A stretch of 64,000 nucleotides of DNA from NCBI GenBank assembly GCA_963754985.1, contig CAVWIJ010000012.1:514249-578248 (forward strand), written 5' to 3'. The notes below the pieces were generated by a model that was not told where the DNA came from, searched no databases, and saw only the letters and a program-made list of their open reading frames with translations. Below are positions 1 through 64,000 of the stretch, piece after piece (positions within the stretch are counted from its first letter, which is position 1; the number at the start of each line of letters is the position of its first letter). Origin of the DNA: an uncultured Holophagae bacterium (GTDB taxonomy: Bacteria > Acidobacteriota > Thermoanaerobaculia > Thermoanaerobaculales > Sulfomarinibacteraceae). Both the position numbers and the translations under genes were made by a program.

Positions 1-3000
1 TGCGACGACTGCCGGTATGGGGTCGCGACCTACAAGCTCGGCACGGTGCTCTTCGACCTCGGGACCGGGGCGCTGCCCAACTTCGGCACGAAGCAGTTCT
101 ACGGCACGAGCCTCGACCCGCGCGGCGCCTTCACCTTCAAGTTCGACAGCCAGCAGTACCTGATCGCCAACTACCTGCCAAACGACTGCGGCAGCGGCTA
201 CGACGCCACCCTGTACAGCTACGACGGGGTCACCAGCATCGATCCTCTCGCGTGCATCGACGTGCCCGGGTTTTCCGGCAAGTTCATCAACGGCGTCGTG
301 GTGCAGGGAGACGCCGCCACCTACCTCTACCTCGGCTTCTACGACAACTGGATCTACATCTACGAGGTGCAGGACTTCGGCAGCGCCATCAATCTCGAAT
401 TCATCGTCAAGAGCCCGATCCGCGCCTCCATGGCTCGGGGAAAGGGCCTGGCGATCGATGAGACCGCCGACCTGGCCGTGAGCTCGTTCGTCAACGACGG
501 CATGCACGTCTGGGACATCTCGAACCCGGCGAGCCCGGTCCAGAGGTCGTTCCGGGCCGGCAACCTCGGCCTGGCCGCGATGCGCTACCCCTTCGCGTGG
601 GTGGCGCAGCCCAACAACCCCAACTCGTCGATCACCTACAACATCGAGGACCCGGCGAACCCGGTCGTGCTCGACCCGAACTTCTGGGACCCGGAGCACC
701 CGTGGAACAGCCACTCCTCTGATCCCGACAACCCGTGCGAGTGGCCGACCGGCGCGGTCTTCTCGGACGACGCCACGACAATGTACCTGGCGCGCTACAA
801 CGTGACTCAGATGATCGACTTCACGGCCTGCACCGGGCCGATCCAGCCGGTCGCGGACATGAGCATCACGCCGACCCCGGCGTTCCCCGGTGACTCGGTG
901 ACGGTGACCGACACCTCGATCGGCTCGGTCGAAACCAAGACGATCTGGGTCACCAGGACTTCGGACCCGCTGGGGGGCCTGAACTGCGGCGACCTCACGC
1001 TGACGGCAGGTGATCCGAGCACTCTGATCTGTCCGATCCAGGTGGACATCCAGGCGGCCGAGGTGCGCTGGGCGCACGTGGCGGTGGCGAACGCCGACTT
1101 CCCGTGCAATCCGGCGCCGGGCGGGCTGTGCCCTGCGCAGCAGCTCGCGAGCGTAGCAAATCGTGATCGACCGCACACCTGAGGCCGTCATCACGATCGA
1201 GCCGCCCAACCCGATCACCGGCGACACCATCGACCTGCAGGGGACGGCCGAGGGGTCGCCGGGAGGGGGCACGACCGACCCTTTTGAGTGGCGGGTCTTC
1301 GACCCCGTCGGAGGCACGACCGACCTCACCGGGGCGTTCGTCAACAATTTCCCGCTCGACCAGAGCGGCGAGTGGCAGATCCGGCTGACGGTCGAACTAC
1401 GGGCACCAGGTGGAGCCTGGAGGCTCGGACCCGGATCAGGACGGGCTGTACGAGGCACGGACGTGGCAGATCCTCGACATCAGCTCGGTGGCGGCGGACT
1501 TCACGATCTTACCGGCAAGCCCGCTCAATACCCAGGCGATGACGCTCGACGGCAGCATCTCCAACTTTACGCCGGGCGCCAGCCTGTCGTGGGACTGGTC
1601 CGTGACCGGGGCGACGACCTACAACGGCTGCCCGAACAACGTCGTCTGCACGATCCCAGCCGAGACCTTGAACCCGGGCCAGCACACGATCACGCTGACC
1701 CTGACCAACACCGGCAATGGTGACGTCTCGACCAAGACGAGAGACGGTCAACGTCGGCGACGGCACGATTCAGCTCGAGTTCACGATCTCGGACAGCACG
1801 CCGGACAAGGGCCAGACCGTGTTCTTCGACATCGAGGGCGTGGCCGGCGACATCGACAGCGCGACCTGGAACTTCGGCGGGCCGGGGTGCTCGCCGTACA
1901 CCCAGAGCTACACCTGCACGCCCGATCAGCTACACCGACTGCTGTCCGCCTCCTTCCAGTACTCGACCTCCGGTACCAAGACGGTAACGCTGACCATCGT
2001 CTTCCAGGGCACCAACTTCGGCCCGGTCACCCACCAGCTCACCGTGTCGACCGCCGGCTCGTGCGACGGCGGCGGTGGCGGTGGTGGCGGCGGTGGTGGT
2101 GGCGGCGGTGGCGGCAGCTGCACCTACACCCTCAACCCGACCTCGGCCCAGGTGCCCGCGGCGGCCGGCTCGGGTCAGTTCAGCGTGCTGACGTCGCCCG
2201 GCTGCCCGTGGACGGCGCAGTCGCTCGAGGGCTGGATCACCATCACCTCGGGGGCGAGCGGGAGCGGGCCAGGGACGGTGCGCTACAGCTACACCGTGAA
2301 CGCGACCCCGGACCCGAGGGTCGGCGAGATCCAGATCGGCCGGCCGCATCTTCACCCTCACCCAGCTCGCTCTCGTGCCAACCGACTTCGCGGTCTCGGA
2401 CAGCGACGCCGGAGATCGGGGAGGAGGTGGTGTTCACGGTCGATGCGGCCTTGGTGCCGGTGAGCTGGGACTTCGGCAGTCCGGACTGCGGCTGGAACGG
2501 GCCGACCATCAGCTGCACCTCGAACCCTGCGGCGTGCCGCAACATCTCGTGGTACTTCCCGCAGTCCGGACTGTTCGACGTGACGCTCACGACAACGACT
2601 GGAACGCGCACTCGCGAGCTGTGGGTGCGCAATGTCGGGGTGTGCGACACCTGCTACGCGACGGGCGCGCCGGACCCGGCGTTCACGATGACGCCGAACC
2701 CGGTCCAGGCCGGGACCGAGGTCGAGCTTCTTCCACAGCGAGGAGCCGGTCGTCGAGGTCTGCGAGTTCGTGATCGACCCGGAAACCGCGTCGTACCCGG
2801 CCACGGGCGGCGCGGGCACGGTGCTGGTCACGACCGCCGACGAGTGTCAGTGGCTCGCGAGCACCGACCGTGACTGGATCGACATCACCTCCGACTTGCT
2901 CGGCAGCGGCTCGACCATCGTCAGCTACGCGTTGGCTGTGAACACCACTGCGGAGCCCAGGGTCGGCCACCTCTACATCGGCGGCCGCATGGTGACGATC

Positions 3001-5278
3001 AACCAGGAGGCCGGCGGCGGCATGGCAGGCGGCGGCGGAGGGGACCCGAAGATCCTGCTGCCGATCGGCCTCACCGTGAGCAACCCGAACCCCCAGATCG
3101 GCGAGGCTCGTGACCTTCGAGATCACGGGCTACGGCGGCGACGTCGAGGCCCACTGGGACTTCGGCGGCGCGGGCTGCGCCCCGTACGTCCAGACCGAGA
3201 TCTGCGAGCCGATCTACACCAGCTGCCTGGACAGCACCTACAAGTACGCCTCGGCCGGCGCCAAGACGGTGACGGTCACGGCCTACCAGCCCGGCACCAC
3301 GACCGTGATCGGTACGGCGCTCGTCAACCTGACGGTGCAGACGAGCGGCACCTGCGGCGGCTGCACCTACACGCTGTCGCCGACCTCGCGCGACTTCCCG
3401 GCGGCCGGCGGCACCGGCACCGTCAACGTGGCCACCAACGCCGGGTGCGGCTGGACGGCCGATCCCTCGCACAGCTGGATCACGATCAGCTCCGGCGGCA
3501 GCGGCACCGGCAACGGGACCGTCAACTACAGCGTCGACCGCCAACTCGGGCGTGGCGCGTCAGGGCAACATCGACGTCGAGAACCGGCTCCACACCGTCA
3601 CCCAAGCCGCGGCCGGCGGCGGTGGCGGCGGCGGTGGCGGCGGCGGCACCAACACCGAGGCGACCGAGTGGTCGTGGACGGTGACGGCTCGACGGGCAAC
3701 CGGTGCTGACCAGCAGCGAGCCCAACTTCACCCATCGCTTCACCACGGCCGGCCTCTACACCGTGGAGCTCGAGGCCGGCAACTGCTTCGACTCGGCCAC
3801 CTCGACGCAGATGCTCGAGGTGCTGCCTCCACCGCCACCGGAGGACTTCCTGGTGCCGGCGGCGGCGCACGCGCCGGGTCTCAACGAGACGGTGTGGCGG
3901 ACCGACCTCCGGATCTTCAACCCCTGCCTCGACACGGTGGACGTCACGATCGAGTACCTGCCGGAGGCGACCAACAACTCGAACACGGTCATCCACGGCC
4001 TCGAGTTCCTGCTCGAGCCCGACTCGACCCAGATCTTCGACGACATCGTCCAGCAGATCCCTGGGATCCAGGGCGACGACAACAAGGGCTCCCTGCGCTT
4101 CACCTTCGACGGCGGCAACGGCTGCACGCCGCTGATCGTGTCGCGCACCTACAACGACACGCCGGAAGGCACCTTCGGGCAGTATGTGCCGGCGGTGCCG
4201 GTGGTGCCGCTCGACCAGGGACGGGTGTTCCTGACCGGGATGGTCGACAACTTCTACTACCGCACCAATGTCGGCCTGGCCAACTTCGGCCCCGACAACG
4301 TCGGCAACATCGGGGTCACCGTCTACGACGAGTTCGGCAGCTCAGCTCGGCGACACCATCACGACCTGGGTGCCGGGCTACTCGACCCGGCAGATCGTGG
4401 AGGTCATCGAGGCGGCGGGCATCCTGACCGACGTCAACATCTTCTCGATCGCGATCGACACCAACGGCGCCGACCTGACGATGTATGCGTCGGTGGTCGA
4501 CAACCTCACCGGCGACCCGGTCTACGTCGCCCCAGCGGGAACCGAGGAGGTGACGGTCTGGATTCCGGGCATCGCCCACCTGCCGGGCGCCAACGAGTCG
4601 CTGTGGCGGTCCGACATCACCTTCCTCAACGACACCGACGGCGCCATCTCGGCCAGGGTCGACTACGTGCCCGAGGTCAGCCTCGGTTACTCGCCGTTCA
4701 TGATCATGAACATCGAGCCGGGCAACGCGCTCTACTACGTGGACATCCTCGGCGTCTCGATGCTGCCGCCGGACACCGACTCCAAGGGCTACTTCGTGGT
4801 GACCAGCCGGGGCGACTACGGGGTGCCGCACATGGTGGCGCGCACCTACAACCTGGCGCCGGACGGCGGCACCTTCGGCCAGAACCTCAAGGTCTTCGGT
4901 GAGACCGACCTGATCCACGAGGGCGAGTCCGGGTACATTCCCGGCGTCGGCAACTCGCCGTCGGATGATGCGGGCTTCCGGACCAACGTCGGCGTCCTCA
5001 ACACCGACGCCGCCGGCGGAGCGACGATCGCGTTGACGCTTTACGACCCCGCGGGAGAGGTCATCGCCTTCCTGCCCGAGTACTGGATTCCGCCCTCGAA
5101 GTTCGTGCAGTACAACATCTTCGAGGCTCTCGGAATCGGCGACATGGAGGTCCACGCGTCGATCGAGCTGCACGTCGTGTCGGGCGGGCCCGTGGCCGTC
5201 TACGCGTCGGAGATCGACAACCGGACGCAGGACCCGATCCTGGTGCCGGCGGTGGTGGCGGCGTCCCCGGGCCAGTAG
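1..5278 (+). pseudogene. Giant secreted or cell-surface repeat protein, 5'-partial, with the reading frame broken at least 10 times as assembled. It has an LVIVD-like propeller N-terminus, PKD-like and BACON-like Ig modules joined by poly-Gly linkers, and two C-terminal repeats of about 230 aa.
   Basis: The frame is open from nt 1. Protein-like signal hops between track ORFs 46..1182 (f1), 1163.. (f2), 1410.. (f3), 1717..2463 (f1), the tail of 1410..2873 (f3), 2770.. (f1), 3110.. (f2), 3552.. (f3), 3703.. (f1) and 4268..5278 (f2). Motifs: GMHVWDISNPASP (LVIVD-like); WNFGGPGCSPY, WDFGSPDCGW and WDFGGAGCAPY (PKD-like); three CTYTL(N/S)PTS...GC.WTA...WITI.SG.SG.G.GTV.Y modules (BACON-like); Gly16 and Gly11 linkers. 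Confidence 0.6.
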
Positions 5279-5301
5279 CGACTCCTCCGTTGCGAATACG
5301 A

Positions 5302-5329
5302 GGGGCGGTTTCGGCCGCCCCTTTTCTTT
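5302..5329 (+). terminator. Rho-independent terminator after the surface-protein gene
   Basis: GGGGCGG (5302-5308) pairs with CCGCCCC (5315-5321) around a 6-nt loop, followed by TTTTCTTT (5322-5329). It lies 24 nt after the stop at 5278. Confidence 0.55.
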
Positions 5330-5387
5330 CAGCGCTGCTGATCATCGGAGGGATGCGGGAAGCCCGCCTGTGGCCGTTCCCCGTTGA

Positions 5388-6888
5388 TTGGTTCACAATT
5401 CAAGCAGGATGGCCCGCGCAGCCTTCGTACCTCGTGTCCTCCCTCCGATGCTCGTTCTCATCCTGATCGGCGGCGCGGCGCTTCGCCTGTACGGGCTCAA
5501 CTTCCAGAGTCTCTGGCTGGATGAGCTCTTCTCGATGGTCCACAGTGGGTCTGATGTCTCCCTGAAGGACATGTATCGAGTCTGATGTGAGCGACGTCCA
5601 TCCCCTCGGATACCCGCTGCTGCTTCACTACTGGCTTGTACTGTTTGGCGACACGGATGTCGCAGGGCGGTCGCTCTCGGCCGTGCTCGGCATAGCCGGC
5701 ATCGCCGCAATGTACCTGGCGGGGCGCCGAGTGGGCGGTCGCGACGTTGGCCTCTGCGCGGCGTTGCTCACGGCCCTCAATGCGTATCACATCGCCTATT
5801 CGCAGGAGACGAGATCATACGCCCTGATCTTCATGATTGCCGCGCTTTCGTACAGCGCGTTGGTTGTGATGCTGCAACGTCCAGGTTGGGGCACGGCGCT
5901 GTCCTACGGCCTGACAACGTCCCTCGCGGCCCACGTTCACTACTACGCGCTCGTCATGTTCGTTGGTCAGGCGTTCGCTGCCGCGGCCGCCCTCGCGCTA
6001 CGCCGCGATCGCTGGCGCGACTGGCGGTGGAGCCTGCTCGGTACTGCAATCGTCGCCCTGTCCGTTTTGCCCTGGATAGGTCCTCTCCGGCGAGTCGCAG
6101 CGATGGACGAATACTGGCCGGAGCCGCCCGATGCGTTGTTCCTCATCGACTACTTCCAGGCATACTTCGGCGGCGACCCGATCCTCAGCATCGTCTGCGG
6201 AGCCCTGCTTGCGGCCCTTCCCTTCATCGTGCTGCGACGACCGGGAAAGGACGAAGAACGGGGCCGGCTGACGATGGTCATGGTGACATCGGTGCTCGGG
6301 GCCTCGGCCTGCGTTTCCCTCGCCTTGGCCTACGCGCGATCGGTGCTGGTCGTGCCGATGCTGATCCCGAGGTTCACGATCGTTTTCCTGCCGGCGATTC
6401 TCATCCTGATTGCCATCGCCATCGTTCACCTGCGCCCTCGGGCTCTTCGCGCGCTCGTCCTGGCAACGGTGGCCGTCCTGTCGATCGCTCACCTGGTTCG
6501 CAGCGGGTATTACACGGTGCCCCGCAAGGAGCAGTGGCGCGAGGCCACTGACTGCTTGCTGTCGGATCCGCGCTTCAACAGCCGAGCGGACGCCTGCATG
6601 TCGGTCGCAGCAGCGGGCTTTCAGCACTACGTCGACCAGCGTCTGCCGGAGTTCCGGATCGCACAGGCGTCCGTGGCGGCGCTCCGCGATGTGGTCGATG
6701 ACGACCCGGCGCCACCGGCGATTTGGCTTCTCAACGCCAGGAACCTCGATCCCGGCGAGGAGTTCAGGCGCCTGCTGCACGATCACTACGCGTGTACGGA
6801 CCAGATCAAGTTCCTCAAGACGTCGGTCGAGCGGTGGGAGCGTCGCGCGCACGCAGAGTCCGCGCCGCGTCACGAGGGGACGGATTGA
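5388..6888 (+). CDS. ArnT/PMT-like (GT39/GT83-type) membrane glycosyltransferase with one frame break
   Basis: Track ORFs 5388..5585 (f3) and 5587..6888 (f1) join into one multi-pass membrane protein. LYGLNFQSLWLDELFS, HPLGYPLLLHYWLVLFG and AYHIAYSQETRSYAL resemble this family. The frame change lies between 5566 and 5585. Confidence 0.6.
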
Positions 6889-7020
6889 GTCGTGGCCGTA
6901 CCTGGTGCGGCGTCAGCCCGGGAGTGATGGCCCGCCAGCCGACCCTGCAGCGTCTAACGCACGCTCACGTGATCACCGGCAGCGGGCCGCAGCCGTTGAA
7001 CGCCGGGGCGGCGGGGCCCC

Positions 7021-8922
7021 TCACTCGATGTAGCCGAGGGCGCGGAGCCGCTCCAGAGTCTGTCGCTGGCCGCCGACGACCAGGGAGCGCTCCGGGTTCC
7101 ACCACACGTGGACTCCCCCTGCCGGCTCGGACGCCGGCGGCTCGAACATCTCAGGGGACCGGCGCTCCGTGAGCGCTTCGATCCACTCCGGCTTCGGCGT
7201 CACACGCAGTGCTGCGGCGCAGACCGGGTAGCCCTCGGAGCAGCTGACCCGGACGGATTCGTTTGAACGTTCGATGACCATTGGGCCGACACCCCACGCC
7301 TGGACGACATCGAGCGATCCACGCACTTGCAGCACCGCGTCCACCGGCCCCCGCTGCCCCCATGCCATGACCTGTATTCCCGGCACGAAGCTCCCGGCAG
7401 TCTCGACAAATCCGCGCCCAACCGCCGGCAGCAGCTCCGCTGGGACCATGCCTGGTTCGTTCTCTCCGGGATCATCGGCCAGGTCGAAATGGAATCCACC
7501 GGAGGGCAGTGGTTGACCCTCCAGTAGTGCCGAGCCGGCTCTCGCACCGAGGTTCGGCTGGGCCGCCATTCGGAGTACAACCTTGTGGCGCCCCTCCCGC
7601 CAGGCCCAACGCAGCGGGCCCCCGCCGAAGGTCGTGCTGATCACGGGCGCCACCGACGCGCCGGCGCGCAGCGGGCGCCCGACCATCTCCGCCAGCGGGG
7701 CAACGCCGACAAGCTCGAGCAGCGTCGGTGCAAGGTCCAAGAGCTGAGTCGGGTCGCGCACCTCACCGGTGGGCACGCCGGGGCCGCGGATCAGGAGCGG
7801 CACCCGCAGGGCCTCCTGGTAGAGGTTCAAACCGTGTCCCCACGCTCCGTGCTCGCCCAACGCCTCTCCGTGGTCCGAGGTGAAGGCGACAACCGCTCGC
7901 GCGGGCAACTCTGCGAGGAAAGGAGCGAGCGCTTGGTCGACGTGCTCCACCTCGCCGGCGTACAGCCGCTGGAGCAGCGCTCGCTCCTCTGCCGTCGCCT
8001 CGCGCTGTCGCATGGCCAGCGGTGCGAGGCCGGGCGAGACGATGGTCGGGTCATCGTGGCTCCGGTAGGGATGGTGGGGGTCCATCACGTGGAGGTAGAG
8101 GAATGCATCCTCGCCGCGGTGCGCCGCGAGCCAGCTCCGAGCATGTCCCACCACCCAGCTCGCGTCGGGAGCCTCCTGATTTCCGTGGCCGTCCGGTACA
8201 AGGTAGGTCGAGAAGCCGCCCGCGAAGCCATTGAGAACATGAACCGTGTAGTTCGCCACGACCCCGGCTCCGATGAACCCGGCGTCGTCAAGCGCGCTCG
8301 CCCAGCTCCCAACGCCCTCAGGAATGGCGATCAGGTCTCCCTCGGGCAGGGTGAGGTCGAGAACCTGGCGTGACGTGAACAGCGAGGCCACCGACGGCAA
8401 CGTCCACGAGCAGTTGGCCATCGTCTCCCGCCACCTGCGGCCCGCAGCGAACGCCGACACGACTCCAGGCATCCTCTGCGGATCGACGTGATCGTCGCGG
8501 AGGGTGTCGACCACGACGAGCACCAACAGACGCGGAGCGTCGAGGGGCACGCCGATGCGAGGCGAGCCCATGACCGCGGACCGGGGAATCGAAACGGAGT
8601 ACTGCCCCTCGTCGATCGGAGCATCGATGAACCGCCGCTCGCCCGGGGCCACACTGAACGTCATCGTCGTTCGACCGGCGATCTGAACGTCAGCCGGGTC
8701 AGGCCCGAGGCCGAGGAGCTCGGATCGGAGCCGCCCGCCACGCGCCGCCACGTCCAGCCGGAGGTCAGCTCCCGACACTCCGCGCACCCACTCGGTGCCG
8801 TGGCCGTGCCATGTCCAACGGTCGGTCCAGAGCCGCTGCCAACCGCCTTTCGCACCGCCGCATGCGAGCGTCGACGCCAGGACCAGGCCGAGGAGAACTG
8901 GACTCGTCGAAGGTCGTCTCAC
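7021..8922 (-). CDS. Sulfatase-like hydrolase/transferase of the alkaline-phosphatase superfamily, exported and possibly a lipoprotein
   Basis: Intact 633-aa ORF. The N-terminal signal ends in LASTLAC. VVVDTLRDDH and NCSWTLPSVASLFTSR are typical of the family. There is no C-x-P-x-R formylglycine motif, so it is not a classical Cys-sulfatase. Confidence 0.8.
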   Translation of the reverse strand: MRRPSTSPVLLGLVLASTLACGGAKGGWQRLWTDRWTWHGHGTEWVRGVSGADLRLDVAARGGRLRSELLGLGPDPADVQIAGRTTMTFSVAPGERRFIDAPIDEGQYSVSIPRSAVMGSPRIGVPLDAPRLLVLVVVDTLRDDHVDPQRMPGVVSAFAAGRRWRETMANCSWTLPSVASLFTSRQVLDLTLPEGDLIAIPEGVGSWASALDDAGFIGAGVVANYTVHVLNGFAGGFSTYLVPDGHGNQEAPDASWVVGHARSWLAAHRGEDAFLYLHVMDPHHPYRSHDDPTIVSPGLAPLAMRQREATAEERALLQRLYAGEVEHVDQALAPFLAELPARAVVAFTSDHGEALGEHGAWGHGLNLYQEALRVPLLIRGPGVPTGEVRDPTQLLDLAPTLLELVGVAPLAEMVGRPLRAGASVAPVISTTFGGGPLRWAWREGRHKVVLRMAAQPNLGARAGSALLEGQPLPSGGFHFDLADDPGENEPGMVPAELLPAVGRGFVETAGSFVPGIQVMAWGQRGPVDAVLQVRGSLDVVQAWGVGPMVIERSNESVRVSCSEGYPVCAAALRVTPKPEWIEALTERRSPEMFEPPASEPAGGVHVWWNPERSLVVGGQRQTLERLRALGYIE

Positions 8923-9130
8923 GGTGACCGCATGATACCAGCGGCCACTGATTGGTCATCTCCCGGCGACGGACCGGGGAGTCGTCGAGCACTGCGTGCA
9001 GCAGCTGGGCCTGTGGAACCGCAGCCCACAAGATCCGTTCAGCTGCGTCGCAGTCCGGCGGGGCCCGACGAGCGACCCCCGACAGGAGGGCCCGCAGGTT
9101 GCCAAGAGGAAACCGTGTCAGATCAGTCGA

Positions 9131-9946
9131 TCAGTCCTTGCGGTCCTCGAGGGCCTGGAGCTCCACCGGGTGGAGGAAGAGCTTCGGGTCGAAGGGCCCG
9201 CGTACCGTGGCCTGCATCTTGGTGACCCGGACGTGGCCGGTGGGCGAGCCGTTGGGGTCGATGCCGTCGAGCAGCACCTGGACCGGCAGCTGCGCGCCGG
9301 ACCCGATGGGGGCCTGCTTGAGAACCCGGTAGCGAATCCCCTCGCTGCGGACGTCGCGGACCCCCGGCGGCGGCAGGAACTCGGCCGCCAGCAGCGCGCC
9401 GGTGTCCTTGTGAAGGTGGAGGTACCAGGTGGTGGCCATGCTCGGAGCGATGAAGAAGCCCTCCGGGAAGGTGACCGCCACCCGCCATGCCGGCTGACCT
9501 TCGAAGCTGGTCTCGTTGACGGCGCCGAGCCGGACGCCGTCCATGGTCGCGGTGAAGGGCAGCAGCAGCGGGAACAGGCGCTGATTGAGGGTCCCCGTGG
9601 CCATCCGCGAGCCCTGCGGCCGATCGTCCGGCACGCCGGCGCGAGTCGACCACCCGTCAGTGCCGTGGCGCGCGACCACGACCTCGCCGGGCAGCTCGAG
9701 CCGCAGATTGGTGAGCGTGCTGGCATCCACGTAGGCGGTGGCCCGCCGGTTGCGCTGGGTGCCGTCGGCGGCGGTCTCCTCCTCGGTGAGGACGATCTCG
9801 ATCACGCCGAGGTCACGAAAGGACTGCAGCCCTCCGGCGGCCTTCAGCATGCCGTCGAGAAGCGCCGCGGCCTCCGGCGGTGCGGCCGGCGAGGCTGTGG
9901 GCACCAGCAGTGCGGCGAGGACGATCAGAACAGCGCGAGCACTCAT
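9131..9946 (-). CDS. Exported hypothetical protein
   Basis: Intact 271-aa ORF with a signal peptide (MSARAVLIVLAALLVPTASPAAP) and non-repetitive protein-like composition. It lies upstream of, and on the same strand as, the sulfatase-like gene. I recognise no family. Confidence 0.55.
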   Translation of the reverse strand: MSARAVLIVLAALLVPTASPAAPPEAAALLDGMLKAAGGLQSFRDLGVIEIVLTEEETAADGTQRNRRATAYVDASTLTNLRLELPGEVVVARHGTDGWSTRAGVPDDRPQGSRMATGTLNQRLFPLLLPFTATMDGVRLGAVNETSFEGQPAWRVAVTFPEGFFIAPSMATTWYLHLHKDTGALLAAEFLPPPGVRDVRSEGIRYRVLKQAPIGSGAQLPVQVLLDGIDPNGSPTGHVRVTKMQATVRGPFDPKLFLHPVELQALEDRKD

Positions 9947-10079
9947 GTGGAAACTCCAAGACCAGCGCCAGAATGGCGCCGATAGGCGGTCGACGCGGAT
10001 TATAAAGCAACCGTCGTGCCAGCAGCGATCGAGGAGATGGACCTGCTCCGGTTGGAGGATGGCGTCACGAGCGCGCAGC

Positions 10080-10235
10080 CGGGCGCGGATCCGGCTTCGC
10101 CGGTGGCACGCCGTGACGAGAGCGGAAGCGGAGACGGCGGCGCGACGCCAGGTCCCTGGAATCCGTAGTCAACAGGGGCGCGGTGTGATTTCCGCCGGGA
10201 TTCCGGACGCGGAAGCGGGCGCGGAAGCGGAAGTG
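10080..10235. repeat. Intergenic hexamer-arm repeat element (locus R1)
   Basis: AGCGGAAGCGGAGACGG at 10121-10137 and GACGCGGAAGCGGGCGCGGAAGCGGAAGTGGG at 10206-10237. It contains the family core CGGGCGCGGAAGCGGAAG at 10216-10233. Confidence 0.6.
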
Positions 10236-10287
10236 GGCCGGGCACCCTGGCCCCTGGGCGAGAGGGGGTGGTACCGTACTGATCGCA

Positions 10288-11496
10288 ATGACTTCGGAAC
10301 TCCGCCGGGGCGCCGTGACCGCGGCCGACGTCCACAAGTGGTACCGCGTGTACGCGTCGCCCACCGAGCGCGTCAAACGGGTGCTCGGGAGGCCGAGCCG
10401 GCATCTCGAGTTCCAGGCGCTCGACGGCGTCTCCTTCGCGGTGGAGCCGGGGACCGCGCTGGGCATCGTCGGCGAGAACGGCGCCGGCAAGAGCACGCTG
10501 CTCAAGCTGATCGCCGGCACCACGCTGCCGACCGCCGGCCGCGTCGAGGTGGGAGGGGTGGTGGCGGCGATCCTCGAGCTCGGCGCCGCCTTCCACTCGG
10601 AGTTCTCGGGGCGCGACAACGCGATCCTCTACGGCGCGCTGCTCGGCCTCGACCGCCAGGAAATGGAGCGACGGCTGCCGTCGATCTTCGACTTCGCGGA
10701 GCTCGGCGAGTTCATCAACCACCCGATCCGGAGCTACTCCACCGGCATGGTGATGCGGCTGGCCTTCGCCGTCGCGACCGGGGTCGACGCCGACGTGCTG
10801 GTGGTGGACGAGGCGCTCGCCGTCGGCGACGGCTACTTCCAGAAGAAGTGCGTCGACCGCATTCGCGAGATCCACGGCCGGGGCACCACCATCCTGTTCT
10901 GCTCGCACTCGATGTACTACGTGACGATGTTCTGCGAGCGCGCGCTGTGGTTGGCGGGCGGCCGACTGCAGCGGATCGGTCCGGCCAAGGAGGTGGTCGA
11001 GGCCTACGAAGAGCACCTGCTTCTTCGCGACAAGCGGAGGCTGGACCGCGGCGCTGCCGCGCCCGCGCAGGCCGCACCGGTCGCCAAGGTCGGTCGGGTG
11101 GCCGCGGTCCGGCTCGCCGGCCGCGACGGCGAGACCCCGCTCGAGCTCGCGCCGGGCGGGATGCTCGATCTCGAGATCGAGGTCGAAAGCTCGCGGCGCG
11201 AGGAGCGCTTCCATGTCGCCGCGGCGCTCGACACCCTGGACGGCCGCTGCGTGCTCGGGGTGTCGACGGCGTGGGACGGCCAGCCGCCGCTCGAAGGGCG
11301 GGATCGCTACCGGATCGCGCTGACCGTCCCCGCGCTGCCGGTGGCCTCCGGCACCTTCCACCTCTCGGTCTTTCTGCTCGACGAGAGCGGCCTGGCCGTG
11401 CACGACCAGATGGTCGCTACCAACGCGGTGCGGGTGACGGCGCCGTCGTGGACGCCGTCGCTGATCGAGGTGGCGCATCACTGGGAGCGGCGGTGA
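10288..11496 (+). CDS. wzt: Polysaccharide/O-antigen ABC exporter ATP-binding protein (Wzt/TagH type) with a C-terminal glycan-binding-like domain
   Basis: Intact 402-aa ORF. Walker A is GENGAGKSTLLK, the signature is YSTGMVMRLAF and Walker B is VLVVDEALAVGD. The family motif AILELGAAFHSEFSGRDN is present, and a roughly 150-aa C-terminal extension resembles Wzt_C. Confidence 0.85.
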   Translation: MTSELRRGAVTAADVHKWYRVYASPTERVKRVLGRPSRHLEFQALDGVSFAVEPGTALGIVGENGAGKSTLLKLIAGTTLPTAGRVEVGGVVAAILELGAAFHSEFSGRDNAILYGALLGLDRQEMERRLPSIFDFAELGEFINHPIRSYSTGMVMRLAFAVATGVDADVLVVDEALAVGDGYFQKKCVDRIREIHGRGTTILFCSHSMYYVTMFCERALWLAGGRLQRIGPAKEVVEAYEEHLLLRDKRRLDRGAAAPAQAAPVAKVGRVAAVRLAGRDGETPLELAPGGMLDLEIEVESSRREERFHVAAALDTLDGRCVLGVSTAWDGQPPLEGRDRYRIALTVPALPVASGTFHLSVFLLDESGLAVHDQMVATNAVRVTAPSWTPSLIEVAHHWERR

Positions 11497-12538
11497 GCAC
11501 GCCGCGGCGGCTCACGGTCAACTACCTCCTCGAGGACACGGCGCTGTTCGGAGGGGTCAAGATCCCGCTCCACCACGCCAACCTGCTGCACCGGCGCGGC
11601 CACCGGGTGCGGGTGCTCAGCCGGGGATGCCGGCCCGACTGGTACCCCCTCGTGGCGCCGTTCGCGACGGTGCCGGACTTCGGCGCCGACTCGGTCGCGA
11701 GAGGCCGACGTCCACGTCGCCACCTTCTGGACCACCATCGCGCCGGCGGCGGCGCTGCCGCATGGCCGGGCCGTGCACTACTGCCAGGGCTTCGAGGCCT
11801 CGTACACGCACAACCTCGATGAGCACCCAGCGATCCTCGAGGCGCTACGCGCGGCCGCTGCCGGCCTTCGCCCTGGCGCCCCACCTTGCCGAGCTCGTGC
11901 GGAGCCGCTTCGGCCGGCCGGCACGGGTGGTGCCGCCGGCCCTCGAGCGGATGTGGCGGCCGCGCTGGCGCTGGCGGCCGGCGAGGCGGCCGCGCGTGGT
12001 CGTGGTCGCACCCCTTCGAGGTCGACTGGAAAGGGGTGCGCGACCGCCCTCGAGGCGGTGCGCCGGCTGCGCGCCGGCGGGGCCACGCTCACGCCTGGTG
12101 CGGGTGTCGCAGTGGCCGCTGTCAGCGACGCCGAGCGCGCGCTCGTCGAGCCGGACGAGTTCCACTGCCGGACCTCGACCCGCCGGCGGTGGCGCGGCTG
12201 ATCGCAGGCTGCGACCTGCTGCTCGCTCCGTCGTGGGAGCAGGAGGGCTTCGGCCTGCCGGTGCTCGAGGCAATGGCCTGCGGGGTGCCGGTGGTGGCGT
12301 CGAGCATCCAGGCTTTCGCGGGCTTCGCCACCGGGGCCGCCGAGCTGGTGCCGGCCGGCGACCCGGACGCCTTCGCAGACGCGGCCGCGAGCGATCCTCG
12401 GCGAGCCGTCGCGGTGGCGGCGAGATGCGGCGCGCCGGGCTCGCAGCTGCGGCGGCCTTCAGCGAGCGCCGGGTCGCGGACACGGTCGAGGAGGCGCTGC
12501 GCTGGGTGGCAAGCGACGCTTGGAGGACCGGCCGATGA
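11493..12538 (+). pseudogene. GT1/GT4-family glycosyltransferase with about 9 frame changes as assembled
   Basis: The GTG at 11493 overlaps the wzt stop (GTGA). Fragments in three frames are LTVNYLLEDTALFGGVKIPLHHANLL, VHYCQGFEASYTHNL, LAPHLAELVRSRFGRPARVVPPA and LLLAPSWEQEGFGLPVLEAMACGVPVVAS (the E-x7-E region of GT4). Confidence 0.6.
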
Positions 12539-13596
12539 CGGTGTCGCTGGTGGTGGTCTGCCACCGCTCCTCCAGCGTGCTGGCCGACTGCATCTCGAGC
12601 TTCCGTCGCGAGGCGCAGGCCGCCTCGGTGGCGGGCGAGGTCGTGGTGGTCGAGCAGTCCGAGGATCCGGCCGAGGTGGAGCGGGTCGCCGGCCTCGGGG
12701 CCGACTCGGCTGGAGCCGCGGCCCAACCGAGGGTACGCGGCCGGGCTCAACGCCGGGATCGCTGCCGCCGGCGGCGAGATCCTGCTGCTGGCCAACCCGG
12801 ACATCGTGCTCCAGGAGGGAAGCCTGCGCCGGCTGCTCGCGGCGATCGCCGAGGGCTACGACGTCGTCGGGCCCCAGCTGGTCTGGGACGACGGAGGCGA
12901 AATCCTGTCTGCCCCCGGCCGAGGACCCGCGATCGGACCGCAGAGCTGTGGCGAACCGTGCGGTCGCGACGCCAGTGGGCCTGGGACGCCGGGCTTCGAC
13001 CGTGTGCTCGAGAGCTGGTGGCGGGTGTGGACCGCGACGCGGCCGGTCGAGGTCGCGTGCGCTGCGCGGTCCGCTGCTCGCGGCGAGCCGGTCGGCGGTG
13101 GAGCGGCTCGGGCCGCTCGACGAGGGCTACTTCCTGTACTACGAGGAGACCGAGTGGCTGCTGCGGGCGCGCCGTCGCGGCGCCCACTTCGCCGTGGCGG
13201 CGGGCGCACGGGTCGTGCACCGGTGCGGGACATCGACCACGGCTCACACCGAAGGCCGGGAGGCGCATCGAGGCGGCGTCGCGGCAGCGCTTCTTCGACC
13301 GCAACTACGGCGCGGCGTCGCGCTGGCTGCTGCGGCGCTGCGCGGCCGGCGAGGCGAGCACCGGGATCGTGGCCGAGCCGGTGGCGGGCCCGCGGGCGGT
13401 CCCCGAGCGCCGTGCGGAGCTGTGGTTGATCTCCACCTTCCGGCACCTGATGCCGGCGGTCGGGGTGGTCGGCCGGCCGACCCTGCCAGGGTCGCTCGAG
13501 CGAGTCATCAGCGGGGGGCCATGGTACGCGGCCGCCGCCGCCAGGGACGGCGGCCGCTGGCGCCTGACCGGGTGCTGGAGCTGGGGGAGGCCGTGA
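12535..13596 (+). pseudogene. GT2-family glycosyltransferase with at least 4 frame changes as assembled
   Basis: The ATG at 12535 overlaps the previous stop (ATGA). Fragments are MTVSLVVVCHRSSSVLADCI, NRGYAAGLNAGIAAAGGEILLLANPDIVL, YDVVGPQLVWDDGGEI and LDEGYFLYYEETEWLLRARRRGAHFAVAAGARVVHR. Confidence 0.6.
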
Positions 13597-14585
13597 GCGC
13601 GCCCGAGTACTCGATCCGCGTCTTCTCGCCCGGTGACGAGGAGGCCGTCAACCGGGGCTTCAACGAGGTCTTCCATCTCGACCGCCCGCTCGACGAGTGG
13701 GCCTGGAAGTTCCCAGCCGATCCCGACGGCCGGCTGATCATGATCGCCGAGCACGGGGGCGAGGTGCTCGCCCACTACGCCGGCCTGCCGGTGCGCTTCC
13801 AGATCGAGGGCCGGATGTGGAATGCCGCCCAGATCGTCGATGTGTACTCGGCACGCACGGCGCGCGCCAGCTTTACCCGGCGGGGGGTGTGGGTGCAGAC
13901 GGTCGAGAGCTTCTTCGACGTCTTCGGCGCGCTCAGGACGCTCGCCGCTGCTGTTCGGCTTCCCGAGCCCGCGGCCGCTGCGGCTCGGCGTGCTGCAGCT
14001 CGGTTACGACGCGATGGAGCCGCAGCCGATCCGCTACCTGCGTGCGGCGCTCCGCCGGCGCCGTCCGCGGGGCTGCACCGCCGCCTCTACCGGGCCGAGC
14101 TGGCCCGCGACTGGGAGCCCCGGCTCGACGAGCTCTGGCAGTGTGTGAGCGACCAGTACCCGGTGGCGGTGGTGCGGGACGCCCGCCATGCGCTGCGCCG
14201 CCTCGCGGGCCGGCCCGGCGTGCGCTACCACCGCTTCCTCCTGTTCCCCCGCTTCTCGTTCCACCCGGTGGGCTTCGTGGCGTTCCGCACCGACGGCGGC
14301 CGGGTGCGCTGGGTGGACCTGGTGTGGAACCACCGGCACCCGGGCGCCCTCGACCTGGCCGGCCACCTGTCGGCCGGCCTCGCGGCCCAGACCGGCGCCG
14401 AGCTCGAGGAGCTGTGGCTCAACGGCGACGCCGGAGGGCCGGGCCCGGCTCGAGCGCCGAGGCTTTGCGGAGACGCCCGAGCCCGGCAACTGGTGATGGT
14501 GGCGCGCGCCTTCGACCCGGAGGTCGATCTGAAGGCGATGGCGGCGCGCGTCTACGTCACGATGGGCGACGCGGATCTGGTGTGA
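13593..14585 (+). pseudogene. GNAT-fold acetyltransferase-like protein with about 4 frame changes as assembled
   Basis: The GTG at 13593 overlaps the previous stop (GTGA). IRVFSPGDEEAVNRGFNEVFHLDRPLDEWAWKF and IAEHGGEVLAHYAGLPVRF are GNAT-like. Middle segments read in f1 (13925-14045 and 14425-14493). Confidence 0.5.
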
Positions 14586-14598
14586 CGAGGGGGATAGC

Positions 14599-16813
14599 GT
14601 GATCGCGGTCTGGCTGTGGACGGTGGCGCCGCTCGCCGCACTCCACCTCTGGATGCTGCGGCGGTCGCGGGCGCTGCTGCGGCTGCAGCTGGTCCTCGAT
14701 CTGCTCCTCGCCGCGGCCGTCGGCCCGGCGATCGTCACCGGGGCCGACCTGGCCCCGATCCGCTGTCTCGGCGGGACACCACCGTTCACCGAGTGGCAGT
14801 GGAACGACGCCACCGCGGACCAGCCGACCCAGTCGGACCTCGTGCGGCAGATCCATCCCTGGATGGAGGAGACGCGCCGGGCTCTGCTGGACGCCCGCCT
14901 GCCGCTGGTCAGCGAGCGGATCGGCGGCGGCCTGCCGCTGCTCGCGAACGGCCAGACCGGGGCGTGGGCGCCGCTCAACCTGCCGGTGTGGGCGCTGGGC
15001 GTCGAGCGCGGCACCACGGTGATGGCGCTCTGGAAGCTCGAGCTCGCGGGCCTCGGCGCGTTTCTCTTTCTGCGCCGGCGCTGGCGCCTGCGCTGGCCGT
15101 CCGCCGCAGCAGGCGCGACGGCCTTCGCCGGCTCCGCCTACCTGATGGCGTGGCTGCTGGTGCCGATGGGCTGGGTGATCGCCCTGTCGCCGTGGGCGTG
15201 GTGGGCCGCCGGCTGGCTGCTCGGCGGGAGGGTGCGTGCGACACGGGTCGCCGGCGTGGGCGTGCTCGCCGGCTGGCTCCTCGGCAGCGGCCTCAACCCG
15301 GAGACCGCGGCGATCGTGGTCGGGTCCGCCGGCCTCGCTGGCCTCATTCTCCACCCCAGCCGGTGGCGGCGGCTGCTCGCCGCCGTGGCGATTGCCACCG
15401 TCGTGGCCGCGGTCCTGGCGTGGCCGACCCTCGGCCTCGCGGCGTCGTCGTCGCGCGCGGCCGTGGTGCGATCCGAGCGTCCCAACCTCGCCCGGCCGGC
15501 ACCGTCGATCCGGCTCCAGGCGGCGCAGCAGCTCCTGGCGCCGCTGGCCCTCGGCCACCCCGGGCGCGGCGACTGGCGGGGGGCCTACCCCTACGCCGTC
15601 GCTGCGGTTGGCGTCGGTGGGCTGGCGCTTGGCGTTGTGGCGGCCGGACGCGTCCGGCGGCGCCACCGGCGCCTGCTCTGGGCCGCGCTGGCGTCGCTCG
15701 CGGTGGCGGCGGTGCTCGGCTACCGGCTGCCACCTCTCGACGTGCTGCTGGTGGGGGTGCCGCCGCTCGACCACATGACCCTGCCGCGCTTCGTGGTGCT
15801 GGTGCCGTGGGCGCTCGCCGTGTGGACGGGGCTGGCGGCCGATGGAGCCCTGCACGGGCGGCGGCGGATCGGGTGGCGCGTGGCTCTCGTGACCGCGCTG
15901 CTGGTGGTGGCGGGCGCGGCTGCGTCCCGCGGGCTGGCCGCGGTCGATCTCGTGCTGGTAGGCCTGACCGTCGCTGCTGCGCTGCTGGCGACGCCGCTGC
16001 TGCTGCGGCCGCGCCTCCTGGCGCCGGCGCTGGCGGTCGAGCTCGGACTGTATGCCCTCGGCATCAACCCGACCGCTGCGGTCGAGGACCGGCTGCCGGC
16101 GCCGCCGCTCGTCGAGCGGCTGCGCGAGCTCCAGGCCGAGCACGGCGGCCGGGTGATCGGCCTCGATGGCGCGCTGCCGCCGAACCTCGCCGGCCCGCTA
16201 CGGCATCCCCGACCTGCGCGCCTACGACCCGCTGCGGCCACGGCCCTTCGTCGATCTGATGGCCGCACTCGGCGACCGCAACCCGATGCTCGGAGGCCCG
16301 CTGCGAGTGGCGCCGCCGCGGCTGTGCGGGGCCTGGTCGGTGCGCTTCCTGATCAGCCCACCCGGCGCCAGGCCGGCGGGCTGGGAGCCGGTCTGGTCGG
16401 ACGGCAGCGGCTCGATCTGGTCGAACCCGCACTGGCTGCCCGAGCTCCGGGTCGTGGGCCGCGCGCACCCCCTGGGAGAGGCGGACGGCTGGCGGCTGCT
16501 CGCCCGCGAGCAGCTCGATCTCGCGCGGGAGGCCGTGGTCCCGGAAGGCACGGCGGCGGTGGCTGCGACGCAGGCCGAGCTCGTCGAGTCCACCTCGAGT
16601 GGCACGCGGCTGCTCGCGACGGTGCGCTGCGACGGACCCTGCCTGGTGGTGGCGGCGAGGCCGTGGGCGCCGGGGTGGCGGGCTGTGGTCGACGGGAAGC
16701 GGGCGCCGCTCGTGCGCGCCAACCTCGCCGGCCTCGGCGCCGTGTCGCCGCCCGGCGAGCACACCGTCGAGCTGCGCTACAACCCGTGGCGCTGGTGGCC
16801 GGGTGGAGGTTGA
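14599..16813 (+). CDS. YfhO-like large polytopic membrane protein (putative glycan transferase) with one frame break
   Basis: Track ORF 14599.. (f1) is joined to 16166..16813 (f2) at about 16190. It has many TM helices, LPLLANGQTGAWAPLNLP near the N-terminus, and a C-terminal soluble part ending HTVELRYNPWRW as in YfhO proteins. Confidence 0.6.
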
Positions 16814-16847
16814 GCTTCGGGGTCCTTCGGTCGCGCCGTTGAACCCC

Positions 16848-17136
16848 TGCCCGTCTCCGTATCCGTGCCCGCATCCGCGCCGGGGAGCCTGCCCTGAGCG
16901 AGCGGCGCCCATTCGACTCGGAGCTGGCGGGCTCCTCTCAGGGCAGGCTCGAGCGCCGGAAGTCGAAGGGTCCCCATGGTCGCACGTGGGACTTACCGAT
17001 CGCGAAATGGCTGTTGCTTGACGAGACCCTTCGACTCGCCGCCCTCGCGTGCGGCTCGCTCAGGGTGACAAACGAGGACGGCTCGGAAGCGGGCGCGGAA
17101 GCGGAAGAGGAAGCGGGCGGGAGGGGCCTATGCCCC
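16848..17136. repeat. Composite intergenic repeat (locus R2): minus-type hexamer arm, 14-bp hairpin, 115-bp conserved module, plus-type hexamer arm
   Basis: A perfect 14-bp inverted repeat joins 16885-16898 and 16937-16950. The 115-bp module at 16954-17068 is about 92% identical to 22000-22114. The core CGGGCGCGGAAGCGGAAG sits at 17090-17107, and GGGGCCTATGCCCC at 17123-17136. Confidence 0.7.
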
Positions 17137-18770
17137 CCCCGCTCCTGCGGACCCCGGCCATCGTCCACCCCTCGAGGGAGCCGAGGAAGCGCTCCTCCTC
17201 TTCCTTCCAGCGCCGCCACTCCCAGCCCATCTCCGAGCGCAGGATCGGCCGCAGGGGCCGCAGCAGCGCGACCGCCTGCTCGGGATCCCACATCCCCACC
17301 CGCACCCGGCGCAGCAGCAGGTCCTCGAGGTGGAGGACGGCGCCCCAGCGCAGGTGGGCCCGCACCTCGGCCGGGCAGAGGTCGCTGTCCGGCGCGACCG
17401 GCCGCAGCTCGGCGTGCCGGCGGGCGGCGGCTGCTGCGGTCCAGGCCAGGGCGCCGAGCCGCCGGGCCATGCCACGAGCCACGGTCGTGTCGATCTCGAA
17501 GACTCGCGCCAGCCGCTCGGCGAGGTCGGCCGGCGCGAGGCCTGCGAGCGGCGTGCCCTTGGTGGCGCAGGGAGCGGCGTGGAGGGCCCGCTCCTCGGGC
17601 AGCAGCCGGAGGACGGCGTCCACCGCCTCCTCGGCCGTGCTGCGCCAGGTGGTGAGCTTGCCGCCGGCCACCGAGAGCGCGCCGTCCTCGTCCCAGATGG
17701 CCTCCTCGCGGGTCGCCTCCGAGGGATCGTCGGCGTGGGTGTCGAGGATCGGTCGCAGGCCGGCGAAGGTGCCGCGCACGTCAGCCAGGGTCAGGTGCCG
17801 GTCCGGAAACGCGGCGGCCGCGGCGCGCAGCAGGTAGTCAACCTCGGCCGCCGTTGGTCGCGGGTCGTCCAGCGCGCCGTCGTGGTAGTGGTCGGTGGTG
17901 CCGACGAGCACGCCCTCGGGGTGGGGGATCAGGAACACCGGCCGGCCATCGTCGGGCGCGAGCAGGGTCACGGCGACCTCGATCGGGAGCCGCGAGCGGG
18001 CGATGATGAGGTGGATGCCGCGCGATGGCCGGACCCGGCTGCCGGCGAGGCCGAGCCGGCTGCGGAGGACGTCGGTCCAGGCGCCGGTCGCGTTGACCAC
18101 CACCTTCGCCCGGACCCGGTGGGTGCGGCCGTCGGCGAGGTCGTGCAGCAGCACCCCGGCGATCGGCGCCGGCGGGCGCCCGCTGGGCGGCGGTGACCTC
18201 GCAGCGTGTCAGCAGGTGGGCGCCGTAGTGGTGGGCGGTCGCGGCCACCGCCAGGGTGAGCCGCGCGTCGTCGGCCATCGCGTCACTGTAGGCCAGGCCG
18301 CGGTCGAGCTCGCTGACGTCGAGCCCGGGCGCGAGGGCGGCGAGCTCGTCGGCCTCGAGCTGGGCGTGGCGCTCGGGGCGGCCGGTGAGGCGGTCGTACA
18401 TCCAGAGCCCGAAGTCGATCTGCCAACCGGGCGTGCGGTCCCCGCGGTAGGCCGGGTAGAGGAAGCGGATGGGGTACACCAGATGGGGGCTGAGGCTGAG
18501 CATCCGGTCGCGCTCGCGGCACGCGAGGCGAGTGATCCGGAACTGCATCTGCTTGAGGTAGCGCAGCCCGCCGTGGATCAGCTTGGACGAGCGCGAGGAG
18601 GTGCCGGCCCCGACGTCGTCGCGCTCGACGAGCAGCGTCGACAGGCCGCGCTGCGCAGCGTCGAGGGCGATGCCGCTGCCGGTGATGCCGGCGCCGACTA
18701 CCACCAGGTCGAAGGTGTCGTCGAGGGAGGCGAGCGCCATCTGGCGCCACTGCGGGTGGAACACCGTCAC
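17060..18770 (-). CDS. glpD: FAD-dependent glycerol-3-phosphate dehydrogenase with one frame break and a 3' end running into repeat R2
   Basis: N-terminus DLVVVGAGITGSGIALDAAQRGLSTLLVERDD.GAGTSSRSSKLIHGGLRYL (tail of track ORF 17838..19829) is joined to 17060..18154 at about 18170. The candidate GTG start at 18770 overlaps the upstream stop, and an in-frame ATG lies at 18740. Confidence 0.8.
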
Positions 18771-20396
18771 ACCTCCAGCCGGTCCTCCGGGTCCAAGAGC
18801 ACGTGCGGGTTGAGGGTGCCGTCGGGATCCACCTCGGCGGCAACGCGGGCGAGCATCCGCCGGCCGAGCTCTCCCACCTCGCGCTCGAACCACGGCGCGT
18901 GCCACTGGCCGACGCCGTGGTGGTGGCTGAGCGTGACACCGGCGTCGACCAGGGCCTGGCTCGCGGCCCGCTTGACGGTCGCCCAGCGGGCGATGCTCGC
19001 CTCCGGGTCGCCGGCGCAGCGGAAGAAGAAGGTGAAGTACAGTGAGGCGCCGTCGCGGTAGGGGTGCGAGACGTGGCAGAGCACCGCCACCCGCTCGCCG
19101 TCGCCGGCCAGCGCCCCGCCGATGGCGGCTCCCACCTGCTCCCGCACGGCCGGGACCGCGGACCAGACCGCGGCGGTCTCCAGCGTGTCGGTTGCCCAGC
19201 CGAGGTCGAGCAGGGACTCGCGGAGGTAGGGGTGGCGGTAGCGGTCGCGCAGCCAGTGCCGGCCGGGCCTTGAACCGAGCACGACGCCGCGGTGGGCGCG
19301 GACGGTGGCCCGCCCGCAGAGCACGACATCGCGCACGCAGCCGCGCTCGCCGGAGCTGCCGTAGAGCAGGAGGCAGGCGTCCTCGCCCAGGCCGCGCAGA
19401 GCCAGGTAGCGCCGCACCAGGCCGGCGCCGGCCGACGCGGCGAGCCCGATCGCCATCGCCATCTGGGTCTCGCTGGCGTCGGACAGCCGGAGCAGCGTCA
19501 GCGGCACCCCGCTGACCACCAGCTCGCGCACCACATCGAGCCCCGGCTGGAGGCCGGGCAGCAAGGCGCCCTCGACGATCGTCATCGCGGGCCGGGCGCG
19601 GACCCGCAACGTCGCTTCGGTGATGACGCCGAGCCGGCCCTCGCTGCCGAGCACGAGCTGGCGCAGGTCGGGGCCGGCCGCCGAGGCGGGGCGCTCCGGC
19701 AGCCGCAGCCGCCCGGCCGGGGCGATCAGCTCGAGCCCGGCCACCATGTCCTCGATGCGGCCGTAGCCCAGCGACTCTTGCCCGGCTGAGCGGGTGGCGA
19801 CCCAGCCGCCGACGGTCGAGAGCTCCCACGACTGGGGGAAGTGGCCGAGCGTCAGCCGGTGCTCAGCAAGGGCGGACTCCACGGCAGGTCCGGTCGTGCC
19901 CGGGCCGAAGGTGGCGAGGCCCGAGACCGGGTCGAGCCGCGTCAGACCGGCCATCCGTTCGAGCTCGAGGATGAGCGTCGGCGACGAGTCGGCGACCACG
20001 TTGACGCCGCCGGTGACCGAGGTCCCGCCGCCCCAGGGGATCACTCGCACCCCGGCCCGCCGGCACTCGTCGAGGACGGCGGCGACTTCGCCGGCGTTCG
20101 CCGGGCGGCAGACGCCGTCCGGAAGGGCCGGGATGAGGCCGGTGCGCAGGCGGATGACGTCGACCAGGCCCTGGCCGCGGCAGTGGGCGAGCCGGTCGCG
20201 GGGATCGACGCTGAGCTCGCAGGGCAGCTGCGGCAGTGGGCGGGCCGGCAGAGACGGCGGCTGACCCGGGCCCACGGCGAGCGGCGGTCCAGGCGGCCCG
20301 ACCCGCCGCTCGAGCCACGCGAGGAGCTGCGGCGACGGCGGGTAGACCTCACCCTCGAACCCCCACCCGCCGAGGCGTCGCGTTCGTTGTCTGCAT
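18767..20396 (-). CDS. FAD-linked oxidase of the alkyl-DHAP synthase (AGPS)-like family with one N-terminal frame break
   Basis: Track ORF 18767..20275 shows VIPWGGGTSVTGG, GHFPQSWELSTVGGWVATRSAGQ and GVTLSHHHGVGQ. Upstream in the same frame, RRLGGWGFEGEVYPPSP lacks any start codon. The ATG at 20396 (MQTTNATPRR) is one frame off, implying an indel in the G-run near 20365. Confidence 0.75.
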
Positions 20397-20398
20397 CA

Positions 20399-20688
20399 GA
20401 GGCGAGAGTATATCTCCGCTTCCCCTTCCGCTTCCGCGCCCGCATCCGCTTCCGAGTCCGCTTCCGGATTGGGGGCAGGGGGGGAGTCCCTCGCGGGGTG
20501 CCGCCGCAGCACCGCCCGCGGGGTGGAGTCTGAACCGCCACCGAGCCTTTCCCGATCGATCGCGACGCAGTGGTGAAGGTCAAATCGGGCGCGGAAGCGG
20601 GCGCGGAAGCGGAAGGGGGCACGGGCACGGAGACGGGCACGGGCACTGAAGCGGAAGCGGAAGCGGATCAGGCCGAGCGGTCTGACGA
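20399..20688. repeat. Composite intergenic repeat (locus R3) with a perfect 22-bp inverted hexamer-arm pair
   Basis: CCCCTTCCGCTTCCGCGCCCGC (20422-20443) is the exact reverse complement of 20597-20618, with a 153-nt spacer. Further GGCACG/GCGGAA hexamers run to about 20665. Confidence 0.75.
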
Positions 20689-21874
<1,186 letters not shown>

Positions 21875-21943
21875 TGTTTCCTAGCGCTGCCCGGACTGCA
21901 AGCAGACTCGACCGACGTGACCGACGACGTTCGATGGACCTTT

Positions 21944-22210
21944 CTCCCGTGCCCGATTCCGCGCCCGGGGAGCCTGCCCTGAGCGAGCGGCGCGATCAGC
22001 GCCGGGAGTCGAAGGGTCCCCATGGTCGCACGTGGGACTTACCGATCGCGAAATGGCTGTTGCTTGAGGAGATCCTTCGACTCGCTGTCCTCGCGGACAG
22101 CTCGCTCAGGATGACTCGTGGGGGGAGCGGGGAAGGAAGGTGGACTCGGGCCCGGAAGCGGAAGCGGAAGCGGGAGGGGGCCTTATCACCTCTCACCTAT
22201 CGCCTATCAC
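21944..22210. repeat. Composite intergenic repeat (locus R4), the second copy of the 115-bp module, plus a heptamer tract
   Basis: The module lies at 22000-22114. Hexamers CCCGGAAGCGGAAGCGGAAGCGGG lie at 22150-22173. Four 7-nt units CCTTATC/ACCTCTC/ACCTATC/GCCTATC lie at 22181-22208. Confidence 0.7.
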
Positions 22211-22222
22211 TACAATGTCTCC

Positions 22223-25054
22223 GTGAGCGCTCTCACCGACCACCAGCGCCGGACCCTGGCCGACAGCGGCTGCGAGGTGCGCAGCGACGCCCTGACCCGG
22301 ACGCTCTACGCGACCGACGCCTCGATCTACCGGATCGAGCCGCGCGCGGTCGCCTTCCCGCGCTCGGCGGCCGAGACCGCGGCGCTCCTGCGCGCGGCGG
22401 CCGGCGCCGGGCTGTCCGTCATCCCCCGCGGCGCCGGCACCGGGCTGGCCGGCGGCGCGCTCGGCGACGGCGTGGTCGTCGACCTCGCCCGCCACAGCCG
22501 GTGGATCGACGGCCTCGACCTCGAGCGGCGGACCGTCCGCGTCGGCGCCGGGGTCGTGCTCGACCAGCTCAACGCCTTCCTCCGTCCCCACGGGCTGTGG
22601 TTCGGGCCGGACGTCGCCACCTCCTCCCGGGCCACCCTGGGCGGGATGATCGCCAGCAACTCCTCCGGCGCCCACGCGCCGGTCTACGGCACCACCGCCG
22701 ACCACGTCGAGGCCCTGGAGGTGGTGCTGGCGGACGGCACCGTGGCCCTCGTCGGGCGGGACGGCGCCGGGCTCGAGACGCTGCGCGACGAGGTCGACCG
22801 GGTCGTGGCGCGAGCATGCGGCCGCGATCGCCGACCGACTGCCGGACCTGCTCGTCAAGCACTGGCCGGGCTACGGTCTCGACGAGGTCCTGCGCCACCC
22901 GGGCGATCTCACGCGCCTGCTGTGCGGCAGCGAGGGCACGCTCGCGGCCGTGAGCTCGGCCGTGCTCCGGGTCGTGCCGTTGCCCACGCGCCGCAGCCTC
23001 GGGGTCGTCTTCTTCGCCTCGATGGCCGAGGCCATGGCGGCGGCGGTCGAGCTGCTCGAGCTCGAGCCGGCGGCGATCGAGCACATCGACCGACCCGCTC
23101 GTCGACCAGACCCGCGGCCAGCGCGAGTTCGCAGGCGGCGCGGGCCCTGCTCGGACTCGACGATGAGCCCTGCGAGTCGATCCTGATCGTCGAGCTCTTC
23201 GGCGAGGCGGAGGACCGCCTCGAATCGCTCGTCCGCTCCCGGCTCGGGTCGCGGCGGATGGCGCTGCGCGACCCGGCCGAGCAAGAGTTGGTGTGGGGTG
23301 TGCGGCGTGCCGGCCTGTCGCTGCTGAGCTCGATGCCAGGGTCGGCCAAGCCGGCCACCGGCATCGAGGACGTCTGCGTGCGGCCGCGCGACCTGCCGGC
23401 GTACGTGGCGGGGCTCCAGGAGATCCTGGCCCGGCTCGGCCTGAGCGCCTCGTTCTACGGCCACGTCGCGTCGGGCGAGCTCCACGTGCGGCCGGTCCTC
23501 GACCTGCACCGCGCCGAGGACGTCGCGAGGCTGCGCCGGGTCGCCGACGAGGTCGCGGACCTGTGCCGGCGCTTCGGCGGGTCGTTGGCCGCCGAGCACG
23601 GCCTCGGCATCGCACGCACCGAGTACCTCGAGGGCCAGGTCGGACCGGAGCTCGTCGCGGCCACGGCCGCGATCAAGCGGCTGTTCGATCCCGCCGGCGT
23701 GCTGAACCCGGGAAAGGTGGTCGACGACGGCCGCTATCGCATCGACCGCGACCTCCGGCTCGGCCCCGGCTCCGAGCTGGTGCTGACCTTCGCCGAGACC
23801 CTCGGCTTCGTCGACCGCGACCGCTCCTTCGCCGGCAACCTCGAGCAGTGCAACGGCTGCGGCGGCTGCCGCAAGGACGCGCCCACCATGTGCCCGACCT
23901 TCGTCGCCACCGGCGAGGAGATCCAGTCGACGCGCGGCCGGGCCAACACCATCCGGGCGGTGCTCGAGGGGCGGCTGGCCGCCGGCAGGCTGGACTCCGA
24001 GGAGCTCAGCGAGGCCCTCGAGAACTGCCTGTCGTGCAAGGCCTGTCGCCGCGAGTGTCCGTCCAACGTCGACCTCGCGCTGCTCAAGGCCGAGCTGCTG
24101 CACGCCCGCCACCGGCTTGCCGGCGTGCCCCTGCGCGACCGAGTCATTGCCGCGGCCGACGTCCTCGGCCGCCTCGGCTCGAGCGTGCCGTGGCTCGCCA
24201 ACGCGGTCGCCGGCTCGGCGCCGGGCCGCCGCCTCATCGCAGCCGCGCTCGGCTTCGACCCCTCCCGCCCGCTGCCCGCCTTCGCCGGGCAGCGCTTCGA
24301 CCGCTGGTTCGCCGCCCGGCCGCGGCCTTCGCCCGGCAGGAGGGGCCGAGTCGTGCTCTGGGACGACACCTGGGTCCGCTACCACGAGCCCGGGATCGGT
24401 CGCGCTGCGGTGGCGGTGCTCGACGCCGCGGGCTACGAGGTGGTGCTGGCGGAGGGCCGCCGCTGCTGCGGCCGGCCGGCGGCCAGCCGCGGGTTGCTCG
24501 ACGACGTGCGGCGCCTCGGCGAGCACAACGTTGCCCTCCTCCGTGATTTCGCCGAGGGCGCGTCGATCGTCTTCCTCGAGCCTTCCTGTTACTCGATGTT
24601 CATCGACGAGTACCGGCAGCTCCGGATCCCCGGCGCGGCCGAGGTCGCGGCGCGCTGCGTGCTCTTCGAGGAGCTACTGGCCGGCCTGCTGGGCTCGCAG
24701 CCCGACGCGCTGGCATTCCGCGGCGACGGCCTGCGGGTGGCGATCCACGGTCACTGCCACACCAAGGCCCTCGGCGACGCCCGCCTGCTGCCCCGGCTCG
24801 CGCAGCGGATCCCCGGGGCGCGCGCCGAGCTCCTCGCCACCGGCTGCTGCGGGATGGCCGGGGCCTTCGGCATGATGGCGTCGAAGGCGGCCTTGTCGCG
24901 CGCGGTGGCGACGCCCCTGGTGGAGGCGATCGAGTCCCAGCCGGAAGGCACGCTGGTCGTCGCCTGCGGCACGAGCTGCCGGGCGCAGATCCGCCACCTG
25001 AGCGACGCGAAACCTCTGCACATGGCCGAGCTGCTCGCCGCCTCGCTCGCTTGA
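22223..25054 (+). CDS. Fused FAD-binding (GlcD-like) and Fe-S/CCG-domain (GlpC/GlcF-like) oxidoreductase with three +1 shifts that restore the frame
   Basis: The GTG at 22223 is in frame with track ORF 22118..25054. Motifs are PRGAGTGLAGGA, AAEHGLGI, CNGCGGCRK...CP and CLSCKACRRECP (two 4Fe-4S motifs), plus C-terminal CCG-type cysteines (ATGCCGMAG). Residues encoded at about 22808-23131 read in f3/f1 (track ORF 22950..23186). Confidence 0.8.
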   Translation: MSALTDHQRRTLADSGCEVRSDALTRTLYATDASIYRIEPRAVAFPRSAAETAALLRAAAGAGLSVIPRGAGTGLAGGALGDGVVVDLARHSRWIDGLDLERRTVRVGAGVVLDQLNAFLRPHGLWFGPDVATSSRATLGGMIASNSSGAHAPVYGTTADHVEALEVVLADGTVALVGRDGAGLETLRDEVDRVVARACGRDRRPTAGPARQALAGLRSRRGPAPPGRSHAPAVRQRGHARGRELGRAPGRAVAHAPQPRGRLLRLDGRGHGGGGRAARARAGGDRAHRPTRSSTRPAASASSQAARALLGLDDEPCESILIVELFGEAEDRLESLVRSRLGSRRMALRDPAEQELVWGVRRAGLSLLSSMPGSAKPATGIEDVCVRPRDLPAYVAGLQEILARLGLSASFYGHVASGELHVRPVLDLHRAEDVARLRRVADEVADLCRRFGGSLAAEHGLGIARTEYLEGQVGPELVAATAAIKRLFDPAGVLNPGKVVDDGRYRIDRDLRLGPGSELVLTFAETLGFVDRDRSFAGNLEQCNGCGGCRKDAPTMCPTFVATGEEIQSTRGRANTIRAVLEGRLAAGRLDSEELSEALENCLSCKACRRECPSNVDLALLKAELLHARHRLAGVPLRDRVIAAADVLGRLGSSVPWLANAVAGSAPGRRLIAAALGFDPSRPLPAFAGQRFDRWFAARPRPSPGRRGRVVLWDDTWVRYHEPGIGRAAVAVLDAAGYEVVLAEGRRCCGRPAASRGLLDDVRRLGEHNVALLRDFAEGASIVFLEPSCYSMFIDEYRQLRIPGAAEVAARCVLFEELLAGLLGSQPDALAFRGDGLRVAIHGHCHTKALGDARLLPRLAQRIPGARAELLATGCCGMAGAFGMMASKAALSRAVATPLVEAIESQPEGTLVVACGTSCRAQIRHLSDAKPLHMAELLAASLA

Positions 25055-25086
25055 CCACGAAGAGAGTCTGGTGTCCGTGGGCGAGG

Positions 25087-25207
25087 ACCCCCGCCCGCTT
25101 CCGCGCCCCCTTCCGCATCCGGATGACTATTGACGGTCGGGACACGACCGCCCGGATTCGGGCTCGGGCGCGGACTCGGGCGCGGAAGGGGAAGCGGAAG
25201 CGGGTGA
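25087..25207. repeat. Hexamer-arm repeat (locus R5), an imperfect long hairpin
   Basis: CCGCCCGCTTCCGCGCCCCCTTCCGCATCCGG faces CCGGATTCGGGCTCGGGCGCGGACTCGGGCGCGGAAGGGGAAGCGGAAGCGGG across a spacer of about 30 nt. Confidence 0.6.
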
Positions 25208-25302
25208 AGGCACTGAGCCCCCGTCCTGCCAACTGAGCGAACCCGAAACGGCGGACTCTCGTTACTCCACGTGGAAGGATCGATTCCCGGTCCCCGAAAG
25301 GG

Positions 25303-25486
25303 CTAGCCCGGGAATCTCACCGGGTTTCGTCGCGAGGGTGGCGAGGTGCCGTGCGCAGTGGGGATTTCGTCCCGAGGGGCGCGGAGGCGTACTTGACAGT
25401 ACGTCGAGCACCGCGAGGCGAGAAAGCACCGCTGAGCGCGGTACATCGTCGGCCGCAGTAGAAAGTTGGTGAGATATCCGGGCTAG
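25303..25486. mobile_element. MITE-like 180-bp element, copy 1, with 19-bp terminal inverted repeats (17/19 match)
   Basis: CTAGCCCGGGAATCTCACC at 25303-25321 faces GGTGAGATATCCGGGCTAG at 25468-25486. The interior is about 92% identical to 32944-33123. There is no ORF of its own. Confidence 0.6.
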
Positions 25487-25510
25487 AATCGGTCCAGTCC
25501 GGGAGGCTAG

Positions 25511-26479
25511 ATGCAGATCTCGTTCGTGGAACCCCTGTCGCGCGCCTGGGAGCGGATGCGGCGGATGCTGTTCGCGCCCTTCGAGCTCGCACGTTGGCTG
25601 GTGCTCGGCTTCTCGGCGTGGCTCGCCGGGCTGGCGAGCAGCGACTGGGGCACGAAGCTGGCGGGGAACGCGCCGGACTCGATCGACGAGCACGCGCTCG
25701 TGCCGTTCGAGTTCGGGGAGCTGGCGGACGCGATCGCCGACCACCTCGTGTGGCTGCCGCTCATCCTGCTCGCCGTGCTCGTCGTCGCCGCCATCCTGAT
25801 CGCGCTGCTGTGGGTGAGCTCTCGCGGCAAGCTCGTCTTTCTCGACAACGTGGTCCACGAGCGGGCGGCGATCGTCGAGCCGTGGAAGCGCCTCGGAAAG
25901 CTCGGCGACTCCCTGTTCTGGTGGCGGCTCGGCTTCGCGGCGATCGTGCTCGCGATGGTGCTGGCGGTTCTGGCCGCGGTCGTCCTGCCGGCGGCCGCGG
26001 CATCGCTTGGCGAGACCCTGCGCGGCCTGTCGATCGCCGCCATCCTGCTCGGAGCGTTGGCACTCGCGACGATCGCCGTGGCGGCGTTGCTCGTGCTGCT
26101 GCTCCTCGAGAGCTTCGTGATCCCGATCATGTACCGCTTCGACCAGTCGGCCACGGCGGCGTGGCGGACGCTGCTGCCCTGGATCAAGCGCTTCCCCGGC
26201 TGGTTCCTCGCCTATGCCGCCGTGATCTTCCTCGCGGCGATCGCCTTCCAGATGATGGTGCTGGTCCTCTGCCTGTTCACCTGCTGCATCATCCTGATCC
26301 CCTACGTGGGCACGGTGATCCTGCTGCCGGTGTGGGTCCTGTACCGGTCCTATAGCGTCGAGTTCCTGGCCCAGCTCCACCCGGACTTCGACCTCTTCGA
26401 GGCGGCGGCCGTCACGCCGGCGCCGATCGAGACGGGCGAGGCGTCGCGCGAGCCCGAGTCCGGGGGTGACGTGGGCTGA
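25511..26479 (+). CDS. Hypothetical multi-pass membrane protein
   Basis: Intact 322-aa ORF with 6-7 hydrophobic helices (for example LPLILLAVLVVAAILIALLWV and MMVLVLCLFTCCIILIPYVGTVILLPVWVLY). I recognise no catalytic motif. Confidence 0.65.
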   Translation: MQISFVEPLSRAWERMRRMLFAPFELARWLVLGFSAWLAGLASSDWGTKLAGNAPDSIDEHALVPFEFGELADAIADHLVWLPLILLAVLVVAAILIALLWVSSRGKLVFLDNVVHERAAIVEPWKRLGKLGDSLFWWRLGFAAIVLAMVLAVLAAVVLPAAAASLGETLRGLSIAAILLGALALATIAVAALLVLLLLESFVIPIMYRFDQSATAAWRTLLPWIKRFPGWFLAYAAVIFLAAIAFQMMVLVLCLFTCCIILIPYVGTVILLPVWVLYRSYSVEFLAQLHPDFDLFEAAAVTPAPIETGEASREPESGGDVG

Positions 26480-26489
26480 GGACGTGCCG

Positions 26490-26905
26490 GAAGGGCAGTC
26501 GGGAACGGGAACGGAAACCCCTCGACTCGCGACGCCCTTACGCCGCTCGCTCGGGGAAGACTCCTCGGGCGCGGATCCGGCTCCGTCCTGCGGAGTACGC
26601 CGTGACACGAGCGGGCGGGCGGGTGGTTCACCGCCTCACTGCCTCACTGCTTCGGGATCGGGGACGGCAGCCCGTCCTCATCGTCGTCTTCGCAATCTTT
26701 GCGCCTTCGCGGTTCAAGTGCCCGATGGCGGGCGCGGAGACCCTTAGACTTGCGGCGCCGTGGCGCCGCTGCGCTCAGGGCAGGCTCCACGGGCACGGGC
26801 GCGGAAGCCTTCGACTCGCGGCATCGCTTCGCCGCTCGCGCAGGGCAGGCTCGCGTCGGGCGCGGGCGGGGGATCTAACCCCTAACCCCTGTCACCTAAC
26901 TCGCT
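26490..26905. repeat. Composite intergenic repeat region (locus R6)
   Basis: GGGAACGGGAACGGAAAC lies near 26500. The unit CTTCGACTCGC...GCTCGC.CAGGGCAGGCTC occurs twice (26520-26560 and 26806-26852). Heptamers CTAACCC/CTAACCC/CTGTCAC/CTAACTC lie at 26875-26902. Confidence 0.55.
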
Positions 26906-26909
26906 TCGC

Positions 26910-27842
26910 TCACGGCCTCGCAGCTTTCCACCCGTAGCCGTGATACTCCCAGTCGACGCGGTCGGGACGCAGGGTGAGCACGCCGAATCCTTCGCCGGTG
27001 CCGTGCCAGGCGCCGCGCCACCACTTGCCGCACAGGGCGCCGCCGGTGATGAAGGTGGTTTCTCGCCAGCGCAGCATCTCGGCGACGTGGAGGTGGCCCT
27101 GGAGCACGAGCAGCAGGTTGTGTCCCTCGAAGAGCTCCAGGACCTCCCGATTGTTGACCACCACCCGGTTGGCAGGCGCGACCGCGGTCGCCCCCTCGGT
27201 GGCCTGGTAGAAGCCGGTGAGCAGCGGCAGGTGGCTCGCGAGGACGATCGGCGTCGAGCGGTCGATCGACTCGAGCTCGGTCGCCAGCCAACGCAGCTGG
27301 TCCGGCTCGATCCGGCCGTGGTACTGGTCGTCGCCGCCGACCACCGACACCGCGTCGAGAATCAGGAGCCGGTAGCCGCCAACCCCGACCGACCGGTAGG
27401 TGCGCTCGAGAGAGAAGGCGCGGCGGAACTCGCCGCGCGGGTCGGCGCTCGGCGGGCTGCCGTCCTCCGGAATTGCCGCCACGAGGTCGTGGTTGCCGAG
27501 CGCCGGCTCGACCCTGGCCCGCAGCGCGCGGTGCATTTCGAGGTAGGCCTGCCAGCGCGGCGCCACCGTCGCGGACGAGGACTGGAAGCCGTCGGTGATG
27601 AGGTCGCCGCCGGCCACGATGAGCTCGGGCCGCTGTGCGTTGATCGCGGCCGCCGCCATCGCGAGCGCGCGCGGGGTCTCCCACTCGACCCTGGCGTGCA
27701 CGTCGGTGAAGAAGACGATCCGGAAGGCCTCGCCGGCGGCGCCGGGTGCGGCCCAGCTCGCGCGCAGCGGCAGGCCGGCCAGCGCGGCGCCGGAGAGGGC
27801 CAACAGCTCTCTCCTCGACAGGTGCTGGTTGGAACGGCTCAT
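26910..27842 (-). CDS. Tat-exported metallophosphoesterase
   Basis: The ATG at 27842 is in frame within track ORF 26910..29108. The twin-arginine signal is SRRELLALSGAALAG. Calcineurin-like motifs are FFTDVHA, GGDLITDG, GNHD and LQGHLH. Confidence 0.8.
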   Translation of the reverse strand: MSRSNQHLSRRELLALSGAALAGLPLRASWAAPGAAGEAFRIVFFTDVHARVEWETPRALAMAAAAINAQRPELIVAGGDLITDGFQSSSATVAPRWQAYLEMHRALRARVEPALGNHDLVAAIPEDGSPPSADPRGEFRRAFSLERTYRSVGVGGYRLLILDAVSVVGGDDQYHGRIEPDQLRWLATELESIDRSTPIVLASHLPLLTGFYQATEGATAVAPANRVVVNNREVLELFEGHNLLLVLQGHLHVAEMLRWRETTFITGGALCGKWWRGAWHGTGEGFGVLTLRPDRVDWEYHGYGWKAARP

Positions 27843-29100
27843 GAGGTGGCCTCCAGTCGGAGTGGGCGACGACGGACCAGGGCGTCGAGCGCCAGCAGGA
27901 TGGCCGCCGCCGCGAGCAGCCCGAAGCGCAGGCCGCGCTCCGAGACGGCCGTGATGAGGTGGGCGGCCGAGGAGCTGACGAACGGCCTCTCGGGGTCGTA
28001 CTGCTGCTCGAGAAGCTGCCGCAGGCGGGGCTTCAGCGTGAAGCTGGACTGCGCCAGGGTGCGGCCGAAGAGCCGCTCGAGCAGCTGCTGCTCCCGCAGC
28101 GCGATGGTCGCGTGCTCGCGAGCCGCCGCGGAGCCAGGTGGAGCCGAGCCGAGGCGACGAAGGTGGACATCCCGGCTGAAGAGGTGGACTCGCGCCTCGT
28201 ACAGGAAGGGGTCGTCGACCTCCGAGTGCTCCTGCTGGAAGCGCCGGTACCGCCCTTCCGGATAGCGGTCGAGCAGCGCCGCAACCTCGGCGGAACGGTG
28301 GCGGTCCTGCTGCGCGAGCTCGGCAAGGGTCAACCTGGATTTGAGCTCGCCGATGCCCGGCAGCCGGTGGCGGAAGCCGTACTCGGCCATGGCGTTGTCG
28401 GCGAGGGCGAGCAGCGCCAGGCCCGGGACGCGCTCCGCGTACCATGCGACGCGCTCGGGCGTGTTGGCCAGGCACAGCGCGAGCAGCAGGAGGAGGGCCG
28501 ACGCGAGGCGCAACGCCAGCGAGACCGACCAGGCCCGCGGCCGCCGCCACGGCCCGGGGTCCAGGCGCCACAGGGCTGCCGCCGCGAGCACGCAGGCGCC
28601 GGCGTTGACGGCCAGGTCCCGGAGGTCCCAGAATCCTGCCTGGGACGATCCACTGGATGATCTCGTCGACGGTTCCGACCAGGGCGCCCAGCAGCGCGGC
28701 GGTCGACCAGGATTGCCACGTCGGGCTCGGCCGGGCGCATCGCCCGGTAGAGCAGCACCGCGAGGATGCCGAACTGAATGAGGTGGACCGCCTCCTCGGG
28801 TCGCCTCCGCAGAATGCCAGGCGGATGCCCCGAAGGCGGCCGCGATCGCGACCAGCCAGGCGAGGTCGAGCAGGGTGGTCGACCGCGGCGACCGGCGCAG
28901 GAGGATGAACGCGGTCCCGAGTGCCGCCGCGACTGCAACGAGAACCGCCCCGAGGATCCACTCGGACCCGGGCGAGCCGAACACGTTCTCCTGGAGCGGG
29001 CGTACCAGAGGGATGCCCGCGAACAGGAGCGCGGTCCACGCCGCGGCCGCGATCGCGGCCGGCTCGGTGCCGCGTCGGCTCGCGCGAGAGCCGGTCAGGA
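27839..29100 (-). CDS. VanZ-like membrane protein with a long C-terminal extension, at least 2 frame breaks and an unresolved start
   Basis: The C-terminal two-thirds lies in track ORF 27839..30043. The core is split over 28330..28938 (EEAVHLIQFGILAVLLYRA) and 26910..29108 (LLGALVGTVDEIIQWIVPGR), then continues as WDLRDLAVNAGA. The stop overlaps the next start (ATGA at 27839-27842). Confidence 0.45.
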
Positions 29101-29212
29101 TCAGCCACTCGCTACGATCGTACCCGACGCCGGCGCCGCCTGGGACGGCTGGTGCGGCGTCGTCGGCTGCGGTACAACTGGTGGCCGCATACCGGCGACA
29201 GCGGAGGCGGCC

Positions 29213-30799
29213 ATGGCGCGCGGCGACCACATCCTGGCCATCGACCACGGCACCCAGAGCGTGCGCGCACTGCTCTTCGACCCGAGGGGCACCCTCGTCC
29301 ACAAGGCGCGGGTCGAGGTCGAGCCCTACACCTCGCCGCGGCCGGGCTGGGCGGAGCAGGACCCGGAGCTCTACTGGCGCTCGCTCGGCGAGGCGTGCCG
29401 GCTGCTGTGGGCCGCATCGTCGGTGCCGCGGGAGGCGGTCGCGGGGGTCGCCCTGACCACCCAGCGGGCGACCATGATCAACGTCGACCGCGCACGGCAA
29501 GCCGCTGCGGCCGGCCATCGTCTGGCTCGACCAGCGCCGCACCGAGGGCCTGGCGCCGGTCGGCGGCGCGTGGGGCGTCGCCTTCCGCGCTCGCGCGGAT
29601 GGCGGAGACGGTGGCCTATTTCCAGGCCGAGGCCGAGGCCAACTGGATCCATGCCAACCAGCCGCGAGGTCTGGGAGCAGACCCACAAGTACCTGTTCCT
29701 GTCCGGCTTCCTGACCCACCGCCTGGTCGGCCGCTTCGTCGACTCGGTCGGCTGCCAGGTCGGCTACGTGCCCTTCGACTACACGCGGCCTGCGCTGGGC
29801 GGGTCCACGGCGACTGGAAGTGGCGGCGCCCTGGCGATCGAGCGCGAGATGCTGCCCGAGCTCGTGCCGCCCGGCGAGGTGCTGGGCGAGATCACGGCGG
29901 CGGCCTCGGCGGCCACCGGCATCCCCGCGGGCCTGCCGCTGATCGCGGCGGCCGCCGACAAGGCCTGCGAGGTCATCGGGGCCGGCTGCCTCGAGCCCCA
30001 CGTCGCCTGCCTGTCCTACGGCACCGACGGCCACCATCAACACGACGCACCGGCGCTACGTCGAGGCGATCCCGATGATCCCGCCCTACCCGGCGGCGGT
30101 GCCCGGCGCCTACACGCTCGAGGTGCAGATCAACCGCGGCTACTGGATGGTCGTCGTGGTTCAAGCGGGAGTTCGGGCTCCGCGAGCAGCGGATCGCGGA
30201 CGAGCGCGGCATCGCGCCGGAGGAGCTCTTCGACGAGCTGGTGGCCGCCGTCCCGCCGGGCTCGATGGGGCTGGTGCTGCAGCCCTACTGGTCGCCCGGC
30301 GTCAAGGTGCCCGGGCCCGAGGCCAAGGGTGCGGTGATCGGCTTCGGCGACGTCCACACCCGGGCCCATCTCTACCGGGCGATCCTCGAGGGTCTGGCCT
30401 ACGCGCCTCCGGGAGGGGGGCGAGCGCTGCCAGCGGCGCAGCGGCGTGCCGCTGACCGAGATCCGGGTTGCCGGCGGCGGGTCGCAGAGCGACGCCGCGA
30501 TGCAGATCACGGCCGACGTCTTCGGCCTGCCCGCGGCACGGCCCCACGTCTACGAGGCCTCCGGCCTGGGAGCGGCGATCGACGCGGCCGTCGGCCTCGG
30601 GCTGCACCCCGACTTCGAAACCGCGGTCGCGGAGATGACCCGGCGCGGCCGCCAGTTCGAGCCCGACCCGGCAAGCCACGAGGTCTACGAGGGGCTCTAC
30701 CGCGAGGTCTACCTCAAGATGTACGCGCGGCTGCGGCCGCTCTACGAGGAGATCCGCAGGATCACCGGGTATCCGAAGGGGTTGGGGGAGAGGGGATAG
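29213..30799 (+). pseudogene. FGGY-family carbohydrate kinase (xylulokinase/glycerol-kinase-like) with at least 6 frame changes as assembled
   Basis: The ATG at 29213 gives MARGDHILAIDHGTQSVRALLFD. Further fragments are [70 protein letters not shown] and IRVAGGGSQSDAAMQITADVFG, spread over f2, f1, f2, f3, f1 and f2. Confidence 0.65.
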
Positions 30800-31060
30800 G
30801 GAGTAGGGCCCCCGCTTCCGCTTCCGCGCCCGCTTCCGATACCGGTTCCGCGCCCGACCTGATTCCGCTCCCGTCCCCGTTCCCGACCCGGCCGGCCCTG
30901 ATCGGGCCGCACGTCCGTGTCCGATCTTCAAGGCATCATCCGAGCTCGCGTTGCGCGCGGTTTGCGCGGCGGTGGTCGTCCCCGCCGCCAAGGTCGAGTC
31001 GTCGCGTCGGAAGCGGACTCGGGCGCGGAAGCGGAAGCGGGCGCGGGAATCAGCCACGCG
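30781..31060. repeat. Composite intergenic repeat (locus R7): heptamer/G4 tract plus a perfect 22-bp inverted hexamer-arm pair
   Basis: GGGGGAGAGGGGATAGGGAGTAGGG lies at 30784-30808 and covers the kinase stop codon. CCCGCTTCCGCTTCCGCGCCCG (30811-30832) is the exact reverse complement of 31019-31040, with a 186-nt spacer. Confidence 0.75.
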
Positions 31061-31077
31061 TCTTCTGGCCGCGTGAG

Positions 31078-31857
31078 CTACCAGCTCCGGGCAAGCAGCG
31101 TCACACCGATGACGAGCAGGGCGGCGCTCACCAGACGCCGGAAGGTCGCTTCGTCGATCCGCAGGTGGATGCGGTCACCGACGAGTGCGCCGAGCATCGC
31201 CGCCGGCACCAGGGCGAGCGAGGACCAGACCCTGGGCTCGGTGATGAGCCCGAAGGCGGCGTACGAGGGGAGCCGGAACGCGGTCATCAGCAGGAAGATC
31301 GCCATCAGGTTGCCGCGGAAGGCAGCCTTGTCGCTGCCCCGGAGCTGGTAGTAGAAGATCAGGGGCGGTCCCCCGGTGCCGAACAGGCCGGTCAGCACGC
31401 CCGAGACCAGGCCGACCGGCGGCGCGGTCCAGGCAGGGACTGCCCGCGGGGGATGGTCAGGGGTGAGCAGGAACAACCCGCCGGCGATCGCCATCACCAC
31501 CCCGAGCAGAGGCAGCAGCAGGCCGAGGTCGCCCGCCGACAGCAGCCAGGTGCCGATGGGGATGCCGGTCGCGACACCGAACATGACCAGCAGCACGCCG
31601 CGCCACGAGATGTGGCGCCAGGAGGCGGCGACGACGTAGATCTCGGCGGGCAGGTTGACCAGCAGCAAGAGGACGACCACGTCGCGGAGCTCGGGCATGA
31701 TCATGGCCATCAAGCCGACCGCGACCAGGCCGGCGCCGAAGCCGAGCGCCACGTAAATGGCCTCGGCGCACGCCAGGATCAGGCCGGCAACGAGGAACTG
31801 GCCTGGCGACGCGAACACGGTCTCCACCGTCTCTCCGCGTAACAGTCTATCCGGCAC
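31078..31857 (-). CDS. TauE/SafE (TSUP) family anion permease
   Basis: Intact 259-aa ORF with 7-8 TM helices and the two family repeats GFGAGLVAV and GLFGTGGPPLIFY. Confidence 0.8.
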   Translation of the reverse strand: MPDRLLRGETVETVFASPGQFLVAGLILACAEAIYVALGFGAGLVAVGLMAMIMPELRDVVVLLLLVNLPAEIYVVAASWRHISWRGVLLVMFGVATGIPIGTWLLSAGDLGLLLPLLGVVMAIAGGLFLLTPDHPPRAVPAWTAPPVGLVSGVLTGLFGTGGPPLIFYYQLRGSDKAAFRGNLMAIFLLMTAFRLPSYAAFGLITEPRVWSSLALVPAAMLGALVGDRIHLRIDEATFRRLVSAALLVIGVTLLARSW

Positions 31858-31973
31858 GGCCGTGCCCGCGGAATGCGGCCGGCCTCCGACGGGTTGGCAA
31901 GGCCGATGCGAGAGCTGCGCCTTGCCGCCGCCGTTGCAACGACAGAGCTCGCTGCGGTCGGTACACTGTCCCC

Positions 31974-32795
31974 GTGACCGAGCGAGGGCATCCGCTGAAC
32001 GCCGTTGTGGTCAATAAGGTCGAGGTCTCTCCCGGCCTCATGGTGCTGCGCGTCGCCGCCGACGGCTGGGAGCTTCCCGAGTTCACGCCGGGCCAGTTCG
32101 CGGTGCTCGGGCTGCCGCCCGAAGCGCCCCGCTGGGCGACCGCCGACCCCGAGGAGAAGCGGCCGAAGTCCGACCGGATGATCCGCCGCGCCTACTCGAT
32201 CGCGTCCTCGTCGGTTTCGCGGGAGTACTTCGAGTTCTTCATCAACATGGTCCAGTCGGGGGAGCTGACGCCCAGGCTGTTCGCCCTCGCCACGGGGGAC
32301 CGGATCTGGCTCGGCCCCAAGGTCACGGGGGCCTTCACGCTCAACGAGGCGCGCCCGAACAGCCACCTCGTGCTGGTCGCCACCGGCACCGGCCTCGCGC
32401 CGTACATGAGCATGCTGCGCACGAAGCTGCCTGCCACGCCTGCCCGGCGGATCGCGGTGCTGCTCGGCGCGCGCCACTCGTGGGACCTCGGCTACCATTC
32501 CGAGCTGCTGGCCATGCAGCAGCAGCACGCCAACCTGAGCTATCTGCCGACGATCAGCCGGCCCGACGGCGAGGTACGGCCGTGGTCGGGCCGCGTCGGT
32601 TACGTGCTCGAGGCTTGGCGCGACGGCGCGGTCGAGCGCGCCTGGGGCTTTCCACCGACCCCGCTGACGACCAGCGTCTTCCTGTGCGGCAACCCGCGCA
32701 TGATCGATGACATGTGCGCGCTGCTGGCCAGCGACGGATACAGGGAGCACAGCCGCGGTTACCCCGGCGAGATCTTCGTCGAGCGCTACTGGTAG
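31974..32795 (+). CDS. fpr: Ferredoxin-NADP(+) reductase
   Basis: Intact 273-aa ORF with RAYSIASS (FAD binding), LVATGTGLAPYMSML (NADP binding) and a C-terminal FVERYW. Confidence 0.85.
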   Translation: MTERGHPLNAVVVNKVEVSPGLMVLRVAADGWELPEFTPGQFAVLGLPPEAPRWATADPEEKRPKSDRMIRRAYSIASSSVSREYFEFFINMVQSGELTPRLFALATGDRIWLGPKVTGAFTLNEARPNSHLVLVATGTGLAPYMSMLRTKLPATPARRIAVLLGARHSWDLGYHSELLAMQQQHANLSYLPTISRPDGEVRPWSGRVGYVLEAWRDGAVERAWGFPPTPLTTSVFLCGNPRMIDDMCALLASDGYREHSRGYPGEIFVERYW

Positions 32796-32841
32796 CGGAT
32801 TTGCCGGCGGCGGGCGGACGACCACCTCGGCATGGATTCTG

Positions 32842-32870
32842 CCTCCGGATGCGCGCAGCGCATCCGGAGG
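32842..32870 (+). terminator. Perfect 13-bp stem-loop downstream of fpr, a possible terminator with no T-tract
   Basis: CCTCCGGATGCGC (32842-32854), loop GCA, then GCGCATCCGGAGG (32858-32870). It lies 47 nt after the fpr stop. Confidence 0.4.
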
Positions 32871-32943
32871 AGCGTGTGAGGCAGAGGCCAACCACAACAA
32901 CCACATCAGAAGCGCGCTCAGGGGCCTATGCCCCACACGCTCC

Positions 32944-33123
32944 AGCCCGGATATCTCACCGGGATTCGTAGCGAGGGCGGCGAGGTGCCGTGCGCAGTGG
33001 GGATTTCGACCCGAGGGGCGCGGAGGCGTACTTTATGGTACGTCGAGCACCCCGAGGCGAGAAAGCACCGCTGAGTGCGGTACATCGCCGGCCGCAGTAG
33101 AAAGTTGGTGAGATATCCGGGCG
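32944..33123. mobile_element. MITE-like 180-bp element, copy 2, with perfect 16-bp terminal inverted repeats
   Basis: GCCCGGATATCTCACC at 32945-32960 faces GGTGAGATATCCGGGC at 33107-33122. The element abuts the elbB stop codon (33124-33126). Confidence 0.6.
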
Positions 33124-33783
33124 CTAGGCCATCTCGAGCAGCGCGTCCACTGCCTTCTCGATGCCCGCGGCGGCCTCGGAGATCCGCTCGGCGAGCATGT
33201 AGGCCGGGGTCGAGATCAGCTTGCGCTCGCGATCCACCACGAAGTCGCGGACTGGACAGGCGACGTGGCGGGCGCCCATCGTCTCGAGGGCGCTGGCGGT
33301 CGCCGGGTCGTTGCCGATGGTGAGCTGCGGGCTCTGCTCGCCGAGCAGTTTCGCGATCAGCGCCGGTGCGATGCACTCCGCGGCAATCGGCTTGCCCTGG
33401 GCGTGCACCTCCCGCACCAGCCGCGCGACCTCCGGGTGGACCGTGCAGTCCGGGCCGGCGACCGCGAAGTTGCACAGGTTCTTGGCGGCGCCGAAGCCGC
33501 CGGGAAGGATCAGCGCGTCGAGCTCGCCGGCGCTGACCAGGGCGACGTCACGGATAACGCCGCGCGCGATCCGCGCCGCCTCGACGAGCACGTTCCTGCT
33601 CGCGCCCTCCTCGACCTCGCCGGTGAGGTGGTTGACGACGTGGAGCTGGGAGGTGTCGGGTGCGCACAGGACCATCTCCGCCCCGCGCCGGTCGAGCGCG
33701 AGCATCGTGATCACCGACTCGTGGATCTCGGCGCCGTCGAAGACGCCGCAGCCGGACAGGATCACGCCGACCTTCTTTGCCAT
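33124..33783 (-). CDS. elbB: DJ-1/PfpI-family protein ElbB (isoprenoid biosynthesis glyoxalase-like)
   Basis: The ATG at 33783 is in frame in track ORF 33124..33936. MAKKVGVILSGCGVFDGAEIHESV, LILPGGFGAAKNLC and PIAAECIAP are ElbB hallmarks. Confidence 0.85.
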   Translation of the reverse strand: MAKKVGVILSGCGVFDGAEIHESVITMLALDRRGAEMVLCAPDTSQLHVVNHLTGEVEEGASRNVLVEAARIARGVIRDVALVSAGELDALILPGGFGAAKNLCNFAVAGPDCTVHPEVARLVREVHAQGKPIAAECIAPALIAKLLGEQSPQLTIGNDPATASALETMGARHVACPVRDFVVDRERKLISTPAYMLAERISEAAAGIEKAVDALLEMA

Positions 33784-33938
33784 GGCTCGCCTCCGTGGGT
33801 GACCGTCTCGAGATGGTCCACCCGTCATTCTACCGTCTCCGGCCGACGTGGCACGCGGGTCGACGGCGTCCACTTGCCCGTGGCCGAGGTGGGAGCAATA
33901 CTGATCGTGGAGACAAGGGGCAACCGAGGAGGGCAATC

Positions 33939-34691
33939 ATGGCGAGGACACCTCACGGGAGCTTGGGCAGCAGCGTGGCGGTGCGACCGGCGGAGTTCCA
34001 GATGCGCTTTCGCGAGCTTCTGGAACGGGCAGCGGCTGCGCGCAAGCCGTTGTTGGAACGACCCGCCCAGCTCGGGCCCTTCCTGACCGTTTCCCGCGAG
34101 GTCGGATCCGGCGGCGCCGAGGTGGCGCGGCTGGTCGGCCTGCGGCTCGGCTGGGCGGTATTCGACAAGGAGCTGGTCGAGGATCTCGCCCGCCGGCTCG
34201 AGCTGTCGCCCCAGATGGTCGAGCTGCTGGACGAGACTCGCTCCGACTGGTTCCACGAGACCATGCTCAGCCTCATGAACTCGAGGATCGTGCTCCAGAA
34301 CAACTACCTGTCGATGCTCGGCAAGGTCATGCACCTCGCGGCCTACGAGGGGAAGGTGATCTTCGTTGGCCGCGGCGGCCACCTGCTGCTCCCCCGTGAC
34401 GCCGGGCTGAGGGTGCGGGTGATCGCCCGGCGCGAGACCCGGCTGGAGACCTACCAGGCGCGGGAGGGGCTGAAGGCCGACGAGGCGGAGCGCGAGCTCG
34501 ACCGGCTCGAGGCTGGCCGCGCCGACTTCGTGCGCCGCCACTTCCGCCGCGAGCCGGACGACCCCTACCAGTACGACATGGTGCTCGACTCGTCGATGTT
34601 CGGGATGGAGGGCTGCGCCGAGCTGGTGTGTCGGGCGCTGGAGCTTCGCGGCTTGATTGCCAAGAAGGAGGGATTAGGGGCTCGGGACTAG
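33939..34691 (+). CDS. Cytidylate-kinase-like (AAA/P-loop kinase) family protein
   Basis: The ATG at 33939 is preceded by GAGGAGGG. FLTVSREVGSGGAEVARLVGLRLGW is the P-loop-like start of the Cytidylate_kin2 family. The last 8 codons and the stop lie inside repeat R8. Confidence 0.65.
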   Translation: MARTPHGSLGSSVAVRPAEFQMRFRELLERAAAARKPLLERPAQLGPFLTVSREVGSGGAEVARLVGLRLGWAVFDKELVEDLARRLELSPQMVELLDETRSDWFHETMLSLMNSRIVLQNNYLSMLGKVMHLAAYEGKVIFVGRGGHLLLPRDAGLRVRVIARRETRLETYQAREGLKADEAERELDRLEAGRADFVRRHFRREPDDPYQYDMVLDSSMFGMEGCAELVCRALELRGLIAKKEGLGARD

Positions 34692-34868
34692 GGGAAAGGC
34701 CGCCACCCGTCCCCGTTCTCGTCCCCGTTCCCGTTCCCGTTCCCGGGTCCGCACGCTGCTCCGCTTCTGCGCGCCGCTTCCGCGCCCGCATCGCGAGTCC
34801 GCGTCCCCCGCAGCGGCGAGCCCAACCGTCCGGGCTCGGAAGCGGACGGGGAAGCGGAAGCGGGTGGA
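34665..34868. repeat. Composite intergenic repeat (locus R8): 7-nt-phased G4 tract plus hexamer arms
   Basis: GGGATTAGGGGCTCGGGACTAGGGG lies at 34670-34694 with G-runs starting every 7 nt. (CCGTYC)n runs over 34708-34745, CGCTTCCGCGCCCGC lies near 34775, and CGGAAGCGGACGGGGAAGCGGAAGCGGG lies at 34837-34864. Confidence 0.65.
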
Positions 34869-34926
34869 TGTGCGTGACCGAGACGCAACAGGCTGTGGCT
34901 TCGGTGTCCTTCTCCGGCCTCTCCCC

Positions 34927-35316
34927 TCAGTTCACCGGCAGGGGCTGCGAAAGCTCGAAGGGCGCGATGTCGATATCGAAGGCCTCGCCGTCCCGGGTGA
35001 CCATCTGGTAGCTGCCGTGCATGGAGCCGAAGGGTGTCGGCAGCGGGCAGAACGAGGTGTACCCGAAGGACTCCCCCGGCGCCAGGACCGGCTGCTCGCC
35101 GACCACTCCCGGCCCGGACACCTCCTCGACCTCGCCGTGGGCATCGGTGATGATCCAGTGCCGGCTGACCAGCTGCACGACCTCCTCGCCCTGATTCGTG
35201 ATCCTGATCCGATAGGCGAAGAACCACATCCGGCGCAGCGGCTCCGAGCGCTCCGGCACGAAGCTCGAGTCGACCTCCACCAGGATGCCTCGGGTGCGTG
35301 CCTGAGAGCTGCCCAT
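34927..35316 (-). CDS. apaG: ApaG (DUF525) protein
   Basis: Intact 129-aa ORF. FFAYRIRITNQGEEVVQLVSRHWIITDAHGEVEEVSGPGVVGEQPVL.PGESF.Y.S closely matches the ApaG pattern. Confidence 0.85.
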   Translation of the reverse strand: MGSSQARTRGILVEVDSSFVPERSEPLRRMWFFAYRIRITNQGEEVVQLVSRHWIITDAHGEVEEVSGPGVVGEQPVLAPGESFGYTSFCPLPTPFGSMHGSYQMVTRDGEAFDIDIAPFELSQPLPVN

Positions 35317-35541
35317 CGTGGTCTCCCGTCCTGCTCACGACCCCACTGCCGCATCGGGGTCGCGGGTTGTCCAACCGCCCGTGTCGTGGCGCGGATACAC
35401 TGAGAAGCCGTGGTCGGGTCCGCAGCCCGCGGGTCGGCGGCGGAGAAAGGGTGCCATGATTTCAACCCTCGCGCCACTCCCGGCATCGTATGGGATGTGG
35501 ACGCACTGGCGAGGACTGCCGCGATACCGCACGAGGCGATC

Positions 35542-36069
35542 ATGATGGTGCCGGCCGGCTGCGGGGACGCTCTGCAGGGCGCGCGTTCGGGTGACATGGC
35601 CGCCTTCGAGGAGCTGTACCGGGCCACCGTGGGGCGCGTGCATTGCCTGTGCCTGCGGATGTGCAGGGACCCCCAGCTCGCCGAGGAGCTGACCCAGGAA
35701 AGCTACATCAGGGCATGGCAGAAGCTGGCGACCTTCCGCGGCGACAGCCTGTTCTCGACCTGGCTGCACCGGATCGCCGTCAACGTGGTCCTCGGGCACT
35801 TCCGCAGCTCGGGCCGCCGCCTCGATGCCGTTTCCGGCGACGAGGTCGAACCCGTCGAGCCGGTGGTGCCGGCGGCGCCGGGCCTGGCCCTCGACCTGGA
35901 GCGCGCGATCGCCGCCCTGCCGACCGGGGCCCGGACGGTGTTCGTGCTGCACGATGTCGAGGGTTACACACACGACGAGATCGCGCGGATGGCGGGAGTC
36001 GCGGTGGGCACCTCCAAGGCTCAGCTCAGCAGGGCCCGCGCCCTGCTGCGAAAGGCGTTGTCTCCATGA
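35542..36069 (+). CDS. ECF-type RNA polymerase sigma factor
   Basis: An internal ATG of track ORF 35410..36069. Region 2 is FEELYRATVGRVHCLCLRMCRD...AEELTQESYIRAW and FSTWLHRIAVNVV. Region 4 is VFVLHDVEGYTHDEIARMAGVAVGTSKAQLSRAR. Confidence 0.8.
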   Translation: MMVPAGCGDALQGARSGDMAAFEELYRATVGRVHCLCLRMCRDPQLAEELTQESYIRAWQKLATFRGDSLFSTWLHRIAVNVVLGHFRSSGRRLDAVSGDEVEPVEPVVPAAPGLALDLERAIAALPTGARTVFVLHDVEGYTHDEIARMAGVAVGTSKAQLSRARALLRKALSP

Positions 36070-36743
36070 GATGCGACGAGGTTGTCGGACTGCTCGACGG
36101 GTACGCTGAGGGCTCGCTCGCGGCGGACGTCGCGGCCCGGATCGACGACCACCTGGCGGGATGCCCCCGGTGTGCAAGCGAGCTCGAGGGGCAGCGGCGG
36201 CTGCTCGCTCGTGTCGCCGACCTGCCGCGCGAGATCGAGCCGTCCCGCGACCTGTGGCCGGCGCTGGCCGCCCGGCTCTCCGTCCCGCCGACGGTGGTCG
36301 AAGGCCGCTTCGGCGGCAGCCGGCGGTGGCGCCTCGCCGCAGTTGCGGCGGCGATGCTGATGGCCGCGGGATCGCTGCTGATCGCCTACTCGCTCGGACG
36401 CCAGCACGTGGGCGGCCCGACGACGGCCCGCGGGCAGCTGGAGTCGCCGGTGGCGGTGCCGGCCAGATTGGCAGGGACCGGCGTCGCCGAGGCCGAGGCC
36501 GAGTTCGTCGAGGCCCGCGACCAGCTGCTGGCGGCGCTCGCCGCCCGGCGCGGCACGATGTCGCCGGAAACGCAGCGGGTCGTCGACGACAACCTGAAGC
36601 TGATCGACGGCGCGATTGTGAGGATCACTGCCGCGCTCGCCGACGATCCGTTGAATCCGAGGCTGGCGAACCGGCTCGCCGGGGCGTACCGGACGCAGAT
36701 TGAGCTCTTGCAGCGGGCCACTGCACTGCCCGCAGAGATTTAG
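36066..36743 (+). CDS. Anti-sigma factor (zf-HC2 type, single TM helix)
   Basis: The ATG at 36066 overlaps the sigma factor stop (ATGA). The zinc motif is H-x3-C-x2-C (DDHLAGCPRC), and the TM helix is WRLAAVAAAMLMAAGSLLIAY. Confidence 0.7.
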   Translation: MRCDEVVGLLDGYAEGSLAADVAARIDDHLAGCPRCASELEGQRRLLARVADLPREIEPSRDLWPALAARLSVPPTVVEGRFGGSRRWRLAAVAAAMLMAAGSLLIAYSLGRQHVGGPTTARGQLESPVAVPARLAGTGVAEAEAEFVEARDQLLAALAARRGTMSPETQRVVDDNLKLIDGAIVRITAALADDPLNPRLANRLAGAYRTQIELLQRATALPAEI

Positions 36744-36752
36744 GAGGGTGTC

Positions 36753-37628
36753 ATGAGGAAGCTTGCAGCATGGGCAGCGGTCGTGATGTTGGCGGCGGCG
36801 CCGGCGTTGGCCCAACGCACGGTGGACGAGAGCCGGCCGCTGAGCCCGACCGGCCGGGTCGAGGTCTCCAACGTCGAGGGCTCGGTGAAGGTGATCGGCT
36901 GGGGCAACGCTGAGGTCGAGATCACGGGCACTCTCGGCCCCGATGTCGAGAAGCTCGAGATCACCGGCGATGAGAGCGTGCTCAGGATCGAGGTCAAGGC
37001 GCCCAAGCACCCGGAGCGGCTCGAGACCGACCTCGTTCTTCGGGTTCCAGTGGGAGCCGGCATCGAGGTCGAGACGGTGAGCGCGACCATCGAGGTCGAG
37101 GGCCTGACCGGATCCGTCAACCTCGAATCGGTGAGCGGATGGGTCAAGACCGCGGGCCGGCCGACCGAGCTGTCGATCGAGACGGTCAGCGGCGACCTCA
37201 CCGTCGCTGCATCGGCGCCCCGCACCGACCTCGCCTCGGTCAGCGGATCGATCACCGTGGACCTTGCCACGGGCCGCCTTGAGGCCGAGTCGGTGAGCGG
37301 CGCGATCCGGGTCGAGAACGGCTCGCTGGAGGGAGCATCCTTCGAGACGGTCTCCGGCGACATCAGCTACGCCGGCGACATCGTGGGACGGGGCAGCTAC
37401 GAGATCGAGAGCATGAGCGGCGGAGTCACCTTGCTGGTCCCGCCCAGCGTGTCGGCCGAGTTCGACATCACGACCTTCAGCGGCGACATCGACAATGACA
37501 TCGGACCCAAGGCCCGGGGCACGAGCAAGTACACGCCCGAGAAGGAGCTCAGCTTCAGCACCGGGTCCGGAGGCGCCAGGGTGTCGATCGCGTCGTTCTC
37601 CGGCTCGATCAAGATCAAGACCAAGTAA
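36753..37628 (+). CDS. DUF4097-type beta-helical exported protein (putative adhesin fold)
   Basis: Intact 291-aa ORF with a signal peptide and repeated SGSI/SGDI/SGAI beta-strand units (VSGSITVD, VSGAIRVE, VSGDISY, FSGDID, FSGSIKIK). This protein is a typical partner of ECF sigma and anti-sigma pairs. Confidence 0.75.
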   Translation: MRKLAAWAAVVMLAAAPALAQRTVDESRPLSPTGRVEVSNVEGSVKVIGWGNAEVEITGTLGPDVEKLEITGDESVLRIEVKAPKHPERLETDLVLRVPVGAGIEVETVSATIEVEGLTGSVNLESVSGWVKTAGRPTELSIETVSGDLTVAASAPRTDLASVSGSITVDLATGRLEAESVSGAIRVENGSLEGASFETVSGDISYAGDIVGRGSYEIESMSGGVTLLVPPSVSAEFDITTFSGDIDNDIGPKARGTSKYTPEKELSFSTGSGGARVSIASFSGSIKIKTK

Positions 37629-37723
37629 GGGCCACGAGCCTCATCGGACCAGGCGGCGCGGCGCTGCCGCGCCCCGGCAGCGAGCATGAGGAGCGCGCGC
37701 AGGGGCTTTCGCCCTGCGCAGGT

Positions 37724-39743
37724 TTATGCCGCCGGCTCCTCCGCTGGCGTCTTGCGGCGACGGCGGCGCCGAGACCGCCGCTTCTTGGCCGGCTCCTGCC
37801 CGTTCGTCACCTCGGCAGGAGCTGTCGGGAGGTCTTGGCCGGACGCGCCCGGCGGCTCGGCTGGCGCCTCGCCGGCGGCGGCGCCTTTCTTGTGTCGGCG
37901 GCCCCCGCGGCGGCGCCGCTTCGCCTTCTCGGGCTCGCCGGCCGGCGGCCCGCCGCCAGCCTCGGCGCCGGGCTCGTGCTCCGGTTCGCCCATTGCATCG
38001 GCCGGCGGCGCGGCCAGGTCGTTGCCGCTGGCCGGCTCGGCCGGCAGCTCGCCGGGTCCGCCGCCCTTCTTGCGGCGGCGCCCCCCACGCCGGCGTCGCT
38101 TGGCCTTCTCAGGCTCGCCGCCGCCGTGCGTGACGGCGTCGTCGGCCTCGTCGTCGTCCAACTCGGGCTCGTTCTCCCCGGGGCGCCCGTCTGCCCGCTC
38201 CTCTCCCGCCGCCAGGTCCGCGACGGTCACCGCCGGCGCCGCGGCGACCGGAGCCTCGTGCTCGCGGTCACGGTCGAACCACTCGAGCTTCTCCTGCGAT
38301 CGGTGGAGGGCGGTCGCCGCGACGACCTCGATCCGGATGTCGAACTCCCGCTCGAGCTCCGCGATCTGCTGCCGGTGGTCGTTCTGCAGCGCGTCGGCGA
38401 GCTCGGGGTGGAGCTCGACGCGGACCCGCTTGAGCCGGCCGGTCACCGCGCGGGTCTCGATTCGGCGCAGCACGCTCAGGCTGACGAGCTCGGGGCTCGC
38501 GATGCTGCCGGTGCCGGCGCAGGTCGGGCACTGGCGGTGGGTGCGCAGCTTGAGCTCCTTGGTGATGCGCTGGCGGTTGATCTCGAGCAGCCCGTTCGAC
38601 GAGATCCGGCCGACCGAGAACTTCGCCCGGTCGTCCTTCATGGCCTCGCGCAGCCCGCGCTCGACGTCCTTGCGGTGCTTCATGGAGCGCATGTCGATGA
38701 AGTCCACGACCACCAGCCCGCCGATGTCGCGAAGCCTCAGCTGCCGGGCGACCTCGGTCGCGGCCTCGAGGTTGGTCGCGACCGCGGTGTCCTCCTGGCT
38801 CGAGGCGCCCCGGGACCGCCCGGAGTTGACGTCGATCGCGGTCAGCGCCTCGGTGCCGTCGATGACGATCGAGCCGCCGGACGGAAGCTCGACCCGGCGC
38901 TGGTAGATGCGGTCGATCTGGGGCTCGAGGTCGAAGCGGCTGAACAAGGGCATCCGCTCGGAGTAGCGGGTGAGCCGGGTCTTGGCGCGCGGCATGAAGG
39001 TCTGCATGTAGGCGCCAACCTTCTCGAATGTGTCGTCGTCGTCGACCAGGACCTCGTCGATGCTCGAGTCGAGGGAGTCGCGCAGCACCTGCAGGATGAG
39101 GTCCTGGTCCGAGTAGAGCAGCCGTGTCCCCTTGCCGGTCGCGGACTGGGCGTAGCACCTTCTTCCACAGCCGGAGCAGGGCGCTGAGGTCGCGGTTCAG
39201 CGAGGCCTTGGGCTGGTCGCCGGCATTGGTGCGGGCGATCACCCCGAAGCCCTCGGGAAGGTCGAGCTGGCCGATCCGCTCGCGCAACACGCCACGAGTC
39301 TCGCCGTCCTCGAGCTTGCGTGAGACGCCGCGCGCCTCCTCGAAGGGCATCAGTACCAGGTAGCGCCCGGCAATGCTGAGGTTGGTGGTGAGCAGCGCGC
39401 CCTTGGAGCCGATGCCGTCGCGGACCACCTGGACCAGCACCGGCTTGCCCTTCTCGAGGAGCTGGTCGATGCGGTGGTGGCGGCGCTCGGAATCGAGCTT
39501 GCGGTGGGCGGCGGCCGGGACCACGTCCTCGGCGCGCAGCAGGCCGTGGCGCTCGGCGCCGAAGTCGAGGAAGGCGGCGTCGAGGCTCGGCTGCAGGCTG
39601 GCCACGACTCCGCGGTAGATGTTGCCCCTGTAGAGGCCGGTTTCCGACGTCGACACCGCATAGGCGTCGAGGACGCCGCGGTTGACGATCGCCACCCGCA
39701 CCTCTTCCGGTCGGTGGGCGTTGATCAGCAGTTTGCGTGCCAT
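37724..39743 (-). CDS. Rne/Rng-family ribonuclease with an Arg-rich C-terminal tail and one frame break
   Basis: The N-terminal S1 domain lies in 38268..39743 (NIYRGVVASLQPSLDAAFLDFG). The catalytic part lies in 37724..39088 (GGSIVIDGTEALTAIDVNSG, GGLVVVDFIDM, CPTCAGTG). They join at about 39130. Confidence 0.8.
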
Positions 39744-39753
39744 GTGCTCTCCG

Positions 39754-40816
39754 TCAGCAGCGGTACAGCACGGCGCCCCAGTTGAGCCCGCTGCCGAGAC
39801 CCACGAAGCAGACCAGGTCGCCCGCCTTGAGCCGCCCCTGCTGGCGGGCCTCGTGGAAGGCGATCGGAATCGTGGCTGCGGTGGTGTTGCCGTAGCGCTG
39901 AATGTTGTTGAAGACCTTGTCGTCGGGGAGCCCGAGCCGCTTCTGGACCCCCTCGTTGATGCGCAGATTCGCCTGGTGCATGATCAGCAGGTCGAGGTCG
40001 TCGAGGCTCAGTCCGTTGCGCTTCAGGATCTCGAGGGTCACCTCGGGCATCGCGGTGACAGCGAGCGCGTAGACCTTGCGCCCCTCGACGATCGGCGTGA
40101 TGTCGCCGCTTTCGATCATCTCCTGGCTGATGTAAGGCCGGAAGGCGCTGCCAGCCGCCTTGGTCCACAGCCGCTCGGCCTCGTTGCCGTTGCAGTGGAT
40201 GACGCAGTCGAGGACGCCGCAGTCCGTGCCCTCGACGCCCTCTACCACCACCGCGCCGGCGCCGTCGCCGAACAGCACGGTGCGGTCGCGGAACAGGGTG
40301 TTCCGGTCGTACTGCTCCTTGCTGACCGGCCCGTCGGCGTCGCCCATCGCCACGTCCCAGCTCTGGCGGTCCCACGGCTGGAGGCAGCTGTGGACCTCGG
40401 CGCCCACCACCAGCACCCGCCGGTGCTGCCCGGAGCGGATGACGGCATCGGCGAGCTGCAGGTGCGTAGAGAAAGCCAGCGCACTGCTGGCGGATGTCGA
40501 GGCAGGGAATCGTGGCGAGGCCGAGCTTTCGCTGCAGGAAGGGGGACGAGCCCGGGAAGTAATAGTCCGGGGTCATGGTGGCCAGGATCAGGTAGTCGAT
40601 GTCGTCGAGGGTGCGGCCGGCGCTTTCGACCGCCTGGCGGGCGGCGGGCACCGCGATGTCCGAGGTCGCCTCGCCGCGCGCCGCGAAGCGCCGCTCGACG
40701 ATGCCGGTCCGCACCTGGATCCACTCGTCGGTGGTGTCCATGATGCGGGACAGGTCGTTATTGTCGACGATCTTGGGGGGCACGTGCATACCGGTACCGG
40801 TGATCACTGCACGCAT
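39754..40816 (-). CDS. fabH: 3-oxoacyl-ACP synthase III with one frame break
   Basis: The ATG at 40816 is preceded by AAAGGAGGGG. The sequence MRAVITGTGMHVPPKIVDNNDL...TDEWIQVRTGI...QQCAGFLY (track ORF 39725..40837) joins 39754..40416 (HQANLRI, NIQRYGNTTAATIPIA, GLGSGLNWGA) at about 40440. Confidence 0.85.
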
Positions 40817-40889
40817 GTCCCCTCCTTTCGCACGCACTATAGCTCACGAGGATCGACGAATGGCGGCGGTTGCACACGGAATCGGCTAG

Positions 40890-41192
40890 CGGCTTCCGGC
40901 GGTGGGATGCGACCCCGACCCGCTTCCGCGCCCCCGTCCGCGCCCGATTCCGGGATTGAAGCGGAACGATGAGTGGCAACGACGCGTTCGGCCGCGGAAG
41001 CGGATCCGGCATCGCCTTCTCGCTTCGCCGTGACAACAGCGGGCTGGGGACGGATCACTCGTTCGATCGACGGAACGATCCGGTATCACCTCGTCGGAAG
41101 CGGGCGGGAGGACGGATCACCGACCACGTATCACTTCCCCCGGAAGCGGGCTCGGAAGCGGGCTCGGAAGCGGGCTCGGAAGCGGAAGGAGG
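40890..41192. repeat. Composite intergenic repeat (locus R9)
   Basis: CCCGCTTCCGCGCCCCCGTCCGCGCCCGATTCCGGG runs from about 40918 to 40953. A threefold 12-mer tandem (CGGAAGCGGGCT)x3 followed by CGGAAGCGGAAGG lies at 41141-41189. Confidence 0.65.
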
Positions 41193-41219
41193 GCGCCGAC
41201 TCCGTGATATCGTCTCGAC

Positions 41220-41852
41220 GTGGCCGACGGCATCCGGATCGTCTTCTCCGAGGTCGCGAAGCGCTTCGACGAGCGCGTGGTCTTCCGCTCGGTGGCCGGC
41301 GAGGCGGCGCCCGGCGAGGTGCTCGCGGTGACCGGGCCCAACGGCTCCGGCAAGTCGACCCTGCTCGCGATCCTCTGTGGCTTGCTGCGGCCGACCAAGG
41401 GCTCGGTCCGCTACTTGCAGGGTGATGGCAGCGAGCTCGAGCGCGCGGCGTGGCGGCAGGTGCTGGGTGCGGTGGCGCCCGCCATGTCGGTGTACGAGGA
41501 GCTCGACGCGATGGAGAACTTGCGCTTCTTCGCGCGGGTGCGCGGCCTGCGGGATGCCGACGCCCGCTGCCTCAGCTGCCTCGAGCGGGTCGGGCTCGAC
41601 CCTGGCCGGCACACCCTGGTGGCGGGATTCTCCACCGGCATGCGCCAGCGGCTGAAGATCGCCCAGGCGATGCTGCACCGGCCGGAGGTGCTCTTCCTCG
41701 ACGAGCCCGGCTCCAACCTCGACCCGGAGGGCCGCATCTGGCTCGAGGGTTGGGTGCTGGCGGAGCAGGCCGCCGGCACCACGGTCGTGCTCGCCACCAA
41801 TGACCCGCGCGAGATGGAGTGGGGGACCAGGCGTGTGGCGCTGGCTCTCTGA
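41220..41852 (+). CDS. ccmA: Heme-exporter ABC ATPase CcmA-like
   Basis: Intact 210-aa ORF with a GTG start. Walker A is GPNGSGKSTL, the signature is FSTGMRQRL and Walker B is LFLDEP. It sits directly upstream of ccmB. Confidence 0.75.
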   Translation: MADGIRIVFSEVAKRFDERVVFRSVAGEAAPGEVLAVTGPNGSGKSTLLAILCGLLRPTKGSVRYLQGDGSELERAAWRQVLGAVAPAMSVYEELDAMENLRFFARVRGLRDADARCLSCLERVGLDPGRHTLVAGFSTGMRQRLKIAQAMLHRPEVLFLDEPGSNLDPEGRIWLEGWVLAEQAAGTTVVLATNDPREMEWGTRRVALAL

Positions 41853-42513
41853 AGTGTGGGCGGTCACCGCCAAGGACCTGCGGACCGAGTTCCGGACGCG
41901 GGTCGCGCTGAGCTCGGTGGGGCTGTTCGCGCTGACGACGCTGATCGCGGTCGCCTACTCGGTGGGCCCGTTCCGGATCAGCGTCGAGGACCGCCCGTTC
42001 CTGCTCGCGGTGCTGCTGTGGATCGTGGTCTTCTTCGCGGCGCTGGCCGGCCTCGATCGCGGCTTCGTCAAGGAGGAGGAGAGCCACACCGCGCCGCTGC
42101 TCCGGCTGTCGGCGTCGCCGCACGTGGTGTGGGCGGGCAAGCTGGTCTTCAACCTCGTGCTGCTGGCGGCGCTGCTGGCCGCGCTGGTGCCGCTGTACTG
42201 CATCCTGATGGGCTATCGCATCGAGCTCGTGGGCTGGTTCGTGCTGCTGCTCGCCGCCGGCGGCTACACGCTGGCGGTGGAGGCAACGATCGTCGCCGCG
42301 ATCATCGCCCGCGCCCAGGGTCGCGGCGCACTGTTCCCGGTGCTCGCGCTCCCGCTACTGCTGGCGCTGCTGGTGTTCCTGATCGAGGGCACGACCGCCA
42401 CCGCGGAGGGCTCGCTGGAGTCCGTCCGCGCGTCGCTGCGCGCGGTCGCGTCGCTGGGAGGCGCGATGACGGTGGTGTCGGCGATGCTCTTCCCGCTGGT
42501 CTGGAATGACTAG
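41833..42513 (+). CDS. ccmB: Heme exporter membrane protein CcmB
   Basis: It lies in the frame of track ORF 41800..42513. Candidate GTG starts are at 41833 and 41854. It has six TM helices, and KDLRTEFRTR and FPVLALPLLLALLVF are CcmB-like. Confidence 0.7.
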   Translation: MWRWLSEVWAVTAKDLRTEFRTRVALSSVGLFALTTLIAVAYSVGPFRISVEDRPFLLAVLLWIVVFFAALAGLDRGFVKEEESHTAPLLRLSASPHVVWAGKLVFNLVLLAALLAALVPLYCILMGYRIELVGWFVLLLAAGGYTLAVEATIVAAIIARAQGRGALFPVLALPLLLALLVFLIEGTTATAEGSLESVRASLRAVASLGGAMTVVSAMLFPLVWND

Positions 42514-42514
42514 G

Positions 42515-42775
42515 AGCGTGTTGGGCATGGGCCCCTCGGCGTACTCGGGTCGTAGGCCTTGGGGTGTGCTTGAGGCGTCTCGGTCGCTGGCTGGCCTACG
42601 CCCCGCGCGCGCCGAGAACGATGCGCTGCGCGCATCCAGGAGGAGATGGTGCCGCAGTGGCCGTCTGACGACACTTCGGTCAACCACGCCCGCCAAGAAA
42701 GGCCGATGCGGTACGAACTCTGAGTGCGGCACATCGCCGGCCGCAGTAGAAAGTTGGTGAGGTATCCGAGATGGT
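42515..42775. repeat. Divergent relative of the 180-bp element, inserted between ccmB and ccmC
   Basis: 42719-42770 (CTGAGTGCGGCACATCGCCGGCCGCAGTAGAAAGTTGGTGAGGTATCCGAG) matches the right end of copies 1 and 2. The upstream 200 nt is only patchily similar, and no clear left terminal repeat is present. Confidence 0.45.
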
Positions 42776-42838
42776 GTGCCCGCGGGCACCGCGAACGCCG
42801 GTTGGGAGGGACGGGATTGCCGATGGGGGATGACGTGT

Positions 42839-42950
42839 TAGGGTCTAGGGGCTAGGCTTTAGAAGCCAGAACCGGGGCGGTAGCGTTTGGTGCGATTCCC
42901 GCCCCCGCTTCGTCGGAAGCGGGCGCGGAAGCGGAAGCGGGCACGGGGGT
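42839..42950. repeat. Heptamer tract plus hexamer-arm repeat (locus R10)
   Basis: TAGGGTC/TAGGGGC/TAGGCTT/TAGAAGC/CAGAACC lie at 42839-42873. The core CGGGCGCGGAAGCGGAAG lies at 42920-42937, preceded by the small hairpin CCCGCTTC-GTCG-GAAGCGGG. Confidence 0.6.
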
Positions 42951-43020
42951 GAGGACGGCGAGGCCCCGATTCGCCGTCACTGACTGCCCGGTGGAGGTTT
43001 GCCGGCAATGGAGACGCCTG

Positions 43021-43689
43021 ATGAACATCCGTGAGCTCCTGAAGTGGGTTCTCCTGCTCTGGATGGGCCTGGTGATCTGGGCGGCCTTCCTTTACGTGCC
43101 CCCCGCCGACAAGTTCATCGGTGAGTCCTCGAGGATCGTCTTTTTTCACGTGCCGACGGCATGGGTGGCGGTGCTCGCCTTCCTCATCTCGTGCGTGGCG
43201 TCGGTGGTCTATCTGCGCCGGCGCGAGCCGGGAGACGACATCCGGGCGGCGGTGGCGGCGGGTCTCGGGCTGCTGTTCGCGATCCTCGCCACGGTGACCG
43301 GCGCGGTGTTCGCTCGCATCATGTGGGGGGCGTACTGGAACTGGGATCCGCGCCAGACCTCGATCGTCATCCTGATGCTGATCTACAGCTCCTACTTCGC
43401 ACTGCGCGGAGCGGTGCCCGACCCGGAGCGGCGGGCGGCGCTGGCGGCGGTGTATGCGATTCTGGCCTTCGTCACGGTCCCTTTCCTGGTCTTCGTGGTG
43501 CCCCGGATCTACTGGTCCCTGCACCCGGACTCGATCATCAACACCAGAGGGACCAATGAGTTCGACTCGCGGCACACGCAGGTGCTGATGGCCTCGTTGG
43601 CGGGATTTACCGGCTTGTTCTTATGGTTATATACTCTGGGTTGCCGCGTCGAGGCGATCCGGCGGCGACGCCAGCAGGAGGGTCTGTGA
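43021..43689 (+). CDS. ccmC: Heme exporter / heme-handling protein CcmC
   Basis: The ATG at 43021 lies within track ORF 42949..43689. The motifs are FFHVPTAW and the WGAYWNWDPRQTS tryptophan-rich (WWD) motif. Confidence 0.85.
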   Translation: MNIRELLKWVLLLWMGLVIWAAFLYVPPADKFIGESSRIVFFHVPTAWVAVLAFLISCVASVVYLRRREPGDDIRAAVAAGLGLLFAILATVTGAVFARIMWGAYWNWDPRQTSIVILMLIYSSYFALRGAVPDPERRAALAAVYAILAFVTVPFLVFVVPRIYWSLHPDSIINTRGTNEFDSRHTQVLMASLAGFTGLFLWLYTLGCRVEAIRRRRQQEGL

Positions 43690-43790
43690 ACGATCTGCTG
43701 GGAATCATGGTGGTCACCCTGATCATCTGGGTTGGCCTTTTTGCGTATGTGTATCTGGTGGACCGAAAGGTCCGCCGTTTGGAGGACTGA
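43686..43790 (+). CDS. ccmD: CcmD-like small membrane protein (34 aa), absent from the ORF track
   Basis: The GTG at 43686 overlaps the ccmC stop (GTGA) and its stop overlaps the ccmE ATG. The product is VNDLLGIMVVTLIIWVGLFAYVYLVDRKVRRLED, one TM helix with a basic tail, in the canonical ccmD position. Confidence 0.5.
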   Translation: MNDLLGIMVVTLIIWVGLFAYVYLVDRKVRRLED

Positions 43791-44206
43791 TGACGGATCC
43801 ACGACGCCAGCGTCGAATCTGGTACGCGGTCGGCGGCGTGTTGGTTTTTGCCTTTCTCGCCTTCGGGGCGACCTCGTTCAAGAGCAACTTGACCCCGTAC
43901 GTTTCCATCGAGGAGGCGATGCGGCGACCTGCCAAGGTCCAGGTCAAGGGCAGCCTGGTGCCGGACTCCACCGAGTACGTGGAGACCTCGCAGCAGCTGC
44001 GCTTCGGGCTCTCGGACGATCGAGGCAACACCATGCCGGTGCTGTACGCGGGGACCAAGCCGGGGAACTTCGAGGAGGCCACGGAGATCGTGGCCGTCGG
44101 CAGCTATCGCGAGGGCGCCTTCCACGCCGACCAGCTGCTCGTGAAGTGCCCGTCCAAGTACCAGGGGCTCGACGAAGACCCCACCACGCGCGGCTCCGAG
44201 ACCTGA
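43790..44206 (+). CDS. ccmE: Heme chaperone CcmE, Cys-type (C-x3-Y) variant
   Basis: Intact 138-aa ORF with an N-terminal TM anchor and OB-fold region. LLVKCPSKY stands where canonical CcmE has (L/V)LAKHDENY. Confidence 0.85.
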   Translation: MTDPRRQRRIWYAVGGVLVFAFLAFGATSFKSNLTPYVSIEEAMRRPAKVQVKGSLVPDSTEYVETSQQLRFGLSDDRGNTMPVLYAGTKPGNFEEATEIVAVGSYREGAFHADQLLVKCPSKYQGLDEDPTTRGSET

Positions 44207-44278
44207 GCTCGCACCTGGCCCGGATCGGCGGGCCGCTGTAAAATGAGCCTGTGTCTCGAATTCTAGGGAGGAGCTGTC

Positions 44279-46826
44279 ATGTACATACCCGGCACTCTGT
44301 TGCTGTGGCTGGCCTTCCTGCTGGGCGTGGCCTCCACGGTCGCCTACGCCCTGGTGATCCGCGGCTCGAGCGGCGCCCGCGCCATCGCCCGCCAGGCCTA
44401 CCTGCTGATGACGGCGGCGATCGTGGTGGTGTCGGGCCTGCTGATGTACCTGCTCGTGACCCATGACTACCGCCTGCACTACGTCTGGGCCTACTCCGAC
44501 AACCTGCTCGAGCTCAAGTACCTGGTCTCCTCGTTCTGGGGTGGTCAGGAGGGGAGCTTCCTGCTCTGGATTTTCTGGGGCGTGCTGCTGGGGCTGCCGC
44601 TGATGCGCTTCGCCCGCGCTTACGAGTCGCGGGTGATGGTGTTCTACAACCTCACCCTGCTGTCGCTGATCATGCTCCTGCTCAAGCAGGACCCCTTCCG
44701 CTTTCACGAAGGTCTCGCCACGGGGATGACGCCGCTCGACGGCCAGGGGCTCAACCCGCTGCTGCAGAACCCGTGGATGGTCATCCACCCGCCGATCATG
44801 TTCATCGGCTACGCGTCGCTCGCGATTCCGTTTTCGTTCGCGCTGGCGGCGCTGTGGATGCGCCGCTACGACGAGTGGACCAAGGCCTCGATGCCGTGGG
44901 TCCTGCTCTCGCTCGGCACCCTCGGCCTCGCGATCATGCTCGGCGGCTACTGGGCGTACGAGACCCTCGGCTGGGGCGGCTACTGGGGGTGGGACCCGGT
45001 GGAGAACGCCTCCCTGGTGCCGTGGCTGGCCACCGCCGCCCTGACCCACGGCATGCTCCTGCAGCGCGGCCGCAAGCGCTTCCGCCGGATGAACCTGACC
45101 CTGGCGCTGTTCGCCTACCTGCTGGTCGTCTACGCCACCTTCCTGACCCGGTCGGGCGTGCTCGGAGACTTCTCGGTGCACTCCTTCGTCGACCTCGGCA
45201 TCACCGGCTGGCTGATCTTCAACATGGTGTTCTTCATCGCCGTGTCGGTGGTCCTGCTGGCCTTGCGCTGGCGTGACATCCCGACCGAGGTCGGCACCGA
45301 GCCCTTCCTGTCGCGGACCATCTTCTTCGTGCTCGGCATCCTGATGCTGGTCCTGACCGGGGTGATCGTGGGCGTCGGCACGTCGGCGCCGCTGATCTCC
45401 CGCCTGTGGGGCGAGCCGGCGCAGGTCGGGCCCGACTTCTACAACAACGTCGGCTACTGGCTGGCGGTGGCCTTCGCCGCCTTCCTCGGCGCGACGCCCT
45501 TCCTCGGCTGGAGCCGCACCGACGACGGCGCCGGCCGCCGCTTCGCGGTCGTGCTCGCGCTGAGCGTCGTGCTGCTGGTCGTCGGCCACTTCCTGGGCCT
45601 CACCGGCTTCAAGGCGCACCTCTACGTCGCCGCCGTGCTCTTCAACATCGTGGCCAACTCCTGGGCCTTGCTGCAGAAGGTCGCGGCACCGGCATTGGCG
45701 GGCCGCCGGCGGCGTGCTCGCCCACGTCGGGGTCGGGCTTATGATGCTCGCATTCCTGACCACCGGCTGGCTCGACCGCGAGCAGAAGGTGCGCCTGATC
45801 CAGGGCCAGGCGACCGAGGTGCTCGGCTACTCCCTGACCTTCACGGGCGTCGAGAAACCGACGCCGATGGCGCGCGACGCGATGGTCGTGGAGGTGACCG
45901 ACCCGCGGGGCCGCAACTTCGTGCTCAAGCCGCGGATGTGGGTCAACCAGAAGTCGGACCAGCTCGTCGCGAACCCGGACATCCGGTCCTTCCTGACCAC
46001 CGATCTCTACGTGGCGCCGGTCGAGTTCACCCCGGGTGAGGAGGCGCCGGCGAGCGGCCGGCTGATGCTGGCCAAGGACCAGCCGGCGGCCTTCCAGGAC
46101 TGGACGCTGCTGTTCCGCCGCTTCGACATGGCGCGCCAGAACGCGGTCCCCGGGGCCCTCACCGTCGGGATGGTGGTCGAGCTCCAGCGGCCGGGCGTCG
46201 AGCCGGTCATCCTCGAGCCCTCGCTGATCTCGATGAGCGACGGCACCGTTCAGTCCGTGCCCGTGGACATCCCGGGGGTGCCCGGCGGCAAGCTGCGGGC
46301 GACCGGAATGAGCGTCGACCAGGGGACGATCCGGGTCGAGCTGCTCGGCCTCGGCGGCGGCGTCGCCCGCACCGCGGTCCTCCACAAAGGTGAGGTCCTC
46401 ACCTACGAGGGGCTCAAGATCCGATTCGACGACTTCGACCTCTCCGACTTCGACCCCGACGCCGGGAAGATCAACTTCGGGGTCGTCTTCGAGGTCGAGC
46501 GGGACGGCCAGACCGTCGAGGTGGTGCCGCGCTTCAAGGGCGGCATGGCGGGCGGGCCCGAGCTGACGCCGGCGGTGGTGCCCGGCGCCGGCGGAGTGAC
46601 CCTCGCCATCGGCCGTGTCGACGCCGAGGGCGGCGCCGTCGAGCTGCAGGTGATCGACCCGACCCTGTCGTCGACAGGGTCCCAGCCGGCGAGCGTGGTG
46701 CTCGACATCTCGACCAAGCCGCTCATCGCACTGGTGTGGATCGGGACGCTGATGGTGATGGCGGGCATCGGCACGGCCATCGGCCTGCGGCGCAGGGACA
46801 TCGCCTCGATCCCTGTCGAGGGCTGA
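44279..46826 (+). CDS. ccmF: Cytochrome c heme lyase subunit CcmF with an extended C-terminal periplasmic domain and one frame break
   Basis: Track ORF 44279.. shows FWGGQEGSFLLW and the WGGYWGWDPVEN WWD motif. It joins 45714..46826 at about 45700. The reconstructed length is about 849 aa. Confidence 0.8.
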
Positions 46827-46837
46827 TCGGACGCAGA

Positions 46838-47080
46838 GGACGGGGGCGGGGGGAACGCTGCCCCCGCCCGCTTCCGCGCCCGCGCCCGCTTCCGGATGGG
46901 GTGGGTGGGGTTCGCCACCCTGCCGCCGCCTTCCGCGCCCGCTTCCGCATTGGGCGACTAAGGGCGCATGCCCTGAAGCCCCATCCTCGAGTTCGCATTC
47001 CAGCCACCGGAGAGCGTGCCTCCAGCCCCGCCGTCTCGGGCTCCCGGAATGCCCGGAAGCGGAAGCGGAAGGTGAAGCGA
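46838..47080. repeat. Composite intergenic repeat (locus R11)
   Basis: The GC hairpin GGGCGGGGG/CCCCCGCCC lies at about 46843-46869. CCCGCTTCCGCGCCCGCGCCCGCTTCCGG and CCTTCCGCGCCCGCTTCCGC are minus-type arms. CCCGGAAGCGGAAGCGGAAGG at about 47051-47071 is the plus-type arm. The palindrome AGGGCGCATGCCCT lies at about 46961. Confidence 0.65.
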
Positions 47081-47121
47081 GAGATGGGGTCTGTGCGCCG
47101 TGCGCTCCCGGTTGGGCTCCC

Positions 47122-48589
47122 TCACTCGTCGGGCGGCGCGTCGAGGTGCGGCAGCCACGGAATCATCGCCATGTTCGGCAGGGTGAGCAGGAAGGTCAGC
47201 GCGAAGTAGATCGGGAATCCGAGCGCCGAGGCGAGGAAGCCCGAAACGACACCGGCGAGCGTGCCGGCGATGTTCATCAGTCCGGTGCCAATCGCGAAGT
47301 GCGCCGCCTTGTAGCTCGCCTTGGTGGTCCGCATGATGAATACCGTGAAGGCGGCGTTGCCGAAGCCGGCGCCGAACGCCTCGATCGAGATCAGCAGGCA
47401 GACGAGCAGGAAGTCGGCCCGACCGGCGTCGGGGTCAGCCAGGATGTGGCGGTACTTGAGCGCCAGCAGCATGTACAGGAAGTTGAGGCTGTTGAGCGCC
47501 AGCACGAACGGCCAGATGCAGCGCCGCAGGCCATAGCGGGCGATCAGGAGGCCGCCGAGGATGCTGCCGACGATCGTCGAGATGATGCCGAAGGTGTTGT
47601 GGGCGAGGCCGTACTGCGCCAGCGTGATGCCGATGTCCTTGAGGAAGGGGTAGGCCATGTTCTGGAGCAGCGCCTCGCCGATGCGGAAGGTGGCGATGAA
47701 GGCGAGCACGAGCCCGATCCGGGGCCGGTCGAGGTAGTCGACAAAGGCGAGCGCGTAGGTCGAGTCTGAGGCGTAGAGGCGGCGCTTGAGCGCGGGCGCC
47801 CGGACCGCCACCGCCGAGAGCACCAGCAGCAGGGCGAGGACGATCCACATCGGCGCCGAGATCTTCCGTAGCGGGCCGGTGACGCCGGCCAGGGCCTCGC
47901 TCGTCAGGACGGCCCACAGGCCGACCACGGCGGCAGCCGCCGCCACGACCACCACCAGATGCCGGGGGCGGACCAGGTAGCCGACAAGCTCGCCCATGGG
48001 CCGCTTCGGCTTCTCGATCCGAGCGAGCCGCAGCGTTGTTGAGCGTCCACACGGCGAAGAAGATGGTCGCCGCGAAAAGGTAGCCGATCAGCCACGAGAA
48101 GCGGCCGCAGACCCAGGCGATGCCGCCGCCGCCGGTGATCAGCGCGACCCGGTAGGCCGCAGACTGCAGGCCGACGTAGCGCGCGCGGTCGGTCTGGCCG
48201 AGCGCCTCGAGGTAGTAACCGTCGATGGCGATGTCGTGGGTGGCCGACAGGAACGCCAGCACCATGAAGACTGCAGCGCCGGCCACCAGCGGCGCGGGCG
48301 TCTGGCTGGCGATGCCGAGCAGAACCAGCCCGCCGACGATCGCGAGCTCGAGCGTCAGCAGCCAGCGCCGCTTGGTGGCGTAGGCGTCGACGAACGGGCC
48401 CCACAGGAACTTGATCGTCCACGGGATCCCGAACAGCGAGGTCAGGCCGATCGCCTGCAGGCTGGCGCCGTGCTCCTTGAAGTAGGCGGTCGACATGAGG
48501 CGGACGAGACCGTACGGAAACCCCTCGGCGAAGTAGGCGGAGAGGATCCACCATGGGCGCTTCGAGGGCTGGGTCGTGGTCCGGGCCAT
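47122..48589 (-). CDS. ampG: AmpG-family MFS transporter with one frame break
   Basis: Track ORF 47435..48589 provides the N-terminal half (FAEGFPYGLV, GIPWTIKFLWGPFVDAYATKRRWLL). It joins 47122..47997 at about 48010. The protein has 12-14 TM helices. Confidence 0.7.
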
Positions 48590-48725
48590 CGCCGCTCATG
48601 GTAGCGCGGTCTGCCACCCGGGGCGGGTGGCTCCGGGCGGATCGAGCGTCAAAACGGGGTGCTAGACTCGCTCCGTCACGGCCGGAGCGCCACGGCGCCC
48701 GCCGCGGGAGTGAACAGCCGCCGCC

Positions 48726-51197
48726 ATGAGCATGTTGCTGCGCCGTACGCTCAATCTGTTCCGCCCCTGGCGGCGGGACGCGGCGCTCCGCTCGTCAGCG
48801 TCGTTTCGCCTGCAGTACGAGCGCTTCCGCCAGCTCCTCGCCCTCAATGACCGGATGCTGCAGCTGTTCGCCGACATCGAGGACCAGCTCTCGGCGTCGG
48901 CGCCGTTCGCGCTCGACACCACGCTGCGGCGGGTCCGCGAGGCCTCGGTCGACGTGTTCGTGATGGCGAAGAACCTGAACCAGATCACGAGCGGGCGCTT
49001 CCCGGAGCTCTACGATGCGCTCGCCGTCATCTCCGATCAGCTCGACAGCGAGCTCCAGCGCCTGCGCGGGGCCACGCCCGGGCCGCTGGTGGTCCCGGTT
49101 TCCGAGCTGCGGGCGGGCGACGCAGCGCTCGCCGGCGCCAAGATGGCGAACCTGGGGGAGGTGACCGCGGGCTGCGGCCTCGCCGTGCCGGAGGGCTTCG
49201 CCATCACCACCGCGGCCTTCGGCCGCTTCATGGAGGAGAACTGGCTGTGGGACCGCTGCGAGCGCCTGGAGGGCCTCCTCGAGGCGAACGGCCCGTCCGC
49301 CCTCAACGAGGGCTGCGCCGAGGTTCGGGCCGCCATGCTGGGTGCCGTGGTGCCGGCCGACGTGGCGGAGGCGGTGGCCGCGGCCAGCGCCGCCGCCTTC
49401 TCCGACGAGGAGGTCCTGCTGGCGGTGCGCTCGAGCGCGGTCGGCGAGGACGGCTCGGCCACCTCCCACGCCGGGATCTACCACAGCGAGCTGCACGTGC
49501 CTCGAGAGCGCCTGCTCGACAGCTACCGGGAGGTGGTCGCGAGCGCCTTCACCCCGGCGGCGGTCTCCTACCGCTACGCGCGCGGGCTGACGGCGGGCGA
49601 TTCATCAATGGCGGTCGGCTGCCTCCGGATGGTCGACGTGATGGCCAGCGGCATCATGTTCTCGCGCCCCCCCGAGTCGCCGGCCGAGGACCTGGTCGTG
49701 ATCAGCGGGTCGCGCGGCATCGCCGCAGGCATCGCCCTCGGCACCGAGGACGCCTCGATCTGGACCGGTCCCCCCGCCGGCCCCTTCGCGGGCGGTGACA
49801 CCGCGGTCGGCGAGGCCGACCTGCGGCGGCTCGCTGGCGCCGCGCGGCAGCTGGAAGAGCACTTCGGATCGGCCCAGGACGTGGAGTGGGCCATCGATAC
49901 GAGCGGACGGCTGATCGTCCTCCAGACCCGCCCGATGGTGACCATCGCGCCCGGCACGCCCCAGGAGAGCTCGCCGCTCGATGAGCTCGAGCTGCTCGTG
50001 GAAGGTGGACTGACCGCCTGCCCGGGCGTGGCTGCGGGGCCGGTCGTTCCGGTGCGGGGCGAGGCCGACCTGGCAGAGTTCCCGGACGGCGGGGTGCTGC
50101 TGGCCCACCACTCGTCCCCGGTCTTCAACCAGGTCATGACGCGCTGCGCCGCCATCGTCACCGAGGTCGGGTCGCCGACCGGGCACATGGCGATCCTGGC
50201 TCGGGAGTACGGGGTGCCCGCCATCGTCGGCATGACCGACGCGGGGCGCGCCCTCAGCCCAGGGGAGACGGTGACCGTCGACGCGCGGAACCGCCGGGTG
50301 CTGGCCGGGGCGCCCGCGCACCTGCTCGAGGGTGCGCTGCGCGAGGAGCGACCCGACTCACCGGCGATCCGCGCGCTGCGCGCGATCGCTCAGCTCGTGA
50401 CGCCCCTCCACCTCACGAACCCGGCCTCCCCGGACTTCGCGCCGCAGGCCTGCCGCACGCTGCACGACATGACCCGCTTCGTTCACGAGAAGGCCTTCGA
50501 GGGCATGTTCCACTTCGGCGACGCCGCGGCCACCGACCGCCAGAACTCCTGGCGCCTGGAGGCGCCGCTGCCGATCGACATCCGCGTCTTCGACGTCGGC
50601 GGCGGCGTCGCGGCCGACGCCCCGGCGACCGGCCGGATCTCACCGCGGACATCCTGTCGGTGCCGATGCTGGCCTTCCTCGAGGGGATGCTCGACGCGAG
50701 GATCTCGCTGGAGCGAGCCGCGGCCGGTGTCGGTGAGGGGCTTCCTGTCGGTCCTGGGCGAGAGCATGACCGGGCCGCCGCCCGACGCCCAGCAGCTCGG
50801 CCGGCTCTCCTACGCCATCGTGTCGGACCGCTACCTCAACTTCTCGACCAAGGCCGGCTACCACTTCTCGACGATCGACACCTACTGCGGGCGCAGCGCC
50901 AACAAGAACTACATCCACTTCAGGTTCTCCGGCGGGGCGGCCGACGAGCTGCGCCGGCGGCGGCGGGTCCGCTTCATCCGGCGGGTGCTCGAGGCGCTCG
51001 ACTTCCGGGTCGACGCCGGCGGCGACATCCTCCACGCGCGGCTCGACAAGTACGAGCCGGAGGTCATCCGGCAGCGCCTCGCCGACCTCGGCCGGCTGAC
51101 CCTGTGCGCCAGGCAGCTCGACATGCTGATGGGCAGCGATGAGAGCCCCGAGCGCTATGCCCAGGACTTCCTCAGCGGCCGCTTCGACCTCTTCTGA
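48726..51197 (+). CDS. PEP/pyruvate-binding and PEP-utilising (swivel His) domain protein with an uncharacterised C-terminal domain of about 270 aa
   Basis: 823-aa ORF. The ATP-grasp part shows GAKMANLGEV and VEWAIDTSGRLIVLQTRP. The swivel domain is TEVGSPTGHMAILAREYGVPAIVG. A short compensated frame excursion at about 50640-50705 reads better in track ORF 50660.. (PMLAFLEGMLDARI). Confidence 0.7.
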   Translation: MSMLLRRTLNLFRPWRRDAALRSSASFRLQYERFRQLLALNDRMLQLFADIEDQLSASAPFALDTTLRRVREASVDVFVMAKNLNQITSGRFPELYDALAVISDQLDSELQRLRGATPGPLVVPVSELRAGDAALAGAKMANLGEVTAGCGLAVPEGFAITTAAFGRFMEENWLWDRCERLEGLLEANGPSALNEGCAEVRAAMLGAVVPADVAEAVAAASAAAFSDEEVLLAVRSSAVGEDGSATSHAGIYHSELHVPRERLLDSYREVVASAFTPAAVSYRYARGLTAGDSSMAVGCLRMVDVMASGIMFSRPPESPAEDLVVISGSRGIAAGIALGTEDASIWTGPPAGPFAGGDTAVGEADLRRLAGAARQLEEHFGSAQDVEWAIDTSGRLIVLQTRPMVTIAPGTPQESSPLDELELLVEGGLTACPGVAAGPVVPVRGEADLAEFPDGGVLLAHHSSPVFNQVMTRCAAIVTEVGSPTGHMAILAREYGVPAIVGMTDAGRALSPGETVTVDARNRRVLAGAPAHLLEGALREERPDSPAIRALRAIAQLVTPLHLTNPASPDFAPQACRTLHDMTRFVHEKAFEGMFHFGDAAATDRQNSWRLEAPLPIDIRVFDVGGGVAADAPATGRISPRTSCRCRCWPSSRGCSTRGSRWSEPRPVSVRGFLSVLGESMTGPPPDAQQLGRLSYAIVSDRYLNFSTKAGYHFSTIDTYCGRSANKNYIHFRFSGGAADELRRRRRVRFIRRVLEALDFRVDAGGDILHARLDKYEPEVIRQRLADLGRLTLCARQLDMLMGSDESPERYAQDFLSGRFDLF

Positions 51198-51307
51198 GCC
51201 GCGTCGGACGGCCGCCAGGGCCTACGGCCCGCGTGCGCCGAGTGGCCTAGCCCGCACGCTCCTAGTGTGCGCTGCGGCCTGGCCCTTGTCCGCAGCCTGG
51301 CTGATGT

Positions 51308-51572
51308 TCATGACCCGCGTGGCGAGGCGCTGCCCCCCTCCTCGTAGTAGGCGATGCGAACCACGTCACCCGCCGCCGGGGTGGCGTTCACCTTGGCGTC
51401 GGCGATCGAGTACTCGAGCTCGTCATTTGGCGGCGGCCTCGTCGCGCAGGACCAACACCTGCGCGGCCTCGTCGAAGGCGACCACCGTTCCTTGAACCAC
51501 CTGGGGCGGGTTGCACCCCGCAAGGGCCAGGCTGACCGCGACCGCAGCGCAGATCAGGGCGAGCGATCTCAT
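51308..51572 (-). CDS. Small lipoprotein with 1-2 frame breaks and an uncertain 3' end
   Basis: The ATG at 51572 gives MRSLALICAAVAVSLALAGC, a classical lipobox. The sequence continues in 51308..51523 (NDELEYSIADAKVNATPAAGDVVRIAYYEEGG). Confidence 0.4.
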
Positions 51573-51573
51573 C

Positions 51574-52619
51574 TCATCCTCCCTGCCCTCGACCGCCGGT
51601 CGAGACATTTCGCGACGCGCGTTCCTCCATGACGCCCTTCACGAGGAGGGCGATGATCACCCCGCTGATGCCGATGCCGGCGGTCAGGATCATGATCGAG
51701 GAGGCGATCTGGAACTGCGAGCTGCTTGAGCAGCACCGAGGCGCAGGCGATGAAGATGGTGACCGCGAAGAGCAGGCGGATCGAGTAGCCGCGCACGTAC
51801 TTGACGGCCACCGTGCCGAGCTGCGCGCCGACCGCCGCGCCGAGCAGCATCCACATCGCCGCGATCAGGTCGACCCGGCCCTTGACGCCGTAGGTGAACG
51901 CGCCGTAGGCGCCGGTGATCATCACCTCGAACAGGTCGGTGCCCACCGCCACCAGCGGTCGGGCAGCCGACGAGGTAGATCAGCGCCGGCATGCGGATGA
52001 AGCCGCCGCCGACGCCGAGCACGCTGGCGACGACGCCGGTGATCAGGCCGACCAGGACCGGCAGCCACAGCGAGCAGGTGATGCCGGAGGCCTTGAAGTG
52101 GATCATCGGCGGGATGCGGATCCGCTGCAGCCGCTGGGCGAAGGTCTCGGCCGGTCGCCGGCGCCGTGCCCTCGATCGGCGCCTTGCGCGCTGCGGCGCG
52201 CGTGGCTGATGTAGTCGTAGAGCACGTAGCTGCCGATCAGCGCGAGGAAGACGATGTAGATCTTGCGGATGCACCGACTCGGCGAGCCCGACGCGCTCGA
52301 GGTACATGACCAGGCTCGCGCCGAGCTCCATGCCGACGGTCGTGCCGACGATCATGGAGACGCCGAGCCGGACGTCGACGTTGCCGAACTTGCCGTGGCG
52401 GATCGTCGAGACGATCGACTTGCCGCCCATGTGGGCGAGGTCGGTGCCGATGGCGTAGGGCATCGGGAAGCCGAAGATGTTGAGCGCCGGGGTGACGATC
52501 CAGGCGCCGCCGATGCCGAAGAAGCCGCCGCAGACGCCGACGGTGAAGCCGATCAGCAGCAGGAGCAGGACGTTGAAGTGGATTCCGGCGATGGGCAGGT
52601 AGATGGTGAAGAAGTCCAT
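51574..52619 (-). pseudogene. TSUP (TauE/SafE-like) permease with a long central loop and at least 4 frame changes as assembled
   Basis: The N-terminus lies in 51690..52619 (GFFGIGGAWIVTPALNIFGFPM). The second repeat is VLGVGGGFIRMPALIYLVG, followed by GTDLFEVMITGAYGAFTYGVKGRVD in 51569..51952. The last helix is QFQIASSIMILTAGIGISGVIIALL, ending at the TGA at 51574-51576. Confidence 0.6.
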
Positions 52620-52628
52620 GGGCGTCCC

Positions 52629-52970
52629 TCACTCGTGGTGGGCGGTGCGCCCGAGGTTGATGCCGAGCAAGGCCACGAGGCGGTCGGCGAGCAGCCCGAG
52701 GGTGAGGCCCATCCCGACCATGACGGCCACGACCGTCAGCCCGTACAGCCAGAAGCTCTCGTTGTAGAGGCCGGCGATCCAGTGGCCGATGCCGGGCGGC
52801 AGCTGGCGGGTGTCGGCGACGTTGACGAGCGTCGACTCCTTCTTGCCGCCGCCGGCCGCGAACGCCTGCGCGGCGCCGAGCCAGACGGTCGCGACGGCAA
52901 CCGACACGCGCCCCAGCAGATCGGGTTTCAGCGGCCGGGGTACGCACATCCATCTCCAGGAATGACTCAT
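52629..52970 (-). CDS. Small exported/membrane protein (signal peptide plus C-terminal TM helix)
   Basis: 113-aa ORF tightly spaced between the response regulator and the TSUP gene. VAVATVWLGAAQAFA is signal-like, and the C-terminal TM helix is LYGLTVVAVMVGMGLTLGLL. Confidence 0.45.
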   Translation of the reverse strand: MSHSWRWMCVPRPLKPDLLGRVSVAVATVWLGAAQAFAAGGGKKESTLVNVADTRQLPPGIGHWIAGLYNESFWLYGLTVVAVMVGMGLTLGLLADRLVALLGINLGRTAHHE

Positions 52971-52994
52971 GGAGCCCCCTCCTCGCGGCGACCG

Positions 52995-53384
52995 CTAGTC
53001 GCCGCCCTTCCTTCCGGTTTCAACGGTGGCTTCGATGGCGGTGCACAGGGTCTCGATGGCGACCGGCTTGAGCAGGTAGTCGGTGGCGCCGGCCCGCATG
53101 CCCTCGATGCCCGAGTCGACCTTGCCGTGCCCGGTGAGCACGATGACCTTGATGCTCGGGTAGCTCGCACGGATCCGGCGCAGCGCCTCGAGCCCGCCCA
53201 TGCCCGGCATCTTGAGGTCGAGAATGATGACGTCGATGGTCCGCTCGGGGAGCGCGGCCAGGGCCTCCTCCCCCGAGCTCACGAAGTGCGCGTCGAAGCC
53301 GCGGGCCGAGAGACGGGCGGTCAACGCGGACGCGAAGTCGGTCTCGTCGTCGACCACCAGCACCCGGATCGGCGAAGCTGACAC
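52995..53384 (-). CDS. Stand-alone CheY-like response regulator receiver protein
   Basis: Intact 129-aa ORF with VLVVDDE, the phospho-acceptor Asp in VIILDLKMPGMGG, VIVLTGH and YLLKP. Confidence 0.85.
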   Translation of the reverse strand: MSASPIRVLVVDDETDFASALTARLSARGFDAHFVSSGEEALAALPERTIDVIILDLKMPGMGGLEALRRIRASYPSIKVIVLTGHGKVDSGIEGMRAGATDYLLKPVAIETLCTAIEATVETGRKGGD

Positions 53385-53576
53385 CAGACGGGCACCTCTC
53401 GTCCCCCCGGCCGGCTGCGGGCGGAGGACCGACTCGTCGGACGATAACCCGGCCCCGGGGGACTGTCAACGAGGATCGCGGGTGCAGGCTCACGGTCTCG
53501 GTTAAACGCAACAAAACCTGCGAGCGGCGGCGTCCCGGGCAGCCGGTCCCGTGGACAGGATTCGCGCAACCCGGTC

Positions 53577-54360
53577 TCAATCTGCCCGGAAGCTCGTCTC
53601 GGACAGGTCCTCCTGCCGGACCTCAGGGTCGCTCAACACGCCTCCGGTAAGCGTGATGTCGAAAACCTGGCTGAAGGCCTCGAGGACGGCGTGCTCGAGC
53701 TCGGGGAGCGGGCAGGGGCGGCCGAGCTGGTCGGCCATGGTCGTCACGCTGGCGCGCAGGCTGCGGTCGTCGGACAGGCCCATCGAGCCGGCCTGGAGGC
53801 GGCCGTCCCAGTCGAGCAGGATCGCGCCGTGCTGGAGCACCGCGCCGCCGTGGGCGCGCATCGCCGAGCCGATCAGCTTGCGGCCGCCGACCACCACCTC
53901 GCCGCCGGCCGGGGCCTCGAAGCAGGGGATGGCCGAGGCCGGGCTCGGCAGCTGGAGGTTGACCTCGCCCGGGGTCAGCTCGGCCGCGATCCCGAGGCTG
54001 CGGCAGGCCGCGACCAGCGGCTCGCAGATCCGACGGTAGGCGTCCTGCAGGGCGCGCGGGAGCGGCCCCTCGCCGAGCGGCGCGACCACCGCGTAGGTCA
54101 GCTCGAGGTGGTGGAGCAGGGCGCGGCCGCCGGTCGGCCGCCGCACCACGTCGATGCCGTGGGCGCGGCAGAAGGCGAGGTCGGCCGCCTCTGGACCCTG
54201 GTGCCGGCCGAGCGACAGGCACGGCGGGTCCCAGCCGTAGAGGCGCAGGGTCGGCGGCGCGTCGCCGTGGGCGACCGCCTCGAGCATCGCCACGTCGCGC
54301 GCCATGTTGCGCGCCCCGGGGAGCTCGCCGTCGCGGATGAGCCGCCAGCGTCGCCGTCAT
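53577..54360 (-). CDS. Lipoate-protein ligase / octanoyltransferase family protein (BPL_LplA_LipB) with a probable N-terminal frame break
   Basis: Track ORF 53577..54305 shows LRLYGWDPPCLSLGRHQ, VVRRPTGGRALLHH and GRKLIGSAMR. The upstream in-frame WRLIRDGELPGARN has no start codon, and the ATG at 54360 (MTATL) is one frame off. Confidence 0.7.
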
Positions 54361-54573
54361 CCCGAGCACTCTAGCGCGTCACGGTTCCCCCGCAACCCGG
54401 CCATCTTGAGGAAAGCCTGGTGGTCCGGCAGCTCGGACACCGATTCCGCAACTTTTCCTGAACTTTTCCTCACGACTTTCAGCCCGCCGGGGCCCAGGTT
54501 ATGAGCGTCTCGAGGCGCTGCCGCGCGAGGAGCGCGGTTGAGCAGACCTCTCGGGGCTCGAAAGGGGGAGACC

Positions 54574-55625
54574 ATGAAGCGTTCGAGGCTGGCGATTGCA
54601 TCACTGTGGCCGCTCGGCCTGGCCCTCGCCGTCCTGCTGGCGGCGGGCACGGCTGAGGGCCAGACACCCTGGACCAAGGATCCGGCCAACCCGGTGCTCG
54701 AGGCGGGCGATCCTGGCGCGTGGGACCAGGGCGGTGTCGTGTCCGGCGCCGTCCTCTTCGACGGATCGACCTACCACATGTGGTACGCGGGCCTGCGCAC
54801 AATCCCTCCGGTGTGGCCTGACGCCGACATCGGCTACGCCTGGTCGCAGGATGGGGTGACCTGGAACAGGCACCCGGACCCCGTGCTCGTGCGAGATGGC
54901 ACCTGGGACTCCGCCGGGATCTGCCCGGGGGCGGTCGTGTGGGACGGCGCCCTCTATCACATGTGGTACGTCGGCGGCACGTCGTCGAGCTTCACGCAGA
55001 CCGGCTACGCCACCTCGCCGGACGGGGTGACGTGGACGCCGTACGGAGGCAACCCGGTGCTCACTGGGGATCCGGCGGCTGGGACGAGGCCAAGGCGGAC
55101 ATCCACTGCGGTGATCGCCGATGGGGGGACCTACCTCGCCTGGTACAACGGCTGTCCCGCCGCCGGATCGCCGGGATGCGCAGGGTTATGCCACCTCACC
55201 GGACGGGGTGGTCTGGGACAAACACCCGGATCCGGTCTTGTGGCCGCTCGGGTATGGATGGGACGGCGACGACGTGCAAAACGCGGCCGTAGAGTTCGAC
55301 GGCACCTACCACATGTGGTACCGCGGCTTCGGGTCCGTGGCTCCAGATCGGCCACGCGGCGTCGAGGACGGCGTCGACTGGGTCCGGCAGCCGGCGAACG
55401 CACCGGTGCTCGAACTGCGGCCAGGCTGGAGCCTGGGACCGCGGGGGAGTGGACATGCCTCAGGTGGCCCTGATTGGGGACACCGCCCACATGTGGTACA
55501 CGGGCTGGGTCGGCGGCCTGCAGTCGATCGCGATCGGCCACGCCACGGCCCCGCTCCCGTTGCCGATGTTCGTCGACGGCTTCGAGTCCGGCGACACCTC
55601 GGCCTGGTCCCTGACCGTGCCATAG
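54574..55625 (+). pseudogene. Exported five-bladed beta-propeller glycosidase-like protein (GH43/GH130/DUF377-like) with at least 4 frame changes as assembled
   Basis: The ATG at 54574 follows AAAGGGGGAG and is followed by a signal peptide. The blade unit recurs: DPANPVL..G..GAWD..GV..GAV.FDGSTYHMWY, SQDGVTWNRHPDPVL, SPDGVTWTPYGGNPVL, SPDGVVWDKHPDPVL, FDGTYHMWY and GDTAHMWY. The stop is at 55623-55625. Confidence 0.5.
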
Positions 55626-55833
55626 GTCGCGATGCAGGCGACCTCGACTCGCATCCCGGCACTCGGCCGAGTGCCGGGATGCTCGCTCGGGGTAACGGCG
55701 GACGAGGGTTGCACTCGGGGGTCAACCGCACTGCGGCCCGAGGGGTTTGCCGATGGCGGAGATCATCCGGTTCCCGCGCGTTCGTGCCGGGCGAGGCGGG
55801 CCCGTCCGCCCGGCGCGTCCCCTCGCCCCGAGA

Positions 55834-55839
55834 TATAAT
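55834..55839 (+). promoter_or_regulatory. Candidate -10 box (TATAAT) 9 nt upstream of the STAND gene ATG, suggesting a leaderless or near-leaderless transcript
   Basis: An exact TATAAT in an otherwise roughly 70% GC context. There is no Shine-Dalgarno between it and the ATG at 55849, and no convincing -35 box. Confidence 0.25.
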
Positions 55840-55848
55840 CGCGACAGA

Positions 55849-58800
55849 ATGGCCACCAGAACAGAGAGCATCACCGAGGCCGGTGCTCGGTTTTGCGTCG
55901 GCGACTGGTTCGTCGAGCCGAGCCTCAACCGGATCTCGCGCGGCAGCGTCGCGACCCAGGTCGAACGCAAGGCCATGGACGTCCTGGTCTATCTCGCCGG
56001 GCGAGCCGGGGAGGTCGTGGACCGGCGGGAGCTCCAGGACGCGATCTGGGAGACCGAGTTCGTCTCCTACAACACGGTCGCAGCGCGGATCTACGAGCTC
56101 CGCGAGGCCCTCGAGGATGACGCGAAGGCCCCCCGCTACATCGAGACCATTCCCAAGCGCGGCTACCGGCTGATCGCGACGGTCCGCTTCAGCGAAGTGC
56201 CGGAGCCTGACGCCGGCGTGCTCGCGGAGTCGCTGCGCGAGCAGCCCGACGAGCGGTCGCCGTACCCGGGGCTCGAGCCGTTCACCGACGTCGACGCCGA
56301 GGACTTCTTCGGCCGCGAGGCCGAGATCGCGGCGCTGTGGCGCAAGATCGCGAGCCGCCGGCTGCTGGCGGTGGTCGGGCCCCTCCGGCGCGGGCAAGAG
56401 CTCGCTGGTGCGGGCCGGGGTGGTCGCCAGGGCGCCGCCGGGTTGGCGGGCGGTGGTCTGCCAGCCCGGCGAGGATCCCTTCCTGGCCGTGGCGAGGGCG
56501 CTGGCGCCGGACGTGGTGGGCGACGCCGAGGAGATGCGGCGGCTGCTGGCGTTCCACGACCTCGACGTGGCGCTGGCCGTGGCGGCGCGGTGGCGGGGCC
56601 GCTGGGACGAGGCGCTGCTCGTGGTCGACCAGTTCGAGGAGCTCTTCACCCTCAACCCGGAGCCGGCGCGGGAGCGCTTCGCCGAGCTGCTGCGGCGGCT
56701 GGTGGACGCGGCCGGGATCCACGTCGTGCTGGTGCTGCGGGACGACTTCCTGCTCGACTGCCACCGCCACCGGGAGCTCGAGCCGATCTTCAGCGATCTG
56801 ACTCCGGTCGGACCGCCGGCAGGCAGGGAGCTGCGGCGGGCGCTGACCGAGCCGGCGGCGAGGCGGCTCTACGGCTTCGAGAGCGAGTCGATGGTCGACG
56901 AGATGGTGGGGGAGGTGGAGGCGGAGCGGGGGGCGCTGCCGCTGCTCGCCTTCGCGGTGTCGCGGCTGTGGGAGCTGCGGGATCGGGAGCGACGGCTGCT
57001 GACGCGGGAGGCGTACGAGCGGATCGGCGGGGTCGTCGGGGCGCTGGCGCAGCACGCGGAGGCGACGCTGGAGAGGATCGGACGCGAGCGGCTGCCGATC
57101 GTGCGCGAGCTGTTCCGCAACCTGGTGACGGCGCAGGGGACGCGGGCGGTGCGCGAGTGGGACGAGCTTCTCTCCGTGTTTGCCGATTCGCGACGCGAAT
57201 CGGCCCGCGAGGTGCTGCGGGCGCTCATCGACGCGCGGCTGCTGACCTCGTTCGAGGACGACGCGGCCGAAGGGTCTGCTGGAGGGGCAGGCCACAGAGT
57301 CGAGATCGTGCACGAGTCGCTGCTGCGGGCCTGGCCGCGGCTCGTGCGCTGGCAGACCCAGGATGCCGACGCTGTCCAGCTCCGCGACCAGCTCCGCCAG
57401 GCGGCGCGGACCTGGGACGAGCGGGGGCGGCCCGACGACCTGCTGTGGAGCGGTTCCTCGTTCCAGGAGTACGCAGCTGTGGCGCGCCCGCTACCCGGGC
57501 GGGCTCACCGAGCTCGAGGAGGCCTTCGCTGCCGCCATGACCTCGCTCGCGACTCGCCGCCGTCGCCGTCGCCGGATCGCCGCAACGATCATCGTCGTCT
57601 TCCTCGCTGCGGTAGCGATCGTGCTGTTCGCGCTCTGGCGCCGGAGCGTGCACGAGACCCGCCGAGCCGAGGCGGCAAAGCTGTTGGCCCTCGCCCAGGC
57701 GCGGCTGGTCGACGACCCGACCGAGGCGCTGGCCCTGACCACGGCGAGCCTGGAGGTCGCCGACACGCGGGAGGCGCGCGAGTTCGTGATGCGGGCCCTG
57801 TGGGCCGCGCCGCCGGCCCTCGAGCTCGAGGTGGAGACCGCGCTGGAGCGCAGGGAGGTGAGCTTCAGCCCGGACGGCCGACACGTCGCCGTGGCCGGTA
57901 CCGTGCCCGAGGTGCGGGTGTGGTCGGACGACGGACAGGGACCGATCCGGCTCGGCGGTCACTCCACCAAACCACCGAACATCGCACTCTGGGCGGCGGA
58001 TGATCTCGTCGTCACCGCGGAGGGCGGCGGCGATCAACGGCTCGCGTTCGGCGATCGAGCGAGGCTGTGGTCGATCCCTGACGGCCGGCTCCTGCGCACC
58101 ATCGAGCTCGGCACGCCGGCGCTCTGGTACGTCGGGCCCCGGCGCCTGTTCGCCCAGATCGAGCAGGGCGAGGGGGCGCAGCGCCGCATGGAGCTCAGGT
58201 CCTGGCGGCTGCCGGATGGCTCTGAGGAGCTGCTCGACAGTCTGTCCCCCGCCGCGCTCGCCGGCATTTCCGACCTCGTCGCCGCTCCGGACGGCTCGGG
58301 CTGGGTGGTGGCGAGGGACAGCGAGTTGCTCCTCCGCCCGTTCGACGGTGGCCGGCCGGAGAGGCGGCTCGAGGTGCTCGGTGCGGCGCCGTACGCGGTG
58401 CCCTACGGGGCGGAGAGCGTTCTCGTCGAGGACCAGGCCGGCGCCCTGCGGCTGTGGAATTTCGGCGGTGAGGCGCCTGGGCGATCCTGGTCGATCCAGC
58501 GTCCGGCCGCCGCCACGAAGAGCCTCCCCGACTGGCAGGGACGCCGGGTCGCGCGCCTTGGTCCGGACAAGCAGTCACTCCAGGTGTGGGAGCTTGGCGG
58601 CCTGCCCGGGTCGAGGCCCCTCGAGCTGCGGCGCAGCGGCTTCTGGTACGACCCGAACTTCGCGTTCCACCCGGGGGGCTCCTGGTGCGCCGCGACCACC
58701 CACGTCGAGAAGCGCCTCACGATGTGGCCGATCGCACGGCCATATCCCAGCGTTCTCGAGGGCTTCGAGTTCCCGCGCTACCGCAAGCCGCTCGCCTTCA

Positions 58801-59816
58801 GCCCCGACAGCCAGTGGCTCGCCGTCGGCTGGGACGGGGGCGTCCGGCTGCTGCCGGTGCGAGGCGGAGATCCCGCCGCGGTGCGAGAGCTGAGCCTGCC
58901 GATCGACGGCGCCGGCTCCGACATCCGCTTCGACCTCGAGGGTCGTTTTCTCTTCGTGGTGGCCATGGTCGACGCCTGGGTCGCGCCGCTCGACGGCGGA
59001 CCGGCCCGTCTGGTGGTTTCCGCGGTCGACGAGCGCCAGATCGAGCAGGGCGCGATCTCGCCCACCGGCAGGCGGGTCGCGAGCGGCTACTTCATGGGCC
59101 AGGGCCCGTTCGAGCTGTACGTCGTCGATGTCGCCACCGGCGCCCGCACCGCCTTCAACCTTCCTTGGATCGGAGACGTGTCCGAGCGAGAGGCCGGCAT
59201 CATCAGCCCGGAGTTTCTGGACGAGGAGACCCTCCTGACCATGGGCGGGGGCGGCCTCCGGCGCTGGGACCTCGCCACGGGCGAGCAGGAGCTCATGGTG
59301 GCGAACGACGGTCGGAGGTGGATGGACGCGAGCCCGAGCGCCGGCCTCGCAGTCGCCTGGGGTATGGGCGCGGACCTCGCTCCGCCCGTCGAGCTGATCG
59401 ACCTCGCCGCCTGGACGAGCCGGCCGCTTCCGGGCTTCGGCGGCGACGTCGAGTGGGTGGACCTCGATCCCTCGGGGACGGTCGTGGCGGCGGGCAGCAC
59501 CGACGGCACGATCCGGGTCGCCCGCCTCGACGGCGGCGAGCCGCAGCTGCTGCTCGGACACGCGGGATCCGTGACCCAGGTGGCCATCTCCCCTGACCTG
59601 CGCTGGCTGGCCTCGGCCGGCGCGGACAACACGCTCCGCCTGTGGCCGATGCCGGACCTGTCGAAACCGCCGCTGCACACCCTGCCCCACGACGAGCTGC
59701 TGGCCAAGCTCCACTCGCTGACCAACCTGCGCGCCGTGCGCGACCCCGCCTCCGACACCGGCTGGACGATCGAGCTCGGCCCCTTCCCCGGTTGGCGCGA
59801 AGTCCCCACCTGGTGA
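55849..59816 (+). CDS. wHTH (OmpR/CadC-type) - STAND P-loop NTPase - TM helix - WD40/beta-propeller protein of about 1320 aa with two frame breaks
   Basis: Track ORFs 55747.. (f1), 56408.. (f2) and 57363..59816 (f3) are joined at about 56380 and about 57475. The wHTH reads VERKAMDVLVYLAGRAGEVVDRRELQDAIW...IETIPKRGYRL. Walker A is restored as VVGPSGAGKSSLVRAG, and Walker B is LLVVDQFEELF. The TM helix is IAATIIVVFLAAVAIVLFALW. A terminal WD40 repeat reads LLGHAGSVTQVAISPDLRWLASAGADNTLRLWPM. Confidence 0.7.
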
Positions 59817-59970
59817 GCCGAAGATCACAATGAGCCCGCCTGGCGCTGCGGGATTGCTTGAGCGGTCGTCCGCTTTCGGGCGTCAGGCAGTGTCCCTCGG
59901 ATAGATTGGGACTTCGGACGGTTGCGCTCGAGGGTCCGAGCCGAGCCGCCCGAACGAGGAGCGAGAAGAG

Positions 59971-60474
59971 GTGGCTTCACTTCCTGACGTCTTTGGGGTG
60001 CTCAATGAAATGAAGGCCGAAGGCGTCGTCGAGGATTATGCCCTCGGTGGTGCGATGGCGGTTCTCTTCTACGCTGAGCCGACGCGGACCTACGACCTCG
60101 GTGTTTTTGTGATCCTGCCTCCTTCCGACCAGCCGATCGTCACCCTGACACCGGTCTACGCTTGGTTGCGCGCACGCGGCTTTGAGGCGCACGCCGAGCA
60201 CGTGCTGATCCACGGCGTACCGGTTCAGCTCATTCCGGCGTACAACGAGCTCGTGGAAGAGGCGATCACGGCAGCCCGAAATCACGACTACGACGACGTG
60301 ACGGTGCGGGTGTGCCCACCCGAGCATCTGATCGCACTCGCGCTTCAGGCCGGCGGCGGCAAGCGGCGGGAGCGGGCGCACCAGCTGCTCGAAACGGCGG
60401 ACATCGACCGTGCGCTTCTCGACGAGATCATGAGCCGCCACGGGATCCAGGGACCCTGGAGCCACGATGGGTGA
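59971..60474 (+). CDS. Nucleotidyltransferase-fold-like small protein with a degenerate catalytic motif
   Basis: Intact 167-aa ORF with a GTG start after GAGGAGCGAGAAGAG. YALGGAMAVLFYAEPTRTYDLGVFV resembles hG[GS]-x(n)-D-x-D, but the second acidic residue is Gly. Confidence 0.45.
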   Translation: MASLPDVFGVLNEMKAEGVVEDYALGGAMAVLFYAEPTRTYDLGVFVILPPSDQPIVTLTPVYAWLRARGFEAHAEHVLIHGVPVQLIPAYNELVEEAITAARNHDYDDVTVRVCPPEHLIALALQAGGGKRRERAHQLLETADIDRALLDEIMSRHGIQGPWSHDG

Positions 60475-60667
60475 CGGACCAAGCTCCCGCGGGGACCGGG
60501 TCGCGGACGTCTTCCGCGCCAAGGCGGAGTGGCACCGCCGGCAGGCGCGCCTCCCGATCAAGGAGAAGGTGCGGATCCTGCTCGAGCTGCAGCGACAGGA
60601 TCATCTCCTCCTGAAGCAGCACCGTCAGCTCGAGTGGTGGGAAGAGCCCTGGCGGATCGATCCCTGA
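60467..60667 (+). CDS. Small hypothetical protein (66 aa) overlapping the preceding gene by 8 nt
   Basis: The start overlaps the upstream stop (ATGGGTGA). The helical, charged sequence AKAEWHRRQARLPIKEKVRILLELQRQ is non-repetitive. I recognise no family. Confidence 0.4.
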   Translation: MGDGPSSRGDRVADVFRAKAEWHRRQARLPIKEKVRILLELQRQDHLLLKQHRQLEWWEEPWRIDP

Positions 60668-60707
60668 GCGACAAAGTCAATCGTCATGTCGGGGGCGAGC
60701 CGCTGCT

Positions 60708-61106
60708 CTACAAGGGGTTGAAGGTCAGGAAGGCTCTGGGAGAGATGATTGGGAGGCCCTCGAACGCCTCGAGGACGAGGAGGTCGTCGTCGCCCGTCAC
60801 CAGGCACGCAGCGCCGCATGATAAAGCGAGCGCCAGCACGGCATCGTCGTCATGGTCGCGGCACACCGGCTTTGGGAGCGGATCAGGGTTCACGATCTGA
60901 CCGACTCGACGAAGCAGGGCCACGGCCCTATCCACACGCGTTCTGTCGAATCCCAGCTTCCCGACCATCACGCCCTCGAACTCGTTGAGGATGTGAGCAC
61001 TCAGAATGAGCTCGTTGTCCCCGATGACGCGTTCGAAGACCTCCGAGCAGACACCTCGCGCGATGAAGGCGGCCACCAGCACGTTGGTGTCGAGAACGAC
61101 CCTCAT
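60708..61106 (-). CDS. vapC: PIN-domain toxin (VapC-like, PIN_3 type)
   Basis: Intact 132-aa ORF with MRVVLDTNVLVAA (first acidic residue), DHDDDAVLALAL and LVTGDDDL. It overlaps the upstream antitoxin by 4 nt. Confidence 0.8.
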   Translation of the reverse strand: MRVVLDTNVLVAAFIARGVCSEVFERVIGDNELILSAHILNEFEGVMVGKLGFDRTRVDRAVALLRRVGQIVNPDPLPKPVCRDHDDDAVLALALSCGAACLVTGDDDLLVLEAFEGLPIISPRAFLTFNPL

Positions 61107-61321
61107 GACACGCGGTCGAAGACGTCCTCGTCGGTGACGATGCCCTTTGACTCGGCCTCGATGGTCAGCTCGGCGCGCAGGGCGCGGTACTCGCGCAGCG
61201 TGAAGTACCTCTTCAGCGCATCGCGCACGACCTCGCTTCTGGTGGTCCCTTCCTCACGGCTGACCGCATCGAGTTCGTCGGTCAGCGTCTCGGGCAAGCT
61301 CACGGTGACGGCCTTTCTCAC
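61103..61321 (-). CDS. vapB: Ribbon-helix-helix (CopG-type) antitoxin
   Basis: 72-aa ORF with KAVTVSLPETLTDELDAVSREEGTTRSEVVRDALKRYF, the RHH pattern. Its stop overlaps the vapC start. Confidence 0.75.
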   Translation of the reverse strand: MRKAVTVSLPETLTDELDAVSREEGTTRSEVVRDALKRYFTLREYRALRAELTIEAESKGIVTDEDVFDRVS

Positions 61322-61451
61322 GCTGGCCTCCTGTATGAGATTCTAACACAGGGAGATGTCGCAATTTCCATTCCGTGATGTGCAGCTTCGAACCTCACCG
61401 TGCTGGTAGCTCGGCATGATCTCGAGTGGCGGTCGGGCAGCTCGTTCAGGC

Positions 61452-61476
61452 AGGGACGGGAACGGGGACGGGAACA
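61452..61476. repeat. Short hexamer tract (locus R12)
   Basis: AGGGACGGGAACGGGGACGGGAACAGG is the same GGGAAC/GGGGAC variant seen, reverse-complemented, at 34708-34745 and 30868-30885. Confidence 0.4.
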
Positions 61477-61587
61477 GGCGGTGCGGGAGATCCGATCCCG
61501 GAGCTCCGAGGCCCGAAGCCGAGGCCCGACTGACCTACACTGTGGAACGAAGCGCTCCGGGTCCGCGTTGGCCGCGTCGGAGGTCGG

Positions 61588-62260
61588 GTGAGTTCCGGAA
61601 TTGTGCTCAAGCTCGTTGATGCGTGCCGCCACTACCAGCGCGGCGAGGAGATCGTGCGCGCGCTCGACGGCGTCTCGATGGTAGGTGGCGGCGGGCGAGT
61701 CGATCGCGCTGGTCGGGGCCTCGGGCTCGGGCAAGTCGACCCTGCTCAACCTGGTGTCGGCGGTCGACCGGCCGAGCTCGGGCCGGGTCGAGGTCTGCGG
61801 GATCGAGCTGGCCACGGCCTCCGAGGACGAGCTGCTCGGGCTGCGCCGGCGCTGCATCGGGCTCGTCTTCCAGGCCTTCCACCTGGTGCCCCACCTGACG
61901 GCCGAGGAGAACGTGGCCTTGCCGCTCGCGCTGGACGGCCGCAGCGACCCCGAGCGGGTGGCGGAGCTGCTCCGGCGGGTCGGCCTCGCGCACCGGCGCA
62001 GCCACTACCCCTCGGAGCTGTCCGGCGGCGAGCAGCAGCGGACCGCGCTCGCCCGCGCCCTCGTCCACCGGCCGCGGCTGCTGGTCGCCGACGAGCCGAC
62101 CGGCAATCTCGACTCGCGCACCGGCTCGGCGGTGCTCGAGCTGCTCGCCGAGCTGCGCCGGGAGGAGGGGGCGGCGCTGCTGCTCGCGACCCACGACGAG
62201 TCCGTCGCCGCGGCTGCGGACCGGATCGTCCACCTCCACGACGGCAGGATCATTCAATGA
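61588..62260 (+). CDS. ABC transporter ATP-binding protein (LolD/MacB/FtsE-like) with one frame break
   Basis: The GTG at 61588 gives [31 protein letters not shown] (f1). This joins track ORF 61685..62260 at about 61682 ([46 protein letters not shown]). Confidence 0.8.
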
Positions 62261-62261
62261 A

Positions 62262-62375
62262 GGAAGAACGAAGAACGAAGGACGAAGAGAGCGATCCGAG
62301 CGGGGCGGTTGTCGGTGGTCACCGAGCCGCCAATCGGGTCTCCTGTTCTTCGTTCTTGGATCTTCAATCTTCGAC
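62262..62375. repeat. Purine-rich heptamer palindrome between the ABC ATPase and permease genes (locus R13)
   Basis: GAAGAAC/GAAGAAC/GAAGGAC/GAAGAGA lie at 62264-62291. AAGAACGAAGAAC (62265-62277) is the perfect complement of GTTCTTCGTTCTT (62345-62357), with a 67-nt spacer. Confidence 0.6.
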
Positions 62376-62382
62376 CGGTCGG

Positions 62383-64000
62383 GTGGGCCGGGTGGTACTG
62401 AAGGCCCTGCTGTGGCGCCCGCTGCGGCGGCGGCCGTGGCGCTTCCTGGTGACCGTCCTCGGCGTCGCCACCGGCGTCGCCGCGGTGGTGGCCACGGTCG
62501 CCTCGAGCCGGGCCGCGGTGCGCGCCTTCGCCGAGGGGGTCGAGGAGGTGGCGGGCGCGGTCCGGGTCGAGGTCACACGCCCGGGCGGTGTGCCGGCGTC
62601 GCTGCTCGGGGCGCTGCGGCCGCTTGCGGGCGACGCGGTGGTGGTGCCGGTGGTGGAGGAGGTGGCGCTGCTCGTCGAGCTCGGCGACGGCGTGCGGGTG
62701 CTCGGGGTCGACCTGCTGGTCGATGCCCAGGTCCGGCCGGTGCTCGAGGGCGAACAGGCCGCCGAGCAGATCGTCACGGCTCTCACGGGCCGTGGCGTCG
62801 TCCTGCCCGACGTGCTCGCGCGGCGGCTCGGCGTGGCAGTGGGCGACACCATCACCTTGTCGGCCCGGGCACGGGTCGAGCCGGTCGAGGTGGTGGCGCT
62901 GTTTCCGGCCGAGGGGCTGGCAGCGGCCTGGGACCGGGTGGTGGTCATGGACGTCGCGCTCGCCGCCGAGCTGTTCGGCCGTGGCGATCTCGTCGACCGC
63001 ATCGAGCTCGCCCCGCGGGCTGGAGTCGATGCGCAGGCGCTGCGGCGAGCGAGCGGCCGAGCTGTTGCCGGCGGACGTCACGGTGGCGCCGCCGTCGCGC
63101 CGCCGGGAGACCGCCGAGCAGATGGTGGCCGCGCTGCGCTTCAACCTGATCGCGCTGTCGGCGATCTCGGTGCTGGTCGGCGCGGTGCTGGTGGCGACCA
63201 CCCTCGCGACCTCGGTCGTCCAGCGCCGCTACACCATCGCGCTGCTGCGCTCGCTCGGCGCCTCGCGATCCCAGATCGCGGGGGCGGTGCTGCTCGAGGC
63301 AGCGGCGATCGGTGTGGCCGGCGGGGTGCTGGGCACGGCCGGCGGCCTGCTCGGCGCCCGGGCGGCGCTGGTCAGCGTTCGCTACTCGGTGGTGGCGCTC
63401 CTACGCTCGAGCCTTGCCACCGACATTGCCTTCGAGCCGTGGCTCGCGGCTCTCGGGCTCGGCCTCGCGCTCGCGGTGTCGCTCGCGGCGGCGGTGCTGC
63501 CCCTCGAGGAGGCGCTGCGAACGCCCCCGCTGCAGGGCCTCAGCGACGCGGCGCCGCGACGCCTCTCCCTGCGCGCGATTCTGCTCGACCTCGCCGTCCT
63601 GGCGACCCTCGCGGGCGCGGCGCTGTGGCTGGCGAGCCGGCCGGCCTGGCACGGCCTGCCGATCGGCGCCATGGTCGCCTGCCTGGCCGTGATGGCGATG
63701 CTGCTGGTCGGTTCGGCGCCGCTGCTCGACGGCCTGGCGCGCGCCGGCGCGAGCCCGCTGCGGCGGCTCGCCGGCCCGTCGCTGCGGCTTGCAGCCGCGG
63801 CGCTGGCAGCCGGCCGGCGACGGGCGGCGTGGGCGGCGGGCGCGGTGTCGGTGGCGGTCGCGCTGGCGGTCGCCATCCTGACCATGGTGGTCTCGTTCCG
63901 GGGCACCGTCGAGCGCTGGACCGAGGCCGGGATGCGCGCCGACGTCTGGGTGCGGCCGCTCGCCATGGAGCGCGGGGTGCCGACCGGCGAGCTCGACCCC
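62383..64000 (+). CDS. FtsX-family ABC permease (MacB/YbbP-like, two FtsX modules), 3'-partial, with one frame break
   Basis: This ORF is not in the track because it has a GTG start. The GTG at 62383 gives VGRVVLKALLWRPLRRRPWRFLVTVLGVATGVAAVVA. After a shift at about 63050 it continues LLPADVTVAPPSRRRETAEQMVAALRFNLIALSAISVLVGAVLVATTL...RRYTIALLRSLGASRSQI. It is open to the window end. Confidence 0.7.
   Translation, partial: MGRVVLKALLWRPLRRRPWRFLVTVLGVATGVAAVVATVASSRAAVRAFAEGVEEVAGAVRVEVTRPGGVPASLLGALRPLAGDAVVVPVVEEVALLVELGDGVRVLGVDLLVDAQVRPVLEGEQAAEQIVTALTGRGVVLPDVLARRLGVAVGDTITLSARARVEPVEVVALFPAEGLAAAWDRVVVMDVALAAELFGRGDLVDRIELAPRAGVDAQALRRASGRAVAGGRHGGAAVAPPGDRRADGGRAALQPDRAVGDLGAGRRGAGGDHPRDLGRPAPLHHRAAALARRLAIPDRGGGAARGSGDRCGRRGAGHGRRPARRPGGAGQRSLLGGGAPTLEPCHRHCLRAVARGSRARPRARGVARGGGAAPRGGAANAPAAGPQRRGAATPLPARDSARPRRPGDPRGRGAVAGEPAGLARPADRRHGRLPGRDGDAAGRFGAAARRPGARRREPAAAARRPVAAACSRGAGSRPATGGVGGGRGVGGGRAGGRHPDHGGLVPGHRRALDRGRDARRRLGAAARHGARGADRRARP

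Follow-up and report, generated by a model that had tools for sequence, protein, structure and literature searches.

The inverted repeat described here lies in a window of 64,000 nucleotides, the whole stretch of DNA that was analysed, from a MAG of 4.73 Mb in 32 contigs (G000; ~70% GC, rated 72% complete). The relatives of this genome are uncultured Acidobacteriota of the class Thermoanaerobaculia. At the locus, the gene for an FGGY-family sugar kinase, whose orthologues are syntenic in six congeneric genomes, and the gene for a TauE/SafE-family membrane protein converge on a spacer of 278 nt that two arms bracket as a whole (Table 1). The distance from the kinase stop codon to the left arm is 11 nt, and that from the right array to the stop codon of the TauE gene is 31 nt.

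The spacer is a mosaic of repeats in which a G-rich tract with a 7-nt period forms the outer shell and arrays of hexamers form the inner one. The heptamer tract overlaps the kinase stop codon and adds seven codons to the kinase relative to that of the congener G001. It contains at least four runs of three or more G, and the G-runs of the hexamer arms are mostly GG (GGAAGC) with some GGG (GGGCGC). Comparison with the spacers of G003, G006 and G002 suggests that the inner C-type array is probably the counterpart of the CCCGTT-type left arm found in these relatives.

Table 1. Features at the convergent FGGY kinase/TauE spacer, in coordinates of the window
Feature	Position	Strand	Basis and details
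FGGY-family sugar kinase gene, 3' part	30446..30799	+	Pfam FGGY_C, E 4.9e-10; left of the spacer; stop codon TAG at 30797-30799
G-rich 7-nt-periodic tract, outer shell of the repeat mosaic	30778..30808	+	Read directly; GGGGTTG GGGGAGA GGGGATA GGGAGTA GGG
Left perfect 22-nt arm, CCCGCTTCCGCTTCCGCGCCCG	30811..30832	+	Contains the family consensus 21-mer
Full left C-type hexamer array, 8 units	30812..30859	+	Period-6 scan; CCGCTT CCGCTT CCGCGC CCGCTT CCGATA CCGGTT CCGCGC CCGACC
Second, inner C-type array, CCGTTC flavour	30865..30888	+	CCGCTC CCGTCC CCGTTC CCGACC
Unique interior, repeat-free	30889..31004		No conserved ORF, promoter-like or terminator-like site
Full right G-type hexamer array, 7 units	31005..31046	+	Period-6 scan; CGTCGG AAGCGG ACTCGG GCGCGG AAGCGG AAGCGG GCGCGG
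Right perfect 22-nt arm, CGGGCGCGGAAGCGGAAGCGGG	31020..31041	+	Exact reverse complement of 30811-30832
TauE/SafE-family membrane protein gene	31078..31857	-	Pfam TauE, E 3.2e-30; ORF list; right, convergent neighbour; stop codon reads CTA on the + strand, 31078-31080

A preliminary description of this DNA reported a perfect 22-bp inverted pair around an interior of 186 nt. The exact match is real and cannot be extended by one base on either side, but the right arm occupies 31020-31041 rather than 31019-31040, and the segment bracketed by the arms, confirmed as such, therefore measures 187 nt. An 18-nt core of the arms, CTTCCGCTTCCGCGCCCG, is exactly common to the pair at 20422/20597, as had been noticed, where it is found at 20425-20442 on the forward strand and at 20598-20615 on the reverse strand. 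With up to two mismatches allowed, this core matches at 18 sites of the window, where shuffles give an expectation of 0.03, and in comparison with random sequence the arm pair is far beyond chance.

Random sequence and the rest of the family are two different standards for this complementarity. At least 22 exact bases are shared by 15 of the 161 same-locus arm pairs (9.3%) and by 10.7% of randomly re-partnered arms, and the longest exact complementary run has a mean of 14.5 nt in true pairs versus 14.4 nt in re-partnered ones. Fifteen pairs in the genome match as perfectly as the 30811/31020 pair. Within pairs, unit flavour is weakly correlated (rho 0.2-0.25) and unit numbers are uncorrelated. 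The perfect 22-bp match is a consensus effect, found because both arms carry the dominant 21-mer of the family, and there is no sign in it of a recent or selected pair. A pair-specific origin and compensatory evolution were both rejected, since same-locus arms show no greater complementarity than re-partnered ones, and the 30811/31020 pair is an ordinary member of its family, not a special event.

We show that each of the two arms belongs, independently of the other, to a family of short tandem-repeat arrays that is lineage-specific and found across the genome. Arrays were defined by a period of 6, at least four units and CCG in phase, with the reversed sequence as control; by this definition the genome contains 878 arrays versus 146 in the control, and merging gives 670 arms, 630 of them intergenic. 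The unit is a degenerate hexamer, CCG-Y-K-Y, of which several flavours are mixed in one array. The main flavours are CCGCTT (1301), CCGCGC (735) and CCGTTC (283), and CCGTGC, CCGAGC and CCGTCT are also found. The arrays are short, with 4-6 units in 653 of 732 and a mean of 5.3, compared with 8 and 7 units at the 30811/31020 locus. The consensus 21-mer, CCGCTTCCGCTTCCGCGCCCG, is present in 166 exact copies in G000.

The order of units within an array is not arbitrary. The trigrams CTT-CGC-CTT and CTT-CTT-CGC are over-represented 3-4 times, and the array ends are polar: the outer unit is in most cases CCGCTT and the inner one as a rule has an A (CCGACG, CCGATG or CCGGAT). A single arm is a direct array, C-rich or G-rich, that lacks self-complementarity, and about half of the arms are solo, with no partner. 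The nesting seen at the FGGY-TauE locus recurs elsewhere, with G-rich period-7 tracts on the outer side of 49 arms versus the inner side of 5.

The arrays also follow rules of polarity, position and pairing relative to genes. Gene calls were made with a crude codon-usage caller that covered 71% of the genome, in an assembly with frame breaks; distances from stop codons are reliable and distances from start codons approximate. Where two arrays are neighbours within 1 kb, they stand in the order C-to-G in 161 cases versus G-to-C in 20, and 17 of these 20 are more than 400 nt apart. Likewise, 160 kb of G003 and G006 contain C-to-G pairs only. In 474 of 625 arms it is the 5' end of the C-strand that points to the nearer gene, as it does in 71% of the arms with no detected partner. 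Both kinds of gene edge are used, with 331 arms at stop edges and 297 at start edges, and in the direction from gene to spacer the C-type words are most frequent at 20-50 nt from stops and at 60-100 nt from the approximate starts. Convergent spacers have arms at 30-33% of their edges, tandem ones at 18-23% and divergent ones at 14-17%. In 156 spacers a left C-arm is found together with a right G-arm, against 59 expected from length strata, a 2.6-fold excess (p < 1e-6 in each spacer-length stratum), and the C...G interiors of the family range in length from 2 to 776 nt.

The interiors of the two perfect pairs are unrelated, as the preliminary description had it: BLAST of one against the other returned only pieces of 11-12 nt, residues of the hexamer arrays, and homology between interiors, which that description had named as the mark of an ordinary MITE family, was found for neither pair. 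The interior of the 30811/31020 pair has no other match in G000 or in seven congeneric genomes, the interior of the 20422 pair is likewise unique in these eight, and the locus is therefore not a MITE. A MITE at this locus was also rejected on the grounds that no target-site duplication was seen by eye at the boundaries inspected and that no autonomous partner was found.

When the comparison is extended to the 133 interiors of at least 40 nt, the expectation that all would be unrelated holds for a majority only. Both perfect-pair interiors are unique, 86 of the 133 interiors resemble no other interior and 67 are unmatched anywhere in the genome, but 40 (~30%) share a palindromic module, GGAGCCTGCCCTGAGCGAGCGGCGC...GAGTCGAAGGG. 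In this 40-member subfamily, segments of 90-96% identity have a sharp start at the outer arm end, from which they extend ~100 nt inward, and ~10 short elements have a conserved loop of 21-22 nt in common. The subset looks like an ordinary MITE-like family.

It had also been suggested to examine whether the interiors carry small ORFs or the promoters and terminators of sRNAs. For the interior at 30811/31020 this was not borne out, as an Rfam search gave no match, consensus scans found no promoter-like or terminator-like site and no ORF is conserved. A conserved sRNA or small ORF was rejected on these results and on the lack of conservation of the interior in congeners. Insertion of a nested mobile element into the hairpin loop was rejected as the source of the interior, since no second copy occurs in the eight genomes. 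With ~670 arrays in the genome and unique interiors in both pairs, the evidence supports the arms, not the interiors, as the maintained unit, in keeping with the earlier proposal that the arms are what is propagated or selected.

Among congeners the family is unevenly distributed. Exact copies of the 21-mer number 51, 18 and 8 in three congeners, and the 21-mer is absent from four other congeners and from the 23 searched genomes of other genera. The less restrictive pattern (CCGYNY)4CCG occurs 622 times in G000, 812 times in G006, 145 times in G005 and 5 times in G004; it is present in 24 of the 39 searched genomes of the taxonomic family and in few genomes of the rest of the class, with controls that are mostly zero.

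Six congeners were compared at the FGGY-TauE spacer, which is syntenic in all of them. In G003, G006 and G002 (CDS identity among the genomes compared here, 85-90%) the spacer combines a heptamer tract, placed on the kinase stop, with inverted hexamer arms that mostly have the CCCGTT/GGGAAC flavour. The interiors differ, with a palindromic module common to G002 and G006, and in G006 and G002 a GGAAGC/GGGCGC array is found at the position of the right arm of G000. The G-rich tract that overlaps the kinase stop in G000 is present in G003 and G006 and absent in G001, whose kinase ends seven codons earlier. In G001, G004 and G005 the spacer is devoid of hexamers and contains AT-rich heptamers such as (GTTGAAA)3. 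Over the whole window, coding blocks are 74-94% identical to those of G003 and G006 and the alignments break at array-bearing spacers. Ten such spacers of the window were compared, and most of them bear arrays in G003 and G006 as well, with other sequences; the G-arm near 34831-34860, together with its flank, is conserved between G000 and G006.

When the arm sequence itself was used for a literature search, the only results were Gly-Ser linker primers. Paired heptamer arrays in Xanthomonas and Nostoc, together with the STRR (short tandemly repeated repetitive) heptamers of heterocystous cyanobacteria, are the nearest relatives that have been described. Rehm et al. (2015) reported arrays of the heptamers GGGNATC and GGGGA(C/T)T in Xanthomonas campestris, X. 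axonopodis and Nostoc PCC 7120, strongly intergenic and with ~4 units preferred (PMC4692102). The 5' side of these arrays is always near an ORF, whatever the ORF orientation; 70-75 convergent, inverted pairs per Xanthomonas genome are potential stem-loops; and the arrays are under-represented between divergent ORFs (PMC4692102). Sister species carry them in the same spacers with different length and sequence, most are transcribed, and neither a linkage to IS elements nor a function was found (PMC4692102). The arrays of G000 resemble them in being short, tandem and intergenic, with few units, a fixed ORF-proximal end, an arrangement in inverted pairs, a lower frequency in divergent spacers and recurrence in the same spacers of sister species; they too are not linked to IS elements, and the G-rich shell at the kinase stop fits their description directly. 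The hexamer arms differ in several respects. Their unit is the hexamer CCG-Y-K-Y and their G-strand is mostly GG, not GGG, which would make a three-tetrad G-quadruplex less likely. The polarity in terms of G and C is reversed, with the 5' end of the C-rich strand at the ORF, and the hexamers form an inner shell within a heptamer shell, with flavours mixed in each array. The hexamer unit, the C-first polarity, the nesting in a heptamer shell and the mixed flavours are what is new here relative to the known heptamer arrays.

MacGregor (2015) described TAACTGA intergenic repeats, related to the cyanobacterial heptamers, in Beggiatoaceae, Cyanobacteria and Bacteroidetes (PMC4679880). These are direct repeats, with one indirect set in 170 in the Guaymas Basin "Maribeggiatoa" genome, that lie just upstream of start codons, and binding of a translational regulator was proposed for them (PMC4679880). 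Like the STRR and TAACTGA repeats, the arrays of G000 are lineage-specific, abundant, intergenic and patchy in phyletic distribution, with a unit of 6-7 nt in 2-6 or more copies per site. Unlike the TAACTGA repeats, they are inverted pairs at both edges of the spacer.

The arms also invite comparison with REP/BIME elements. In E. coli and enterobacteria these elements stabilise the 3' ends of transcripts and attenuate read-through. Like REP, BIME and REPIN sequences, the arms of G000 are high-copy, extragenic, commonest after genes and arranged in inverted doublets able to form hairpins; they too stand in mosaic with other small modules and have a species-specific consensus at conserved positions. 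A single arm is, however, non-palindromic and without a GTAG-type head, and the spacer between arms is not conserved, and we regard REP/BIME as a functional analogue only. The GTAG-headed palindromes of G000 are another family, found beside a Y1 gene. Three PF01797 (Y1) genes were considered as a possible cognate RAYT, and no hexamer arm lies within 3 kb of any of them; Y1 genes are present in congeners without arrays as well. A RAYT-driven REP family was rejected, the Y1 genes carrying other REPs with no arms nearby.

The best explanation of the locus, to which we assign a probability of about 50%, is that arms belonging to this family close the spacer as a two-way transcript-end hairpin or insulator. 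By analogy with REP/BIME, a two-way transcript-end role is the most likely one for a hairpin in the FGGY kinase/TauE spacer. In either strand, once transcribed or unwound, the C-rich array would come first and would then zip to the G-rich array, and the zipped arms would close the spacer into a long GC-rich hairpin. Such a hairpin would both protect 3' ends and block read-through, in the manner of REP/BIME. Any C-arm can pair with any G-arm over ~15 exact bases and, because any such pairing would suffice, the interior would be free to drift and the arms would not need to co-evolve.

The minimum-energy RNA fold joins both arms on each strand, with z-scores of -2.7 and -2.3 that are modest because any sequence of 71% GC folds strongly. 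The structure would not be that of an intrinsic terminator, as the loop would be 187 nt and no T-run follows, and no canonical terminator, with a short GC-rich stem, a loop of 3-8 nt and a U-tract, was found on either strand between 30600 and 31250. Canonical terminators are practically lacking from a 20-kb stretch that was scanned (2 found versus 3.9 expected from shuffles), and a transcript-end role for the arrays would therefore fill this gap. The excess in convergent spacers, the position after stops and the occurrence in pairs fit the hairpin role.

Other properties of the family fit the transcript-end hairpin less well. The need for a hairpin does not by itself explain the C-first order, since arms in the order G-to-C would be just as able to pair. 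With 297 arms facing starts, versus 331 at stops, nearly half of the family is in a place where a terminator role is less natural and where the arm must lie within the 5' UTR or promoter or adjoin it. Copy numbers from 5 to 812 among congeners are easier to reconcile with a repeat that is dispensable and proliferates than with a core function. As to how the arrays arise and are remodelled, slippage together with copying of arm segments of ~30-36 nt would probably account for it, a part of the model that we put forward less firmly. No dedicated transposase for the arrays was identified.

Another possibility is that the arrays are selfish or neutral repeat DNA, without a function, that grows by slippage on 6-7-nt units, spreads by copying or recombination and is tolerated at gene edges. 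We consider this a possible reading at clearly less than even odds. It agrees with the patchy abundance of the arrays, both among congeners (812, 622, 145 and 5) and in the taxonomic family as a whole (24 of 39 genomes), with unit flavours that differ between species at the same loci, and with the presence of quite different AT-rich heptamers in the same spacers of G001. Scarcity in divergent, promoter-bearing spacers is also what would be expected from purifying selection on a parasite, and Rehm et al. likewise found no function for their arrays. However, slippage alone does not generate the C-then-G polarity (161 versus 20), the 2.6-fold excess of paired arms, or the narrow range of 4-6 units with distinct outer and inner end units, each of which needs a further mechanism, and G000 and G006 have some arms in common by descent, such as the G-arm in the window whose flank is conserved with it. 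Mobility as an element with defined ends, foldback-like or MITE-like, is an unlikely explanation. Foldback (FB) transposons of Drosophila and other eukaryotes have long inverted termini made of tandem short repeats in variable number, around a central loop that may be unrelated from copy to copy. The inverted arms of tandem short repeats and the unrelated interiors of G000 resemble this arrangement, but FB transposons are eukaryotic, kilobase-scale elements of demonstrated mobility, and mobility, target-site duplication and a coding partner were not found in G000. If the arrays were terminal inverted repeats recognised in trans, any bracketed DNA would be mobilisable, and unrelated interiors would be explained. 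The subfamily with a shared palindromic interior of ~100-170 nt, its copies 90-96% identical and starting sharply at the outer arm, points in this direction, as do the 21-22-nt loop common to ~10 copies and the 166 exact copies of the 21-mer, which suggest recent copying. No autonomous copy was found, however: the 10 C...G intervals that contain genes carry those for SDR, HU, HlyD, RNase H and ECF-sigma proteins, and an autonomous element with the same arms was rejected because these intervals hold housekeeping genes only. Target-site duplications were absent from the arm boundaries inspected, by eye and not exhaustively; the three Y1-transposase genes have REPs of their own and no hexamer arm within 3 kb; and the interiors of the 30811 and 20422 pairs occur nowhere else in eight genomes. 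Moreover, the arm-bearing spacers are largely the same in three species, which argues for positional persistence and not for scattered insertion.

Of the readings weighed, only one accounts for the C-first polarity at stop and start edges alike, namely that the arms are directional Rho-loading insulators in which the C-rich, G-poor, YC-periodic array acts as a rut site for a polymerase leaving the gene. Sense transcripts at the 3' end and antisense transcripts at the 5' end would then be terminated, and transcripts started within the spacer would carry the G-rich, Rho-resistant version. C-type units have a C:G ratio of 2-3:1, the arrays start 20-50 nt past stops, the genome has a rho gene and canonical terminators are lacking, all of which would suit such a role. 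Spacers without arrays, however, have no C>G skew after stops, and thus offer no independent sign of selection for C-rich 3' regions; a general class of C-rich, rut-like 3' regions was rejected, as these are absent where the array is absent. Moreover, the shell immediately at the stop codon has a sense strand rich in G, and the heptamers of G001 at the same place (GTTGAAA) are free of C. On balance a Rho-loading role appears quite improbable. We give equally little credence to a broader proposal, that the arms are polar gene-boundary insulators throughout the Thermoanaerobaculia that load Rho or another factor and are rewritten from a common pool by a copying activity. A polymerase on its way out of any gene, in the sense or the antisense direction, would then transcribe the C-rich array as its first untranslated RNA, and the G-rich array would protect outward transcripts. 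This proposal would explain the 166 identical 21-mers, the polarity, and pairing without pair-specific matching. Invertons, as known from Bacteroides, have inverted repeats of 20-30 bp that flank a segment of 100-300 bp, with a shared consensus at many loci. The arm-interior-arm layout resembles this geometry, and the segment might be read as a switch whose interior is flipped by a site-specific invertase at the arms. But the spacer separates convergent 3' ends and has no promoter-like site, so that an inversion would have nothing to switch; the arms differ freely in length and sequence, half of them are solo and the interiors measure from 2 to 776 nt, and a role as an inverton is very improbable.

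Whichever of these readings is adopted, a model of the arrays has to respect C-first polarity, pairing without matching of arms, heptamers outside hexamers and copy numbers from 5 to 812. With this family, the phenomenon of tandem-repeat hairpins seen in Xanthomonas and cyanobacteria is extended to uncultured Acidobacteriota and to units of 6 nt, and if the arrays do mark transcript ends, in a genome that lacks canonical terminators, they would aid the annotation of operons and UTRs in a poorly known phylum. For the FGGY-TauE locus itself little changes. All frames of the hexamers are free of stop codons, and gene callers should not run ORFs through the arrays. The kinase stop and the left array are in the same frame, but a readthrough or coding tail was rejected, as the phase is uniform over 218 stop-proximal arms (82/69/67, p = 0.40). 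Arrays of heptamers or hexamers with other units occur in unrelated Thermoanaerobaculia MAGs as well.

Of the 133 arm pairs whose interiors were compared in the source genome, 40 are filled by a second genome-wide repeat family, GGAGCCTGCCCTGAGCGAGCGGCGC...GCGCCGCGAGTCGAAGGG, a hairpin unit of ~55 nt with ~200 signature matches. Members of this family directly abut hexamer arrays. The G-type arm at 34831-34860 of the window, together with its inner flank (ccaaccgtcCGGGCTCGGAAGCGGA...), is near-identical in the source genome and in the orthologous spacer of the congeneric genome G006, and the opposite arm is expanded only in the source genome, so an arm can be kept through common descent, and one arm can be gained on its own.

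Features located in the window and in the source genome
Feature	Position	Sequence
Second repeat family	16885-17068; 22000-22114; 26740-26860	window
Kinase gene, FGGY_N domain part	ORF 28778-30337	window
Kinase gene, FGGY_C domain part	ORF 30446-30799	window
Y1 (RAYT-like) transposase gene, 189 aa, with flanking repeats	C19:45078-46520	source genome

The FGGY kinase gene (28778-30799), upstream of the spacer, is found in two pieces: its FGGY_N and FGGY_C ORFs lie in one frame, with an in-frame stop between them. Either the split is a frame error of the assembly, which is a long-read metagenome-assembled genome, or the gene is a pseudogene. The final seven codons of the kinase (KGLGERG) and its stop are encoded by a G-rich heptamer tract (30778-30808), and the kinase protein of the congeneric genome G001 (stretch L009) ends in ...GYP, immediately before a (GTTGAAA)3 array, so gene 3' ends are rewritten by repeat arrays. 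In the window from 16001 to 36000 (~17 genes), terminator-like sites consisting of a hairpin and a T-run are not above the number in shuffled sequence (2 versus 3.9), a count that suggests that canonical intrinsic terminators are little used there.

The 21-mer core of the hexamer arms is absent from G001, and in 60 kb of that genome (C10:130001-190000; L067-L069) hexamer arrays are nearly absent. In their place, these 60 kb of a GC-rich genome carry 11 AT-rich heptamer arrays, some of which occupy the same spacers; the units include TTGAAAA, AGTCAAA and ATTTCGA, as well as ATTGCGA paired with its own inverse. G006 C4:288113-288557 (within L064) is a higher-order satellite with hexamers of the arm family as its building blocks: a ~80-nt super-unit, in which a (GGGAAC)n array precedes a (GGAAGC/GGGCGC)n array, is present there in six copies in tandem.

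The C19 locus of the source genome is a classical REP/RAYT system, separate from the hexamer arms. Tandem ~120-nt repeats lie on either side of its Y1 transposase gene and contain GTAG-headed palindromes (GTAGGCGCGCGTCTCACGCGCGCCAC).

Follow-up and report, generated by a model that had tools for sequence, protein, structure and literature searches.

The region 55849-59816 of the 64,000-nucleotide stretch of DNA analysed here (the window), from an uncultured Holophagae bacterium, raises two questions: does it encode one protein or several, and does it serve in conflict, as the neighbouring toxin-antitoxin (TA) genes had suggested, or in signalling? We think it probable that the region is an intact gene for a STAND one-component regulator that spans the inner membrane and activates an adjacent glycoside hydrolase (GH)-like gene via candidate repeats. 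In the assembly, the coding sequence changes frame twice:

55849-59816, + strand, the whole gene; omitting a single base each at 56383 and 57476/57477 yields 1321 aa
56380-56383, + strand, C4 run with the first extra base, which shifts frame 1 to 2; relatives have GGxCCxTCx, one base fewer
57476-57477, + strand, second extra base, which shifts frame 2 to 3, within GCAGCTGTGG, located by comparison with relatives

The protein is encoded as a single ORF in more than 20 relatives with 47-75% identity, and 20 full-length single ORFs align across both junctions. In total, the database contains more than 6500 relatives, and single ORFs of 1320-1400 aa are common among them. At the second shift site, which lies outside any homopolymer, relatives carry GCAGTCTGG or TCGCTGTGG, encoding EYAVW or EYSLW with one base fewer, and the intact paralog L001 carries FREYAVWRERYPGG. 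The third-position GC content is 0.87-0.98 in the correct frame on either side of each shift, and the repaired gene has no in-frame stops. The same genome has rpoB spread over two frames (one frame change) and rpoC in five pieces over three frames (four frame changes), and thus the indels appear to be a property of the assembly. Based on these comparisons, both frameshifts are almost certainly assembly errors, and frame-split genes in this assembly are to be read as such. Programmed frameshifting was rejected, since the relatives are all in a single frame.

Two other readings of the frame changes were weighed. The gene could be a true pseudogene in this organism, with one or both frameshifts real. 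Two frame changes within 4 kb, the second not at a homopolymer, would fit this, as would the fact that most nSTAND1 paralogs in the genome are likewise split and that decay is frequent in expanded families. However, the essential rpoB and rpoC genes are broken in the same way, the genome completeness is only 71.7% although contigs reach 835 kb, and the codon signal around the shifts is that of an uninterrupted gene, making a pseudogene very improbable. The ORF listing gives three long ORFs in three frames, which could be taken as separate genes for a small winged-helix (wHTH) protein, an NTPase and a membrane WD40 protein. The first boundary, however, falls midway through the P-loop and cuts the nSTAND1 profile PF20703 at position 41, with 37.9 bits for positions 1-41 in the first frame and 281.4 bits for positions 41-378 in the second (cut-off 27.1). 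The profile is therefore continuous across the C run. The second boundary interrupts a conserved EYAVWRERYPGG motif. Three genes is a reading that the single-ORF relatives already refute, and its probability is close to nil; the single polypeptide of the initial annotation stands.

The start of the gene has two features of interest:

55834-55839, + strand, TATAAT, a -10-like hexamer with 9 nt between it and the ATG at 55849, read from the sequence
55753-55848, + strand, possible N-terminal extension MAEIIRFP..., with an in-frame ATG at 55753 and GAGGGG 9 nt upstream of it

The hexamer and the lack of a Shine-Dalgarno sequence had been reported before, and we found the same: there is no GGAGG between hexamer and start codon, and the arrangement is conserved in relatives. 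Seven or eight of the eight distinct wHTH-headed loci have TA[TC]AAT or TACATT, then N9 and a start codon, among them L018 with its non-coding upstream DNA. The genome has only 43 copies of TATAAT, and three of the four TATAAT-N9-RTG sites belong to paralogs of this gene. A promoter scan of 54300-60100 gave no two-hexamer sigma-70 promoter, and the TATAAT has no recognisable -35. We suggest that the regulator message probably has its own -10 element (TATAAT-N9-ATG) and would be leaderless or nearly so. The ORF may also start 32 codons earlier, at 55753, because of the in-frame ATG with its GAGGGG and because an M/V-x-K-I-V-R-F-P peptide is found in frame at L011, L014, L016, L017 and L019. The spacing from this peptide to the TAYAAT (57, 57, 57, 57, 60 and 63 nt) is always divisible by three, and the differences among the loci look synonymous.

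The order of wHTH, STAND NTPase, transmembrane (TM) helix and WD40 repeats given in the initial annotation holds for all four parts:

55957-56172, + strand, OmpR/PhoB-type winged helix (Trans_reg_C), residues 37-108, Pfam E 2.6e-18
56260-57475, + strand, nSTAND1 NTPase module, residues 138-542, from Pfam PF20703, AF2 and Foldseek
57555-57638, + strand, Arg7 stop-transfer run (57555-57575) and single TM helix (57576-57638, residues 576-596), from hydropathy
57639-57818, + strand, extracytoplasmic helical stalk and cap, residues 597-656, from AF2 and alignment
57819-59648, + strand, double WD40 beta-propeller with about 14 blades in all, residues 657-1266, predicted to be periplasmic, from AF2, Foldseek and Pfam
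59649-59816, + strand, conserved C-terminal tail LRLWPMPDLSKPPLHTLPHDELLAKLHSLTNLRAVRD...GPFPGWREVPTW and stop codon, with many invariant columns in the alignment

The winged helix matches Trans_reg_C (PF00486) with 66.3 bits against a cut-off of 26.2. It sits at the N-terminus, and no Pfam match to a receiver domain (Response_reg) was found. Its recognition helix, NTVAARIYELREAL, differs among paralogs. The NTPase matches PF20703 at E 2.2e-83. Walker A, GPSGAGKSS, is restored at 56377-56404 by skipping 56383 and Walker B, LLVVDQFEE, is found at 56615-56641, both as previously described and both invariant in 21 sequences. AF2 models were made in pieces, one for residues 96-542 of the cytoplasmic part (from 56134) and one for the C-terminal 778 aa. 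The NTPase model (pLDDT 83.5) shows a NOD, then a helical lid and a winged-helix subdomain; its best Foldseek matches are PABY2304, Cdc6/Orc1 and NLRP7, with TM-scores of only 0.35-0.56. Pfam gave no match to BTAD, NB-ARC or TPR in the 1321-aa protein, nor to an EAD, Death-like or effector domain.

The TM segment has a hydropathy maximum of 3.06 and belongs in the AF2 model to one 66-residue helix. The single TM helix had been placed after six arginines; the helix is there, and the run counts seven. One hydrophobic window is present in 50 of 50 homologs, with a flanking net charge of +6.9 on the N side and +1.6 on the C side. This positive-inside bias supports a predicted N-in/C-out topology, with the propellers outside and the NTPase and DNA-binding domain inside, as had been proposed. 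The stalk and cap comprise helices at residues 54-76, 80-93 and 97-109 of the modelled piece, with the conserved sequence RRAEAAKLLALAQARL..DPTEALA..ASLE. The C-terminal piece was modelled with a pLDDT of 90.4 and a pTM of 0.87, its approximately 14 blades forming two WD40 propellers. Foldseek matches are 2ymu, Apaf-1 (3shf/3sfz), Pwp2, Utp21 and Aip1 (E 1e-26 to 1e-18), and Pfam gives WD40 at E 2e-21. The C-terminal tail is common to wHTH- and kinase-headed relatives.

The conserved neighbour of the wHTH-headed gene is located upstream and is a secreted GH-like gene, preceded by repeats:

54574-55625, + strand, secreted five-bladed GH130/GH32-like (Asp-box) beta-propeller gene, found by tblastn, in three frames in the assembly
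54444-54480, + strand, candidate operator of direct repeats with a period of 11 bp, TTCCGCAACTTTTCCTGAACTTTTCCTCACGACTTTC, roughly 95-130 nt ahead of the GH-like start

In tblastn searches, L014 (354 aa, 56% identity) and L016, two relatives in which the gene is intact, match its three frames in the order 1, 2, 3. The gene encodes a signal peptide, MKRSRLAIASLWPLGLALAVLLAAGTAEGQ. The intact relatives match Pfam GH130 with 28.9 bits (cut-off 26) and GH32N with 31.7 bits (cut-off 22.1), and the PDB matches 3qc2, 4ak7 and 7fip are GH130/GH117/GH43-type enzymes. The GH-like gene is directly upstream of the wHTH-headed gene at four of the eight distinct loci (this window, L014, L016 and L017), and the STAND protein of L016 is merely 44% identical to that of the window. 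In this genome, four of five wHTH-headed copies are preceded by a GH-like gene, and all four GH-like copies are so placed. The exceptions are L011, L015, L018 and L019, together with copy C12:829653 in this genome. None of the approximately 33 kinase-headed loci has the gene. Of 30 GH-like loci across the order, 11 have a wHTH gene downstream, and about two thirds of GH-like genes are without the regulator; extending 12 GH-like loci by 5 kb gave one additional wHTH neighbour, L131. It should be noted that these neighbour counts are not independent, since the cassettes are related by descent. The conserved GH-like neighbour points to transcriptional signalling, the other option in the initial annotation.

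Tandem direct repeats with 10-11 bp spacing are the known targets of OmpR/PhoB and SARP winged helices. A repeat search gave a spacing of 11 at 54444-54480. The pattern ACTTTTCC-N3-ACTTTTCC occurs once in the window, with a match in none of 100 shuffles, and once in the 4.73-Mb genome. The same layout is found upstream of the GH-like genes of L014, L017, L100, L105, L108, L111, C22, C23 and C32, and it thus recurs in at least nine other cassettes, with a repeat sequence specific to each locus. Recognition-helix classes and repeat layout track the cassette across genera. We do not claim a one-to-one code between recognition-helix residues and repeat, since C22 and C23 have an identical repeat and different recognition helices, and common descent could explain the matching classes. 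The repeat motif was also looked for in front of the regulator gene, where it would hint at autoregulation, and was not found there.

Two gene pairs are located downstream of the regulator:

59971-60667, + strand, overlapping genes for 167 aa and 66 aa (59971-60474 and 60467-60667), not part of the system
60708-61321, - strand, VapBC-type pair, PIN at 60708-61106 and RHH at 61103-61321, not part of the system

Both had been annotated as TA cassettes. This is upheld for the VapBC-type pair (PIN_3 E 7.5e-15, RHH_1 E 3.7e-8, 4-nt overlap at 61103-61106); the other pair has no significant Pfam family, with DUF2204 at E 0.04 as the sole match. The GC content drops to 0.63-0.65 at 60708-61321. Among all loci, the PIN/RHH pair is found only in this genome, and the 167-aa and 66-aa pair is otherwise found only in the closest ortholog (L011-L013, 89% and 77-79% identity). 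Both pairs are absent at six other distinct wHTH-headed loci and about 70 further family loci. The comparison supports a reading of the downstream genes as unrelated passengers that are not tied to the regulator, and neighbouring TA genes are weak evidence for a defence island.

The mechanism we infer for the 55849-59816 protein is as follows. The cytoplasmic part would consist of the winged helix and the NTPase, and the stalk would hold the two propellers in the periplasm. A periplasmic ligand would bind or cluster the propellers, and the continuous TM helix would draw the cytoplasmic NTPase modules together. STAND regulators such as MalT and AfsR act via nucleotide-dependent oligomerisation. 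A similar oligomerisation here, comparable to that of MalT, AfsR and Apaf-1, could align several winged helices, which would bind the three 11-bp-period repeats at 54444-54480 and activate the adjacent GH130/GH32-like gene. In known STAND proteins the sensor is in direct contact with the NTPase. The coupling of a periplasmic sensor to the NTPase is speculative, because the membrane forbids this contact.

Two further explanations concern what such a receptor responds to and controls. It could be an NLR-like conflict or defence sensor, in which an invader or envelope signal triggers defensive transcription and the TA cassettes form part of a defence island. The module itself lends this some appeal, as nSTAND1 was defined in predicted counter-invader systems and is found fused to caspase, TIR and EAD domains (PMC8195603). 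In addition, the family is expanded, with at least nine loci in this genome, the sensor region diverges faster than the NTPase, like in immune receptor families, and TA genes are found 150-1500 nt downstream. However, these TA genes are conserved nowhere beyond the closest ortholog, and a PADLOC search with seven proteins gave no significant defence match for any of them. The sole two PADLOC matches, mad8 (E 0.0023) and HEAT-ARM_XIII (E 2.7e-07, on two WD40 repeats), do not support a defence system. Furthermore, proteins of this clade have a DNA-binding or protein kinase output and not a killing effector, an EAD or Death-like adaptor is absent, and the conserved neighbour is the secreted GH-like gene. 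The earlier conflict-island proposal thus loses its footing, and we consider a defence role improbable.

The other explanation keeps a membrane-spanning STAND regulator but lets it respond to an unrelated signal, such as envelope stress or a cell-cell signal, and act on distant targets, the GH-like gene being only co-duplicated. The four distinct loci without a GH-like gene would fit, as would the other neighbours of the kinase-headed siblings, which have the same sensor module. As the exact repeat occurs once in the genome, no wider regulon is visible, and degenerate sites could exist. Against distant targets, the GH-like promoter has the repeat layout expected for this DNA-binding class, and layout and recognition-helix classes follow the cassette from genus to genus. 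We regard distant targets as unlikely, if less so than a role in defence, and prefer local activation of the GH-like gene.

By extension, the Acidobacteriota wHTH-nSTAND1-TM-WD40 class might consist of trans-envelope NLR-like activators. In brief, the double propeller would sense a periplasmic ligand, perhaps a glycan or whatever the partner enzyme produces, and ATP-driven oligomerisation would then place an array of winged helices on copy-specific 11-bp repeats in front of each regulator's own secreted GH-like gene and activate it. This generalisation is tentative, and we hold it to be possible rather than probable. If true, these activators would be functionally comparable to the hybrid two-component and anti-sigma regulators found in the polysaccharide utilisation loci of Bacteroides.

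The window protein belongs to a common acidobacterial family whose design is known and which is uncharacterised. STAND (NLR-like) ATPases are understood as cytoplasmic switches with the sensor touching the ATPase, and here a very large bacterial family of thousands of proteins is predicted to place the sensor across the membrane. With a defined DNA-binding head, a candidate 11-bp-repeat operator and a single adjacent target gene, the cassette offers a tractable assay. It could show how such a receptor signals, and whether in nutrient or envelope sensing or in defence.

The nSTAND1+TM+beta-propeller design was already reported by Kaur, Iyer, Burroughs and Aravind (2021, eLife, Figure 2 source data, PMC8195603), whose catalogue includes 'wHTH-4stranded+TPRs+nSTAND1+TM+BetaPropeller'. 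Those proteins share PF20703, the order of NTPase, one TM helix and C-terminal propeller, and an interchangeable head (caspase, kinase or wHTH). In the protein described here the winged helix is instead fused directly to the NTPase, without a TPR or BTAD-like spacer, and a direct wHTH-nSTAND1 fusion is not listed under that name in their supplement (PMC8195603). The context also differs, a GH-like gene here and EAD/effector conflict loci there.

The kinase-headed siblings (Pkinase-nSTAND1-TM-WD40, e.g. L001), which occur in this genome and elsewhere in the phylum, have an NTPase that is 60-65% identical and agree with the window protein from the Arg-rich stop-transfer run through TM helix, stalk and double propeller to the C-terminal tail. 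They have a Hanks-type kinase output and neither a DNA-binding domain nor a GH-like neighbour. Both heads are combined as wHTH+Pkinase+nSTAND1 in relatives L034, L048 and L131.

AfsR and other large SARPs of Streptomyces, and MalT of E. coli, likewise combine a DNA-binding domain, a STAND NTPase and a repeat sensor, and AfsR uses an OmpR-type winged helix to bind direct repeats in promoters. However, they are soluble, with NB-ARC or MalT-type NTPases, TPR/SUPR sensors and cytoplasmic ligands. The BTAD domain of AfsR was not detected in the window protein, and MalT has a C-terminal LuxR HTH. OmpR-family two-component response regulators differ by their N-terminal receiver domain, which is lacking here.

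ToxR, CadC and TcpP bind DNA at the membrane and have the arrangement predicted here: an OmpR-type winged helix at the cytoplasmic N-terminus, then a single TM helix and a sensor in the periplasm. They have a short linker where our protein has an NTPase of about 430 aa between winged helix and membrane, and the sensor here is a 610-aa double propeller. Apaf-1 is soluble, has a CARD head and its sensor touches the NTPase directly, but like the window protein it has a STAND NTPase followed by two WD40 propellers, and its structures 3shf and 3sfz are among the Foldseek matches of the sensor.

The STAND gene is spread over three long ORFs, located in frames 1, 2 and 3 of the + strand at 55747-59816 in an ORF listing. 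GC3 is 0.86-0.98 in frame 1 to approximately 56300, in frame 2 to approximately 57350 and in frame 3 to 59700, and thus the coding signal passes from each frame to the next with no interruption. Frame 1 gives way to frame 2 in a C4 run at 56380-56383, where skipping one C converts LLAVVGPLRRGQ into LLAVVGPSGAGKSSLVRAG. The second switch lies within GCAGCTGTGG (57473-57482), where skipping one base gives FQEYAVWRARYPGG, in agreement with FREYAVWRERYPGG of an intact paralog in the same genome. Sequence comparison showed that related genes are shorter by exactly one base at both sites. The repaired gene encodes 1321 residues with no internal stops. The initial annotation had proposed a single polypeptide after indel repair, and the continuous coding signal, an nSTAND1 profile that spans the first shift and the single-ORF relatives all bear this out.

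If one or both frameshifts were real, the gene would be a true pseudogene, which we consider very improbable. The source assembly comprises 4.73 Mb in 32 contigs (largest 835 kb, 70% GC, marker-gene completeness 71.7%). Outside the window (G000:C12:230837-239167), rpoB is broken over two frames and rpoC lies in five pieces in three frames, and secA is intact in the genome. Essential genes cannot carry four frameshifts, and the indels are thus a property of the assembly. Seven of the nine nSTAND1 loci of the source genome are frame-split, as is the GH130/GH32-like (GH-like) gene just upstream. Two indels per 4 kb match the local background, and suspicion of an assembly artefact applies to any frame-split gene of this genome.

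The repaired protein, encoded on the + strand, has the following parts.
Residues 37-108, + strand: Trans_reg_C (Pfam E 2.6e-18)
Profile positions 1-41 (first piece) and 41-378 (second piece), + strand: nSTAND1, PF20703 (Pfam E 2.2e-83)
Residues 576-596, + strand: lone hydrophobic segment, with seven arginines just before it
C-terminus, + strand: WD40 repeats (Pfam)

The two parts of the nSTAND1 profile join, so the domain is unbroken over the first frameshift. For residues 544-1321, AlphaFold2 with 50 homologs gave a confident model (pLDDT 90.4, pTM 0.87). It comprises one 66-residue helix that includes the membrane segment, two short helices, approximately 14 blades of four strands each and, as a tail, a small helix plus hairpin. 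Foldseek matched this model to the tandem WD40 proteins 2ymu, Apaf-1 (3shf/3sfz), Pwp2, Utp21 and Aip1. Residues 96-542, modelled across the first shift by reading CCCC as P (pLDDT 83.5), resemble PABY2304, Cdc6/Orc1 and NLRP7; the predicted fold is a P-loop NOD that has both lid and winged helix. The proposed order wHTH-nSTAND1-TM-WD40 is near certain.

Exactly one hydrophobic window was found in each of the 50 full-length homologs examined, and the mean net charge of 15 residues is +6.9 before it and +1.6 after it. The positive-inside rule, together with DNA and nucleotide binding by the N-terminal part, predicts that the WD40 propellers are outside the cytoplasm, in accordance with the initial annotation.

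A database search gave more than 6500 significant relatives, with 73% full-length identity for the top one. Single ORFs of 1320-1400 aa that combine Trans_reg_C, nSTAND1 and WD40 are numerous among them, and in a sister architecture a Ser/Thr kinase replaces the winged helix. Record titles place relatives in Acidobacteriota (Holophagae, Sulfomarinibacteraceae and Vicinamibacteria); farther nSTAND1-WD40 proteins occur in Myxococcota, Chloroflexota, Actinomycetota and Cyanobacteria. The source genome has at least five wHTH-headed and at least three kinase-headed copies. Loci L034, L048 and L131 encode a double-headed protein (wHTH, Ser/Thr kinase, nSTAND1, TM and WD40), preceded in L131 by a GH-like gene.

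An alignment of 21 full-length wHTH-headed forms showed conservation of Walker A, Walker B (DQFEE), the Arg run, the hydrophobic segment, the stalk and a C-terminal tail (LRLWPMPDL..LTNLRAVRD..PFPGW..PTW), with a far more variable propeller region. The tail, approximately 55 residues past the last blade (59649-59813; LRLWPMPDLSKPPLHTLPHDELLAKLHSLTNLRAVRD..GPFPGW..VPTW), is the most conserved extracytoplasmic part and is common to wHTH- and kinase-headed forms.

Four genes lie directly downstream.
59971-60474 and 60467-60667, + strand: overlapping pair encoding 167 aa and 66 aa, no significant family
60708-61106, - strand: PIN protein of a VapBC-type pair
61103-61321, - strand: RHH protein of the same pair

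The + strand pair is kept on the contig of the closest ortholog (L011:12289-17121), with 89% and 77-79% identity. There it is followed by a TonB-receptor-like gene, a different PIN/VapB pair and then the same ABC transporter. The interval from the 66-aa gene to the ABC transporter varies in content and holds PIN and RHH in the source genome (cassettes at 59971-61321), and cassette GC drops to 0.63-0.65. The four genes were found at no other locus among approximately 85 family loci, nor elsewhere in the source genome, and a PADLOC search gave no significant match. The toxin-antitoxin genes are therefore local passengers and not partners of the STAND gene, and their suggested role in an island-like conflict system is not upheld.

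Upstream, three features are relevant.
54444-54480, + strand: candidate operator TTCCGCAACTTTTCCTGAACTTTTCCTCACGACTTTC, direct repeats with an 11-bp period, approximately 95-130 nt 5' of the GH-like start codon
54574-55625, + strand: secreted GH-like gene, approximately 350 aa, five Asp-box blades, three frames in the assembly
55753, + strand: possible alternative start of the STAND gene, with GAGGGG 9 nt 5' of it

Intact relatives of the GH-like gene score 28.9 bits with Pfam GH130 and 31.7 bits with GH32N, and match solved GH130/GH117/GH43-type enzymes. The gene has the same place and orientation at loci L014, L016 and L017, hence with the window at four of eight distinct wHTH-headed loci, and at none of approximately 33 kinase-headed loci. 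The STAND protein of L016 is only 44% identical to the target. All four detectable copies in the source genome (contigs C12, C22, C23 and C32) are immediately 5' of a wHTH-nSTAND1 gene. A sample of 30 GH-like loci, drawn from 119 genomes in the order, has a wHTH gene following in 11 cases, from several genera. The two genes pair repeatedly but not obligatorily, and the cassettes share common descent.

GH-like and wHTH-nSTAND1 form a duplicated two-gene cassette. Contigs C22, C23 and C32 are short (28, 13 and 7 kb), each with one cassette, and the promoters of C22 and C23 are nearly identical; these may have arisen by recent duplication, or be strain variants at which the assembly broke. The GH-like proteins end in the conserved motif F-x-D-G-F-E-x-G-D-T-x-x-W-S-x-T-V-P (window approximately 55570-55622; also L014 and L016).

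Winged helices of the OmpR/PhoB and SARP types are known to bind tandem direct repeats spaced 10-11 bp apart and overlapping the -35 region. The arrangement ACTTTTCC-N3-ACTTTTCC is found a single time in the window and a single time genome-wide, and it appears in 0 of 100 shuffles. The same layout recurs upstream of GH-like genes in L014, L017, L100, L105, L108, L111, C22, C23 and C32: two locus-specific 11-bp repeats, a conserved CACGACTTTC-like third unit, approximately 20 nt and CCCAnnTTG. The recognition helix (NT[VIL]xxR[IV]xE) differs between cassettes, and its class tracks the repeat class (C22 with L100; L014 with L017; L105 with L108 and L111), but C22 and C23 have the same repeat and different helices. 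The possible correspondence is suggestive only.

As initially noted, TATAAT precedes the ATG at 55849 by 9 nt and a Shine-Dalgarno is absent. TATAAT occurs only 43 times in the genome (both strands) and TATAAT-N9-RTG at four sites, three of which precede wHTH-nSTAND1 paralogs, as does one TACAAT-N9-GTG site. The layout is kept in 7-8 of eight distinct loci, including L018, which has non-coding DNA upstream, downstream of a terminator. This speaks for a message with no leader or almost none. Against it, most loci have an alternative upstream in-frame start with the peptide M/V-x-K-I-V-R-F-P. Its spacing (57, 57, 57, 57, 60 and 63 nt) in multiples of three and its synonymous-looking variation suggest that it is translated. 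The M-x-K-I-V-R-F-P peptide precedes the annotated start by 32-36 codons (window 55753-55848), and the TATAAT within reads Tyr-Asn. A long isoform and a leaderless short isoform may both be true.

The initial interpretation thus holds for the protein architecture and fails for the toxin-antitoxin context. We suggest that the protein is most likely a transmembrane transcription activator with a STAND switch, acting on the neighbouring gene for the secreted GH-like protein; for its target gene and mechanism we see roughly an even chance. The GH-like/wHTH-nSTAND1 cassette offers a simple testable case for the whole family, for which we found no experimental work on any member in the literature. 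The name nSTAND1 comes from Kaur, Iyer, Burroughs and Aravind (eLife 2021, PMC8195603), who gave it to the NTPase of predicted counter-invader systems. In their source data 'nSTAND1+TM+BetaPropeller' appears 278 times, combined with caspase, kinase and 'wHTH-4stranded+TPRs' heads; a direct wHTH+nSTAND1 fusion is not under that name there. The target differs from the 'wHTH-4stranded+TPRs' head in that its wHTH is fused directly to nSTAND1, and it is a new example of the catalogued nSTAND1-TM-propeller kind.
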